DNA of 64,000 bases, from assembly GCA_950097015.1 (NCBI GenBank), contig CATNEN010000039.1, positions 14,446,001 to 14,510,000 on the forward strand, read 5' to 3'. Made by a program: the position numbers and the translations under genes. Positions 1 to 64,000 of the stretch are shown here, in pieces. The stretch comes from Macrostomum hystrix (taxonomy: Eukaryota; Animalia; Platyhelminthes). Positions within the stretch are counted from its first letter, which is position 1. Each line of letters begins with the position of its first letter. The notes beneath the pieces were generated by a model that did no database searches, had not been told where the DNA came from, and worked only from the letters and a program-made list of their open reading frames with translations.

Positions 1-1611
1 AACTTCACTATCCCAAAACTTTCTGATCCGAAATTGCAAAACACAGAAACACTTAACCGCACCAAACATGAGAGATTGGTTTTATTTAATAGACCAACTT
101 GCTAGCTAGTTTTTTAAATTGAATTTAGCACTGAGTAAGCAGAACGATAGACGGCCATTCCAGTACCTCGAAGTCTCTACTATGCGTGTTTATTTGTTGT
201 TTATTAGATTTTGCTGAAAAAAACTGATTAAGCTATTGCAATTTATACAGCTTTTTCTTTAGAAAGATAAAAAACAAAATGATGCAATTACTGTCGGGCT
301 AAGTATAAAAATTAAATTACGTACTTTTGAATCAGATTCACTGTTTAGAGCCAAGTGATTAAAAGGGACCTGTTGCTATGCTGTCGCATACACAAACATC
401 ACTTCGAATTACGTCCATGTTAAATGGCGTGAAACATGTCTCTAATCAAGAGAAGGGTCATTGACCTCTCCCATTAGGACAGGGGTCATTTACCTCTGAT
501 TAGGACATATGTACTTTACACATTGCCCTATGATTGTGGTCATAGACCTTTTTTACTAGAACATGGGGTTTTTGATCTCACTCATTAGCCCCTAATCAAA
601 CAGACCAGACGATGTAATCAAGCAATGGTAAGGACACGTACAAGCACATTTTAGCTGTTGTGTTGTTGCAAATTAAAGAAAAGAAATGTGAAAATTTGAA
701 AATTTATCACTATTTGATTTAACTTGACCGACTTTTAGAAGAGCTGCAAATAGTTTATAACAAACATAAATATTAATGGAATGCACCAATATTAACTGAT
801 TAATATAATATTTTAGTACTAACTGGGGTCGCAGTAAGACTTTTAATTATCTATTTATTGACACTTTGACAAGAAAAAAAACGGACAGGCAAATTATGGC
901 TGACAATATCGAATCAGTTTTCAGAGGTTAATAAATAGTGAAAATAATGAAAAACGCGATAGCTCTGTACACAGAGGGGCGATATTGGCTTTTTTAAATT
1001 GGCGCGAAAAGAAGCACACAGACAAACAAACAAACAATATAAGTCTTTACAGGCAAAACTGACAGTAAAATAAATAACACGACAATGGACAGCAAACTTT
1101 TAATCGACGATAGATAGAAAATATTGATAGAATTTTTTTGTTTAAAAAGCGATACAAAAAATAATGAATCGATGGATAAGATTTTCTCGCTTAAAAACGT
1201 TATCTATTTCTCAAACTCTTTCTTAACTGGGGGGGGGGGCAAAAATAATAGTCAGAAATCAACAAGGGGCATTTTCTCAAGCTTATGGACGAGAAATTAA
1301 CAATAAATGATTAGTGTCATAAAAAAATGTGCAATAAAAAACTATGTACACAAACGAAACACCACGGTTCAGTTGCAAGTTGATGCCGATAATCTCTTTA
1401 TAGGATACATGTTAAAGCAAAAACTAAGTCATAATACGTCAAAACACGAAAACTCATTTTAGACGAAGCACCAACTTTGGTTAAGCCGCAATTAAAATAT
1501 TTTTCAATTGTAATCTAATCAACCATTAGACAGATAATATAGGGTTTAAGTGCAAAGGTAGCTTAGGCATTTAAAGTTTAGAGACTGCTTGTCTGCGTCT
1601 TGGAGTATTCG

Positions 1612-3130
1612 AGTGTCCTGAACCTCAGGATTTTGAAGGTCTGTGTCTTCAGTCTGAAGAATTTGGAGGTCTGTGTCTTCAGTCTGAAGAATTTGGAGGT
1701 CTGTGTCTTCAGTCTGAAGAATTTGGAGGTCTGTGTCTTCAGTCTGAAGAATTTGGAGGTCTGTGTCTTCAGTCTGAAGAATTTGGAGGTCTGTGTCTTC
1801 AGTCTGAAGAATTTGGAGGTCTGTGTCTTCAGTCTGAAGAATTTGGAGGTTTGTGTCCTCAGTCTGAAGAATTTGGAGGTCTGTGTCTTCAGTCTGAAGA
1901 ATTTGGAGGTCTGTGTCTTCAGTCTGAAGAATTTGGAGGTCTGTGTCTTCAGTCTGAAGAATTTGGAGGTTTGTGTCCTCAGTCTGAAGAATTTGGAGGT
2001 CTGTGTCTTCAGTCTGAAGAATTTGGAGGTCTGTGTCTTCAGTCTGAAGAATTTGGAGGTTTGTGTCTTCAGTCTGAAGATTTTGAAGGTCTGTGTCTTC
2101 AGTCTGAAGAATTTGGAGGTTTGTGTCTTCAGTCTGAAGAATTTGGAGGTCTGTGTCTTCAGTCTGAAGAATTTGGAGGTCTGTGTCTTCAGTCTGAAGA
2201 ATTTGGAGGTTTGTGTCTTCAGTCTGAAGATTTTGAAGGTCTGTGTCTTCAGTCTGAAGAATTTGGAGGTTTGTGTCTTCAGTCTGAAGAATTTGGAGGT
2301 TTGTGTCCTCAACCTGAAGAATTTGGAGGTTTGTGTCCTCAACCTGAAGAATTTGGAGGTTTGTGTCCACAACCTGAAGAACTTGGAGGCTTGTGTCCCG
2401 AACCTGAAGAACTTGGAGGCTTGTGTCCCGAACCTGAAGAACTTGGAGGCTTGTGTCCCCAACCTGAAGAACTTGGAGGCTTGTGTCCTCAACCTGAAGA
2501 ATTTGGAGGCTTGTGTCCTCAACCTGAAGAATTTGGAGGCTTGTGTCCCCAACCTGAAGAACTTGGAGGCTTGTGTCCTCAACCTGAAGAATTTGGAGGC
2601 TTGTGTCCTCAACCTGAAGAACTTGGAGGTTTGTGTCCCGAACCTGAAGAACTTGGAGGCTTGTGTCCCGAACCTGAAGAACTTGGAGGCTTGTGTCCCG
2701 AACCTGAAGAACTTGGAGGCTTGTGTCCCCAACCTGAAGAACTTGGAGGCTTGTGTCCCGAACCTGAAGAATTTGGAGGCTTGTGTCCTCAACCTGAAGA
2801 ACTTGGAGGTTTGTGTCCTCAACCTGAAGAACTTGGAGGCTTGTGTCCTCAACCTGAAGAACTTGGAAGCTTGTGTCCTCAACCTGAAGAACTTGGAGGC
2901 TTGTGTCCCCAACCTGAAGAACTTGGAGGCTTGTGTCCTCAACCTGAAGAACTTGGAAGCTTGTGTCCCGAACCTGAAGAACTTGGAGGCTTGTGTCCTC
3001 AACCTGAAGAACTTGGAGGCTTGTGTCCTCAACCTGAAGAATTTGGAGGCTTGTGTCCTCAACCTGAAGAACTTGGAGGCTTGTGTCCTCAAGCTGAAGA
3101 ACTTGGAAGCTTGTGTCCTCAACCTGAAGA
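1612..3130. repeat. 30-bp minisatellite, ~50 copies, two variant blocks
   Basis: Unit agtctgaagaatttggaggtctgtgtcttc changes to aacctgaagaacttggaggcttgtgtcctc near 2310; explains four overlapping repetitive ORFs. Confidence 0.97.
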
Positions 3131-3615
3131 TCGAATTCGGAAGATGTTATAGTTTTTAGCTTTTAAGTTCTAATTTTTCGATCATATTTTTACCATAGAC
3201 AATGACTGAGCTACCCTGCACAAATCGCTAATGAATGGTGATGCAGAAATCAGGGTGCATAAACAAAGGACAAATGAGAGATAATAGATGGTGATTCTTG
3301 ATTATAAAAATCAAGAATAAAAAAAATTAAAAAAATTACAATTACAATCAAAACTTAAAACCACATAGCTATAATCGGAAACGCGCTTTAACAAAAAACA
3401 CAATACAATTATGAAGAGAAAAAAAACACTGGGGCAGGTAGGGGGCGCTATTTCAACCACTATGGTTTCACACAGAATCGAAAAACACAGTTGTCAATAG
3501 CAACAAAGAGCAAACGAACAGGAGTTAGTTTTATTAAAAAATAAAGAAACAACTATTTTTACAATTCTGTTACAATTGCTTAACAACTAAACTAATTATT
3601 AGCTTTTTTACCGGG

Positions 3616-4125
3616 AGATCTAGGGACGGTGTAGGTTCCTACCTGAAGATCTAGGGACAGTGTAGGTTCCTACCTGAAGATCTAGGGACAGTGTAGGTTC
3701 CTACCTGAAGATCTAGGGACGGTGTAGGTTCCTACCTGAAGATCTAGGGACAGTGTAGGTTCCTACCTGAAGATCTAGGGACGGTGTAGGTTCCTACCTG
3801 AAGATCTAGGGACGGTGTAGGTTCCTACCTGAAGATCTAGGGACAGTGTAGGTTCCTACCTGAAGATCTAGGGACAGTGTAGGTTCCTACCTGAAGATCT
3901 AGGGACGGTGTAGGTTCCTACCTGAAGATCTAGGGACAGTGTAGGTTCCTACCTGAAGATCTAGGGACAGTGTAGGTTCCTACCTGAAGATCTAGGGACA
4001 GTGTAGGTTCCTACCTGAAGATCTAGGGACGGTGTAGGTTCCTACCTGAAGATCTAGGGATAGTGTAGGTTCCTACCTGAAGATCTAGGGACGGTGTAGG
4101 TTCCTACCTGAAGATCTAGGGACAG
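3616..4125. repeat. 31-bp minisatellite, ~16 copies
   Basis: Unit gaagatctagggacagtgtaggttcctacct. Confidence 0.97.
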
Positions 4126-4515
4126 ATAGGCAATCTTACAACGCTGACGATTTCAGAAAACTCAGAAATACTAACATTTTTACCAGCGATCTGTGATTTA
4201 CGTGTGATCAGGTGTTAAATACCCATTTACAAAACAATTGTACAAAGACTACGACAGTTTGAAGATACAGAGTGTAAGTAAGCCAAGTACTGCAAGTTGA
4301 AACTTTATAGAGAAGCTAGTAAGTTAAACAGGCGCCACAGTTCTAAAAATAAAAAGCGAACAAACAATTTGGAAAATTTAACATCACACTTGATGACATC
4401 TGATCTCTCAAGATTTCTTAATGATGACAGCTTAAAATCTGACAATCTGATAACACCCACTCTGATCACAAAACGACATCTCATAAACCTCTCATATAAC
4501 CTCTGATGACTTCTC

Positions 4516-4703
4516 TCTCATGAACAGAGAATGACATCTCATGAACAGAGAATGACATCTCATGAACAGAGAATGACATCTCATGAACAGAGAATGACAT
4601 CTCATGAACAGAGAATGACATCTCATGAACAGAGAATGACATCTCATGAACAGAGAATGACATCTCATGAACAGAGAATGACATCTCATGAACAGAGAAT
4701 GAC
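4516..4703. repeat. 21-bp minisatellite, ~9 copies, just 3' of the ELM2-SANT gene stop
   Basis: Unit catgaacagagaatgacatct. Confidence 0.95.
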
Positions 4704-4836
4704 CTGTTCAGTGAAAAAATTGCTACATTCCCATTTCTCATGATGGAAGCTTCTAAAAACACTAGAACATCAAATCTAATTAACAAAAAATGACACTAAG
4801 AACCAGTTAGCAGATGTATTAGGACAGGGTGTGTAC

Positions 4837-7800
4837 TTAATCTTGCCAGTACTGCTGCTGCTGCTGCTGCTCGCTTGCGTCGTGACCGCTGCGCAAGTTA
4901 TAATACGCGGCAGCCGCGGCGGCTTCTTCTTCAGCCAGGCGGTTGCGCTTCTTGCGAAGGCTGCGCAATTTCTGATAGTCCGATGAGCAGCTTCTCTTCC
5001 AAACATAATAGAATTCAATGCAGTGCTTTACCGTCTTCTGTGTGGCCGTCTGCTCGACCATCTCCGATTGCACCTGGAAGAAGTCTTTGTCGTGCTTGTG
5101 CAGGGCCCTGGTGAATGCCTCCACCTGCGGGTGAGGAGGATAAAACATCTCCAAGGATCATAAACCATGATTTCAGAATCTTCTCTTGGGATAATGACTC
5201 AATATTTCGGAATCTACCATTTCGAGCATCACAATAAATTTTTAGTGGGATATAGAAAAAAAATTATATGATCATACTGCGACAAAAACCATTCCTGGGA
5301 ATCATAACAATAAACTTGCTATAGGGATCATGACAATAATCTTCCTATTGGGATCATGACTACAATCTTCCTATTGGGATCATGACTACAATCTTCCTAT
5401 TGGGATCATGACTACAATCTTTCTATTAGGATCATGACTACAATCTTTCTATTGGGATCATGACTACAATCTTTCTATTGGGATCATGACTACAATCTTC
5501 CTATTGGGATCATGACTACAATCTTTCTATTGGGATCATGACTACAATCTTTCTATTGGGATCATGACTACAATCTTCCTATTGGGATCATGACTATAAT
5601 CTTTCTATTGGGATCACGACTATAATCTTCCATTTTGTATCATCACTTCAATCTTCCTATTGGGATCATGACTATGATATTTCTATTGGGATCATGACTA
5701 TAATCTTCCTATTGGGATCATGACTACAATCTTTCTATTGGGATCATGACTACAATCTTTCTATTGGGATAATGACTATAATCTTCCATTTTGTATCATG
5801 ACTATGATATTTCTATTGGGATCATGACTATAATCTTCCTATTGGGATCATGACTACAATCTTTCTATTGGGATCATGACTACAATCTTCCTATTGGGAT
5901 CATGACTATAATCTTTCTATTGGGATCACGACTATAATCTTTCTATTTGGATCATGAAAAAACTCTATCCTTTGGATCATGACTATAATCTTTCTAATTG
6001 GGATCATGACAATAATCTGTCTATTGGGATAATGACTATAATCTTCCATTTTGTATCATGACTACAATATTCCTATTGGGATCATGACTATGATATTTCT
6101 ATTGGGATCATGACTATAATCTTTCTATTGGGATCATGACTATGATCTTCCTATTGGGATCATGACTACAATCTTTGTATTGGGATCATGAGTATGATCT
6201 TCCTATTGGGATCATGACTACAATCTTTCTATTGGGATCATGACTATGATCTTCCTATTGGGATCATGACTACAATCTTTGTATTGGGATCATGAGTATG
6301 ATCTTCCTATTGGGATCATGACTATGATATTTCTATTGGGATCATGACTATAATCTTCCCTTATGATCCCAATAGAATCATAATCTACAATCTACAATCT
6401 TCCCTTTGGGATCATGACTACAATCTTTGTATTGGGATCATGAGTATGATATTTCTATTGGGATCATGACTATAATCTTCCATTTTGGGATCATGACTCA
6501 TGATCATGAATGAGATCTTATTATTTGCGCGATGACACTGGAACACACACCTCCTGAACAGACCAGTACTCGGAGTCCGGGTACTGGTAGCCAATGATAG
6601 CGGATTTCTCAGGGATGAAGATTTCGTTGCCAAGGAGGGCGCTAAGCGACACTTTGGTATCGCCCTCGGTGGCGAATAGCAAGTGAAGCACCTTCTCCAG
6701 ATTGGTGCCACCGAATGGCACACCAGGCGAGCTGGCCAAGCTCATGAGATTGCCCAGCTCAGACTGGGTCACGCTGTCCAGCACGGCTGGCAGGAAAATC
6801 GGCGCCGCGTGGTCATCGTCGTCGACTGCGCCCGATGGTGGCATCAGGGGCGGCAGCTCCGCCTGGAACTCTGGCCCGATGTTGATCTTTGGCTCTACAG
6901 CTGTCATTGGCGGCTCTTCGGGCTCTTCAACAGGAGGCGGCGGCGGCGGCTGCTGCTGAGTCTCTGAGGTTCCACCGTGCCTAGAAACGACTGCAATGGC
7001 CAGTTCGCCATCATCGTCAACTCCGGGCAGAGTTGACGAAGAGCTGGACAGAGGCCCGCCGACAATGTGCGGCTGCGGCTGCTGCTGGTCAGATAGCTGA
7101 TAGGCACCACCGACATGGTAGGAGCCGGCAGTCACAGCGGACTGCAGGTGGAACCGAGATCCAACGGGAGCCGACTGGGTCAGGGCGCCAGCGGCGGCTG
7201 CGGCGGCGGCGGCTGCAGCGGCGGCGGCGGCCTGAGACGGAAAAATCGAACGAAACAGGCCGGAGCCGCGTCGCATCGGGCTCAGCATCGGCGGCGGCGT
7301 GTAGGGCGGCGGCGTGTCGCTGCTGACGCCGAAGCCGCCGAGGCCGAAGCCGCTGGAGAAGGCGCTGCCTCCGAGGTGCGGCTTCCACACTCGTGGCGAA
7401 CGAAGCTGCGACTAAAATGGTGGGAATTAATAGAGAGGCTGATTATATTTGTATGAGAAATATTAACCGAAAAATTCACACTGCAAACTGATGAGATCTT
7501 ATGCATTGGAATCATGATATCTTTGATCTCAAGCAATCTCAGAGATTCTATAGCATTCCTGGAATCTCATAGGTTGAATTCCTGGAATCTCAGACATTGA
7601 GTTCCTGGAATCTCATAGTTGAATTCCTGGAATCTCAGACGTTGAGTTCCTGGAATCTCATAGTTGAATTCCTGGAATCTCAGACGTTAAGTTCCTGGAA
7701 TCTCATAGTTTAATTCCTGGAATCTCAGAGGTTGAATTCCTGGAATCTCAGAGGTTAAATTACTGGAATATCACAGATTTAATTGCCGGGATCTATCAGA

Positions 7801-10322
7801 TTGAATTCCTGGAATATCACCGATTTAATTGCCGGGATCTATCAGATTGAATTCCTGGAATATCACCGATTTAATTGCCGGGATCTATCAGATTCAATTC
7901 CTGGAATATCACCGATTTAATTGCCGGGATCTATCAGATTCAATTCCTGGAATATCACAGATTTAATTGCCGGGATCTATCAGATCCAATTCCTGGAATA
8001 TCACCGATTTAATTGCCGGGATCTATCAGATCCAATTCCTGGAATATCACAGATTTAATTGCCGGGATCTATCAGATTGAATTCCTGGAATATCACCGAT
8101 TTAATTGCCGGGATCTATCAGATCCAATTCCTGGAATATCACCGATTTAATTGCCGGGATCTATCAGATCCAATTCCTGGAATATCACAGATTTAATTGC
8201 CGGGATCTATCAGATTCAATTCCTGGAATATCACCGATTTAATTGCCGAGATCTATCAGATTAAACTCACCTGGAATTGGTGCACAGAGCTGAAGCCGGC
8301 GGAGCTGACACCGGTAGCGTTGGCTCCTGGTGTACCAGTGTTCACATGTGGCGGTATCACTAACGGAGCGGGCCGCTGCTTTCGTTTGACTAGGGAGGCG
8401 GCAGCCGCGGCGGCGGCGGCGGAGTTAGCGCCAGGAAAGTAGGCTGACGAAGAGGCACCGCCGGCTGCCATGTCGATGTGGCAGATTATAGACGACTCAT
8501 CTATCAGCTTCGGCGGCGTGTCCAGACGGCCACCACTAAGTGTCGGCGCCGGCGGTGGCGGTGGCGGCGGTGGAGGTAGCGGCATTGCGGGGGCAGTCGA
8601 ACAAATCGCATTGGAAGCGCTGGTTGAGCTGGCAGTGGCAAACAGAGGCGGCGGCGGCAGAGCTTTGACTTTGTGCTGCGAGGGTGGCATCAAAGGACGA
8701 TGCTGAGGAGGCTGCGGCGGCGGCAACGGGCAGGCGTCAGCAGAGCTGGGCGCCACATAGTTATTCACCTCGCTGAACGTGAACGCCATCTGGTTGGACT
8801 TTGGCGTCGCCGCACTCGCCGGCGTTGGTGGCGGAGCTTTCGGCTGCTCCTCTTCGCTGAGTAGATTGGCGATCAGGTCGAAATCTATTTGAATGTTGCG
8901 CGAGGAGTCAAAGGCTCCACTGGGTGTGATGGGCGAGTACTGCTGCTGCTGCTGATCGGCTCCGCGCTGGAAGTCGTCGAGCACGTAGGCGTCAAAGGCG
9001 GAGGCGCCGATGTAGGGCTCGACTGCTGCTGGAAGGTCGGCAAGGACTTGCGAAGCAGTCGGCTGCTGCTGCTGTTGCTGCTGCTGCTGTTGATGAAGTA
9101 CAACGCCACTGTGCGACGGCTGAGTTGGCAACAACGGAGGCGGAGGTGGAGGAGGTGGCGGCGGAGGAGGAGGCGGCATCTCGGCCGACCAGGAGGAATT
9201 CGACGCAGTTAAGAGGGCGCGGTCGTCAAGAAGCGACCCTCCGCTGCCACCGACGCCGCCGGGTGCGGCCGAGTCGCCAATAAAATATCCGCCGTGCAGT
9301 CGCATGTGCCCGTTAAGTGCCGCCTGATTCTTAAAGCGCTTACCGCAGACCGAACAGCTGACCCGCTTCGGTTCGTCTAGCGGATTCCAACTGGCGGAGT
9401 CGCTGGGCAGTTCAAGGCCGCGCTCCCGTCGGCTCTTTTGCTCCTCCCAGTCGCGGAACTGGTCCGGATGCGAGTTCTCGTAGTGGCGACGCAGGCTGCG
9501 GGCGTCGCTGTAGGATTTGTCGCAGAAGATGCAGGCATGCGGCTTCTTGTCCTGATGGGTCAGGCGGTGCCCGTTCAGGTGGTCCTGGCGTTTGAAGCAC
9601 TTGCCGCACACATCGCAAGAATATTTCCGTTCCTCGCTGTGGGTGAGCTTGTGCTTGGCAATGGCGCTGGAATTGGTGAACACCTTGTTACATTTGGGAC
9701 AGGTGAGCACCTGCTTGCTGAGTCCGGTAATGCCGAGCTTGCCGCTGCCTGAGGACGGGCGATGTGGCCGATGACCGCGGTGGCCGGAGCCCAGGTGCGG
9801 CATCTGCTGGCTGGTGTTGCTGTCGTCTCCGAGATCGTCCAGCTGGCCAACAGACGAAGCGGCCGACGCGGAGGCCGATGAAGAAGACGACGCCGAACCC
9901 GAAGACGGATTGCGCCGGCCGCCGGTCGAGCCGCCTGTCAAGTCCTGACGGTGCGAGACGCTTGGCTCGGATTTCACAGACGGCGGCAGGCTGGGGTGAA
10001 AGGCTGGCACGGTAAGCAGCGGGCTGACTGACATCGGTCTGTTTGGCGTCGCCTGCTGATGAAGCTGCTGAGGCTGGGAATGCTGGGAGTGATGCTGCTG
10101 CTGCTGCTGATGATGATGATTCTGGGAGCTGCTGAGGTGAACCGAGCTGAGAAAATTATGATGCTGATACGAGCCAGACAGCTGTGGCTGATGCTGCAGG
10201 TGAGGCTGGTGATGATGATGCTGGGACAGACCAGAGCTGTTGCCTTGGTTATTAGCGTTGGAGCCGCTACCACTGCCGCCGCCGCCGCCGCCGCTGCTGC
10301 TGCTGCTGCTGCTGCCGTACAT
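4837..10322 (-). CDS. TRERF1: TRERF1/ZNF541-like transcriptional regulator (C2H2 fingers + ELM2 + SANT), ~1066 aa, 3 coding exons
   Basis: Exons 10322-8271, 7411-6551, 5124-4837, all phase 0 with GT-AG junctions. Four C2H2 fingers; family motifs QSQLRSP and [11 protein letters not shown]; ELM2 ([14 protein letters not shown]); SANT (WSVQE|VEAF...EFYYVWK). The paralog assignment (TRERF1 vs ZNF541) is uncertain. Confidence 0.88.
5324..6500. repeat. 26-bp intronic minisatellite
   Basis: Unit gggatcatgactacaatcttcctatt fills most of intron 5125-6550. Confidence 0.95.
7535..8262. repeat. Intronic minisatellite: 22-23-bp units becoming a 46-bp dimeric unit
   Basis: ttcctggaatctca... units, then tcctggaatatcaccgatttaattgccgggatctatcagattcaat; lies in intron 7412-8270. 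Confidence 0.93.
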
Positions 10323-10365
10323 GGCGTTACAGGCGGCGCACCTGTCGGCTAATCGGTGCGGACAG

Positions 10366-11100
10366 CTGAAATATTTTTATCAAACTGCACGTGACAAGGA
10401 ATGTTACTTGAAGAAATGGGTGACTAGTAAGGAACATGGAAGGCTGTTTCACGGGAGTGGTTGACTTGTAGGGAAAATGCATGGACTACTAAACAACACG
10501 ACTACCAAACAAACTAAACAAAACAAACAAGCGTTGTTTAGTAGTCCTTGGGAAAATGGTAGGCTGCTCACCGGAGTAGGTAGCGGGGATGACATACGCA
10601 CGTATTGGAGTCTTATTAGTGACTGATAACACGTGAAAGAAAGAGCCGAGTCAGGTGAAGGCTGTTAATTTCGGACTCACTTAGGCCGGAAGTAGGCATA
10701 GTTGGCCCAAACCGGCTGCCTACAATAGCCGCTATATTCGGCACTGTTGGCCTGCTGGTTATTTGATTGATTTGACGGACCGTAGGACGGGTGCATTGCT
10801 TGCTGCCTTTGTTTTAGAAAAGCAATTTAATTGACAAAGATCGCCAGGAGGGCAGCCTATATCAAAGCTAGAGCGAAGGGGACATGCCGGCGGGACTAAT
10901 TTTATACGCGAACGCGCGCGCGACATCCCCAACCGCCCCTGAAGTCCTCACCCGCCTGCCTGATACACGCGAAATAAGCGAAGGTAGAGCACCCATCATC
11001 GTCTCATTGAAGCAGCCAATCACGGGCGAGTCAAGGCGATTCGGCGGAGTAGGCTTGATGAGGCGGCACGCATAACGGAGCGAGGGATAGGAAGGAAGGA
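10366..11100 (-). promoter_or_regulatory. Probable 5'UTR intron (10680-10366) and CpG-rich promoter of the ELM2-SANT gene
   Basis: Acceptor tttcag ends at 10366; donor GTGAGT starts at 10680; CCAAT (agccaatca near 11013) and CpG-rich sequence at ~10880-11100. Confidence 0.4.
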
Positions 11101-11802
11101 AAAAATTAGAGACGCGAGAATAAGACAAGTCTCTAGCAGCAGTTCGCTCTGTCAGCCTTTCAGCCTTCTATCTGGTGCACTCGCACAGAGTCAGGCGGTG
11201 GTTCACAGTGACGCAAATAGGTACAAAAATATTAGCTCACACTAATACTAACATTTTCTTTATACAGCGGGACTTTAAAGCCTGTGGAGAAAAAAAATGA
11301 GCAACTCTAGCTCAAGCTCAAAGGATAGGAAAAGACGAGGGGAGAGAGATGATGTTAGTAATGGGGATTAGAGACTGCAGTTGGCGCGGGCACTGTTCGA
11401 GGCAGAGTCCCCCGAGGCCTGACGCAAAAAGAAAGCACGAAAAGGAATCCCCCGCAAAGACGGAGTTCTCTGCCGATCGCCATCAGTTAAGGGGATATTT
11501 TTAGCATCACAGCTAGGGGGATTCCCCACTTGGATGAACGTGTCTAGAAAACAAAAGAAAACGCAACGAGATCTACAAATAGAACAGAAGTGCGCATGAA
11601 AGGAAAGGGCAAAAAGGCCAGATCAGCAGCTCCCGAGCTTTAAAATTAAGCTAAAAATATACGCCTGAGCGAATCCCGGTGAATTTTGACGACAGCAAAA
11701 TCAAAGACAACACGAACACTACATAAACTATCAGCTAGGCTGCGTCATCCGTCACTACATAAGTAGAAAGCCGCCCTGCTTCACCTTAGGCATGCTTATC
11801 TA

Positions 11803-12679
11803 TGAGCAGATACCTGGTTGCTACTCTTTAGCTGGGTGTGCCTCTGAGCAGATACCTGTTTGCTACTCTTTATCTGGGTGTGCCTCTGAGCAGATACCTG
11901 TTTGCTACTCTTTATCTGGGTGTGCCTCTGAGCAGATACCTGTTTGCTACTCTTTAGCTGGGTGTGCCTCTGAGCAGATACCTGTTTGCTACTCTTTAGC
12001 TGGGTGTGCCTCTGAGCAGATACCTGTTTGCTACTCTTTAGCTGGGTGTGCCTCTGAGCAGATACCTGTTTGCTACTCTTTAGCTGGGTGTGCCTCTGAG
12101 CAGATACCCGTTTGTTACTCTTTAGCTGGGTGCGTCTCTGAGCAGATACCTGTTTGTTACTCTTTAGCTAGCTGAGTGTCTCTGAGCAGATACCCGTTTG
12201 TTACTCTTTAGCTGGGTGTGCCTCTGAGCAGATACCTGTTTGCTACTCTTTATCTGGGTGTGCCTCTGAGCAGATACCCGTTTGTTACTCTTTAGCTGGG
12301 TGTCTCTGAGCAGATACCTGTTTGTTACTCTTTAGCTAGCTGAGTGTCTCTGAGCAGATACCTGTTTGTTACTCTTTAGCTGGGTGTGCCTCTGAGCAGA
12401 TACCTGTTTGCTACTCTTTATCTGGGTGTGCCTCTGAGCAGATACCCGTTTGTTACTCTTTAGCTGGGTGTCTCTGAGCAGATACCTGTTTGTTATTCTT
12501 TAGCTAGCTGAGTGTCTCTGAGCAGATACCTGTTTGTTACTCTTTAGCTGGGTGCGTCTCTGAGCAGATACCTGTTTGTTACTCTTTAGCTAGCTGAGTG
12601 TCTCTGAACAGATACCTGTTTGTTATTCTTTAGCTAGCTGAGTGTCTCTGAGCAGATACCTGTTTGTTACTCTTTAGCT
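11803..12679. repeat. 42-bp minisatellite
   Basis: Unit tctgagcagatacctgtttgctactctttagctgggtgtgcc, with length variants distally. Confidence 0.95.
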
Positions 12680-13336
12680 TTATTTAACTCTAAGCAGAAA
12701 ACCGGCAACTACTCTTTAGGAAAATGTATGAAATTCAAATCGAAAAGGACTGCAAACGAAATAGTAACAATGAGAACGAATATCAATATTAGATGGAAAT
12801 TAAGGGATTAATCGGACCGATCGGTACGGCAGATTGTTAATTTATCCAAGTAAATTTATCTCTAAAATCAGTTAGACTATTCAACAATATTTTCATATTT
12901 TAGCAATCAATGTACAACTGGAACTTTTTCAGCTTTGTTGCTAACTAATTAACCTCCGTTATCAAGAGGAAGCTTTAATTTTAGTAGATAGAAAAATTAA
13001 AGAGGTAGAATTCGTTTGCTTGATAATAAAAGGTACTCTTACTTTTAATCGGTAAATCACGCGATATCGCACAGTATCATGGGAAATTAGGCAGCTGAAC
13101 TTAGTCACGAAATTTTACGAAAAACTAAACTACCGAAAAACTACTCAAAAAGATATTAATGTATAAAAAAAGAGATATGAAAGGAATCCAACCCAAGACG
13201 TCGTTCAAGTTGAAACTGATTTGCCATGCGACGGAAGTAAAATGTTTGACGGACAGCGAAAAAATCTACAAAGGACACAAATGTGTTTTTGTTTCCTGTC
13301 AGTGTCATTATAGCCGAATTCAGCAATGCAGTGCAT

Positions 13337-14415
13337 TCAGATGCCATTCTGTTGGTTTGTGACGTCTTGTCAGTGTTATTATGGCCTACTTCACTAATTC
13401 AGTTGCACTCAGATGCCATTCTGTTAGTTTGTGACGTCTTGTCAGTGTCATTATGGCCTACTTCACTAATTCAGTTCCTGTCAGATGCCATTCTGTTGGT
13501 TTGTGACGTCTTGTCAGTGTTATGATGGCCTACTTCACTGATTCAGTTGCACTCAGATGCCATTCTGTTAGTTTGTGACGTCTTGTCAGTGTTATGATGG
13601 CCTACTTCACTGATTCAGTTGCACTCAGATGCCATTCTGGTAGTTTGTGGCGTCTTGTCAGTGTTATTATGGCCTACTCCAGTAATACAGTTGCTGTCAG
13701 ATGCCATTCTGTTAGTTTGTGACGTCTGGCAGTGTTATGATGGCCTACTCCAGTAATACAGTTGCTGTCAGATGCCATTCTGTTGGTTTGTGACGTCTGG
13801 CAGTGTTATGATGGCCTACTCCAGTAATACAGTTGCTGTCAGATGCCATTCTGTTAGTTTGTGGCGTCTTGTCAGTGTTATGATGGCCTACTCCAGTAAT
13901 ACAGTTGCTGTCAGATGCCATTCTGTTGGTTTGTGACGTCTGGCAGTGTTATTATGGCCCACTCCATTATGCAGTTGCTGTCAGATGCCATTCTGTTAGT
14001 TTGTGACGTCTTGTCAGTGTTATTATGGCCCACTCCAGTAATACAGTTGCTGTCAGATGCCATTCTGTTAGTTTGTGACGTCTTGTCAGTGTCATTATGG
14101 CCCACTCCAGTAATACAGTTGCTGTCAGATGCCATTCTGTTAGTTTGTGACGTCTTGTCAGTGTCATTATGGCCCACTCCATTATGCAGTTGCTGTCAGA
14201 TGCCATTCTGTTAGTTTGTGACGTCTTGTCAGTGTCATTATGGCCCACTCCAGTAATGCAGTTGCTGTCAGATGCCATTCTGTTAGTTTGTGACGTCTTG
14301 TCAGTGTCATTATGGCCCACTCCAGTAATGCAGTTGCTGTCAGATGCCATTCTGTTAGTTTGTGACGTCTTGTCAGTGTCATTATGGCCCACTCCAGTAA
14401 TGCAGTTGCTGTCAG
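13337..14415. repeat. 72-bp minisatellite, ~15 copies
   Basis: Unit starts tcagatgccattctgttagtttgtgacgtcttgtcagtg; 24-aa periodicity in the ORF track. Confidence 0.95.
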
Positions 14416-14857
14416 AACTGAGACGGCGACAAAGAAAACATAGACATTGGCATAATCTCGAAGGGAGATCACTCAAAAAACCCCTGGATGCCGAAAAAAG
14501 GAAAAAATTAAAAAAGGGCTGAACGCAACGAGGCTGCGCCAGTAGGGCCGACTGTGTTGAAGACTTGCTGATTAATTTGGTTTCTCAATTCCCGATGCTT
14601 TTTTCAGTAGAGATTCAGACAGCATGAAACACAGCAGCTCATTAAGATACAGAAGCCAGTGTCGTAAAAAGGTCCCATGCAATTATCAGTGTTCTGTTTC
14701 GAGACACAATAAGAAACAGAAGACATATCAAAACAAAAAACTTGAAATAATAAGTTATATGTCCAAAGTGACATTTGAGTGAAGTGAATTGTTGCTTTTG
14801 CTAATGTGCAATGGGTGTCAACAGAGCTGTAAACGCGATTATCTCTCCCACCAAGAT

Positions 14858-15008
14858 CGTTCGATTCCGCGGCGAGGCCACATTCATTTGCAGCGTACAC
14901 TGCCTGACGATTTGAAAGTCAAGGGCAGATGTACACACCTGTGTGAGCGTGTGAGCTAAGGAGTCAGCGGAATGGACAGAACTGCCTGCTCGCTGGCTGC
15001 GGGTCTAG
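14858..15008 (+). mobile_element. Truncated, internally deleted copy of SINE family A
   Basis: B box gttcgattcc plus body segments matching 15220-15474. Confidence 0.8.
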
Positions 15009-15166
15009 AGTGATGCGCCAGCTTATAATAAAATTAAAACATATTTTAATAAGCCAATATTACGCATGCATCTATTTTTATATTGCTGGTTCCAACTAGG
15101 AATTATAAAGCAAGCTAGAAAACTGCTTCCAGCTTATGTAGTAGGCACACTAAAGCTAGCCTAAAG

Positions 15167-15533
15167 GGGGGTCGGTGGCAGAGCGGTTAACGCATTTGCC
15201 TCTCGCACTACGGTCCCTAAGTTCGATTCCACGGCGAGGCCACATTTATTTGGGGCGCAGCCGCAGGGAAAAGGCTTGGGGGCTTGTCGTGCAATTTACG
15301 CCCTTAAGGGCCAACCTCCAAGGCACAGTGAAATGTACACTGCCTGACGATGAGAAAGTCAGGGCAGATGTACACACCTGTGTGAGCGTGTGCCTGTGTA
15401 CAGTATCTGTGAGCGTGTGTGCTCAGGAGTCAGCGAAATGGGCAGAATTGCCTCCTCGCTGGCTGCGGGTCTAGTGTCACCAAATGATGTACCTTTGACC
15501 GCAGCCCTCCTGCAATTATTATTATTATTATTA
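15167..15533 (+). mobile_element. Full-length tRNA-derived SINE (family A) with target-site duplication
   Basis: A box tggcagagcgg, B box gttcgattcc, (ATT)n tail, and direct repeat taaagctagcctaaag at 15151-15166 and 15534-15549. Confidence 0.92.
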
Positions 15534-16523
15534 TAAAGCTAGCCTAAAGATTTGGCAAGTAAAAAAAGACAACAAAAAAATTAGATTGATCGTAATTAGC
15601 AAAGCTGCACGTATTTATTTTTTCTCGCTACATTAATTTTACAGCTACAGTGCATCTTTGTGACGCTGTGATGATGCAATGAGGGTGCTGTGACGCCAAT
15701 CATAGAAAATCCAAGGTTGGAGATAGCGGATGGCTTGGGCAAAGAAGAGGCAAGTCAGGTTACACAAACAGTTTGAAAGAGAAAATAATTATATAAAAAC
15801 ACCAGCTGAGAGATCTCCCGAATTCATGATTGTGTTGTCTCAAATGGCAATCATTTTCTACATAAGTAGGCATTTTTAATGATATGATAATGATAATTTC
15901 ACTGATTTTTTCATAATTTTCTACCCTTGTTTATGCTTCCCAGATTTTGTTTTAAAAAGCTACGTAAAAACTCTGAAATTGTACGCAAAATCCGGAATAT
16001 TTTACGCAAAAACCCGGAGATTCACGCGAAAACTCGGAAAATGTTACGTAAAAGCTTGACAATTGACGTAACTGTTAGTTACAAAGAGGCTAAGTAAAAA
16101 GTAAAAATAAATTGATTAATCACTATTTCATAACACGTTCACTAAAAGACAATTTGTCTAACCTCTAAAACAACATTTTCTTGTTTTACCCCTGAAACTT
16201 CGAGATTTCGCGGTAGTTGAGGGAGTCGCCCGAACAGTCTAGAATTGTTTTGTGACATAGCAAACCTGATAACAGGTGAGGGTTTGAGTAATTTGAGACT
16301 AAGGCACGAAAGAGTTTAAAATGTCGATGTAATGGGATGAGTTGAAGGGGGGAGACCCAGGTGAAGAAGGAAATCAGATTAAAAAGGTTCCGAAAAACAG
16401 AGAACCCTTGCTCAGACTAATACGAGCAACTACAAATGTAATTTAAAGTGCCACCCGATATGCGTCGAAAATGCTATAACTCGACTGCACCATTTTGCGA
16501 AAATAGAAAAAAATTAAACAATA

Positions 16524-19500
16524 TCATTCCATCGCGTCGTCATCATTGTATTGCCGACTCTCTAGACGATCTCCGTCTGACTCTTCGTTAGCCTCTCTGC
16601 GTCTGCTCTTTCGCTTCGTCAGTCTGTCAGCAAAGTGCCTGCTCAGGTTTGAGTCCAGGTGAGTCAACGGTCGGTCAAGTCTGGCAGCGGTCTCCACCGC
16701 TTGCACTGTGCGCACCTCGTATTTTTCAGCTGCGTAGGCGACTGAGAATGGAGAACCGGAGCTGCCGACACGGCCGATGCGGCCGAGCCGATGCAGGTAC
16801 AGGGCGGGGAAGCCGGGTAGGTCGCAATTGATGATCTGGCTACACGCGCGAGTATCTAGGCCGCGACTAGCCAAGTCGGTGGAAATCAGCATCTGCACAG
16901 GGGGATGCGATGCGACTGGGTGTTAGTAACTGACTCTATCCAAAGAACTAGCTTTTCTAAACTTTTCACAAACTAGTTATTGCTCACGGTCCTCCACCTT
17001 CACACACAAGTATAGACATACACAGAGGACTCACGGTCCTCCACCTTCACACACAGGTATATACATACACAGAGGAATCACGGTCCTCCACCTTCACACA
17101 CAGGTATATACATACACAGAGGACTCACGGTCCTCAACCTTCACACACAGGTATATACATACACAGAGGACTCACGGTCCTCAACCTTCACACACAGGTA
17201 TATATATACACAGAGGACTCACGGTCCTCCACCTTCACACACAGGTATATACATACACAGAGGACTCACGGTCCTCCACCTTCACACACAGGTATATACA
17301 TACACAGAGGACTCACGGTCCTCCACCTTCACACACAGGTATATACATACACAGGGGACTCGCGGTCCTCCACCTTCACACAGATGTATATACATACACA
17401 GGGGACTCACGGTCCTCCACCTTCACACACAGGTATATAAATACACAGGGGACTCAGGTCCTCCACACAATTATACCATGGCTGTACGAATATATATCGT
17501 AATATTTATCCATACGATATCTATAGTAGTAGAAATGAAAGTTAATTAAAGCAATTGGAGGCAGTTAATGCGAAAAGCAATTGAAACTTGCTTCATTGCT
17601 TCTTTTTTCGACCCTTCATGACTGCTTAACGGGATTCTATTTTAGGGGCAGAATAAGTTTTCTTGACTGTATCGGCACCAGGCAGTTGCATAAGACATAG
17701 ACGCCTAAACCTGATTGCAGTGCGTCAAGCGTCATGGTCATGGATGACGAGGAGGATAGTATGACTCGACGCCGCAAGTGGATGCGAAATTACATGCAGA
17801 AACGCGGGCAGTCAGCAAGACGCGGTCATGGCAACGCTAGTCGCGAACGTTCGCCGTTCCGAGCCTTAAATGCAACTGCACCGAGTTGCTCAGTCGCTAG
17901 CGGCTCTGGCAACCGCATCATCGACAGTGACAGTGAGCAGGTCCCCCTCGTCGCCGGCTCGAATGCAGACGATGAGTGCCAGTCACGTTCGGACACACAC
18001 GACGATTCCGCTGGCACCTCCATAGCGTCCCACCACACTGCCGTACAGGTCGACGAAGAGGACGATGTGGAACTCGATGGGGGTAAGCATCGTTGCATCA
18101 ATGCAATTCTAAAACATTTTCACCGACTTCTCAAAGACACCACTGTAGTGTACATTCCTGCTCCACGTCTCCCACATAGGCGACCTCGACGGCGGCTCGA
18201 ATGCAGACGAAGAAGGTGGAGACGAAACTCGTCCACTCGACGCCAGGCTGCTAGAGCAATGGTGCCCGGGACTGCCGCATACTTTAGGCGAAGCGCTTTA
18301 TGAGGTTAACTCGTGCGCGGAGGACCTCCGACTGTCCCGTGAGAAGTTTACGAGACTGCTGAAATGCTGCACCGCCTCGTGCCTAACAACAAGCTGCGCA
18401 GCACTGTGAGCTGCGCGGGATGCAATGAAGTCAGCTCAGTCTTTTTCTGGAAGAACACCTTGCTGGACAGTCTGCAACGATTGTACATTCTGGCATGATG
18501 CTAATCTGGCACGGATTTCTGCGTCCACTGCGGAGGACGCAGCGTTGCAAATTTCTGGCACTTCGACATTCAGATGCAGTTGCAGGCAATGGTAATGTGG
18601 CGTGGAATGCTCGACAACATTGTCTTCCCTGCCGACCGGGACGTGGATCCCGAGATTCTCAGCTTGGGTAGCAGTGATTTATACCAAGACTTCCTGGACA
18701 GCATTGACGCTGAAAGTCACAGCGACATTTCGGCGATAATCTGTTCGGATGGCTTTCCGCTGAAGACGACAAGTGCAGTGGAAGTGTGTCCGTTTTATCT
18801 GTGCTTCGTCGAGGTGCCCGACAGATACAAGTTACGATATGTACTGAAACTGGGAATCTGGGTAGGAGCAAAAAAGGTGCATCCGGAGGCATGTCTGCCT
18901 AAAGATAGTTGATGGACTCAACCATCTGCGCCTCAACGGTATTTCGTACCGTTGAGGTTTCGATGCGATGGTGATATGATGGCCGAGGCGATCGCTGCTG
19001 TCAACCAGCTTGGCAACGATATTAAGCAGAAAAAGCGACTGCGTGAGCCTGCCTCCGGTGTTGGAGATTTGTCCAATAAATATTGCTTATTTATGTAGTC
19101 TGGTGATGTGGCGACACATACTCTTAATCGTATACTCTTAATAGTTTTTTTCCAGTCAGTTTATTTCAATCATAATTTTTCATAATCATAATTTCGGCAG
19201 CTGTATCAGTGCTTTGCTATACCTTATCATATTCTCATTGCTTTGTGCTTTTTCAGTGTTACTTTTAGTATATAACTGAATTATTTCATCGAAATATAAC
19301 TTCAATAACATCAATCCTTTTGTCAAGTTCTCTCCCTCCATTAAATTCACACAGGTGTCGTTCCGTTTTCGCTCATTGCATCAATTTTTATACGCTTAAT
19401 CATCTCAAATCTGAAAATTTCGAACACTTTCTATCGCTTTCTGGACTAATTATCCATAAATCTTTAAATTCAGCTTTTCAGGTTGAAAAAATAAAGTTTC

Positions 19501-22458
19501 GATCGAAATGTTTTCGTCAAATGACTTCGTTAATTGCATTTGATGCTTTTATCTATTTTGTGTTTGATGATGGGTCATGGTCAATCCTGATTGAAAATAA
19601 GTTTTCTTGTTGGTTTTTTTGCTATGAATTTGTTTGCACAATTAAAGTTCTGCACAGTCCTGCTCAAATTGTCTATAGTTAAAATTGATTAAATGTAAAT
19701 TGATTAAAAATGCACGCTGGATTCGCTATATGTACTTGGCAATTGATTATACTGACTTATATTGTAGGACGACTATATAGTATGAAAAATATAAATGATG
19801 TGCCGCTAATTAACTAGACTAGATAGGCTATAGCAACAAAATTCTTAACTGAAACTTCTTGGCCGCACATGTTCAGACTTGAGAGTTACTTGCCGAACTT
19901 GTTAAGTACTTTCCAAGTACTTCTCAAGTTTTAGCACAACGCTTACTAAGCACTTGTTAAGTAGTTACAGTTTCCATTTTGCGGGTATGACAACACTATC
20001 TACCTGAGAATATGACAACACTATCTACCTGAGAATATGACAACACTATCTACCTGAGAATATAAACCTATCTACCTGAGAAAGGGACAACCTTTTCTAC
20101 CTGAGATTATGATTACAACAATATTTACCTAAGATCATGACAACAAAAGCAGCAAGTATGTTTTAACCCACCGGAAGCTGTCCATCAGAGAATGCCTTCA
20201 TCAGGTCGCGCCTACGCGAGACCCGTAGATTGCCGTGCAAAGCGACAGCATCATTAGAATCAACAGCATCGGCCAGCTCCTTGGCTGTGGCCACAGAGTT
20301 GCAGAACACAATAGTAGACAATCTACGTTGGAGATTGCGCCGAATTCGAGCCAAGCAGAGCGCCTGTTTCGTGTCCCGACTGGCTCGGATAAACAGCTGG
20401 GCAGTTTGAGCAGGCGGCCGGTGAGCAAACGGTGTGGCTACTTTGAAAAATGACTCACTGGGCACCAGACCAGGACCAAGGGCTTCGTCTAGGCTTGGCG
20501 GCATGGTGGCTGAGGCTAGCACCACCTGATGGATCGATACGGAACAAGGCGTGAGGTTTTATTAGGGGTGAGATTTGCTTGTTTGGTGTGAGATATGCTT
20601 GTTTGGGGTGAGATATGCTTGCTTGGGGTGAGATATGCTTGCTTGGGGTGAGATATGCTTGTTTGGTGTGAGATATGCTTGCTTGGGGTGAGATATGCTT
20701 GTTTGGTGTGAGATATGCTTGTTTGGTGTGAGATATGCTTGTTTGGGGTGAGATATGCTTGTTTGGTGTGAGATATGCTTGCTTGGGGTGAGATATGCTT
20801 GTTTGGGGTGAGATATGCTTGTTTGGTGTGAGATATGCTTGCTTGGGGTGAGATATGCTTGTTTGGGGTGAGATATGCTTGCTTGGGGGAGGGATACTTG
20901 TTTTGTGAGCGTTTTGTTTGTTTAGAAAGAGCTCAAAAGAGGCAAGATTTACTGTGGAAGAAACTCTCAAATGATTTGCTACTGAGATTCTGTTATCTTA
21001 TCACCGATCTGTTATCTCACCACGTTAACCCAGCCCTAACGAACTCACCTGAGTTCCCAAAGGTATTCCTCCCTGCGGCCGCTCAGTCTGCAGGAACAGG
21101 CGCCTCATCATGCGGCCCAGATCCCGTCTAAAAGAGTCGTCAAGCAGGCAGTCGGCTTCATCCAGTACGCAGGCGGTTGGCATCAGAGGCTGGCCGATAT
21201 CACTTCGCATTCGCAGCAGCTCGTCTAGTCCATTGGGAACGCCGACAATTACAGAGAATGCGGGCGAATCAGCCGGTTGGACATTGGTTAAAGCCGCTGC
21301 CGCCTCGGTTGCCACGCCAACCAGTAGATCCAATCGCGAACAAAGATCCTTAGCAACCGTAGCTATCTGATCAGCCAAATCCATTGTTGGACAGGCGATT
21401 AAAATGCATCTAAGATTGCGTTTTACACCTTCCGGCATTGACAGCAGGTTGCTAAGCAACGGAGCCAGGTAGGCCAGGGTCTTGCCATTGCCGGTCTCGG
21501 CTAAACAGGACGTGTTGCAGCCGGACAACAGTGGACCAGCAGCCATGCACTGGATCAAGGTTGGCCGCTTCGATCTCACACTGGCTGCGGCGGCTGCTGC
21601 CACGCTCGGATGTAAGCCGAGCTGGGCAAAGTCTGAGATTGGAGACTCGATGTTTACCTGGTGGAAGCTGTTGGATCGGCCCTGGAATGACGGTTGGGGT
21701 TTAGGGGCGGATAGGATGGGTTTAGGGGCGGATAGGATGAGTTAAGGGGCGGAAAGGATGGGTTTAGGGGCGGATAGGATGAGTTAAGGGGCGGAGAGAA
21801 TGAGTTAGAGGGCGGAAAGAATGGGTCAAGGGGCGGAAAGGATGGGTCAAGGGGCGGAAAGAATGGGTCAAGGGGCGGAAAGGTTGGGTTTAAGGGCGGA
21901 AAGAATCGGGTCAAGGGGCGGAATGAATGGGTCAAGGGGCGGAAAGGATGGGTTTAGGGGCGGAAAGGATGGGTTTAGGGGCGGAGAGAATGAGTTAGAG
22001 GGCGGAGAGGATGGGTTTAGGGAGACCTGGGAGCCTGGGAGACCACGGATAGTTTGACGAGCGAATATGGATACACTGAAGCTAACCTGAGCCAATATGG
22101 TGAAATAATCGCCCACACTCTTGGAGGCATTGAGCCAGGAGCCGCTAGCCAGCAACTGGTTGCCAAAGCTGGGCGGATAAGCCTGGCCCACAATGCAATT
22201 CTTGCGCTTGTCCTTGGCAACAATCAGCATGCGACTGCGCTGCTTTTCGGACACGTCGCGATGCTTTTCAACAAACTCGGCGTCCCTACGCAGCAGGCCC
22301 TGAGGTAGTAAGATTCGCTCCGGCTCGGGATCCGGCGTAGGGCCGCCCTCAGCTTCCAACAGGACGCGAGCTCTAGCACGACTGTGATAGGCTGAGCACT
22401 GCAGCTGCCGCTGCTGCTGCTGCAGGCGGAACAGCAGGCGATTGATGATTCCAGACTG
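16524..22458 (-). CDS. DDX28: DDX28-like mitochondrial DEAD-box RNA helicase, 4 exons, no genomic initiator ATG
   Basis: Exons 22458-22087, 21681-21049, 20525-20172, 16892-16524, all phase 0 with GT-AG junctions. Q motif (DFAQLGL..PTLIQ), AETGNGKT, DEAD, SAT, TDLASRGLD, HRLGRIGRVG; N-terminal LASGSW...GDYFTI resembles DDX28. Confidence 0.85.
16983..17466. repeat. 47-bp intronic minisatellite, ~10 copies
   Basis: Unit ggactcacggtcctccaccttcacacacaggtatatacatacacaga. Confidence 0.95.
17734..19985 (+). mobile_element. Decayed CACTA/EnSpm DNA transposon inside DDX28 intron 3
   Basis: Frame-broken transposase segment SDGFPLKTTS..VCPFYLCFVEVP...LGIWVGAKK resembles animal EnSpm transposases. Candidate right end tttgcggg at 19985 with subterminal acttgttaagta repeats; left end not seen. 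Confidence 0.7.
19986..20145. repeat. Short degenerate 25-bp tandem repeat
   Basis: Unit tatgacaacactatctacctgagaa, next to the donor at 20171. Confidence 0.8.
20565..20888. repeat. 21-bp intronic minisatellite (DDX28 intron 2)
   Basis: Unit gagatatgcttgtttggggtg. Confidence 0.95.
21696..22022. repeat. 21-bp G-rich intronic minisatellite (DDX28 intron 1)
   Basis: Unit approximately gggcggaaaggatgggtttag. Confidence 0.92.
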
Positions 22459-22474
22459 CTGGAAACAACAGAGG

Positions 22475-23580
22475 GGAAGATTAATCTGAGGATCTGGGAT
22501 AGGGTTATGGGGGAATTAATCTGAGGATCTGGGATAGGATTATGGGGGAATTAATCTGAGGATCTGGGATAGGATTATGGAGGAATTAATCTGAGGATCT
22601 GGGATTAGTTTGTCGGGAAGATTAATCAGAGGATCTGGGATTAGGTTGTCGGGAAGATTAATCAGAGGATCTGGGATTAGTTTGTCGGGAAGCCCTGTAA
22701 AAAATTCGGCTGCTTCTTCGGCGGGTTTTTGTGCAAAATAGGAGTGGAATCTACCAAAATCCCCCCTATCTCGCAAGAGTTAAAGAAACCACCCAGGAAG
22801 CAGCCGATAAAACCGTAAATTGTGCGGAAACCGCCGAAGAATCACCCGAACCAGTGGCCCATGGGACAACCAGATAATTATTTACGGGCGATTCCTCGGC
22901 GGTTTCTGAGCATGGAATCTTCCGAACTGGAGGATTCTTTGGGTGATTCCATTTCGCCACCAAGAATCACCGAGAAAACGCCCAGTTGGGTAGATTCTAA
23001 GCATGGAATCAACCGATTGGTATGTTTCCAGCGTTCGGCTGTTTCTTTTTCTGGAAACACCGCAGATTCCAACTGGAATCACCCAAAGAAACATCCCTAT
23101 TTTTTAGCGGGAGATTAATCTGAGGATCTGGGATTAGGTTGTCGGGAAGATTAATCTGAGAATCTGGGATTAGGTTGTCGGGAAGAATTATTTGAGGATC
23201 TGGGATTAGGTTGTCGGGAAGATTAATCTGAGAATCTGGGATTAGGTTGTCGGGAAGATTAATCTGAGAATCTGGGATTAGGTTGTCGGGAAGATTAATC
23301 TGAGAATCTGGGATTAGGTTGTCGGGAAGATTAATCTGAGAATCTGGGATTAGGTTGTCGGGAAGATTAATCTGAGAATCTGGGATTAGGTTGTCGGGAA
23401 GAATTAATCTGAGGATTTGGGATTAGGTTGTCGGGAAGAATTATTTGAAGATCTGGGATTAGGTTGTCAGGAAGATTAATTTGAGGATCTGGGATAGGAT
23501 TCTGGGGGAGTTAATCTGAGGATCTGGGATAGATTGTAAGGGAGATAAATCTGAGGATCTGGGATGGAATCGTAGGGAGA
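22475..23580. repeat. 36-bp minisatellite in the PPIL4-DDX28 spacer, split by a MITE
   Basis: Unit ggaagattaatctgagaatctgggattaggttgtcg. Confidence 0.93.
22693..23111. mobile_element. Non-autonomous CACTA/EnSpm-like MITE, 419 bp
   Basis: Imperfect TIRs ccctgtaaaaaat / atttttagcggg; 2-bp TSD (ag) restores the interrupted repeat unit; many direct and inverted ggaatc-like subterminal motifs. Confidence 0.8.
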
Positions 23581-23778
23581 TAAAATATTACTAAATCCTA
23601 AAATCTAAGCTAGGACCATAAACTGGAAACTGCCGCAAGCGATTAGGAAATATAATTATATTAACGAATGCACACAGATTATAAATTTACAAATTTAGAT
23701 TAATGACAATGTTTAGTTCGCACATGCAACAGGGAGTACGGTTTCGCGATTGTTTGCTAAATGCCTGAGTTATCATCG

Positions 23779-26278
23779 TTAGTGCTTGTGTGACACTCGC
23801 AGGTCGCTTCTATCGCGAGATTCGCTGCGAGATCTGGAATGAGATCTTCTATTGGACTTCTTTGACATCGGCTTTTGAATGCGTCCTGATTTAGACCGCC
23901 GCTCGGGACTCGGAGACCGTCTGGTCCTCGGTCGCTGCTCGGGACTCGGAGACCGTCTGGTCCTCGGTCGCTGCTCGGGACTCGGAGACCGTCTGGTCCT
24001 CGGTCGCTGCTCGGGACTCGGAGACCGTCTGGTCCTCGGTCGCTGCTCGGGACTCGGAGACCGTCTGGTCCTCGGTCGCTGCTCGGGACTCGGAGACCGT
24101 CTGGTCCTCGGTCGCTGCTCGGGACTCGGAGACCGTCTGGTCCTCGGTCGCTGCTCGGGGACTCGGAGACCGTCTGGTCCTCGGTCGCTGCTCGGGACTC
24201 GGAGACCGTCTGGTCCTCGGTCGCTGCTCGGGACTCGGAGACCGTCTGGTCCTCGGTCGCTGCTCGGGACTCGGAGACCGTCTGGTCCTCGGTCGCTGCT
24301 CGGGACTCGGAGACCGTCTGGTCCTCGGTCGCTGCTCGGGACTCGGAGACCGTCTGGTCCTCGGTCGCTGCTCGGGACTCGGAGATCGCCGCCTTTTGTA
24401 CCCATTACCAGCAGGACTCGGAGACCGCTGTCGTTGCCTCGACTTGCCACCACGAGAAGCAGAAGCCGCTTTGTCTCGCCTAAAATCGCGCCACACCTTG
24501 GCAACAGACTGGCAAAAGTCGACATGAATGCGTCGATCGTCGATGAGCACGTTGTCCATTTTAAAATAGGCAGCTTCGCAATCTTCCGCTCGTTTGAATT
24601 CAATAAATGCGTATTGAAGGGATTCGCCTGCGAATGAGTATACGAGGATCAATATGCGCACCTGTTAAAGACTTCAGCATTTCATTTAACTAGTTCTCCA
24701 TACCTTCGGGTGTTAAACATAGCTCTCTCCCTTGTTCTCCCACCCAGTTCTCTGCCTAATTCTACCATCTACCCGACCTCCAGCGGCTCACCAGTTCGCT
24801 TGCTGCGAATAACCTCGCAGGAATGAATGTCGCCGAATCGACTAAAAATGGTTTCAAGATCCTCGTCTGAAGTAACGGGATTTAACTTGCAGACGAATAG
24901 TACATTGTCCGGTGGCTTAACATCCTCGTCTGGCAGGTCGCCAATCATTGCCAGCAGGCGAGCGTTTGACTCAGCCTCTCGCTGCTGACGATATTCAGCC
25001 GCCTCCTCCTGGGTCAGTCCCTCCGTGTCGTCTATAGCGTCCTCGGCGCCAATGCGATCGGTTCGGGCGAGCTGGTCTATGGAGGGCTCCGGCGACCTGG
25101 TTGGGAAGATTGGCTGATGCTTTTTTGGTTGGTTTGCTCTTGGGTAGGTCAATTAGAGGGTTGGGTAGGTCAATTAGAGGGTTGGGTAGGTCAATTAGAG
25201 GGTTGGATAGGTCAATTAGAGGGTTGGATAGGTCAATTAGAGGGTTGGATAGGTCAATTAGAGGGTTGGATAGGTCAATTAGAGGGTTGGATAGGTCAAT
25301 TAGAGGGTTGGGTAGGTCAATTAGAGGGTTGGATAGGTCAATTAGAGGGTTGGGTAGGTCAATTAGAGGGTTGGATAGGTCAATTAGAGGGTTGGATAGG
25401 TCAATTAGAGGGTTGGATAGGTCAATTAGAGGGTTGGGTAGGTCAATTAGAGGGTTGGATAGGTCAATTAGAGGGTTGGATAGGTCAATTAGAGGGTTGG
25501 GTAGGTCAATTAGAGGGTTGGGTAGGTCAATTAGCGGCTTGGGTAGGTCAATTAGCGGGTTGGGTAGGCCAATTAGCGGCTTGGGTAGGCCAATTAGTGG
25601 GTGGAGTAGGTTTTCTGATTGGTTGGGTAGATTGGTTAGCGGGTTGGGTAGGTTGGTTAGCGGGTTGGGTAGTTCAGTAATTGGCAGTTCCAGTGTGTTA
25701 GTTAGTAGGTGGACAGTGGATCGAGTATGTCGAATTTGAATATAAATAGCAGACCTGTCAGGAATGACGAGTCCAGGTGGATCAGGGAACGGGTCGTCCA
25801 GCACAATGGTGTGGTAGATGCGCACATCCTGATATGGTCGATGATCCCGATCGCAATAGACTTCGTTGAGCTTGTCCAGTGTGTCGAATCCCTCGGCAAC
25901 CTGGCCGAACACGGTGTGCTCGCCGTCTAGGGAGTCCAAGGCGTCGCCAAGAGTGAAAAAGAACTGGGAGCCGTGAGTGCCGGAACCGCTATTGACCATG
26001 CTGATACAGCCGCGTCTAAGGTGCTTCATCTTTGGTCGTAGCTCGCGGTCGAAGAATCTCTCGCCGCAAAGATGGGCGTAGATTGACTCACCGCCTCGCC
26101 CGGTACCGGTAGGGTCGCCTGACTGAGCAACCAGGCCCCGTTGTACTGAATGAAACAGGCACAAATTGTAATACTTAATTTTGCAGAGTTTTAGAAAATT
26201 TTCACTACATTTTGGTCGCTCGCGGCAGTACAAATCCACTGTTAGATCGCCTAGGGATGTCTCGATTAGCACCGACAT
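23779..26278 (-). CDS. PPIL4: PPIL4 cyclophilin-RRM-RS protein, 3 exons, apparent +1 frameshift in the coding repeat
   Basis: Exons 26278-25755, 25096-24792, 24627-23779. Cyclophilin domain ([11 protein letters not shown]...GSQFF), IPDR|SPEP junction, RRM ([12 protein letters not shown]...SLQYAFIEF). An extra G at 24157-24160 moves the as-read stop to 23891. Confidence 0.93.
23902..24385 (-). repeat. Coding 36-bp minisatellite ([12 protein letters not shown], ~13 copies)
   Basis: Nucleotide-identical units inside the last PPIL4 exon, apart from one extra G. Confidence 0.95.
25141..25672. repeat. 21-bp intronic minisatellite (PPIL4 intron 1)
   Basis: Unit gggttggataggtcaattaga. Confidence 0.95.
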
Positions 26279-26385
26279 GAGTGACAGCTGTGGATCGGGT
26301 AAAAGTTAATTCAATAATTTAGACATTTATCAGTTCATTAATACTCGATGTCTACCTCATTTACACTTATATGACTGACCCACTG

Positions 26386-27015
26386 GCCAACTGATCACTC
26401 TATTACTCAACCATTTTATCTGACTGATCACTCTATTCCTCACCCATTTTAACTGACTGATCACTCTATTCCTCACCCATTTTAACTGACTGATCACTCT
26501 ATTCCTCACCCATTTTAACTGACTGATCACTCTATTCCTCACCCATTTGACCTGACTGATCACTCTATTCCTCACCCATTTTACCTGACTGATCACTCTA
26601 TTCCTCACCCATTTTAACTGACTGATCACTCTATTCCTCACCCATTTTAACTGACTGATCACTCTATTCCTCACCCATTTTACCTGACTGATCACTCTAT
26701 TCCTCACCCATTTTAACCGACTGATCACTCTATTCCTCACCCATTTTACCTGACTGATCACTCTATTCCTCACCCATTTTAACTGACTCATCACTCTATT
26801 CCTCACCCATTTTAACTGACTGATCACTCTATTCCTCACCCATTTTAACTGACTGATCACTCTATTCCTCACCCGTTTTACCTGACTGATCACTCTATTC
26901 CTCACCCGTTTTACCTGACTGATCACTCTATTCCTCACCTATTTTACCTGACTGATCACTCTATTCCTCACCCATTTTACCTGACTGATCACTCTATTCC
27001 TCACCCATTTTACCT
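26386..27015. repeat. 33-bp minisatellite in the BUD31-PPIL4 spacer
   Basis: Unit ctgactgatcactctattcctcacccattttac/aa. Confidence 0.95.
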
Positions 27016-27366
27016 GGTTGGTTACCATTTAACTTAAACATTTCAACTGACTTTTCTTCAACTGATATTTCAAACAAAAAACAAAAATACAATGCTGGTG
27101 GATTTGCCGATAAAACTTTCAAATTGTAATCGAGTTTGTTTTATAATTAGATTTCACAGATAATAAATGAGCCAATTGTGGCTAATTGAAACGATGAATA
27201 GTCACATGAAGCAGTTGATAGACAGAACAATTGTCGGGATAATGTATAGCAGAGCACTTACTGGAGTGCACATTGGGGATTACAGTGAATGCAGTTAGTA
27301 TGCAGCGGATATTTTTTGCTGATAAAACTGTCTCATTATTACCCAAGTTGCAGTTGAATACAACTG

Positions 27367-27801
27367 CTAGCCTGAACAGCCGCGACAGCCGCAATTCTGG
27401 CATTCAACAATTTTGCCCTCTTCCAATTTGCTTTTGGGCACGCGGCAGATGCAATTGGTGGCAAAATTGGTGTCACGACTCTGAATGCATCTTAGACAGC
27501 AGAGATTCTCGTAGCCCTGCTTCTTCCATTTGGCCATTAGGCTGGCGTCGGCTAGTTTCTCTTTTATACAATAGTCGAACAATTCGCGAGAGATAGCCTT
27601 GCGCTTGTGATATAGATCGAATATGTAGCGAGTGCGCTGGTGATGAATGCGAAATATTGGCCATTCGGCTTCGACCTTTCTCTTGCCCTCGTGCGGCTCG
27701 CGTTCAGCTTCGCGCATTTTTCTACTTAGCTCCTCCAGAGTAGGCTCAATCATCTCGTAGCCATCTGGCGGCGGCTTCTTTGTGCGCCTAACCTTGCCCA
27801 T
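27367..27801 (-). CDS. BUD31: BUD31/G10 spliceosomal protein, 144 aa, intronless CDS
   Basis: [14 protein letters not shown]...[14 protein letters not shown]...[12 protein letters not shown]...CICRVPK...CGCRGCSG; length matches the family. Confidence 0.97.
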
Positions 27802-28841
27802 CTTAGCTGATTGGCTGCAGCACAATGTTAAGATTTTAATCTATTAGTGGATGTGTACTCTATGACAGTATCTTAAATATGCAATAGAATTGGATTAAAT
27901 ACGAGTATATATTGATAAAACTTTACAAATCCCACTCACAACTTACAATTGTTTTCTGAACTGTCAGCCCTACTATATTTTATATAGTTTTACATTGTAC
28001 TTTTTTAACTAATTTAATTCAAATAAATTAATTAAACTATATAACTAGAGTTTTATTTAAATTTAATTACCAAAGTATTCAAATTACAAAAAATAGGATA
28101 AATTAGTTTTTTAGTCAACAAAATTATTTACAATATTTAATTACAAGATTGACAACCTTCATTTCCAAGCCTAAAATTAAACTTTTAAACCATGTTGGCA
28201 GATAAAAAGTTAATATTATTTTTGCTAATTATCTAAGAGTTTTTGTGAAAAAGCTTTTAATAAGCCTGAATTTGATGGTCTTTGTTTTATTAAGCATATT
28301 CTAACAAAACACTATTAAACATAATAAAAAGTCTACAAAAACATATCAAGACTTATCCTTTGTATTGCAACTGCAATTGAATATGTGCAAATTGAATAAA
28401 ATTGTTTAAATGCATAATATTTTGTAAAATATACTGTAATTATTAGAATATTAGAATATAGAATACCAGAATAACTGAGATATGATACCAAGATAAAACT
28501 AGATACCTTACCAGACTAACTAATTATGCTACCCAGAAGTTATTTTTTTATATGTATAAAATACATTCTCAGAGACAAATTCTAAGAAAGCTCTACAACA
28601 ACCTTAGTGGCAGTAATAATGAAATTACTTAGAGTTTATGGGCAGTTTCATGAGGAAGTCATCAATAAGATTGCTTTTTTATAAAAGTGAATATTTTTTC
28701 TACATGACTGTTTTGATCACAGTACCCCTACAATCATTTCAATGTTCCATGGGACATTGAAATTATAAAGACAATATATATGTTCTTGGAATTCAAGCCC
28801 TTCAGAGATACTGTTAATAAATTTTTTATATGCCTTAAAAT

Positions 28842-29084
28842 CATATATGCGCAACACCTGGCCAAACCGGCCAGGTGAAATGAGGGCCAAGCAAGGTAAG
28901 TTGCAAAAAACAAATAAACCAAGTGCAAAAAAATCAAAGGGGGGACCAAGGGACAAAAAAGGAAGGCGTGAAGAAAAGGAAAGAGGGGAGAGAATAAGAG
29001 AGCAAATGAGAGCAAACTAATTCGAAAGTAGAGCAAAAACTAAGTTGCATGGCTGGCTAAGATTTGGGAGGTTGCGCATGTATG
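28842..29084 (-). mobile_element. MITE family B, older inverted copy
   Basis: TIRs catatatgcgcaac / gttgcgcatgtatg; body is the reverse complement of 31109-31389 with substitutions and a deletion; no TSD. Confidence 0.85.
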
Positions 29085-29389
29085 ACCAGGATACAGTCTT
29101 TCTGCCACCAAACTCCTGTAGCAGCCAGTTCAGCAGGCACCAGGCCTGAAGCTGCGGATCTGCCTCCTGTTTAACTGGGTTCCATTACTATGCAACTCAC
29201 CATTGGCTGCTGGGCCCTTGTGAACTATTTTGGAGAGTTGCTTCCAGGCCAAAGTGAGGAGATCAAATCCAGGCCAGAAATGGGGTGGAAAGTTAATGTG
29301 ATGTTGAAGAGTGGTGGAAGCTTTACATTGCTTTGAAGAAAGGACTCAATATCACTGCCAAATACATCCTCTCCATTATGCAGCCCCTG

Positions 29390-29660
29390 TTCCTACTGAC
29401 TTGCTGACTCCTGAGCACACACGCACACAGATACTATATGCAGGCGTACACTCACACAGCTGTGTACATCTGCCCTAACTTTCTTTTTATCAGGCAGTGT
29501 ACATTTCACAGTGCCTTGGAGGCTGGCCCTCAAGGGCATAAATTTCACAAGCCCCCAAAGCCTTCTCTCCACAGCTATGCCCCAAATAAATGTGCCTTAC
29601 CAAATTATCAAACTTAGGGACCATGGTGCAAGAGGCAAACACATTAACTGCTCTACCAGA
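29390..29660 (-). mobile_element. Degenerate SINE family A copy
   Basis: Reverse complement aligns by eye to the head and body of the SINE at 15167, with CpGs converted to TpG/CpA. Confidence 0.85.
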
Positions 29661-31108
29661 AAGTTCTGGTAGTTCTAATTTTTTATATCCTACAAGTTGT
29701 TTACACATTTTTGATATAATGTCTAAGTAATTTCAATTAGTCTCCTAGATTAGAATGTATATTGTATATATAAAAAATAATTTCTTGGTAGCCTATTTAG
29801 TCTGGGAGCATATCCAGTTAGTCTAAGTATTGTATATAGTTATTCTGAGTATCATATTTAGTTATTCTGGGTTATTTTGTCTAGGTAGTGTATTTAGTTA
29901 TTCTGGCCAATTACTTTCTACTTCTCTATCTTGAATTCTTTTAGCATTTGTCTCCATATATTTTAAGAAGAACAGAAGATTACTTCAAAGTACAATTCTA
30001 TATAAACTTGGTATTAAACCATAAGTTGATTTTCTTTTCTTCTAGTCATCTGTATTTATAGTCATTTTAGTCAAAATGGTGGACAACTTATAACAATAAT
30101 ATTATTTACTCTAAAATAACTTTTTTAAACAACTTTTATTCAGTAAAACTAGAAGTTGAAAATTTATACAATAAATTTCTTTGAAATGTTTTGTTTTAAA
30201 TGGCCAAACTAAAAAAATAAGATTCTATTTCTTGAACTTTTAGTAAATTATCATAATAATGATTATTTATAAAGATATTATAAAGATTATGCAAGATTAT
30301 TATTTGCATTTACCCATATCATTTAAAATGATTGTCTTCCAAAACTTCGGGGTGCTATTCCACTTTGTAACCTTTAGTTCTTTTTTAATTAGGGGCCTAT
30401 GTATTTCAACTAACTTTGTTATGTTAACTACAGATAGGCCTATATAATATTAAAGTTTTAGGATTCTGATCATTTTAGGGGCAAATTTCTTTTTGAAATG
30501 ATTGTTATCTAAAACTGAAACAATAGATACAGTCTTACTTGGAATAAGATCTAAAAGAGAAGTGCTACAGTTTTGCAAGACAATCATTTGAATGAGAATT
30601 ATGACATAAAATGATTGTCATCTGAAACTAATATATGTGGTCTAGATTGTAATATATAAATATATGGTCCTAATTTCAAAATAAGTACTGAAATCATTTG
30701 GGCATTGGTATTACTCCCAATGTCAAATTTTTATTCTCTGGAAATCATGTGCACTGTTGCTTAAAAAATAAATTTTAATTCTTTAGAATGATGTTTACAT
30801 GTAAAATCAGTTGACTTTGCAATGATTATCTGAAATAATTATTATAGATATAGACACTAGGCCCTATATCAATGGCATGAACCTAGAATCCTAGCACTTG
30901 TGATATGGGCCACTATTTATGTTAGGCCTATGTAGAATCAGCTTGAAATGCTAATATTTATTGAACATTGGTGCAATGTAAAAGTTCCCATTTGCCATCA
31001 GCATTGCTAGACATCAGAAAATCTGTCAATGTCAGCCAAAATTGGATTACCTGTCATTAAATATAGACATAGCCACACACTGCTTTAGGCCTAACATTTG
31101 AAACATCA

Positions 31109-31389
31109 CATACATGCGCAACCTCCCAAATCTTAGGCGGCCGTGCAACTTAGTTTTTGCTCTTATTTGCGACTTAGTTCGTTTCATTGCTCTATTTACG
31201 ACTTAGTTTGCTCTCATTTGCTCTCTTTTTCTCTCCCCTTTTTCCTTTTCTTCACGCCTTCCTTTTTTGTCCCTTGGTCCCCCCTTTGATTTTTTTGCGC
31301 TTGATCGATTGGTTTTTGCGACTTACCTTGCTTGGCCCTTGTTTCACCCGGCCAGTTCGGCCGGGTCGGCCGGGTGTTGCGCATGTATG
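31109..31389 (+). mobile_element. MITE family B (hAT/P-like), 281 bp
   Basis: 14-bp TIR catacatgcgcaac; 8-bp TSD aaacatca. Confidence 0.92.
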
Positions 31390-31533
31390 AAACATCAGGC
31401 AAGTGCAAGCATTTTGCCATAGATATATCTGCGCACATTTGGCTCTATGCACTGCAACATCAACAAGTTTAAATTAAATTAAACATTTAGAATGACAAAA
31501 TGTTTAAAAACAAATGAATTTAATGTTTTGGTA

Positions 31534-31819
31534 CATACATGCGCAACCTCCCAAATCTTAGCTGGCCTTGCGACTTAGTTTTTGCTCTTATTTGCGACTT
31601 AGGCCTAGTTCGTTTCATTGCTCTATTTACGACTTAGTTTGCTCTCATTTGCTCTCTTTTTCTCTCCCCTTTTTCCTTTTCTTCACGCCTTACTTTTTTG
31701 TCCCTTGGTCCCCCCTTTGATTTTTTGCGCTTGGTCGATTGGTTTTTGGGACTTACCTTGCTTGGCCCTCGTTTCACCCGGCCGGTTCGGCCAGGTCGGC
31801 CGGGTGTTGCGCATGTATG
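31534..31819 (+). mobile_element. MITE family B, second young copy
   Basis: Same TIRs; TSD gttttggta on both sides. Confidence 0.92.
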
Positions 31820-32254
31820 GTTTTGGTAAATAGACCCTACTTGACATGCAAAACTAGAGAATTACCTGCAACAGCTAGGCCTAGTCTTAAGTATTTACAA
31901 AGGCCTAGTAAACAAAGCAGTAGGCCTACACAGTTATTTTTAACAATGAGCTTGTTTACAACAACTATTTTTATGCAGTTATTAGGCCCTATATATATGG
32001 TGACCATACAGACAACAAAATGTCAATTTTATATGGTAGTAGTAGTAGAGTGTTGGTTCAGGCAAGCAGCCTGTTTTTCCTATATTGAGTAGGCCTATTT
32101 GTTAAATATTCAAGTGTTCAATACAAAATAATTTTTAGCTACTATAATTAAAATTAAATTTGCAGACGCATATTTGGTAGGCATTTTTTAATTTGTACGA
32201 AAAGGGGGAACGAGTATAAAACGAGGTAGAGCGAAAGAGGTAGGGAAGTGGCTA

Positions 32255-32504
32255 GGAAGTGGCTATTCGTACGGCAGTCCGGAAATATAAAATCCAATAA
32301 TTCACCATGAGGAAGCTTGCCGCGGGTTGGCAAACACGTCTAATTTTATCATCTAACCGTGCAGAAAATTATCAAACAGTTTTTATTCATAAGAAAAATC
32401 TACAAGCATCGCAGGTTACATTTTAGATTTGTTATAACTCGTTTCATCATTTCTTGGAAATGCACTACAAGATAGGAGATTCTGCCGTACGAATAGCCAC
32501 TACC
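32255..32504. mobile_element. MITE family C, ~250 bp
   Basis: 23-bp TIR with 22/23 match: ggaagtggctattcgtacggcag / ctgccgtacgaatagccactacc; no clear TSD. Confidence 0.75.
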
Positions 32505-32839
32505 AAGAGGTAGAGCGAATTTCATGTCTTCAAGAATTAATTCAAAAACGTTGATGCAAAACAGACAAAAGTGTTAAAATGCAAATTATTTTTAATAGAG
32601 AATTAAGAAGGGAAGTATGACATCGTTCTAGTTGGCTTGCAGGTCCGGCCAGTATTGCAACTGTCAAGTGAGAAGACTTGAGTGACTAGCTAGGCTGGCG
32701 ATATTACCGCCCACCACACCCGGCCACTGGGGAGTGTTACTGTGTGGTCTCTGATGAATAGACTCACTCATCAGAGACTAAATCGTCGCGACATGCTGCA
32801 TGCGGCGACAGACTTCGCCGACAGCTGCTGCACGAATCA

Positions 32840-33312
32840 GACATCCCTCCTGGACATCGCCAAGGCCTTTCATCAGATCGTCGTCAAGCCAGAATCTCGC
32901 CACCTCTTCATGTTCAGCACTCCCCTATATAGGCCTGATGAGACTGACAAGGCTCAGCATCATGGGCTTCACCAACGCGTCCGAAATTCTGCAAAGAGTT
33001 ATGACAGGCGTTCTCAGCGGCCTCCAGGCTGTCCGATGGGCGCACGACGACATCACAGTCTTCGCGAGTACTGTTGAAGAGCACAAGATCCGGCTGAGAG
33101 AATGTCTGCAGCGCCTCACGGACCACGGCATTACGCTGAACCCGGAGAGTGTCGACTAGCCCTGCCCTCCATTGACATCCTCGAGATGCGCATCAGCGCT
33201 AGAGAGGTCCATGTTCAGCCGGCGGCCGATAAAATCAATTGGCACCGAAGGAATTTAAGGAGCCGACAAGCGTGACGGAGCTGCGCTCCTTCCTCGGCTT
33301 AGCCACTTACCG
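32840..33312 (+). mobile_element. Ty3/Gypsy reverse transcriptase fragment (frameshifted)
   Basis: LDIAKAFHQI, MGFTNASEILQRVM, WAHDDITVF, ELRSFLGLATY. Confidence 0.88.
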
Positions 33313-33832
33313 AGGATCAGGATCCTAAGTACAGGGATCAGGATCATGTCGCTGATGAAACTGTGACACCCTAAATGATGAATTTCTTACCCCGGTTCCT
33401 AATATATGGAAGCTTGTACATGTACATGAATATTCCTCTATTTTGTGTTTGGACGATGACTAAAAATCTGTTGTGCGGTAGCGAATTTGGTAGTCATTGT
33501 AAGAAGGCATGCAGGGCCAGATTCTTACATAATTAGCTACTGCCGCTGTTTAATGCTGAACCTGAATGCTGAAATCGACGGACAAGTTATGCGGCGCCCC
33601 TTCAGGCAGGCTTGGCGCTCTCCTTACAGCAGGCGAAATTTTTCAGCGCCTATTTAATGACGTTTCATAGGCAAGCAGATAGCAGCCAGCGCTACAGTCC
33701 CTTATGGAGCTATGACCTCGAGATGGGCCAGTAGATCTGCCAACACGACAGCCCAGAAATTCTGGCCAACTGGCAGGCCCTTCTCGGCCTTGTAGCACAG
33801 TAATTAAAAGTCCAAACACGTGTTTAAAGAAA

Positions 33833-35650
33833 TATTATTATTATTGACGTGCGCCCGCCGATTGGGTGCTGATTTTTTTGTTTATATTTTATGTTTGAGG
33901 TTGAACAATTCGATTTTTAAAAAAGAAGGCGATAGGAAAACAGTAGCATGCATGAAATTAATTTTAGGTGAATAAAATATTTGAAAAAAAACAAACTTTT
34001 GAAATAAACAAAGGCATTAAAACAAAAAATGATATATAGAAATTTAAAGAGAAAATAAAAACTGACAAACAAGAAGAATAGCTATTGTGTTTTTGCATTC
34101 TAACTATGGGCCTCAGGGCAGTGGCTTTTTATCTAGCTTTAAGTATGCTTTCTCTGAAGTCCACAAAACTTTCTGTTAAGTCTGTGCTTTCCTGTGTCAT
34201 TAAATACACAATTTTGTCATCAGCTGTTAGGCTTTCGAAGTTTCGAACAGTACCTACCACTTTCTTTATGAATTAATTTCTAATTAGAAAATAAACGGAC
34301 CAATCGAATCTAAAGAGAATATGAGTTTCGTTCTCTATCTCGACTACATTTTGGACATGTTCTGTTTTCATAGGCGATTTTCGGTCTTACAGTGCGCAAT
34401 GTCTCACAGGCCAGTTTGTGGTTTCCTAGACGAAATCGGGACATTGTGCGCCTTTGTTCTGGGTTAGAGATTATTGTTAGGTACTTTTCTCGGGAGAAAT
34501 CTTTCTTAAACGTGTAATAGAAGTGGCTGAGCTTGGCTGATTTTCCCATCCTCTGAGTCCAGTGCCTTCGGAACTCTGACTCAAAGTTCTCCCTGTGCGT
34601 TTTGATGGACTTTGTTTTTCTAGTCTGTTGACAATTCCGCATTACTTCAAATATTCATTTTTCCCCAATGCCAACATCGCTGTATTCTGTTATCTGCCAC
34701 CAATTTCGCGATGATGGAGTCTGGTCGGCTCCGAACTGTGGACCAGTATTGAAGGCTTCTTTTTTGAATATTATATGTTGTAGTGCTTCTTCTATCTGCA
34801 CTTTCCTAGTAATTCAAATACATACTATAAGTGGTTGGCCTAAATTCCTTACTTATTACCTTCAGTCACTTAAAGTGACATATACATTATACCACACCCC
34901 TGCTCGGGTGGACTGATACAAACTACGAATAGTTTGGGTAGCGTGGCTCTTTGTCACGATATTTCTGGCCTTCTGCCAGTAGTATTCTAGATACTAAATC
35001 TAGTTAGTTCTGGAGATAATATTCTCAGGTGATTCAGACAAGTTGTCAGGTAATTCAGGCTCTCTGGCCAGTCTGTACTCGGGCTTCCCCGGATCGGTTT
35101 TAACGGCTTCCACTTACTTTAGAAATAAGTAAGGCTTTTGAATATGCTCACAAAGAGACTGAACTGTTTAAGCTCCAATTTAATGGCAGACCAAACGGTT
35201 AACTCCCTGTATGAAAACCCCTCTGTATTTATACCAAAATTCCTAATGAATACTCCCAGTGTATTTCAGTAAAGTAAAACAACGTTTATGTATAGATATT
35301 CGTAGCATATAAAAATATATAAAAGAATATTTCGCGCGCCATTTTAGTTTGGCCAATGAGGGCCCTTTACATATATAATAGTGGTAATTCGGAATTCGGA
35401 CTAACTTGCAGAATCGACTTGCAGATTCTAAAATTAATTCTCTCTATAAGGTTCCGATCCCAAGTACCCAGTTTCCAGGAGACAAAGGCTCCCCAGGCCT
35501 CTGATGCATAGAGAACTATGCTTTCAATCATAGTTGTGCTAAACAGGATGAGCTGTTTGTGTTTTTCTCTCTGAAATCCCGCCAACTTTCTCAGAAGGCA
35601 TGAGTATCTATTGTACCCTTCACGTTCATGTGAAACCCAAGATATTTCCA
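33833..35650 (-). mobile_element. Decayed non-LTR retrotransposon (RTE-X-like ORF2 C-terminus)
   Basis: LFSTTMIESIVLYASEAWG..IERINFRICK and YYTFKKDFSREKYL...FRLGNHKLACET...RTCPKC; candidate (AAT)n tail near 33833-33845. Confidence 0.7.
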
Positions 35651-38376
35651 CTGCTGTACCGGTTCAACCAGTTGACCAGGTAAAAACAGTCTATGTGTTG
35701 CCCTTGAGTGATGTAATAAAATTAATTTCCTAGCTGGAGCGTGAGGAATTTAAAGGAATTTTAAGGAATTTGCTGTTCGTATCCGTACTGCTGGGCTGCA
35801 CGATGCTGCTAGCGATGCTGCTTGCGCTGTTTATTTGGCGCCGTTGGTTTTGTTGTTGATTTTTTATATTTTTCTTTTGAATCTTCTTTTCATGTGTTGA
35901 TGTATTGAATGTAGCTCGCATATTGTATTGAAAGCTCTGTCTGAAAGTGTGCTGAAAAATCAAGGCGGTAAAAGTCTAAACTCAATAACAAAAACGGACC
36001 GATTTCCGTTGCAAATCTGAAGTATGCCAGGCTCGTAATATTTTATGACAAAATATATCTCTATATAACTCTATTTGGAACATATATCTCTGTTCCAAAT
36101 TATTTTTTAACACTCTGTGCAAGCCGCACAATGATCAGTTAAACCTGCTTTATGTTTGAAAGTAGTCATTTTGTGCCCCTAAAGCACGAACAAAGAAGCA
36201 CGAGAGGCCCAAACTTTGCGAAAGCAGCAGCAAAACGAAGAGGAAGCGACAAAGACAACAAAGAAAGGAGGGTAAGCGACAAAGAGTCACAACGAGACAG
36301 AATGAGGAACTTCAACTAGAGTCCCTACACCATATCCGCAAACACGGCGGATGCCGCCATGCCCTGCTGAATCTGCGGGAGGTACCGCTGCACTGCATCG
36401 GCTGTCTGCTGAGAAGTGCTCACGCTTGAAGCCGGCCACGTCTAGCTTCTCAGATAGAAATCGATCGAGCAGCCTGCTGGTCAGCAGCCGCTGATTGCCA
36501 CCAGCATCGCGGTAGCAAAGAAGGTGCCTCGGCTGATTTCAGGGTGTTAAATCTAGCGTGCTTCTCGATTGCCAACACCGCGCACAGTGGCGGCCGCCTC
36601 GCTAGCCTCGGTAGAAGCACCTGCTGGAGCACAAGCTCTTTGAACTGGAGAGTTTTCCCTTGCTCCAGACGCAAGATCAGGCCTCACGGATGTCAAAGAG
36701 TGTCAGCGCAACGCACACGTGCCCGACCTTTCCCGTGGCCATGGCAGTAAGCTAGACATGCCCCACCAACAGCAGACAGTGACTGCCCAGCTGAAGGCCA
36801 TCAGAAGAGTTGACTCGTCGATGAACTTCCAGCAACATAAGCGGCGAAATAGGTCGCTTCCTTGACACTACGCAGTCCCAGCTCTCGTTTGGCGCCTCGC
36901 AGAAGGAGGGCAGTAGCGGCATTCTTTGTCAGATCCGGCGCCGAGTTGACATGCGATGCAATGCTGCTTTAGTCGAGCATCCGCGTCCTAACTAGGCTGG
37001 CCAGCAGATAGTTAAAAAAGACTGTTCAGCGGCCAGGAACTTGACAGTGTCAGTGCCAGCCATGATTCAGCGATTGGCTTAGAGTTCAGCTAAAAAAAAC
37101 TTCGCCAAAACGCGGCCTGCTTAATGGAACGATGGAATAAAATACCCCGCGCCGGCGGAGGGGCGGGTGCACACCTAAGCGAGACAGGTTCTATTCTTTC
37201 GATTTAGGAGTTTGGAAAGGTTCTAAAATGTTTAAGATCTTTAGAGAGGGGGTGCTTCTTGCTCTTTGCAATTCCGTACTCTATATGGGGCATCATTTCC
37301 CATTGCATGACGAATAGCAACGAGTACAGCGTTAAGGTCCACTACTATTTTACGAGCTATATGAGCTAAAAAAGTTAAATTACAGTATCTCACTAGGGCA
37401 GCCCGACAGAATGGGCAACCGCGCTGGACGACCCATCCAAATTGGGTACGGGGCATGCTCCGGCAACCCTTTAGGTGCGTCTGGCCTCGGCTCTGAGGGA
37501 AAGGTGCCACTGTCAGGCTTTTTACCTCGCTCACGAGTAGACTCCGCACCTGCTTTCAGCTATCGCCTCTGCTAATGCCCGCTACAAACCCGGTCCCTCC
37601 GGCTTCTGCTATCGACAGCACCGTTGCCTTCTGCCGGCCCCTTCCCACCTGGATCAGGAAACGAAAACCGGCCGCTCCAAACGGTCGAAGAACCCGGCCG
37701 CCGCCGGCACCAGCGTAGCAACCAGCGAGGGCGGGAAAAGAAGGCCGCTGCGCTCACGGCAGGCAACGCTGCCATTCCTGCACCCAGCGGACAATACGAT
37801 GGTACACTCAAAGCCGGCACATCTCAAAGTCAGGAGCAACACTACCTGTCTCCCCCTCGCTCTCATTTCCTGAATAGGCCACACTAGCAGTCACTGTGTC
37901 AGGTAACCCTGTGTCAGGTACCCCTGTGTCAGCCAACCCGCGTCAGTCGGTGGTTACTGCCGCGGGAAGTGCAGCTTCAACATCGGTTGTTAAGACGTCA
38001 CTTGTGGTTGCAGAATGATCGACAACCCTAACAACAGCCCAATCAAAGCAAATGAATATTCTCGCCAACGGAGAGACAAATACAGAAGAGTTTATATTCG
38101 AGTGAGACTAAGAACCGAGAAGTCACTGAGTGGGAGATTTAATTTATATTGAATATGGGAAAAGTAGCAAACAAGTTAGACAGGCCGTCCGCCGTCACAA
38201 CAGCAGCGCGCGTGTCGCGATACAGCGACATGACCGCTGCAACTAGCTGCTCTGGAACCCGGTAGGCACGGAGGATGAATGGAAGCGCGGCTCTCGACAC
38301 CGAGTCAAACGCCTTGCGAAATCAAAGGGGCTGGACAAAGGGGTGAGTGGGTCAGCAGCTAGTGTCGCTGCCTCAC

Positions 38377-38660
38377 TGTAGTGCAGTCGTTTAGTGGTAG
38401 GAGAAAACTTCACTGGCCTCTGTGGACCGTGTATATACTATACGAGCATATATATTGTACGCCGCCACGTGCGGGCGAGGCGTTAGGCAATAGCATTTGT
38501 CAGGGCGCGTGGGCGGAGAGTGTGAGTGCGCGAGGCAGACCACTACATCTCTCCCCCCCACTACACTCACTTTCCAATGGTCGCTGGTTCGTTCCTCGCT
38601 CCAAGTCACGATTATTTCGGGGCTTGGTTGGAGGTTTGCGAAGTGGTGACTAGCGGAGAT
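38377..38660 (-). mobile_element. 3' end of a Gypsy element: LTR 38377-38547 plus polypurine tract
   Basis: On the minus strand, GGGGGGGAGAGA directly precedes a 171-bp TGTAGT...ACTACA segment containing a TATA-like stretch. Confidence 0.75.
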
Positions 38661-38749
38661 GCACAGATGACCGGGAGTCGCCTGCCACCTGCCCGTGGAG
38701 CCACGGTGAGGAAGAGTCGGTCACGCATGCGGTCACATCAGGTGGCAGG

Positions 38750-40719
38750 CGTCTCTGACGCTGCTGACGGCTCAAGGCAGCGGCCACCGGCCTCTGCGGC
38801 TTCATCGATGGGCCGACCGCCTGCTCGCGTACGACTTCCAAGTCTGCCACGTTCCTGGCAAGAAGAACATCGTGCCTGATTTTTTGTCGCGCCACGGCGC
38901 TCTCGGAGCAAAATGCCCAAGGCAAAGCGAAGAGGACTCGACCGAGCTCCAAGTGAATGCCGTACTGCCCAAGGCAAAGCGAAGAGGACTCGACCGAGCT
39001 CCAAGTGAATGCCGTACTGCTGTCGGGCGCGCTGGAGATTGTCAGTCCAAGCGAACTGGCCGAGGCATCCCTGCAGGACCCGGTGATCAATGAGGCGGTC
39101 ACAATGACGCTCCAGGGGTGGCCTAACTCCATCAAGCAGCTGAAGCCGGAGCTGCAGCCGTTCTGGAGGATGCGGACGCAACTGGCGCTCTGAAATGACG
39201 GCAAGTGCCTGGCCAACGGCACCCGAGCAGTAATCCCCGCATCCCTGAGGGAGAAGACGCTGCAGCTGGCGCATTTCGGGCACCTCGGCGTGAGCAAAAT
39301 GAAGCAGCATTGCCGGGACGCAGTCTGGTGGCCGCAAATCGATCAGCATATCGAGGCATTTGTGCGACATTGCGAGGCCTGCCTGCTTAGCGAGAAGAAC
39401 TTTAAGCCACCCAAGACGGTCCTGACCCCTACGAAGTGGCCGACGCGTCCATGGGAGGAACTCCAGCTCGACATCTTCGGGGAGCTGCACTCTGCGCCGA
39501 ACTCCTGTCGCTTCATCCTGGTGCTGTACGATTTGCATTCAAAGTGGCCGGAGGCTGCCTGCATGTCGACTGTCACAAGCGCGGATGTCATCGACGCCGT
39601 GAAAACGTGGTTTAGCCGCTGGGGCCTGCCGAAGAGCATTAAAACAGACGGAGGTCCGCAGTTCATGTCCGGCGATTTCGAGGATTTTCTTCAGCGCTGC
39701 GGCATCCGGCACCGGCAGTCACCGCACTACCACCCCCAGGGCAACGCGGCCGTAGAGCGCTTCAACCGTTTTCTCAAGGACGGCCTAAAGACGCACCTAG
39801 AGGAGGGCTACGACTTCAAGGACGCGGTGAAGACGCTGCTGTGGTCGTACAGGGCCACCCCGCATGCACTGACTGGAGTGTCACCGGCGGAGCTCATGAC
39901 AGGCCGGAAGATCAGCACCCCGTTGACAGCTCTGCAGCCAAGGACAACAGCACGGCACAGACTGGCGGCCAGCATCAAGCGGAGGCAGCAGCGCGTTTTC
40001 GATCAGCTCAACACGACCCGGAGGCCGCCGCCCACGTTCATAGTCGGCGACTGGGTGCGCGTGAAGCGGCCGTTCGCCCGCGGCAAGCTGAGCAGCCGCC
40101 TGTCCGAGCCACGGCAGATCTCCCGGATCGCGAGCGCGACCACCGTCATCCTCAGCGATGGCTCCCGCTGGCACGTCGACAACTGCGTCCGGGTACCGCG
40201 GCCAGCCGGAGCGCTGCCGCATTGGCCAGCGCCGGCTCCCAGCGCAGCCGGGACAGCCGCGGAGGCGGCGACGGCGGCAGACCCAGCGAGACAGCAGCAG
40301 CCAGCCCAGACAGCGATCCGAGTGAGCTCAAGGCCGCGAGCGCCGCCGCAATGGTACGGTGAAATCGTGACTCACTGACTCGTTTATTAGTGACGGTTAT
40401 TCAGCTGTTATTAGCGATCAGCTGTTTCGATTTTTTTCTCTTTGAAGTACCTGATGCAAAAAAAGATCATTTTACTCCTTCGATGCTTTGTAATGCACTT
40501 TTATTTCCTGCTCAATATTAGCATAATTATTTTCGTTGCTCTATCCTTTGAAAGGGAAGGTGAATGTTGTGCAGTTGATTAATGCACGTACATAGTTCGT
40601 ACATGTACACCTCTAATATCGATTGGCGCAGAATATATATAGTCCAATAACTGAGAGCCAACTTGGCGTGAAAGTTTCGGAAACTAACTTGGCTGACTCG
40701 CTACTATTCATTTACAACA
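38750..40719 (+). mobile_element. 3' half of a Ty3/Gypsy element: RNase H end, integrase, PPT and 155-bp LTR (40565-40719)
   Basis: RLHRWADRLLAYDF...NIVPDFLSR; HHCC (AHFGH..CEAC); DDE (LQLDIFG, KTDGGPQF, AVERFN); PPT aaagggaaggtgaa; LTR TGTTGT...ACAACA. Inactivated by a ~52-bp duplication near 38914-39017 and a TGA at 39191. Confidence 0.92.
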
Positions 40720-40868
40720 GTCTCAAATTATGTTTTTGCTAAATATGTGTACCATCGAGCAGAATTTTTCCCAACTAGCCCATTAAGTTTTGCAAAAACT
40801 ATTTTTTTGGTCTACCACCGTTAGCAAGGACTGCTAAAGTCTAGGAATGTATGTATCTATGGATATAC

Positions 40869-42280
40869 CTGACTCAAATCCCATGGGGCATCTCCTCACT
40901 CAAATCCCATGGGGCATCTCCTCACTCAAATCCCATGGGGCATCACCTCACTCAAATCCCATGGGGCATCACCTCCCTCCAATCCAATGGGGCATCACTT
41001 GACTCCAATCCCATGGGGCATCACCTCACTCCAATCCCATGGGGCATCACTTGACTCCAATCCCATGGGGCATCACCTCACTCAAATCCCATGGGGCATC
41101 ACCTCACTCCAATCCCATGGGGCATCACCTCACTCAAATTCCATGGGCATCACCTCACTCAAATCCTAAGGGGCATCACTTGACTCCAATCCCATGGGGC
41201 ATCACCTCACTCAAATCCCATAGGGCATCACCTCACTCAAATCCCATGGGGCATCACTTGACTCCAATCCCATGGGGCATCACCTCACTCAAATCCCATG
41301 GGGCATCACTTGACTCCAATCCCATGGGGCATCACCTCACTCAAATCCCATAGGGCATCACCTCACTCAAATCCCATGGGGCATCACTTGACTCCAATCC
41401 CATGGGGCATCACCTCACTCAAATCCCATGGGGCATCACCTCACTCCAATCCCATGGGGCATCACCTCACTCCAATCCCATGGGGCATCACCTCACTCAA
41501 ATCCCATGGGCATCACCTCACTCAAATCCCATGGGGCATCACTTGACTCCAATCCCATGGGGCATCACCTCACTCAAATCCCATAGGGCATCACCTCACT
41601 CAAATCCCATGGGGCATCACCTCACTCAAATCCCATAGGGCATCACCTCACTCAAATCCCATAGGGCATCACCTCACTCAAATCCCATGGGGTATCACTT
41701 GACTCCAATCCCATGGGGCATCACCTCACTCAAATCCCATGGGGCATCACCTCACTCAAATCCCATGGGGCATCACCTCACTCAAATCCCATGGGGCATC
41801 ACCTCACTCATGGGGCATCACCTCACTCCAATCCCATGGGGCATCACCTCACTCAAATCCCATGGGGCATCACTTGACTCCAATCCCATGGGGCATCACC
41901 TCACTCCAATCCCATGGGGCATCACCTCCCTCCAATCCAATGGGGCATCACTTGACTCCAATCCCATGGGGCATCACCTCACTCCAATCCCATGGGGCAT
42001 CACCTCACTCCAATCCCATGGGCATCACCTCACTCAAATCCCATGGGCATCACCTCACTCAAATCCCATGGGGCATCACCTCACTCAAATCCCATGGGGC
42101 ATCACCTCACTCCAATGCCATGGGGCATCACCTCACTCCAATCCCATGGGGCATCACCTCACTCCAATCCCATGGGGCATCACCTCACTCCAATGCCATG
42201 GGGCATCACCTCACTCCAATCCCATGGGGCATCACCTCACTCAAATCCCATGGGGCATCACCTCACTCAAATCCCATGGG
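40869..42280. repeat. 26-bp minisatellite with CCCATGGG palindrome, 3' of CFAP95
   Basis: Unit cccatggggcatcacctcactcaaat. Confidence 0.96.
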
Positions 42281-42608
42281 CGAATGTCAAAATAAATTAA
42301 CAGCTAGCAGTTCAGCATAAGTTTATTGACAGTGTTATCACGTCGCGTATTTTTATTTATGAGCTCAATTTATCGCAATTTTCACGATATATATTAAACA
42401 AGCAGCTCAGAGGATATAGGAAAATTTTGAATAATAAGGACACGTTGCAAAGGAATTGAAAGCCAACAGTTTGCAGTAAAACATTCATAGCTTAGCCTTG
42501 TTGGTTCTGCAAAAAAATATAGCTAAATTGGTCCAAAGAATTTTCTTCCGGACAGTAAAATTTGCTTGACTTCTTCAGAGCTTCGCTTCTCGCCTCATTT
42601 CTCATTTC

Positions 42609-43789
42609 TCATTTCTGATACTCGGACAGGAACGTGTGACCCTCCCCTGTTAGCGGATTCTTGTATGCGTGCGCCTGCCTTGTCAGGTGAGTATTGGCGT
42701 ACACACCGCTCTCATCTTGCCAGGTGTTGCGGCCCTGCCTGCGGTGCCCGGCCGTGTCGCTGAACTGCGACAGGCAGCGCCTGTTGGCCGCAGCCAGCAG
42801 GTTCTCGTCTGGCCGCTCCTCTTTGTTGGCCGATTCGCACTTCTGAAGCGGACGTTTTGAGTTTTGGAGCGCGTGACGACATTTTTACGATGCGGGCTAC
42901 TGTTAGTAGAGTAGCTCAAGCTCTGCACGTTTTCATTTCTGAACGGCTTAAATAATTTATAAATACTTGTATTAACTTTATTTATAATGTCTTTTGACTC
43001 TATTTATATATTATCTATCTATATTTTATAGTTCTATTTGTAAACTGATAGATTAACAAGTAAAACTTATCCTTGAACACCAGAATGCGCACCTCTTTAG
43101 TCTGTTCGTCAGTGACCCGGTCCCCATAATCCGCATTGTAGGTGGTCTCCAAGTGATGTTTATCGTACTCGCTTGAATGCCGCGGAAAGCGCGCACCCGT
43201 GCCTTGGCTGGATCGGCCAATATCGCAGCAAAAAAAGCAAAATTAAAGTAAACTTTTCCTTACATGTATCTTTATAACGTGGTTGTAGTGCAACAAAGAT
43301 ATGGTCATGGAAACAGACAGTGGCACTTACCGGTCCAGAAACACGCTGGCTAGTGTCTCCGGCGTAACCATGGACGCCTTGGGATGCTCAGCATAATCGC
43401 CTTTGGTCTTGAGCTGATCACACATGCTGCCATAAGTGGTTGAGTCTTCGAACTGTTTTTTAAGTACGGAAGAAATGTATAAGGGGAGGGTAAAAAAGGA
43501 AGTTGACTTACTTTGGTTGATTTCTAGTACTGTACAGTCCACGGACTGAACAGTTATTCACAGCTTTTGGTCCAGTGCTTGACAGTTTCTATAATATTTT
43601 ACTTACCGTTCCAGACTGAGCAGCCAGTCTATTGTAGGTCGAACGTTTAAGATTGCGCACTTTGTCTGTGCTCATCTCATAATCCTTGGGCTCCGCCTCT
43701 CTTGCAAGGTGCCATTTGTCAGTTTTAACAATGCGGCCATAGTTTGCCACATTTCCACGCAGGGTCAGGGTTCCAGGCTGCTGATTCAT
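42609..43789 (-). CDS. CFAP95: CFAP95/C9orf135-like ciliary protein, ~217 aa, 4 exons
   Basis: Exons 43789-43607, 43452-43331, 43207-43093, 42842-42609 with consistent phases. Motifs GTLTLR, WH.ARE.EPKDY, PRH..LETTY..DY, CLSQFSDT..RRQGRNTWQDESGVYAN. An acceptor at 43795 implies an upstream exon or leader. Confidence 0.8.
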
Positions 43790-45989
43790 ACTGGCTGAAG
43801 TCGAACCATTAAAATAATATGCTTCTATTTTCTCATCAATCATAAAGTTGATAAAGTTAAATATAAAATATGAAAATATATATAATGTGATTAAAAAAGT
43901 AGAAGTAGAATCTGAATAATTCTTTCTTTGCCTCTCTTATCAGATTTAGCTAATCTAATCAGATATCCTCTTTTAAGTTGGTAACATCGGAGTGTTAAAT
44001 ATTAAATTATGAGGCGCATATTTTAGCCACAAGAAGTGAGTTATTCTTTCACTATATGGTTCCTTATTAATAGTAAAATTGCTTTTATTGCCAGCAAAAC
44101 GAACCTAGAATATATAACCAAATGCCTAAACTGTATCTACTGTATTTTGCCTTTCAACGCTTCATTTTATTAGATTGTAGAGAAAAAAACAAAGCCAGAG
44201 CTTAATTAATTAATTAATTAATGCTGTTTTTAAGGAGAAAGCAAAATGACAAATATTGATTGATAATGTAAAAAGTGTTGATCAAAGCCACCTAGAAAAA
44301 CTAAGAGTTTTAGAGATTCAATCCCCATCTATTAAATAAAGTATTAATTTATAAGAAACAAAAATCTTTGTTTTGTAATAAAGCAAAAATGATTTTCTTC
44401 GTATATTAAAAGTAAAATTCGCGCCGACACTAGAAATCTTTTTGTTTTAATTACGTTGTTTTGCGCAATGTTGTAGGACACATTTCTTAAAAATAAGGGC
44501 TGTAAAAAGGGTGTAAATACACACGAGTTTTATGGAGGAAAAGCGTTTGCAACCACACGCTGAAATAATATGAAAGAAGTTCAGATTGAGAATGAAAACA
44601 AGTTTTTCATTTAAGAGAGAAAGTTTTGTGTTAAACAGATTTTTACAGAGGTTGAAAATATAAATAATATCCTGAGATATAATAAAATAAAACTAAACTA
44701 AGTAAAGAACAAGATTGTTACTAAGAAACAATATATAAGAAACATTAAAAATAATACCTAGAGCTATACAAATACTGATTTATTAAAAGAAGCCGTGACC
44801 CTCTGAATCACTGGAAGCCTAATCTGACTGGGAAATCATATACAGTAGCCTAAAAGACCACTCGTTAAATAAATAAATCGCTATATCAAGTGTGAAAGAA
44901 ATATACTAAGAAGATATACTTGCACTATACTATACTAGGACTATACTAAGGTAAGATATTCTAAGAATACTTGTTAAGTAATTAAAATTAAAATTTAAGT
45001 TAAATTATGCCAAAGAGATAAGACAAGATATAGCCCTACACAACCTTGGTATCATCATTGGGATTAAATATCCTTAGATTGATAAATAAAGAGAGAAGCA
45101 CTAGGGCATTATATTTTAATACAATAGTCCTCTAGAATAAAGGTAAGCAATTTACCATAAGCAAAGTGAAACATATAAGAAAACTATATAGATTATAACT
45201 AAACTATTAGCAAATTGAGCAGCACTTGATAAATAATACGTTATCTTTAGCAATCTTTAGCATTTTAAACTGTGTCAAAAGGCAAAATAGTAATGATTCC
45301 TTTTATTGACGTTAAGAAGTTTGAAGCAAGTGAATATAAAATGAATTCGCCAGTTATGTCAAATTTTGTGCTATTCCAACAGATACAATATTTAGTTTAT
45401 AAAAAAAAAGAAATATGGACCGAAAAACAAAGTCAGTATAATTATTTAGGTTTTCAAGTAGCTAACACTTAATAAATACGACTGGTATTTAATATAAATT
45501 TTTGCTTTGTTTAAGTATCTAAAACGCTTCACGCACCATTTTGCAATTCTTCAATCAATAAAAACTATTTTGCACTTTATTACACTTACACTTTCACTTA
45601 CACTTCAATTACACTTTATTGGCAAAGCAGGCATCTTGCCTGAGCCAACAACAACTACTACTATCTTGACTATACCAAAGACATCTTTTTAATTGTTTAT
45701 AGAATTTTCGTCAACTTTTTTTTTCGTCAACTAGCTTGGTTGACGAATTTTCCAACCCTTATTTCTGCAGTTGATGAATATTCCAAATCTTCCACTGCCT
45801 GTTGACGAAAGTTCCACAGCCATATTGAAGGCATCGGAGAACTGCCTTTGTGCACGATTTATTGCGTACGCTGTATTGCATATTGAACATGTGTTGATTG
45901 CCATTGCGCAGAAAAGCCTCCATATTTTCTCAGATGAATGTCACAAGACATTAACTCATTCGCTCTGAATTTCAAGATTGCGCTATATG

Positions 45990-46420
45990 TGCAGAAGTCG
46001 CAGAGTACGTCGATGCCACCTGGTTGAACAGCCCAGTGTTCAAACGCGAGGAAGTGAGCGCGTCTACAACAACCAGACCATTCGTACGAACAATGAGTGT
46101 GAGGGGTGGCATCGGCGACTGAAGCAACGAGCAGAGCGAGGGTAACATCAGCTCTGGCCAACCTGGCGCCGGCCTGACATTGTGCGTAGCCGGTGACTGC
46201 CTCCTGCTAGTGTTCCTAGCCATGCAGGCCTGCGTTGCTAGACGGTGGCTTCGTCAGCGACGGCGTTCGAGGACTCAACACGGCTTCCTTGACAACCAGC
46301 GCGTCGAGGATGTCCATGATGATGAGGATGATTTTCGACTGGCAGAAGTGGATGATAAAGTTGGCGCCGACCTGGGAGCAGTCTGGCCATTGCTCGCATG
46401 CGACAGCGCTTAGATAGAAA
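45990..46420. mobile_element. Mutator/MULE transposase relic, rearranged
   Basis: Plus strand YVDATWL...IRTNNECEGWHRRL; adjacent minus strand WPDCSQVGANF..HFCQS resembles the MULE FP..GC.FHF.Q motif. Confidence 0.6.
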
Positions 46421-48440
46421 ACCGGGGGTCGGATTAATTTTGTTCTCACACAGCAATCTAGATGTACAAATAACTCAAATACGCCTTTAACACTACGGAT
46501 TTATTATTTTCGTCAAGCTCAGCTATTTTTAACGCGTTTGACCTTGTCTACGTTTAAAAATAACAAGGCGATCAAATTAAAACATTTAAATGACTGTTAA
46601 TCCTATTTAAATCTGAAAAACCAAATTCTGCATAACAAAATTTTGCCAATTTTTTTAAAGTAAATTTCGGTAATAGTTGGCAATCCAAATTATTTTTTTG
46701 CTGAAACTATGCTTAATTGCATTGGCTAAGGGCAAGGCTATTAGGCTAACCAGAATGTAAATGAACATTTGCCTTTTTTATATTAGAGTTTAATTATAGT
46801 ATTAAAAAAATTAAATAAGTGAAAAAACTTGTACAAAGATTATCTAATTGACTCACAAAGAAAATAAATGGATGTATTCTGTATTTTTGGGAAATCCTAG
46901 CTCCTATTTTACCGAACTTAAAAAGGCATACAACTTAAGCACAAAAAAACTAAATCACTGCAATTCTTCCGTTGTTAAAAAGTTGTAAAAAAAAACAAAC
47001 AAAATAGACTGCAAACAAATTTTTAACAAAAAAGTTTTTAATATTTTAGTAAAATTTTTTACTCAAATTTTAAAAGACTTTATATTTAAGTTTAGTTTGA
47101 GATTTTGCCTTGTATATATAGCTTGGTCTGCTATTTTAACTTTGCCGAACTCAAACCTTAAACTATAACTCCATGCGAACAAAGTGAGCTCTAAAAACAA
47201 GTTTTTTCCACATAATTTTTTATCAGTCTCTCTTTAGCGGCTTATAGTACTTTCTAGATATGTAACTGTGCCATAGTTTCTATGGTGCCATGATACATTA
47301 TAATTCATTATTATCAACATATTACCAAAGTGATTCAGAGAGCTTAATCATTAAACCACTTTCCACATTTCATATTTTTACAATGTATGTTATTGTATAT
47401 TTTATGGAAAAAGTTCTCGTTTACATATTAGTTAATGTATGTTCATATTTTTTTCTAATAATTTCTAACAATTTAGTCAATTGGCACTACATAATTGTAA
47501 ATTTGTGAAAAACATAAATAAAATATTAATAAAACTCTAATGAAAATTTATTTGTAGAGCCTTTGTTCCTAAGAAAATTAAGTGAAGTTGCTAACTATAA
47601 AACTAGCCCATGGTTATTAGCCTCAGATATAGTGATTGAGGAAAAAATTAAATATTTGTTAAAAATATTTTATCTGCAACTGCAACCACTGCAATGTAAT
47701 ACTAATAGTTAGGCTAATGTTTATGCATTTTTGTGATATTTTTGAATATTGTTTTATTATGCTGATCTTTTATGTCTCTTTATAAAAAAATGTTTTGCAT
47801 CCATAATTCACTATTTTGTAACGTTTTGAGCATGAATTATTTGTTTGAGAGTTTTCATATCCTAATTTTACATTTTGGTTTTGTTAATTTTCCTAATTAG
47901 AACTCCATACTACTTTAGTAGTATTGTGTGTAAACAGAGCTATATATTATTTTATATTTTAGAAAGCGGGATTGCATTGCATTTTTGCAGACTTAAAATA
48001 AAAACTTGATCAACTCATAAGAATTAATCTGGATTATTATATTTCCATTTCAGCGGCTCGCCACTAGACAAAGCCAGTTTTTTTGCTTACGTTTACTTAA
48101 TTGATCTGTCAGTATACCTGGTATTTATCCCGCTAGTACGAGTATATAAACAAAAATGACTATTCACATTGTTTGAATTATGAATAGTCAATAAACAAAA
48201 AAACTACTTTTAAAGATTTTTTTCATTGTACTGAATGTAAGGATTTAAAACAAACTGCTTTGCTATTGAATTTCATTGCTGGCATTTACCTAGCTCAATT
48301 GTGCTCGGTATGAGTTATCACTTTCTAGATCTACTGTGACCGCAAGTGAGGCCTATTTCTAACACTTGCCGTAATCAATTTCGACTCTTCATGAGTGGTA
48401 AGACTTGGGAGAAAGAGAGGAGGTCGAATTACAGGAATTG

Positions 48441-49139
48441 AGAGAGAGAGAGAGAGAGAGAGAGGTAGAGCGTGAGGAAGAGAGATAGAGCAAGAGGGAG
48501 AGAGGTAGAGCGTGAGGAAGAGAGATAGAGCAAGAGGGAGAGAGGTAGAGCGTGAGGAAGAGAGGTAGAGCATGAGGGAGAGAGGTAGAGCGTGAGGGAG
48601 AGAGGTAGAGCGTGAGGAAGAGAGGTAGAGCCTGAGGGAGAGAGGTAGAGCGTGAGGAAGAGAGGTAGAGCATGAGGGAGAGAGGTAGAGCGTGAGGGAG
48701 AGAGGTAGAGCGTGAGGAAGAGAGGTAGAGCGTGAGAAAGAGAGGTAGAGCATGAGGGAGAGAGGTAGAGCATGAGGAAGAGAGATAGAGCAAGAGGGAG
48801 AGAGGTAGAGCGTGAGGGAGACAGGTAGAGCGTGAGGGAGGCAGGTAGAGCGTGAGGGAGAGAGGGAGAGCGTGAGGAAGAGAGGTAGAGCGTGAGGGAG
48901 ACAGGTAGAGCGTGAGGGAGAGAGGTAGAGCGTGAGGGAGGCAGGTAGAGTGTGAGTGAGGCAGGTAGAGCGTGAAGAAGAGAGGTAGAGCGTGAGGGAG
49001 ACAGGTAGAGCGTGAGGAAGAGAGGTAGAGCAAGAGGGAGACAGGTAGAGCGTGAGGGAGGCAGGTAGAGCGTGAGGGAGAGAGGTAGAGCGTGAGGAAG
49101 AGAGGTAGAGCAAGAGGGAGAGAGGTAGAGCGTGAGGGA
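48441..49139. repeat. (GA)n microsatellite grading into a 20-bp purine-rich minisatellite
   Basis: Unit agaggtagagcgtgagggag. Confidence 0.95.
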
Positions 49140-51257
49140 CACAGGAAGAGTGGCAAAAGTACTCGAACCAGCAACAAAGTCGACAACAAGGTCAATAAAA
49201 TTGCTTTGAGCAGGAAAGTAGCAAAAGTTTATTAATTCCCCCAGCAGGCTGCCAAACGTGGGCGTCAATCCTGAAAATTTCGACCCATTCAGTGTTCCGA
49301 CTTCGCTCTCCAATTGTCTGTCATGTTTCACGCACGCGGTGCACACAAAGAAATCCAGAAGCAGAGGGAAGAAGAAAAAATGCGTGCTTCCGCTGGTTGC
49401 AGGGGTCGCGGGTATAGAGAAAGTGACTGTCAGAGGTCGCGATTGCTGTTGCTCTGCTTTCAGGCCAGTTTAGTTTCCCATTCCTATTCACCCCGCCCCA
49501 GCTGAGATTCTCCTTTCTCTCTCTCTTTCCCCTCATCAGATCCCTCTGAAATGTCTCGCTTTGGAATAATTCTGATTGGCCAGCAGGAATTTACATTCGG
49601 GGCAGGGGTGTGAAAGGAAAGTGAGGGGTCGCCATTGTGCTTGGGAGACATGAAATGTGAAGAGAGCTTAAAAAGTGTCGCCATGAAAAATCTCAGGCCA
49701 TCCAAGCAGTTTAAACGGCAATTTAAAAAACTCATACAATAGCTATAAAAAGTTTACTTCAAAGTTGTCACTTCAATCAACAAAAATCTTCATTTAACTT
49801 CATTTAACTAAAACCAAACCAACGAATTGACCGCGCCTAGAAATAAGGTTACGAATATTTTCAATACTTTCTTTTGTGATCAGCTTGAACTAACAAATTA
49901 ATATCGAGCACGGCCTGAGCTGTCGGGGTCTGATCGATAAGGCGACAGAGAGGATCAGAAATATGTGGATGTCTGGTGGCAACTCCATACAGATGCAGGC
50001 CGCGGCGGGGCTGCGCAAACCTAGGTGAGTTTTATGGGGTTGATAAATTATAGCTTTTGTAGGTTGCCTTCGTTATTCAATACATATGGAAAACTGTTTT
50101 GAGGAAGAAACACGCGAATAGGAAGAGACGCTACTGATTACAAATATAATATGCTTTATATGAGTATTTAGTACTCTACATTTAGTCCGTGTTGTCTATG
50201 CGTTTAGTGAGTGTGATACGATATGTACACATTTCTTAAATGATAACGGAAGATCTATACTGATTCTGTCTGTTATTTTTATCGACACAGATGTTTTCAA
50301 ACTCAGCATTTTTATCCAAAAATTCTTTTTAAAATCTAAATCTGACTTCAAAACTGACTCGCGTTTACCTACTAATAATGAACATGTTTCTCTCGCTCGG
50401 ATTTATGGTCTAAAATTTCTAAAAACAAAAAAGCGCTTGCAGTATTCACAGTCTCTGTCCCACCTCTCTGTCTGGGGATGCCTTGAAAATCGATATTGGC
50501 GTATTTCAGGGGAAGTTGCCACTGGGAGAGAAATGATGCGAAGCTGCTCGCAACCCCTCATACATGGCTTCTCCCGTGTGCTTCTAGGAGAGCAGGGCCT
50601 GATGGTAGATGAATGAAAGCACCTTCTGCATGGCTTGGAACAGGTGCGGGCAGACTTTGGGCTGGCAAATGTTTGCCCAGCAAGCCTGCAGTTGCTAAGG
50701 ACGCTTCTGGCATATCGCCCACCCCATCCAACCCATGCAGCTTCATCGGTCCTTGCCTGCCTCGCTTGCGGGCCAAACAGCACGCGCGGTCTTTGGTTAA
50801 AGTGCCCGTATCCTCAGTTAGTAAATCCTTCTAAAACAGGTGAAAAGCACCTGTTTTTCAATATCATTTTGATCCTCAAATCATGGTTAAATTTGAGTCC
50901 TGAAATGTCATTAGAATTCCTTATTTGACATGTCGCTAAAAATAGGCTATAAATACACTAAGCATGTTTTGACGGGCATTGTAAAACAGACAAGGACCAC
51001 TCGATCTTAATTAGAGAAATTTCGAAATGTTCTTATGAAGACGTGTTTTGGTTCCACTCGTTTTCTATGGGGGGGCAATTAATAAACCGGATGACTCTCT
51101 TGCTTGTCAATGTAGATCTCACTGTCCTTTTATTCAATGAGTTCAGGTTGTTACTAATGAGCCTAGAACTCTAACATTCGAATTGTTGTCAGGTAACTGT
51201 TGTTTGTATGAAATAGCAAACATACAATCTAACGAATCATGGCCGTAGCTAGAATAA

Positions 51258-62696
<11,439 letters not shown>

Positions 62697-62972
62697 AGCC
62701 AAGGACTCGAGCAGTTCTTACCAGAATGCTTGAACTGGAACTAAAATTATCACTGAGGCAATCTTCGGTTTAAAAAATGCTTTTCTTTAATTATTCTGTA
62801 TTCGATTTTTTGTAAAATAGCAATTATAATTGCAGCTAATTTGGCATGTCAGATATGGAAACAGTAAATTGGAATATATATTAAAGATGTTCGATTCTGT
62901 ATGACATTGGAAGAGCGCTGACGAGAAAAATGATGCACTGTACTACCCCTTTCTCCACAATTCATTAACGAT

Positions 62973-63372
62973 GCCATTCCCCCACCACCCCAGTCCCCTC
63001 CACCGCATTACCCCACCACCCCATTCCTCCACCACCCCATTCCTCCTCTACCCCATTCCTCCACTACCCCATTCCTCCTCTACCCCATTCCTCCACTACC
63101 CCATTCCCCCACTACCCCGTTCCTCCACCACCCTATACCCCACCACCCCATACCCCACCACCCCATTCCGCCACCACCCCATTCCCCCACCACCCCATTC
63201 ACCTACCACCCCATTCCGCCACCACCCCATTCCCCCACCACCCCATTCCTCCACCACCCCATTCCGCCACCACCCCATTCCCCCACCACCCCATTCACCT
63301 ACCACCCCATTCCCCCCACCACCCCATTCCCCCAACACCCCATTCCCCCACCACCCCATTCCGCCACCACCC
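62973..63372. repeat. C-rich repeat 3' of CDKL (G-quadruplex potential on the minus strand)
   Basis: ccaccccattcc units. Confidence 0.9.
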
Positions 63373-64000
63373 TACGTGTCGCAGCGAGGCATGAAAAAAT
63401 ATTTCTTACATAGTGTTTTAGTGCATTTTGGTGCCTACAATAGATAATTAACTTATCAATTTTCGACAAGAACTAATTGCTTACTTGCTTATCAATTCCT
63501 TATAAGATCAGACAGATGATGCTCTAATTATATTTGAATTACCAGCATCCATCTTCATTGTAAAGTTATCTTCGCTGCAATATTTTCACTAAAAATCTGA
63601 CAATCTATTTATTTGTTTGACGATAATTTAATTTTTATCAAAAAGAACTCTGTTAATTAGCATAATAATTAGGATTTTTGTTTTGCAGATTCGCTTTACT
63701 ATTTTTAGAAGCAGTTATTTTCTCAGGGAGTGAAATATCCTCACTAGCCGGAACTGTTGCAAAAATTATTTCACAGCTGAAAGAACAGGCAACTGTTCCA
63801 TATTTTCTACTTCTAGTAGTGTGCAATCGGTGTGCAGGAATGCAAAAACTATAACGCCTAGATTGTTTTGTTAAAACGCGACGGACAAAACACACGTGTT
63901 TTTCGTGTGTCATAATGATCTCTAAATAAATTTTAAAACCAATGGCAAACGTTAAATTCATTTTAAATGACTTGATGAAGTATAATTATACCAAATTTAA

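What the first reader, a model, noticed from the sequence alone, without database searches (positions are those of the whole stretch)
16524..27830. Candidate eukaryotic operon BUD31 -> PPIL4 -> DDX28 of RNA-processing genes
Seen: three co-oriented genes with only ~1.1 and ~1.3 kb between CDSs, and about half or more of each spacer is minisatellite or MITE. Each gene begins just after a branch/pyrimidine-AG acceptor (27815, 26288, 22459) with no evident upstream exon. Established: SL trans-splicing resolves polycistronic transcripts in flatworms. Inference: one promoter drives two spliceosome-associated genes and a mitoribosome-assembly helicase.
Basis: partly seen in the sequence, partly recalled or inferred. 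Interest (0 to 1): 0.8.

Follow-up and report, generated by a model that had tools for sequence, protein, structure and literature searches.

The report
Flatworm three-gene trans-spliced operon candidate
In a Macrostomum flatworm, three neighbouring RNA-handling genes start at splice sites that receive the worm's spliced leader (shown for two, likely for the third), so they likely form one operon of a kind already common in this genus, and the leader's own start codon likely begins the last gene's predicted mitochondrial address tag.

Summary
Observation confirmed to the base. Transcript contigs from public runs begin exactly at 27815, 26288 and 22459. The flatworm spliced leader (SL) is read directly at BUD31 (5 of 5 runs laid, 2 studies) and DDX28 (1 run). 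PPIL4 has an unprinted 21-nt overhang there (4 of 5 runs). The genes are BUD31, PPIL4 and DDX28 of a Macrostomum species other than M. lignano. With repeats removed, the spacers shrink to about 187 and 67 nt, which meets the published Macrostomum operon rule. PPIL4 and DDX28 also appear adjacent in M. lignano. A single promoter is not shown.

The SL's terminal AUG is in frame and would start an Arg-rich, acid-free, presequence-like N-terminus.

Both phenomena are known: about 15% of M. lignano genes lie in such operons, and SL-AUG initiation is described in flatworms. My searches found no paper on this trio, and the scan had not noted it on other DNA (two loosely similar notes only). Verdict: real, likely an operon, a new member of a known kind; interest 0.27.

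The parts
27815..27816 (-). SL acceptor AG of BUD31
   Evidence: SL letters as loose end in X4, X5, X6 and X5, X7, X1: 5 of 5 runs laid, 2 studies
27803..27814 (-). Short upstream ORF that the SL AUG would create (Met + 3 codons + stop), out of frame, ending 1 nt before the BUD31 ATG
27367..27801 (-). BUD31 CDS, intronless, 144 aa
   Evidence: PF01125 E 2e-65; unbroken contigs
27103..27366 (-). BUD31 3' UTR; likely 3' end near 27103-27106, TATAAA at 27145, T-rich tract just after the end
   Evidence: contig ends in X4-X7 (contigs cannot prove an RNA end; X1 stops at 27155)
26289..27102 (-). Spacer 1: 814 nt, of which 627 nt is a 33-nt minisatellite (26390-27016) and 187 nt is unique
26288..26289 (-). 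Likely SL acceptor AG of PPIL4; an SL AUG here would be in frame, 4 codons before the conserved ATG at 26278
   Evidence: 21 unaligned letters at 26288 in X4, X5, X6 and X7, letters not printed; frame
23779..26278 (-). PPIL4 CDS, exons 26287-25755, 25096-24792, 24627-23779; introns of 658 and 164 nt, GT-AG
   Evidence: joints
23897..24385 (-). 36-nt coding repeat (RS/SP-rich tail) with one 37-nt unit among 13 spacings; likely an assembly error
   Evidence: M. lignano orthologues end in an RS tail like the 23779 frame
22460..23612 (-). Spacer 2: 1153 nt, 67 nt unique; one 35/36-nt minisatellite split by a MITE. The PPIL4 3' end at 23613 rests on one contig; from the stop codon the unique part is 233 nt
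   Evidence: (X6 record 18)
22693..23111 (.). High-copy MITE, 13-nt terminal inverted repeat (11 of 13), 2-nt target duplication, inserted into the minisatellite
   Evidence: (loose ends at 22693 and 23111)
22459..22460 (-). SL acceptor AG of DDX28
   Evidence: 22 SL letters in X5; 22, 21 and 3 unaligned letters in X6, X7 and X4
22357..22458 (-). Predicted mitochondrial presequence, residues 2-35 after an SL-supplied Met: 6 Arg, no Asp or Glu, amphipathic stretch
   Evidence: composition only; no targeting predictor run
22228..22230 (-). First genomic ATG of the DDX28 mRNA in any frame (codon 78); Leu in M. lignano
16524..22458 (-). DDX28 CDS, exons 22458-22087, 21681-21049, 20525-20172, 16892-16524; 576 aa with the SL Met
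   Evidence: joints

Best explanation
BUD31 and DDX28 mRNAs carry the flatworm spliced leader at their first splice sites, PPIL4 likely does too, and the three genes are likely transcribed as one precursor from a promoter upstream of BUD31. Inferred mechanism: 3' cleavage and polyadenylation release each upstream mRNA. The downstream RNA is then cut and capped by SL trans-splicing at the next unpaired acceptor, as in the 'intercistronic-sequence' type of operon. The spacers were likely about 100-200 nt and have since swollen by minisatellite expansion and a MITE. The SL ends in AUG. At DDX28 this AUG is in frame and is the only ATG before codon 78, so it likely initiates translation of a predicted mitochondrial presequence. 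At PPIL4 it would add 4 residues; at BUD31 it would make a tiny upstream ORF. Shown: gene identities, exons, SL at two acceptors, spacer anatomy, reading frames. Inferred: SL at PPIL4, single promoter, precursor, use of the SL AUG, mitochondrial import.
For: (1) SL letters at 27815 in 5 of 5 runs laid and at 22459 in X5; a 21-nt overhang at 26288 in 4 of 5 runs. (2) Unique spacer lengths are 187 and 67 nt, against the ~100-nt mode and <1-kb repeat-adjusted rule for M. lignano operons (PMC8629364). (3) T-rich tracts follow the likely BUD31 and PPIL4 3' ends (T fraction 0.50 and 0.47 of 40 nt) but not the furthest DDX28 contig end (0.23). (4) M. lignano DDX28 (PAA58288.1) and PPIL4 (PAA58289.1) have consecutive accessions, both on a 178,627-nt contig. 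A frameshifted M. lignano gene model, P0132, fuses PPIL4 (residues 1-~400) to DDX28 (413-846) in the same order. DDX28 is only 72% identical between the species. (5) The nearest recognised same-strand gene upstream, CFAP95, ends at 42609; 0 of the minus-strand ORFs scanned between it and BUD31 reached a Pfam cut-off (ORFs of 30 aa or more, those starting in 37300-40300 and the 40867-42280 repeat left out). (6) DDX28: first ATG at offset 228 nt, no in-frame ATG upstream before a stop. The 47 residues up to that Met are 32 of 47 identical in M. lignano, which has Leu at that position. 0 of 506 body windows match the N-terminal composition. (7) About 7% of M. lignano transcriptional units are multi-gene precursors (PMC5730564); SL-AUG initiation is reported in flatworms (PMC9851317, PMC3510090).
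Against: An SL does not prove an operon: only about 40% of SL genes in M. lignano are assigned to operons, and BUD31 itself gets an SL as the likely first gene. Raw spacers (814 and 1153 nt) fail the 300-nt rule used for parasitic flatworms (PMC12582326). A MITE and minisatellites could carry promoter activity. SL letters at PPIL4 were not printed. The PPIL4 3' end rests on one contig. BUD31's position in M. lignano was not tested. The M. lignano DDX28 model has its own Met at residue 12, so strict dependence on the SL AUG may be limited to this species. In-frame near-cognate codons (CTG, ATC, TTG) occur in DDX28's first 40 codons. Four of the five runs laid belong to one study.
Confidence: 0.68

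Rival explanations
1. Hybrid arrangement: BUD31 has its own transcription unit or terminates most polymerase, and PPIL4-DDX28 is a two-gene operon with an internal promoter in BUD31's 3' region or spacer 1.
For: Only the PPIL4-DDX28 adjacency could be shown in M. lignano. Spacer 1 has the larger unique part (187 nt). Hybrid operons with internal promoters are known in C. elegans (recalled, not from a call).
Against: 187 nt of unique DNA must hold a 3' end signal and the branch/acceptor region, which leaves little room for a promoter and outron. The pair meets the published operon rule.
Confidence: 0.2
2. Three independent monocistronic genes, each with its own promoter and short outron, each SL trans-spliced, packed closely by chance or by shared chromatin.
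For: About 60% of SL genes in M. lignano are not in operons. Raw spacers are about 0.8 and 1.15 kb. The MITE in spacer 2 could be a promoter.
Against: Spacer 2 has only 67 nt (at most 233 nt) of unique DNA. The MITE looks like a later insertion into the minisatellite. The PPIL4-DDX28 order is kept in M. lignano.
Confidence: 0.12
3. On the start codon only: DDX28 starts at its own Met78 or at a near-cognate codon, not at the SL AUG.
For: Alternative AUGs near the SL AUG are common in flatworm SL mRNAs (PMC3510090). In-frame CTG, ATC and TTG codons lie in the first 40 codons.
Against: Met78 is Leu in M. lignano, and the region before it is conserved as protein (32 of 47). A start at Met78 would drop the Arg-rich, acid-free N-terminus. 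The SL AUG is the first AUG a scanning ribosome would meet (inference).
Confidence: 0.15

Closest known systems
SL trans-spliced operons of Macrostomum lignano (PMC8629364; precursors in PMC5730564)
   Same: Same SL 3' end; adjacent co-oriented SL genes; repeat-inflated spacers that fall to about 100-200 nt; three-gene size (18% of operons); conserved housekeeping genes
   Different: Another Macrostomum species; this trio is not named in the text I read. The M. lignano PPIL4-DDX28 pair is probably among the 10,458 genes counted there, but no gene list was readable
SL 3'-terminal AUG as initiator in flatworms (Cheng et al. 2006, seen only as cited in PMC9851317 and PMC3510090)
   Same: SL AUG in frame (DDX28, PPIL4) or out of frame (BUD31); required where the gene has no early ATG. 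A table in PMC3510090 marks in-frame SL AUG on respiratory-chain proteins
   Different: Free-living macrostomid rather than Schistosoma or Echinococcus; here the SL Met would head a predicted presequence of a mitochondrial helicase. One search found no flatworm paper pairing SL AUG with mitochondrial targeting
C. elegans SL2-type operons and Schistosoma operons with intercistronic sequence (PMC12582326, section 14)
   Same: Gap between the upstream poly(A) site and the downstream acceptor. The C. elegans cyclophilin-RRM gene sig-7 is also a downstream operon gene (third of CEOP1492; PMC4991786)
   Different: One SL serves first and downstream genes (no SL2 marker); raw gaps are 0.8-1.15 kb against a 99-nt median in S. 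mansoni; the partners of sig-7 in CEOP1492 were not checked

Membership tests
Macrostomum operon (rule of PMC8629364) | Immediately adjacent, same orientation, no opposite-strand gene between | tested here: met
   the spacers are repeats plus at most 187 nt of unique DNA
Macrostomum operon (rule of PMC8629364) | Downstream gene DDX28 carries the SL | tested here: met
   22 letters in X5; overhangs of matching length in X6 and X7
Macrostomum operon (rule of PMC8629364) | Downstream gene PPIL4 carries the SL | tested here: inconclusive
   21 unaligned letters exactly at the acceptor in 4 of 5 runs, the same length as the SL ends at the other two genes, but the letters fell outside the printed tables
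Macrostomum operon (rule of PMC8629364) | Repeat-adjusted intergenic distance under 1 kb | tested here: met
   187 and 67 nt from contig 3' ends; 461 and 233 nt even from stop codons
Operon candidate (rule of PMC12582326, parasitic flatworms) | Raw intergenic distance of at most 300 nt, or a chimeric gene model | tested here: not met
   814 and 1153 nt. The M. lignano chimeric model P0132 would meet the second clause in that species only
True polycistronic operon | One promoter for all genes | not testable with these tools
   No CAGE, ATAC or raw reads; only contigs were offered
True polycistronic operon | Precursor RNA spanning the cistrons | tested here: inconclusive
   No listed contig joins two genes; contigs drop rare forms and break at repeats
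SL-AUG-initiated ORF | SL ends in AUG, in frame with the ORF, and no earlier own ATG | tested here: met
   DDX28:
SL-AUG-initiated ORF | Initiation at the SL AUG in vivo | not testable with these tools
   Needs initiation profiling or a reporter
DDX28 helicases | DEAD plus Helicase_C domains, best match DDX28 among solved helicases | tested here: met
   (best hit only, no tree)
DDX28 helicases | Mitochondrial location and role in mitoribosome assembly | not testable with these tools
   Role recalled for human DDX28; here only a presequence-like composition
PPIL4 cyclophilins | N-terminal cyclophilin, RRM, low-complexity RS tail | tested here: met
   114 of 120 listed hits begin at the residue matching ATG 26278

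The most novel reading that the evidence does not exclude
A self-gating operon. It encodes two splicing factors, one (PPIL4, SIG-7-like) needed for trans-splicing in C. elegans, ahead of a mitochondrial helicase that cannot make its import signal without the leader's AUG. Trans-splicing capacity would then directly set mitoribosome assembly. The operon also works across about 1 kb of minisatellite and MITE, so flatworm polycistron resolution would not need the short fixed spacing of nematode SL2 operons.
Probability: 0.15. Interest if true: 0.55.

Novelty: new member of a known kind. Interest (0 to 1): 0.27.

Why it matters
Mainly as a clean test case. Macrostomum operons are so far defined by spacing and SL reads, and the genus has transgenesis (PMC5730564), so one construct could test both single-promoter control and tolerance of repeat-swollen spacers. 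DDX28 shows how gene finders miss SL-supplied start codons: the M. lignano models are 'partial', Met-less or fused. It also offers a simple read-out, mitochondrial import, for initiation at the SL AUG.

Tried and rejected
No whole genome is held, so the SL RNA gene and genome-wide spacer statistics were not examined. One search listed 7 runs, none on record as RNA; 5 of 7 were laid (X2 and X3, small shares, were not). X4-X7 behave as RNA because they skip GT-AG introns and carry the SL.

No contig cover in the minisatellite parts of the spacers or just upstream of BUD31: this says nothing either way. Contig depth at BUD31 is 93-195, against 13-15 at PPIL4 and 21-26 at DDX28 in X4-X7; the tool states that such depth cannot rank genes, so it was not used.

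A cis upstream exon was rejected: the SL motif is absent from the window, and no joint into any of the three acceptors from nearby DNA is listed, although spacer 1 holds 19 donor-like GT(A/G)AG motifs, 18 of them in the minisatellite. One 25-letter apparent joint from 22424 to a repeat at 29408 was set aside as a repeat match. The PPIL4 frameshift could not be checked because contigs break inside the repeat. No Rfam family in 12000-34000.

Exon 1 of DDX28 alone found no DDX28 outside M. lignano; 3 of the 6 hits other than P0001 and P0132 were fetched in part (P0134, P0135) and are unrelated, and P0133 and P0136 were not read. Metagenome scans: DDX28 found nothing; 0 of 16 BUD31 loci held PPIL4 or DDX28, but they are short and 70-78% identical in DNA. 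Two long Paragonimus PPIL4 models show no helicase domain.

Literature: BUD31+PPIL4+DDX28 together, 0 papers; Mlig013347, 0 papers. Supplements of PMC8629364 and PMC12582326 could not be read; Tables S20-S24 of the latter may show whether these pairs occur in parasitic flatworm operons.

Full report
What is there. The stretch holds three intact minus-strand genes. BUD31 is intronless (27801-27367; PF01125). The second gene has a cyclophilin domain, an RRM and an RS tail; its best hit is an M. lignano protein at 87% identity and most named hits are PPIL4. The third is a DEAD-box helicase whose best solved relative is DDX28; it is 72% identical to the M. lignano orthologue over 479 columns. The animal is therefore a Macrostomum species other than M. 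lignano; I did not narrow this further.

RNA evidence. One search listed 7 runs; I laid 5 (X4-X7 of one study, X1 of another), all as contigs. They skip five GT-AG introns, two in PPIL4 and three in DDX28. At 27815 the overhang is the 3' 20-22 nt of the SL printed in PMC8629364, in 5 of 5 runs. At 22459 the same 22 letters are printed for X5; X6, X7 and X4 have 22, 21 and 3 unaligned letters, and no X1 piece is listed there. At 26288, X4-X7 each have 21 unaligned letters, but the loose-end tables were cut before that row, so the SL there is inferred; the listed X1 piece does not reach it. The SL motif is absent from the window, so it is added in trans.

Spacers. BUD31 contigs end at 27103-27106 in X4-X7 (X1 at 27155), followed by a T-rich tract. 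One X6 contig ends PPIL4 at 23613. Contigs cannot prove RNA ends, so these are working values. Spacer 1 is then 814 nt with 187 unique; spacer 2 is 1153 nt with 67 unique. Spacer 2 is one minisatellite split by a 419-nt element with an 11-of-13 terminal inverted repeat and a 2-nt target duplication. PMC8629364 (parts 1-3 of 4 read) found that subtracting repeats gives a peak near 100 bp between SL genes. It called adjacent SL genes under 1 kb an operon and assigned 10,458 genes (about 15%) that way. This cluster meets that rule. It fails the 300-nt raw rule of PMC12582326 (passages and section 14 read), whose authors call that threshold very conservative. PMC5730564 (passages) reports that about 7% of M. 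lignano transcriptional units carry several SL sites and are precursors. PMC10468722 (passages) finds the SL conserved in two more species and notes that it likely ends in a start codon.

Conservation and limits. A frameshifted M. lignano model, P0132, runs PPIL4 straight into DDX28. Adjacency and order are inferred from these two records; I could not read the DNA. BUD31's place in M. lignano was not tested. In the window, the next recognised same-strand gene upstream is CFAP95, ending at 42609, with retroelement remnants between. Downstream, an ELM2/C2H2 gene has its first recognised exon about 6 kb beyond the DDX28 stop; its start was not mapped. BUD31 is likely first and DDX28 likely last.

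The leader's AUG. The SL ends in AUG (sequence). At DDX28 it is in frame; the first ATG of the mRNA in any frame is 228 nt on (codon 78), and no in-frame ATG lies upstream before a stop. The 47 residues up to Met78 are 32 of 47 identical in M. lignano, where Met78 is Leu, so that part is protein. The first 35 residues have 6 Arg and no acidic residue, with an amphipathic stretch in the 97th percentile of the protein. 0 of 506 body windows have no Asp/Glu and 5 or more Arg, and 0 of 120 PPIL4 N-termini lack Asp/Glu. This fits a mitochondrial presequence; no predictor was run, and the mitochondrial role of DDX28 is recalled (one search gave listings only). Against generality: the M. lignano model has its own Met12. 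At PPIL4 the SL AUG would add 4 residues, and at BUD31 it makes a short out-of-frame ORF. SL-AUG initiation is known: 28% in frame in S. mansoni (Cheng et al. 2006, seen only as cited in PMC9851317) and 143 of 187 clusters in E. granulosus (PMC3510090, passages).

How it most likely works. One promoter upstream of BUD31 makes a precursor. The outron is replaced by the SL at 27815; 3' end formation frees each mRNA; the SL is joined at 26288 and 22459 (0.68). Rivals: an internal promoter for PPIL4-DDX28 (0.2), or three separate SL genes (0.12). Separately, DDX28 may start at Met78 or a near-cognate codon (0.15). The promoter and precursor steps are not shown, and the contigs cannot show them. 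One side point: C. elegans sig-7, a cyclophilin-RRM gene that I take as the PPIL4 counterpart (same domains and 'sig-7' names among the hits; the paper's main text does not use 'PPIL4'), is the third gene of an operon, and its depletion impairs cis- and trans-splicing (PMC4991786, passages).

Novelty. The trio is not in print by my searches, and two supplements that could bear on this were unreadable. SL-resolved operons with repeat-swollen spacers and SL-supplied start codons are both described in flatworms. This is a well-supported new member of a known kind. Its best feature is that all three outcomes of the SL AUG (needed, optional, out of frame) sit in one unit. Interest 0.27.

Noticed in passing
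window:16893-20171: DDX28 intron 3 (3279 nt) holds a broken transposon on the opposite strand (ORF pieces 17701-18303 and 18505-18912). The atlas gives a weak Transposase_21 (CACTA/EnSpm) lead, score 0.91; Pfam finds nothing.
   Followed up: partly
window:23897-24385: The PPIL4 RS tail is encoded by a near-perfect 36-nt minisatellite (13.6 copies). M. lignano orthologues have a different 12-13-residue repeat with varying copy number: a coding minisatellite that has turned over between species.
   Followed up: partly
window:26390-27016: The 33-nt spacer minisatellite carries a 5'-splice-site-like motif in 18 copies just upstream of the PPIL4 acceptor; no cis joint from it is listed.
   Followed up: partly
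window:22460-22500: Only 20 nt of unique DNA precede the DDX28 acceptor; the branch-like motif at -26 lies inside the last minisatellite unit, so the repeat may have grown from the branch-point region.
   Followed up: no
window:42609-46500: CFAP95 gene on the minus strand, at least four exons, ending at 42609.
   Followed up: partly
window:4837-10376: Minus-strand gene with C2H2 zinc fingers and an ELM2 domain, resembling TRERF1/ZNF541 (name recalled).
   Followed up: no
window:51258-64000: Plus-strand protein kinase gene, CDKL-like by its motifs (name recalled; Pkinase hit), with a minisatellite in nearly every intron.
   Followed up: no
window:32694-33159 and 36000-40400: Reverse transcriptase fragments and an integrase ORF of LTR-retrotransposon type between CFAP95 and BUD31.
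   Followed up: no
window:28700-29660, 31100-31830, 15176-15434: Two dispersed repeat families upstream of BUD31, with further copies in the window and very high contig depth.
   Followed up: no
P0075 and P0130: Paragonimus westermani PPIL4 models of 907 and 1130 aa run on into an unrelated region with no Pfam match, possibly chimeric models of another operon.
   Followed up: no

What the first reader, a model, noticed from the sequence alone, without database searches (positions are those of the whole stretch)
22380..22480. DDX28 has no start codon; a spliced-leader AUG would supply it and create a mitochondrial presequence
Seen: the DDX28 frame stays open up to a strong acceptor (ctctgttgtttccag, AG at 22460-22459) in phase 0. 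It reads QSGIINRLLFRLQQQQRQLQCSAYHSRARARVLL, which is Arg-rich and acid-free. The first in-frame Met is about 75 codons later, and upstream lie only a minisatellite, a MITE and the PPIL4 3' end. The tandem CAG-CAG acceptor keeps the frame either way. Established: flatworm spliced leaders end in AUG that can initiate translation, and DDX28 is mitochondrial. Inference: trans-splicing is required to make the targeted protein, so RNA processing would gate mitochondrial import.
Basis: partly seen in the sequence, partly recalled or inferred. Interest (0 to 1): 0.88.

Follow-up and report, generated by a model that had tools for sequence, protein, structure and literature searches.

The report
DDX28 start codon from spliced leader
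In this Macrostomum flatworm the gene for the mitochondrial-ribosome helicase DDX28 has no usable start codon of its own, and its RNA begins at a splice acceptor behind a short foreign tag, so the AUG that ends the worm's trans-spliced leader most likely starts the protein, a flatworm habit known since 2006.

Summary
On the minus strand a DDX28 orthologue opens in phase 0 right behind a pyrimidine-rich acceptor (AG 22460-22459). Its first 34 codons have no acidic residue and six Arg. The first ATG in any frame of exon 1 is codon 77.

RNA contigs from two runs are spliced across intron 1 (GT..AG). They follow the genome only up to 22459 and then carry the same 22 foreign letters. The tool did not print those letters, and the second route to them was closed, so the leader itself was not read.

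Other evidence fits a spliced leader (SL). The published M. hystrix SL occurs 27 times in this genome, never on this contig, and ends ...TTGCATG|GT. That ATG is in frame at either of the tandem CAG acceptors. Exon 1 covers the whole DDX28 N-terminal layout, including a conserved motif upstream of Met77. In M. lignano Met77 is Leu, and that gene model is 5'-partial.

A leader-donated start codon is therefore well supported (about 0.8). The presequence reading rests on composition only. "Gating of import" has no support.

Leader-AUG starts are established in flatworms (Cheng 2006), and this scan has already reported them for other genes of this genome (OTUD6B, SIRT6 and others). This is a new member of a known kind.

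The parts
22459..22480 (-). 3' splice acceptor: pyrimidine tract tcttcccctctgttgtttcc plus AG (22460-22459). Proposed trans-splice site for the spliced leader.
   Evidence: Sequence. RNA contigs of runs X3 and X4 follow the genome only up to 22459 and then carry 22 unaligned letters.
22456..22458 (-). First codon CAG, which also forms a tandem second acceptor (AG 22457-22456). Use of either AG keeps the frame.
   Evidence: Sequence. The contig alignment reaches 22459, which fits use of the upstream AG with the leader's last G matching the acceptor's G.
22357..22458 (-). 34 codons QSGIINRLLFRLQQQQRQLQCSAYHSRARARVLL: an acid-free, Arg-rich, presequence-like N-terminus.
   Evidence: 0 acidic, 6 Arg, net +6, maximum hydrophobic moment 0.468, which is not above shuffles.
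22087..22458 (-). DDX28 exon 1 (124 codons, phase 0 at both ends). It holds the DDX28-specific N-terminal motifs ILLPQ and GDYFTI.
   Evidence: joint; alignment; tblastn with the M. lignano orthologue.
22228..22230 (-). First ATG of exon 1 in any frame (codon 77). The rival start site.
   Evidence: It is Leu in M. lignano and lies downstream of the conserved ITxPQ motif.
21682..22086 (-). Intron 1 (405 nt, GT..AG), holding a 21/63-bp minisatellite.
   Evidence: Joint 'skips 405' in contigs of X3 and X4; tandem repeat finder.
21049..21681 (-). Exon 2 (211 codons): Q motif, motif I AETGNGKT, DEAD box.
   Evidence: Pfam DEAD 6.7e-20. Best solved relatives are human DDX28, 4.6e-20 and 1.5e-19, against 1.3e-12 for the next family.
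20172..20525 (-). Exon 3 (118 codons; SAT motif and start of Helicase_C). The donor GTGGGT is inferred.
16524..16892 (-). Exon 4 (122 codons plus TGA stop), the rest of Helicase_C.
   Evidence: (Helicase_C 1.7e-11).
22480..22677 (.). 35-bp minisatellite that abuts the acceptor. No RNA contig lies on it.
   Evidence: zero depth over 22462-22677.
22693..23105 (.). Young dispersed non-coding repeat of about 413 bp, inserted into the minisatellite.
   Evidence: At least 262 candidate copies; the 40 scored are 97-98% identical with the same ends. High-depth RNA contigs on it come from other copies.
23779..24661 (-). Last coding part of the upstream same-strand neighbour PPIL4 (end of the RRM plus an RS-repeat tail).

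Best explanation
This is the single-copy DDX28 orthologue of a Macrostomum flatworm (M. hystrix according to the scan's notes, and its genome carries the published leader exactly). Its pre-mRNA is trans-spliced at the acceptor AG 22460-22459 to the 45-nt spliced leader, which ends in AUG. That AUG is the first AUG of the mature mRNA and is in frame, so it starts translation. The result is Met plus 575 genome-encoded residues. The first ~35 residues are acid-free and Arg-rich, like the presequences of DDX28 in other animals.

Shown: the exon 1 boundary at the acceptor in RNA; a foreign 22-letter 5' tag; the leader gene ending ATG|GT; the frame; the absence of any genomic ATG; and the conserved N-terminal layout.

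Inferred: that the tag is the leader; that ribosomes start at its AUG; and that the N-terminus directs import into mitochondria.
For: (1). In runs X3 and X4 one contig each (1965 and 1982 nt) is spliced over intron 1 (skips 405, GT..AG) and aligns up to 22459, with letters 1-22 unaligned. The 5' overhang is identical in both runs although the 3' ends differ. No contig lies on 22462-22677, and no joint to any upstream exon within 22460-23100 was listed.
(2) The alignment end at 22459 is what SL...ATG|CAG predicts: the leader's G matches the acceptor's G, and its T then mismatches.
(3) An overhang of 23 leader letters fits a 31-letter-word graph that branches where another trans-spliced mRNA shares the first 7 exon letters. 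With 7,254 trans-spliced genes the chance of sharing exactly 7 letters is about 0.25. For a two-way cis branch it is about 6e-5.
(4). The published M. hystrix leader occurs 27 times exactly in this genome, none on the window's contig, and the gene reads ...TTGCATG|GTAAG. There is no leader-like sequence in the window.
(5). There is no ATG between the upstream stop and codon 77 in any frame.
(6). Exon 1 aligns with the complete N-terminal part of DDX28 from arthropods, a brachiopod, a leech and a bird. The ITxPQ motif sits at codons 49-53, and the orthologues' Met lies within a few residues of the acceptor.
(7). The M. lignano orthologue PAA58288.1 is annotated partial, its frame is open to its first residue, and it has Leu at the Met77 position.
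(8). The literature shows leader-AUG initiation in flatworms.
Against: Their identity with the leader is therefore inferred. The leader AUG has a weak context by the vertebrate rule (T at -3, C at +4), so leaky scanning is possible. The hydrophobic moment of the N-terminus (0.468) is not above shuffles (38% reach it). M. lignano has an in-frame Met at residue 12 of its partial model, so dependence on the leader AUG may not hold in that species. Contigs cannot show rare isoforms.
Confidence: 0.8

Rival explanations
1. A short cis 5' exon, not the spliced leader, is joined to the acceptor and supplies the start codon or a 5' UTR. It would lie in the PPIL4 3' region or further upstream, for example as a PPIL4-DDX28 read-through or fusion transcript.
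For: The 22 tag letters were not read. On the minus strand, ATGs at 23776, 23725 and 23619 have in-phase GT donors, and they lie outside the stretch laid. An old M. lignano model (P0002, A0A1I8JLN5) fuses PPIL4-like and DDX28 parts.
Against: The 22-letter overhang is identical in two runs whose contig 3' ends differ. A two-way cis branch should leave about 30 letters, not 22-23. A contig running into an expressed PPIL4 exon should extend much further. No joint was listed within 22460-23100. Such an exon would lengthen the N-terminus beyond that of the orthologues. P0002 is a frameshifted prediction, and the newer model P0081 is separate and 5'-partial.
Confidence: 0.1
2. The part of exon 1 upstream of codon 77 is 5' UTR, and translation starts at Met77 or at a non-AUG codon in exon 1. 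The leader AUG is then skipped, or makes only a minor product.
For: The leader AUG has a weak context (T at -3, C at +4). No other AUG lies between it and Met77, so leaky scanning would reach Met77.
Against: Codons 39-76 are conserved as protein with M. lignano (76% identity over the tblastn match covering codons 29-124 of exon 1). They contain the family-wide ITxPQ motif. Met77 is Leu in M. lignano, where the next Met lies behind motif I. A Met77 product has Asp at position 7 and no presequence-like start.
Confidence: 0.05
3. Trans-splicing here serves mainly to cut DDX28 out of a PPIL4-DDX28 polycistronic transcript. The in-frame AUG is a by-product that the gene has come to depend on.
For: PPIL4 lies 1.3 kb upstream on the same strand. 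The adjacency is kept in M. lignano, where a predictor fused the two genes. Most of the spacer is a minisatellite plus a young repeat insertion. This does not exclude the best explanation.
Against: No RNA contig covers 22462-22677. The 1.3-kb spacing exceeds the 300-bp-or-less operon criterion used for flatworms in PMC12582326. The PPIL4 3' end was not mapped.
Confidence: 0.3

Closest known systems
[quoted passage not shown]
   Same: The leader ends in AUG, is joined in frame to an ORF that lacks its own start, and the N-terminus matches the orthologues only if the leader AUG is used. In S. mansoni 28% of trans-spliced mRNAs are in frame and more than 40 cDNAs need the leader AUG. In E. granulosus the same holds, and the usage is conserved in Neodermata. 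The in-frame cases there include mitochondrial proteins, a NADH-ubiquinone oxidoreductase subunit and COX6B.
   Different: This is a free-living macrostomorph, not a parasite. The gene is DDX28. No survey of leader-AUG-dependent genes in Macrostomum turned up in the papers searched. The genome paper only remarks that the ATG is probably a start codon.
Echinococcus granulosus thioredoxin glutathione reductase: trans-spliced mRNA variants for mitochondrial and cytosolic forms (Agorio et al. 2003, cited in PMC2873472)
   Same: A flatworm gene in which trans-spliced mRNAs decide whether a mitochondrial leader peptide is made.
   Different: There, two variants arise from alternative transcription starts and both carry the leader. 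Here only one form is seen and no cytosolic isoform is evident.
Trypanosoma brucei isoleucyl-tRNA synthetase: dual targeting by alternative trans-splicing (PMC3273800)
   Same: The choice of trans-splice site decides whether a mitochondrial presequence is encoded (title seen).
   Different: In trypanosomes the start codons are genomic, and the leader donates no AUG. Here the tandem acceptors differ by a single Gln codon and do not change targeting.
Human DDX28 (PDB 7OI6 chain x, 9HCC chain z, 9UU7)
   Same: Best solved relative of exon 2. The helicase core starts near residue 126 in human and near residue 140 here. The N-terminal layout is shared.
   Different: Human DDX28 has its own genomic start codon (the author's knowledge, not tested here).

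Membership tests
DDX28 subfamily of DEAD-box helicases | DEAD and Helicase_C domains with motifs Q, I (AETGxGKT), II (DEAD) and III (SAT) | tested here: met
   Pfam DEAD 6.7e-20 and Helicase_C 1.7e-11. AETGNGKT, DEAD and SAT are read.
DDX28 subfamily of DEAD-box helicases | Closest to DDX28 and not to other DEAD-box families | tested here: met
   Exon 2 against PDB: DDX28 4.6e-20 to 8e-18, next family (vasa) 1.3e-12. With the M. lignano orthologue as query, nearly every hit that carries a specific name is called DDX28.
DDX28 subfamily of DEAD-box helicases | Family-specific N-terminal motifs (ITxPQ; KR-rich block; GWxxxKSxGDYFTI) ahead of the core | tested here: met
   Alignment of exon 1 with eight orthologue N-termini.
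DDX28 subfamily of DEAD-box helicases | Location in mitochondria and a role in assembly of the large mitoribosomal subunit | not testable with these tools
   Known for human DDX28; inferred here by orthology.
Trans-spliced mRNA that starts at the leader's AUG | The genome has SL RNA genes whose exon ends in AUG, followed by a GT donor | tested here: met
   27 exact copies; the gene reads ...TTGCATG|GTAAG; the leader sequence is from PMC10468722 Table S3.
Trans-spliced mRNA that starts at the leader's AUG | The mature mRNA carries the leader joined at a 3' splice acceptor | tested here: inconclusive
   Contigs of two runs stop following the genome at 22459 and carry 22 foreign letters.
Trans-spliced mRNA that starts at the leader's AUG | The leader AUG is in frame with the main ORF, with no stop between | tested here: met
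   The acceptor is in phase 0: ATG|CAG TCT.... The second AG also keeps the frame.
Trans-spliced mRNA that starts at the leader's AUG | No genomic AUG can give the conserved N-terminus | tested here: met
   No ATG in any frame before codon 77. The conserved motif lies upstream of codon 77. Met77 is Leu in M. lignano.
Trans-spliced mRNA that starts at the leader's AUG | Ribosomes initiate at the leader AUG | not testable with these tools
   Needs ribosome profiling, N-terminomics or a reporter.
Mitochondrial matrix-targeting presequence | N-terminal 20-40 residues without acidic residues, rich in Arg, Leu, Ala and Ser | tested here: met
   0 Asp/Glu, 6 Arg and 9 Ala/Leu in the first 35 residues. 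Such windows make up 0.2% of internal windows of the homologues.
Mitochondrial matrix-targeting presequence | Amphipathic helix | tested here: inconclusive
   The best 18-residue hydrophobic moment is 0.468, against a shuffle mean of 0.438 (sd 0.12); 38% of shuffles reach it.
Mitochondrial matrix-targeting presequence | Called by a trained predictor, or shown by import and cleavage | not tested
   No TargetP or MitoFates was on hand. An Arg at -2/-3 before Leu/Glu (RARARVLL|EA) is only a visual lead.
Flatworm operon resolved by the spliced leader | Same-strand upstream gene at 300 bp or less (criterion of PMC12582326) and a trans-spliced downstream gene | tested here: not met
   The spacing from the PPIL4 stop to the acceptor is about 1.3 kb. 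Adjacency is conserved in M. lignano. No RNA bridging the two genes was seen.

The most novel reading that the evidence does not exclude
The weak context of the leader AUG lets some ribosomes scan on to Met77 (no other AUG lies between). One trans-spliced mRNA would then make a mitochondrial DDX28 and a shorter non-mitochondrial one, or changes in trans-splicing efficiency would tune how much helicase reaches mitochondria. That would be a real 'gate' on import set by RNA processing.
Probability: 0.05. Interest if true: 0.6.

Novelty: new member of a known kind. Interest (0 to 1): 0.25.

Why it matters
For annotation, genes like this one are called 'partial', are fused to a neighbour, or are given a false downstream Met. 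All three have happened to the Macrostomum DDX28 models. Adding the leader's AUG at mapped trans-splice sites would repair the N-termini, and with them the targeting predictions, of many flatworm proteins.

For biology, this extends leader-AUG dependence from parasitic flatworms to an early-branching free-living lineage, and to a protein whose location depends on its first residues. The principle itself is twenty years old.

Tried and rejected
(1) Reading the tag letters. Read laying (one call allowed) listed the contig pieces, but its loose-end table was truncated ('18 more are not shown') and left out the end at 22459.
(2) Reaching the same contigs through proteins. The search for homologous proteins with exon 1 found nothing in its length range.
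(3) Runs X1 and X2 (other organisms) covered only a small part of exon 2 and the dispersed repeat, so they gave no cross-species junction.
(4) The supplements of the two Macrostomum trans-splicing papers hold no DDX28 or PPIL4 entry.
(5) The S. mansoni phytochelatin synthase paper looked like a precedent linking a leader AUG to mitochondrial targeting, but that mRNA is not trans-spliced.
(6) The bacterial promoter and terminator scan on the spacer is meaningless for this organism.
(7) 'MITE': no long terminal inverted repeats were found, so the element is reported only as a young dispersed repeat.
(8) Hydrophobic moment as support for an amphipathic helix: not above shuffles.
Only in local scripts was the exon 1 translation set in front of the first 60 residues of exon 2 for a display alignment, and given a leading Met for residue counts.
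Full report
**What is in the sequence**

The minus strand reads tcttcccctctgttgtttccag|CAG TCT GGA ATC ..., with the AG at 22460-22459. The frame behind it translates to QSGIINRLLFRLQQQQRQLQCSAYHSRARARVLLEAEGG... and stays open for 124 codons, up to a GT donor at 22086.

Upstream, the frame stays open for only 19 more codons, then meets a stop, and holds no ATG in that stretch. Exon 1 has no ATG in any frame before codon 77, at 22230-22228. A second AG (CAG|CAG) keeps the frame.

One label is not verified. The upstream element it calls a MITE is a young dispersed repeat of about 413 bp at 22693-23105. It has at least 262 candidate copies, and the 40 scored are 97-98% identical. I found no long terminal inverted repeats in it.

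**What the gene is**

The gene model has four exons:
- Exon 1: 22458-22087.
- Exon 2: 21681-21049. It carries a DEAD domain (6.7e-20).
- Exon 3: 20525-20172.
- Exon 4: 16892-16524. Exons 3 and 4 together carry Helicase_C.

The exon borders follow the RNA joint for intron 1 and tblastn with the M. lignano orthologue for the rest.

Exon 2's best solved relatives are three human DDX28 sequences (4.6e-20 to 8e-18). The next family, vasa, scores 1.3e-12. With the M. lignano orthologue as query, nearly all hits that carry a specific name are called DDX28. The gene is single-copy in this genome.

Database searches were made exon by exon, by reference.

**Organism and leader**

Earlier notes of this scan name the genome Macrostomum hystrix. 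The published M. hystrix spliced leader (SL) is CGTAAAGACGGTCTCTTACTGCGAAGACTCAATTTATTGCATG (PMC10468722, Table S3). Its last 29 letters occur 27 times exactly in this genome, partly in arrays with a period of about 11.6 kb, and never on the window's contig. One copy reads GCCGTAAAGACGG...TTGCATG|GTAAGAC, which is an exon ending in ATG followed by a donor. The window itself holds nothing like it, even allowing three mismatches.

**RNA evidence**

Four runs were laid on 20950-23100. Runs X3 and X4 are of unrecorded kind, but each holds one contig, of 1965 and 1982 nt, that skips 405 bases with GT..AG ends exactly at intron 1. They are therefore RNA.

In both contigs, letters 23-396 lie on 22086-22459 and letters 397-1031 lie on 21046-21680. 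Letters 1-22 lie on nothing. No contig covers 22462-22677, and no joint to an upstream exon within the stretch was listed.

The tool did not print the tag, because its loose-end table was truncated.

Three points argue that the tag is the leader:
- **Alignment end.** The alignment stops at 22459, not 22458. This is what ...ATG|CAG predicts: the leader's G matches the acceptor's G, and its T then mismatches.
- **Constant overhang.** The overhang is the same in both runs although the contigs' 3' ends differ. That points to a branch in the assembly graph and not to a drop in coverage.
- **Overhang length.** With 31-letter words, 23 leader letters mean that another trans-spliced mRNA shares the first seven exon letters. 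With 7,254 trans-spliced genes this has a chance of about 0.25. A two-way cis branch would leave about 30 letters.

The third point is my inference and assumes k = 31 for these contigs.

**Comparative evidence**

Exon 1 aligns with the entire pre-helicase part of DDX28 from ticks, shrimps, a brachiopod, a leech and a bird. Three features stand out:
- The block LIVAKDKRKN...LASGSWLNASKSVGDYFTI matches xIIxCKRxEFN...LASxGWKHxKSxGDYFTI.
- ILLPQGLL (codons 49-56) matches the family's ITVPQ motif.
- The orthologues' initiator Met lies within a few columns of the acceptor.

Met77 sits downstream of the ITxPQ motif. It is Leu in M. lignano, where the next Met lies behind motif I.

The newer M. lignano model (PAA58288.1) is annotated partial and is open to its first residue: CRLLHPQPPPRMPPSRLYRSRVLTEAEGG. 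That stretch is again acid-free and Arg-rich, but it is barely alignable with M. hystrix, as presequences usually are. It does contain an in-frame Met at residue 12, so strict dependence on the leader AUG may be specific to M. hystrix.

**Presequence**

A product starting with Met has, in its first 35 residues, no acidic residue, six Arg and net charge +6. Its first acidic residue is at position 36. A Met77 product has Asp at position 7. Among internal 35-residue windows of DDX28 homologues, only 70 of 36,577 are acid-free with six or more Lys/Arg.

The best helical hydrophobic moment (0.468) is not above shuffles. No trained predictor was available. The presequence reading is therefore plausible by composition and orthology, but not demonstrated.

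**How it most likely works**

1. The pre-mRNA is made either from its own promoter or as a PPIL4 read-through.
2. It is trans-spliced at AG 22460-22459.
3. The 42-nt leader then serves as the 5' UTR, and its AUG starts a 576-residue protein.
4. The first ~35 residues direct the protein to mitochondria.

Steps 1 and 4 are inferred. Step 2 is strongly indicated. Step 3 follows from the lack of any alternative that keeps the conserved N-terminus. Nothing suggests that trans-splicing is regulated here, so 'gating' is not supported.

**What is known already**

All flatworm leaders end in AUG. In S. mansoni the AUG is in frame in 28% of trans-spliced mRNAs, and more than 40 cDNAs need it (Cheng et al. 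2006, as cited in PMC9851317). In E. granulosus, several mRNAs need the leader AUG to match their orthologues. The usage is conserved in Neodermata, and mitochondrial proteins are among the in-frame cases (PMC3510090). Trans-spliced variants encode the mitochondrial and cytosolic forms of E. granulosus TGR.

The M. hystrix genome paper itself notes that the leader's ATG is probably a start codon. This scan has already reported the same pattern for OTUD6B, SIRT6 and other genes of this genome. Those are unchecked notes.

**Verdict**

The leader-donated start codon is well supported (0.8), although the leader letters were not read. The presequence is plausible. Gating is unsupported. This is a new member of a known kind.

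Noticed in passing
window 23897-24385 (minus strand, PPIL4 last exon): The RS tail of PPIL4 is encoded by a near-perfect 36-bp x 13 array (unit peptide [12 protein letters not shown]). One unit, starting at 24193, is 37 bp long because of an extra C in a C run. From there the RS frame jumps to another ORF. As assembled, the RRM-bearing frame runs into [12 protein letters not shown] repeats and stops at 23891, while the RS frame continues to 23779. This is either a homopolymer error in the assembly or a real frameshift.
   Followed up: partly
window 22480-23565: The PPIL4-DDX28 spacer is mostly one minisatellite (35/36-bp units with a shared core ATTAATCTGAGGATCTGGGAT). It is split by a very young dispersed repeat of about 413 bp (at least 262 candidate copies, 97-98% identical). 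Without these two, the spacer would be only a few hundred bases long.
   Followed up: partly
P0002 (M. lignano A0A1I8JLN5) and window 16524-26278: PPIL4 and DDX28 are adjacent on the same strand in M. lignano as well. There an old gene model fuses a PPIL4-like part to a frameshifted DDX28 part.
   Followed up: partly
window 20565-20903, 21697-22022, 25140-25676: DDX28 introns 1 and 2 and a PPIL4 intron each carry their own 20-21-bp minisatellite (about 15.5 to 26 copies). One of them reads through as a long false ORF (NPLIDLS repeats) in the ORF list.
   Followed up: no
window 16893-20171: DDX28 intron 3 is 3.3 kb long. It holds plus-strand ORFs of 189 and 112 aa (17734-18303 and 18574-18912) that have no Pfam match.
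   Followed up: partly
G000 contigs C15, C17, C42 (L006 and others): Exact leader copies recur about every 11.6 kb in long arrays. This fits the scan's earlier notes that the SL RNA gene sits in the rDNA repeat.
   Followed up: no
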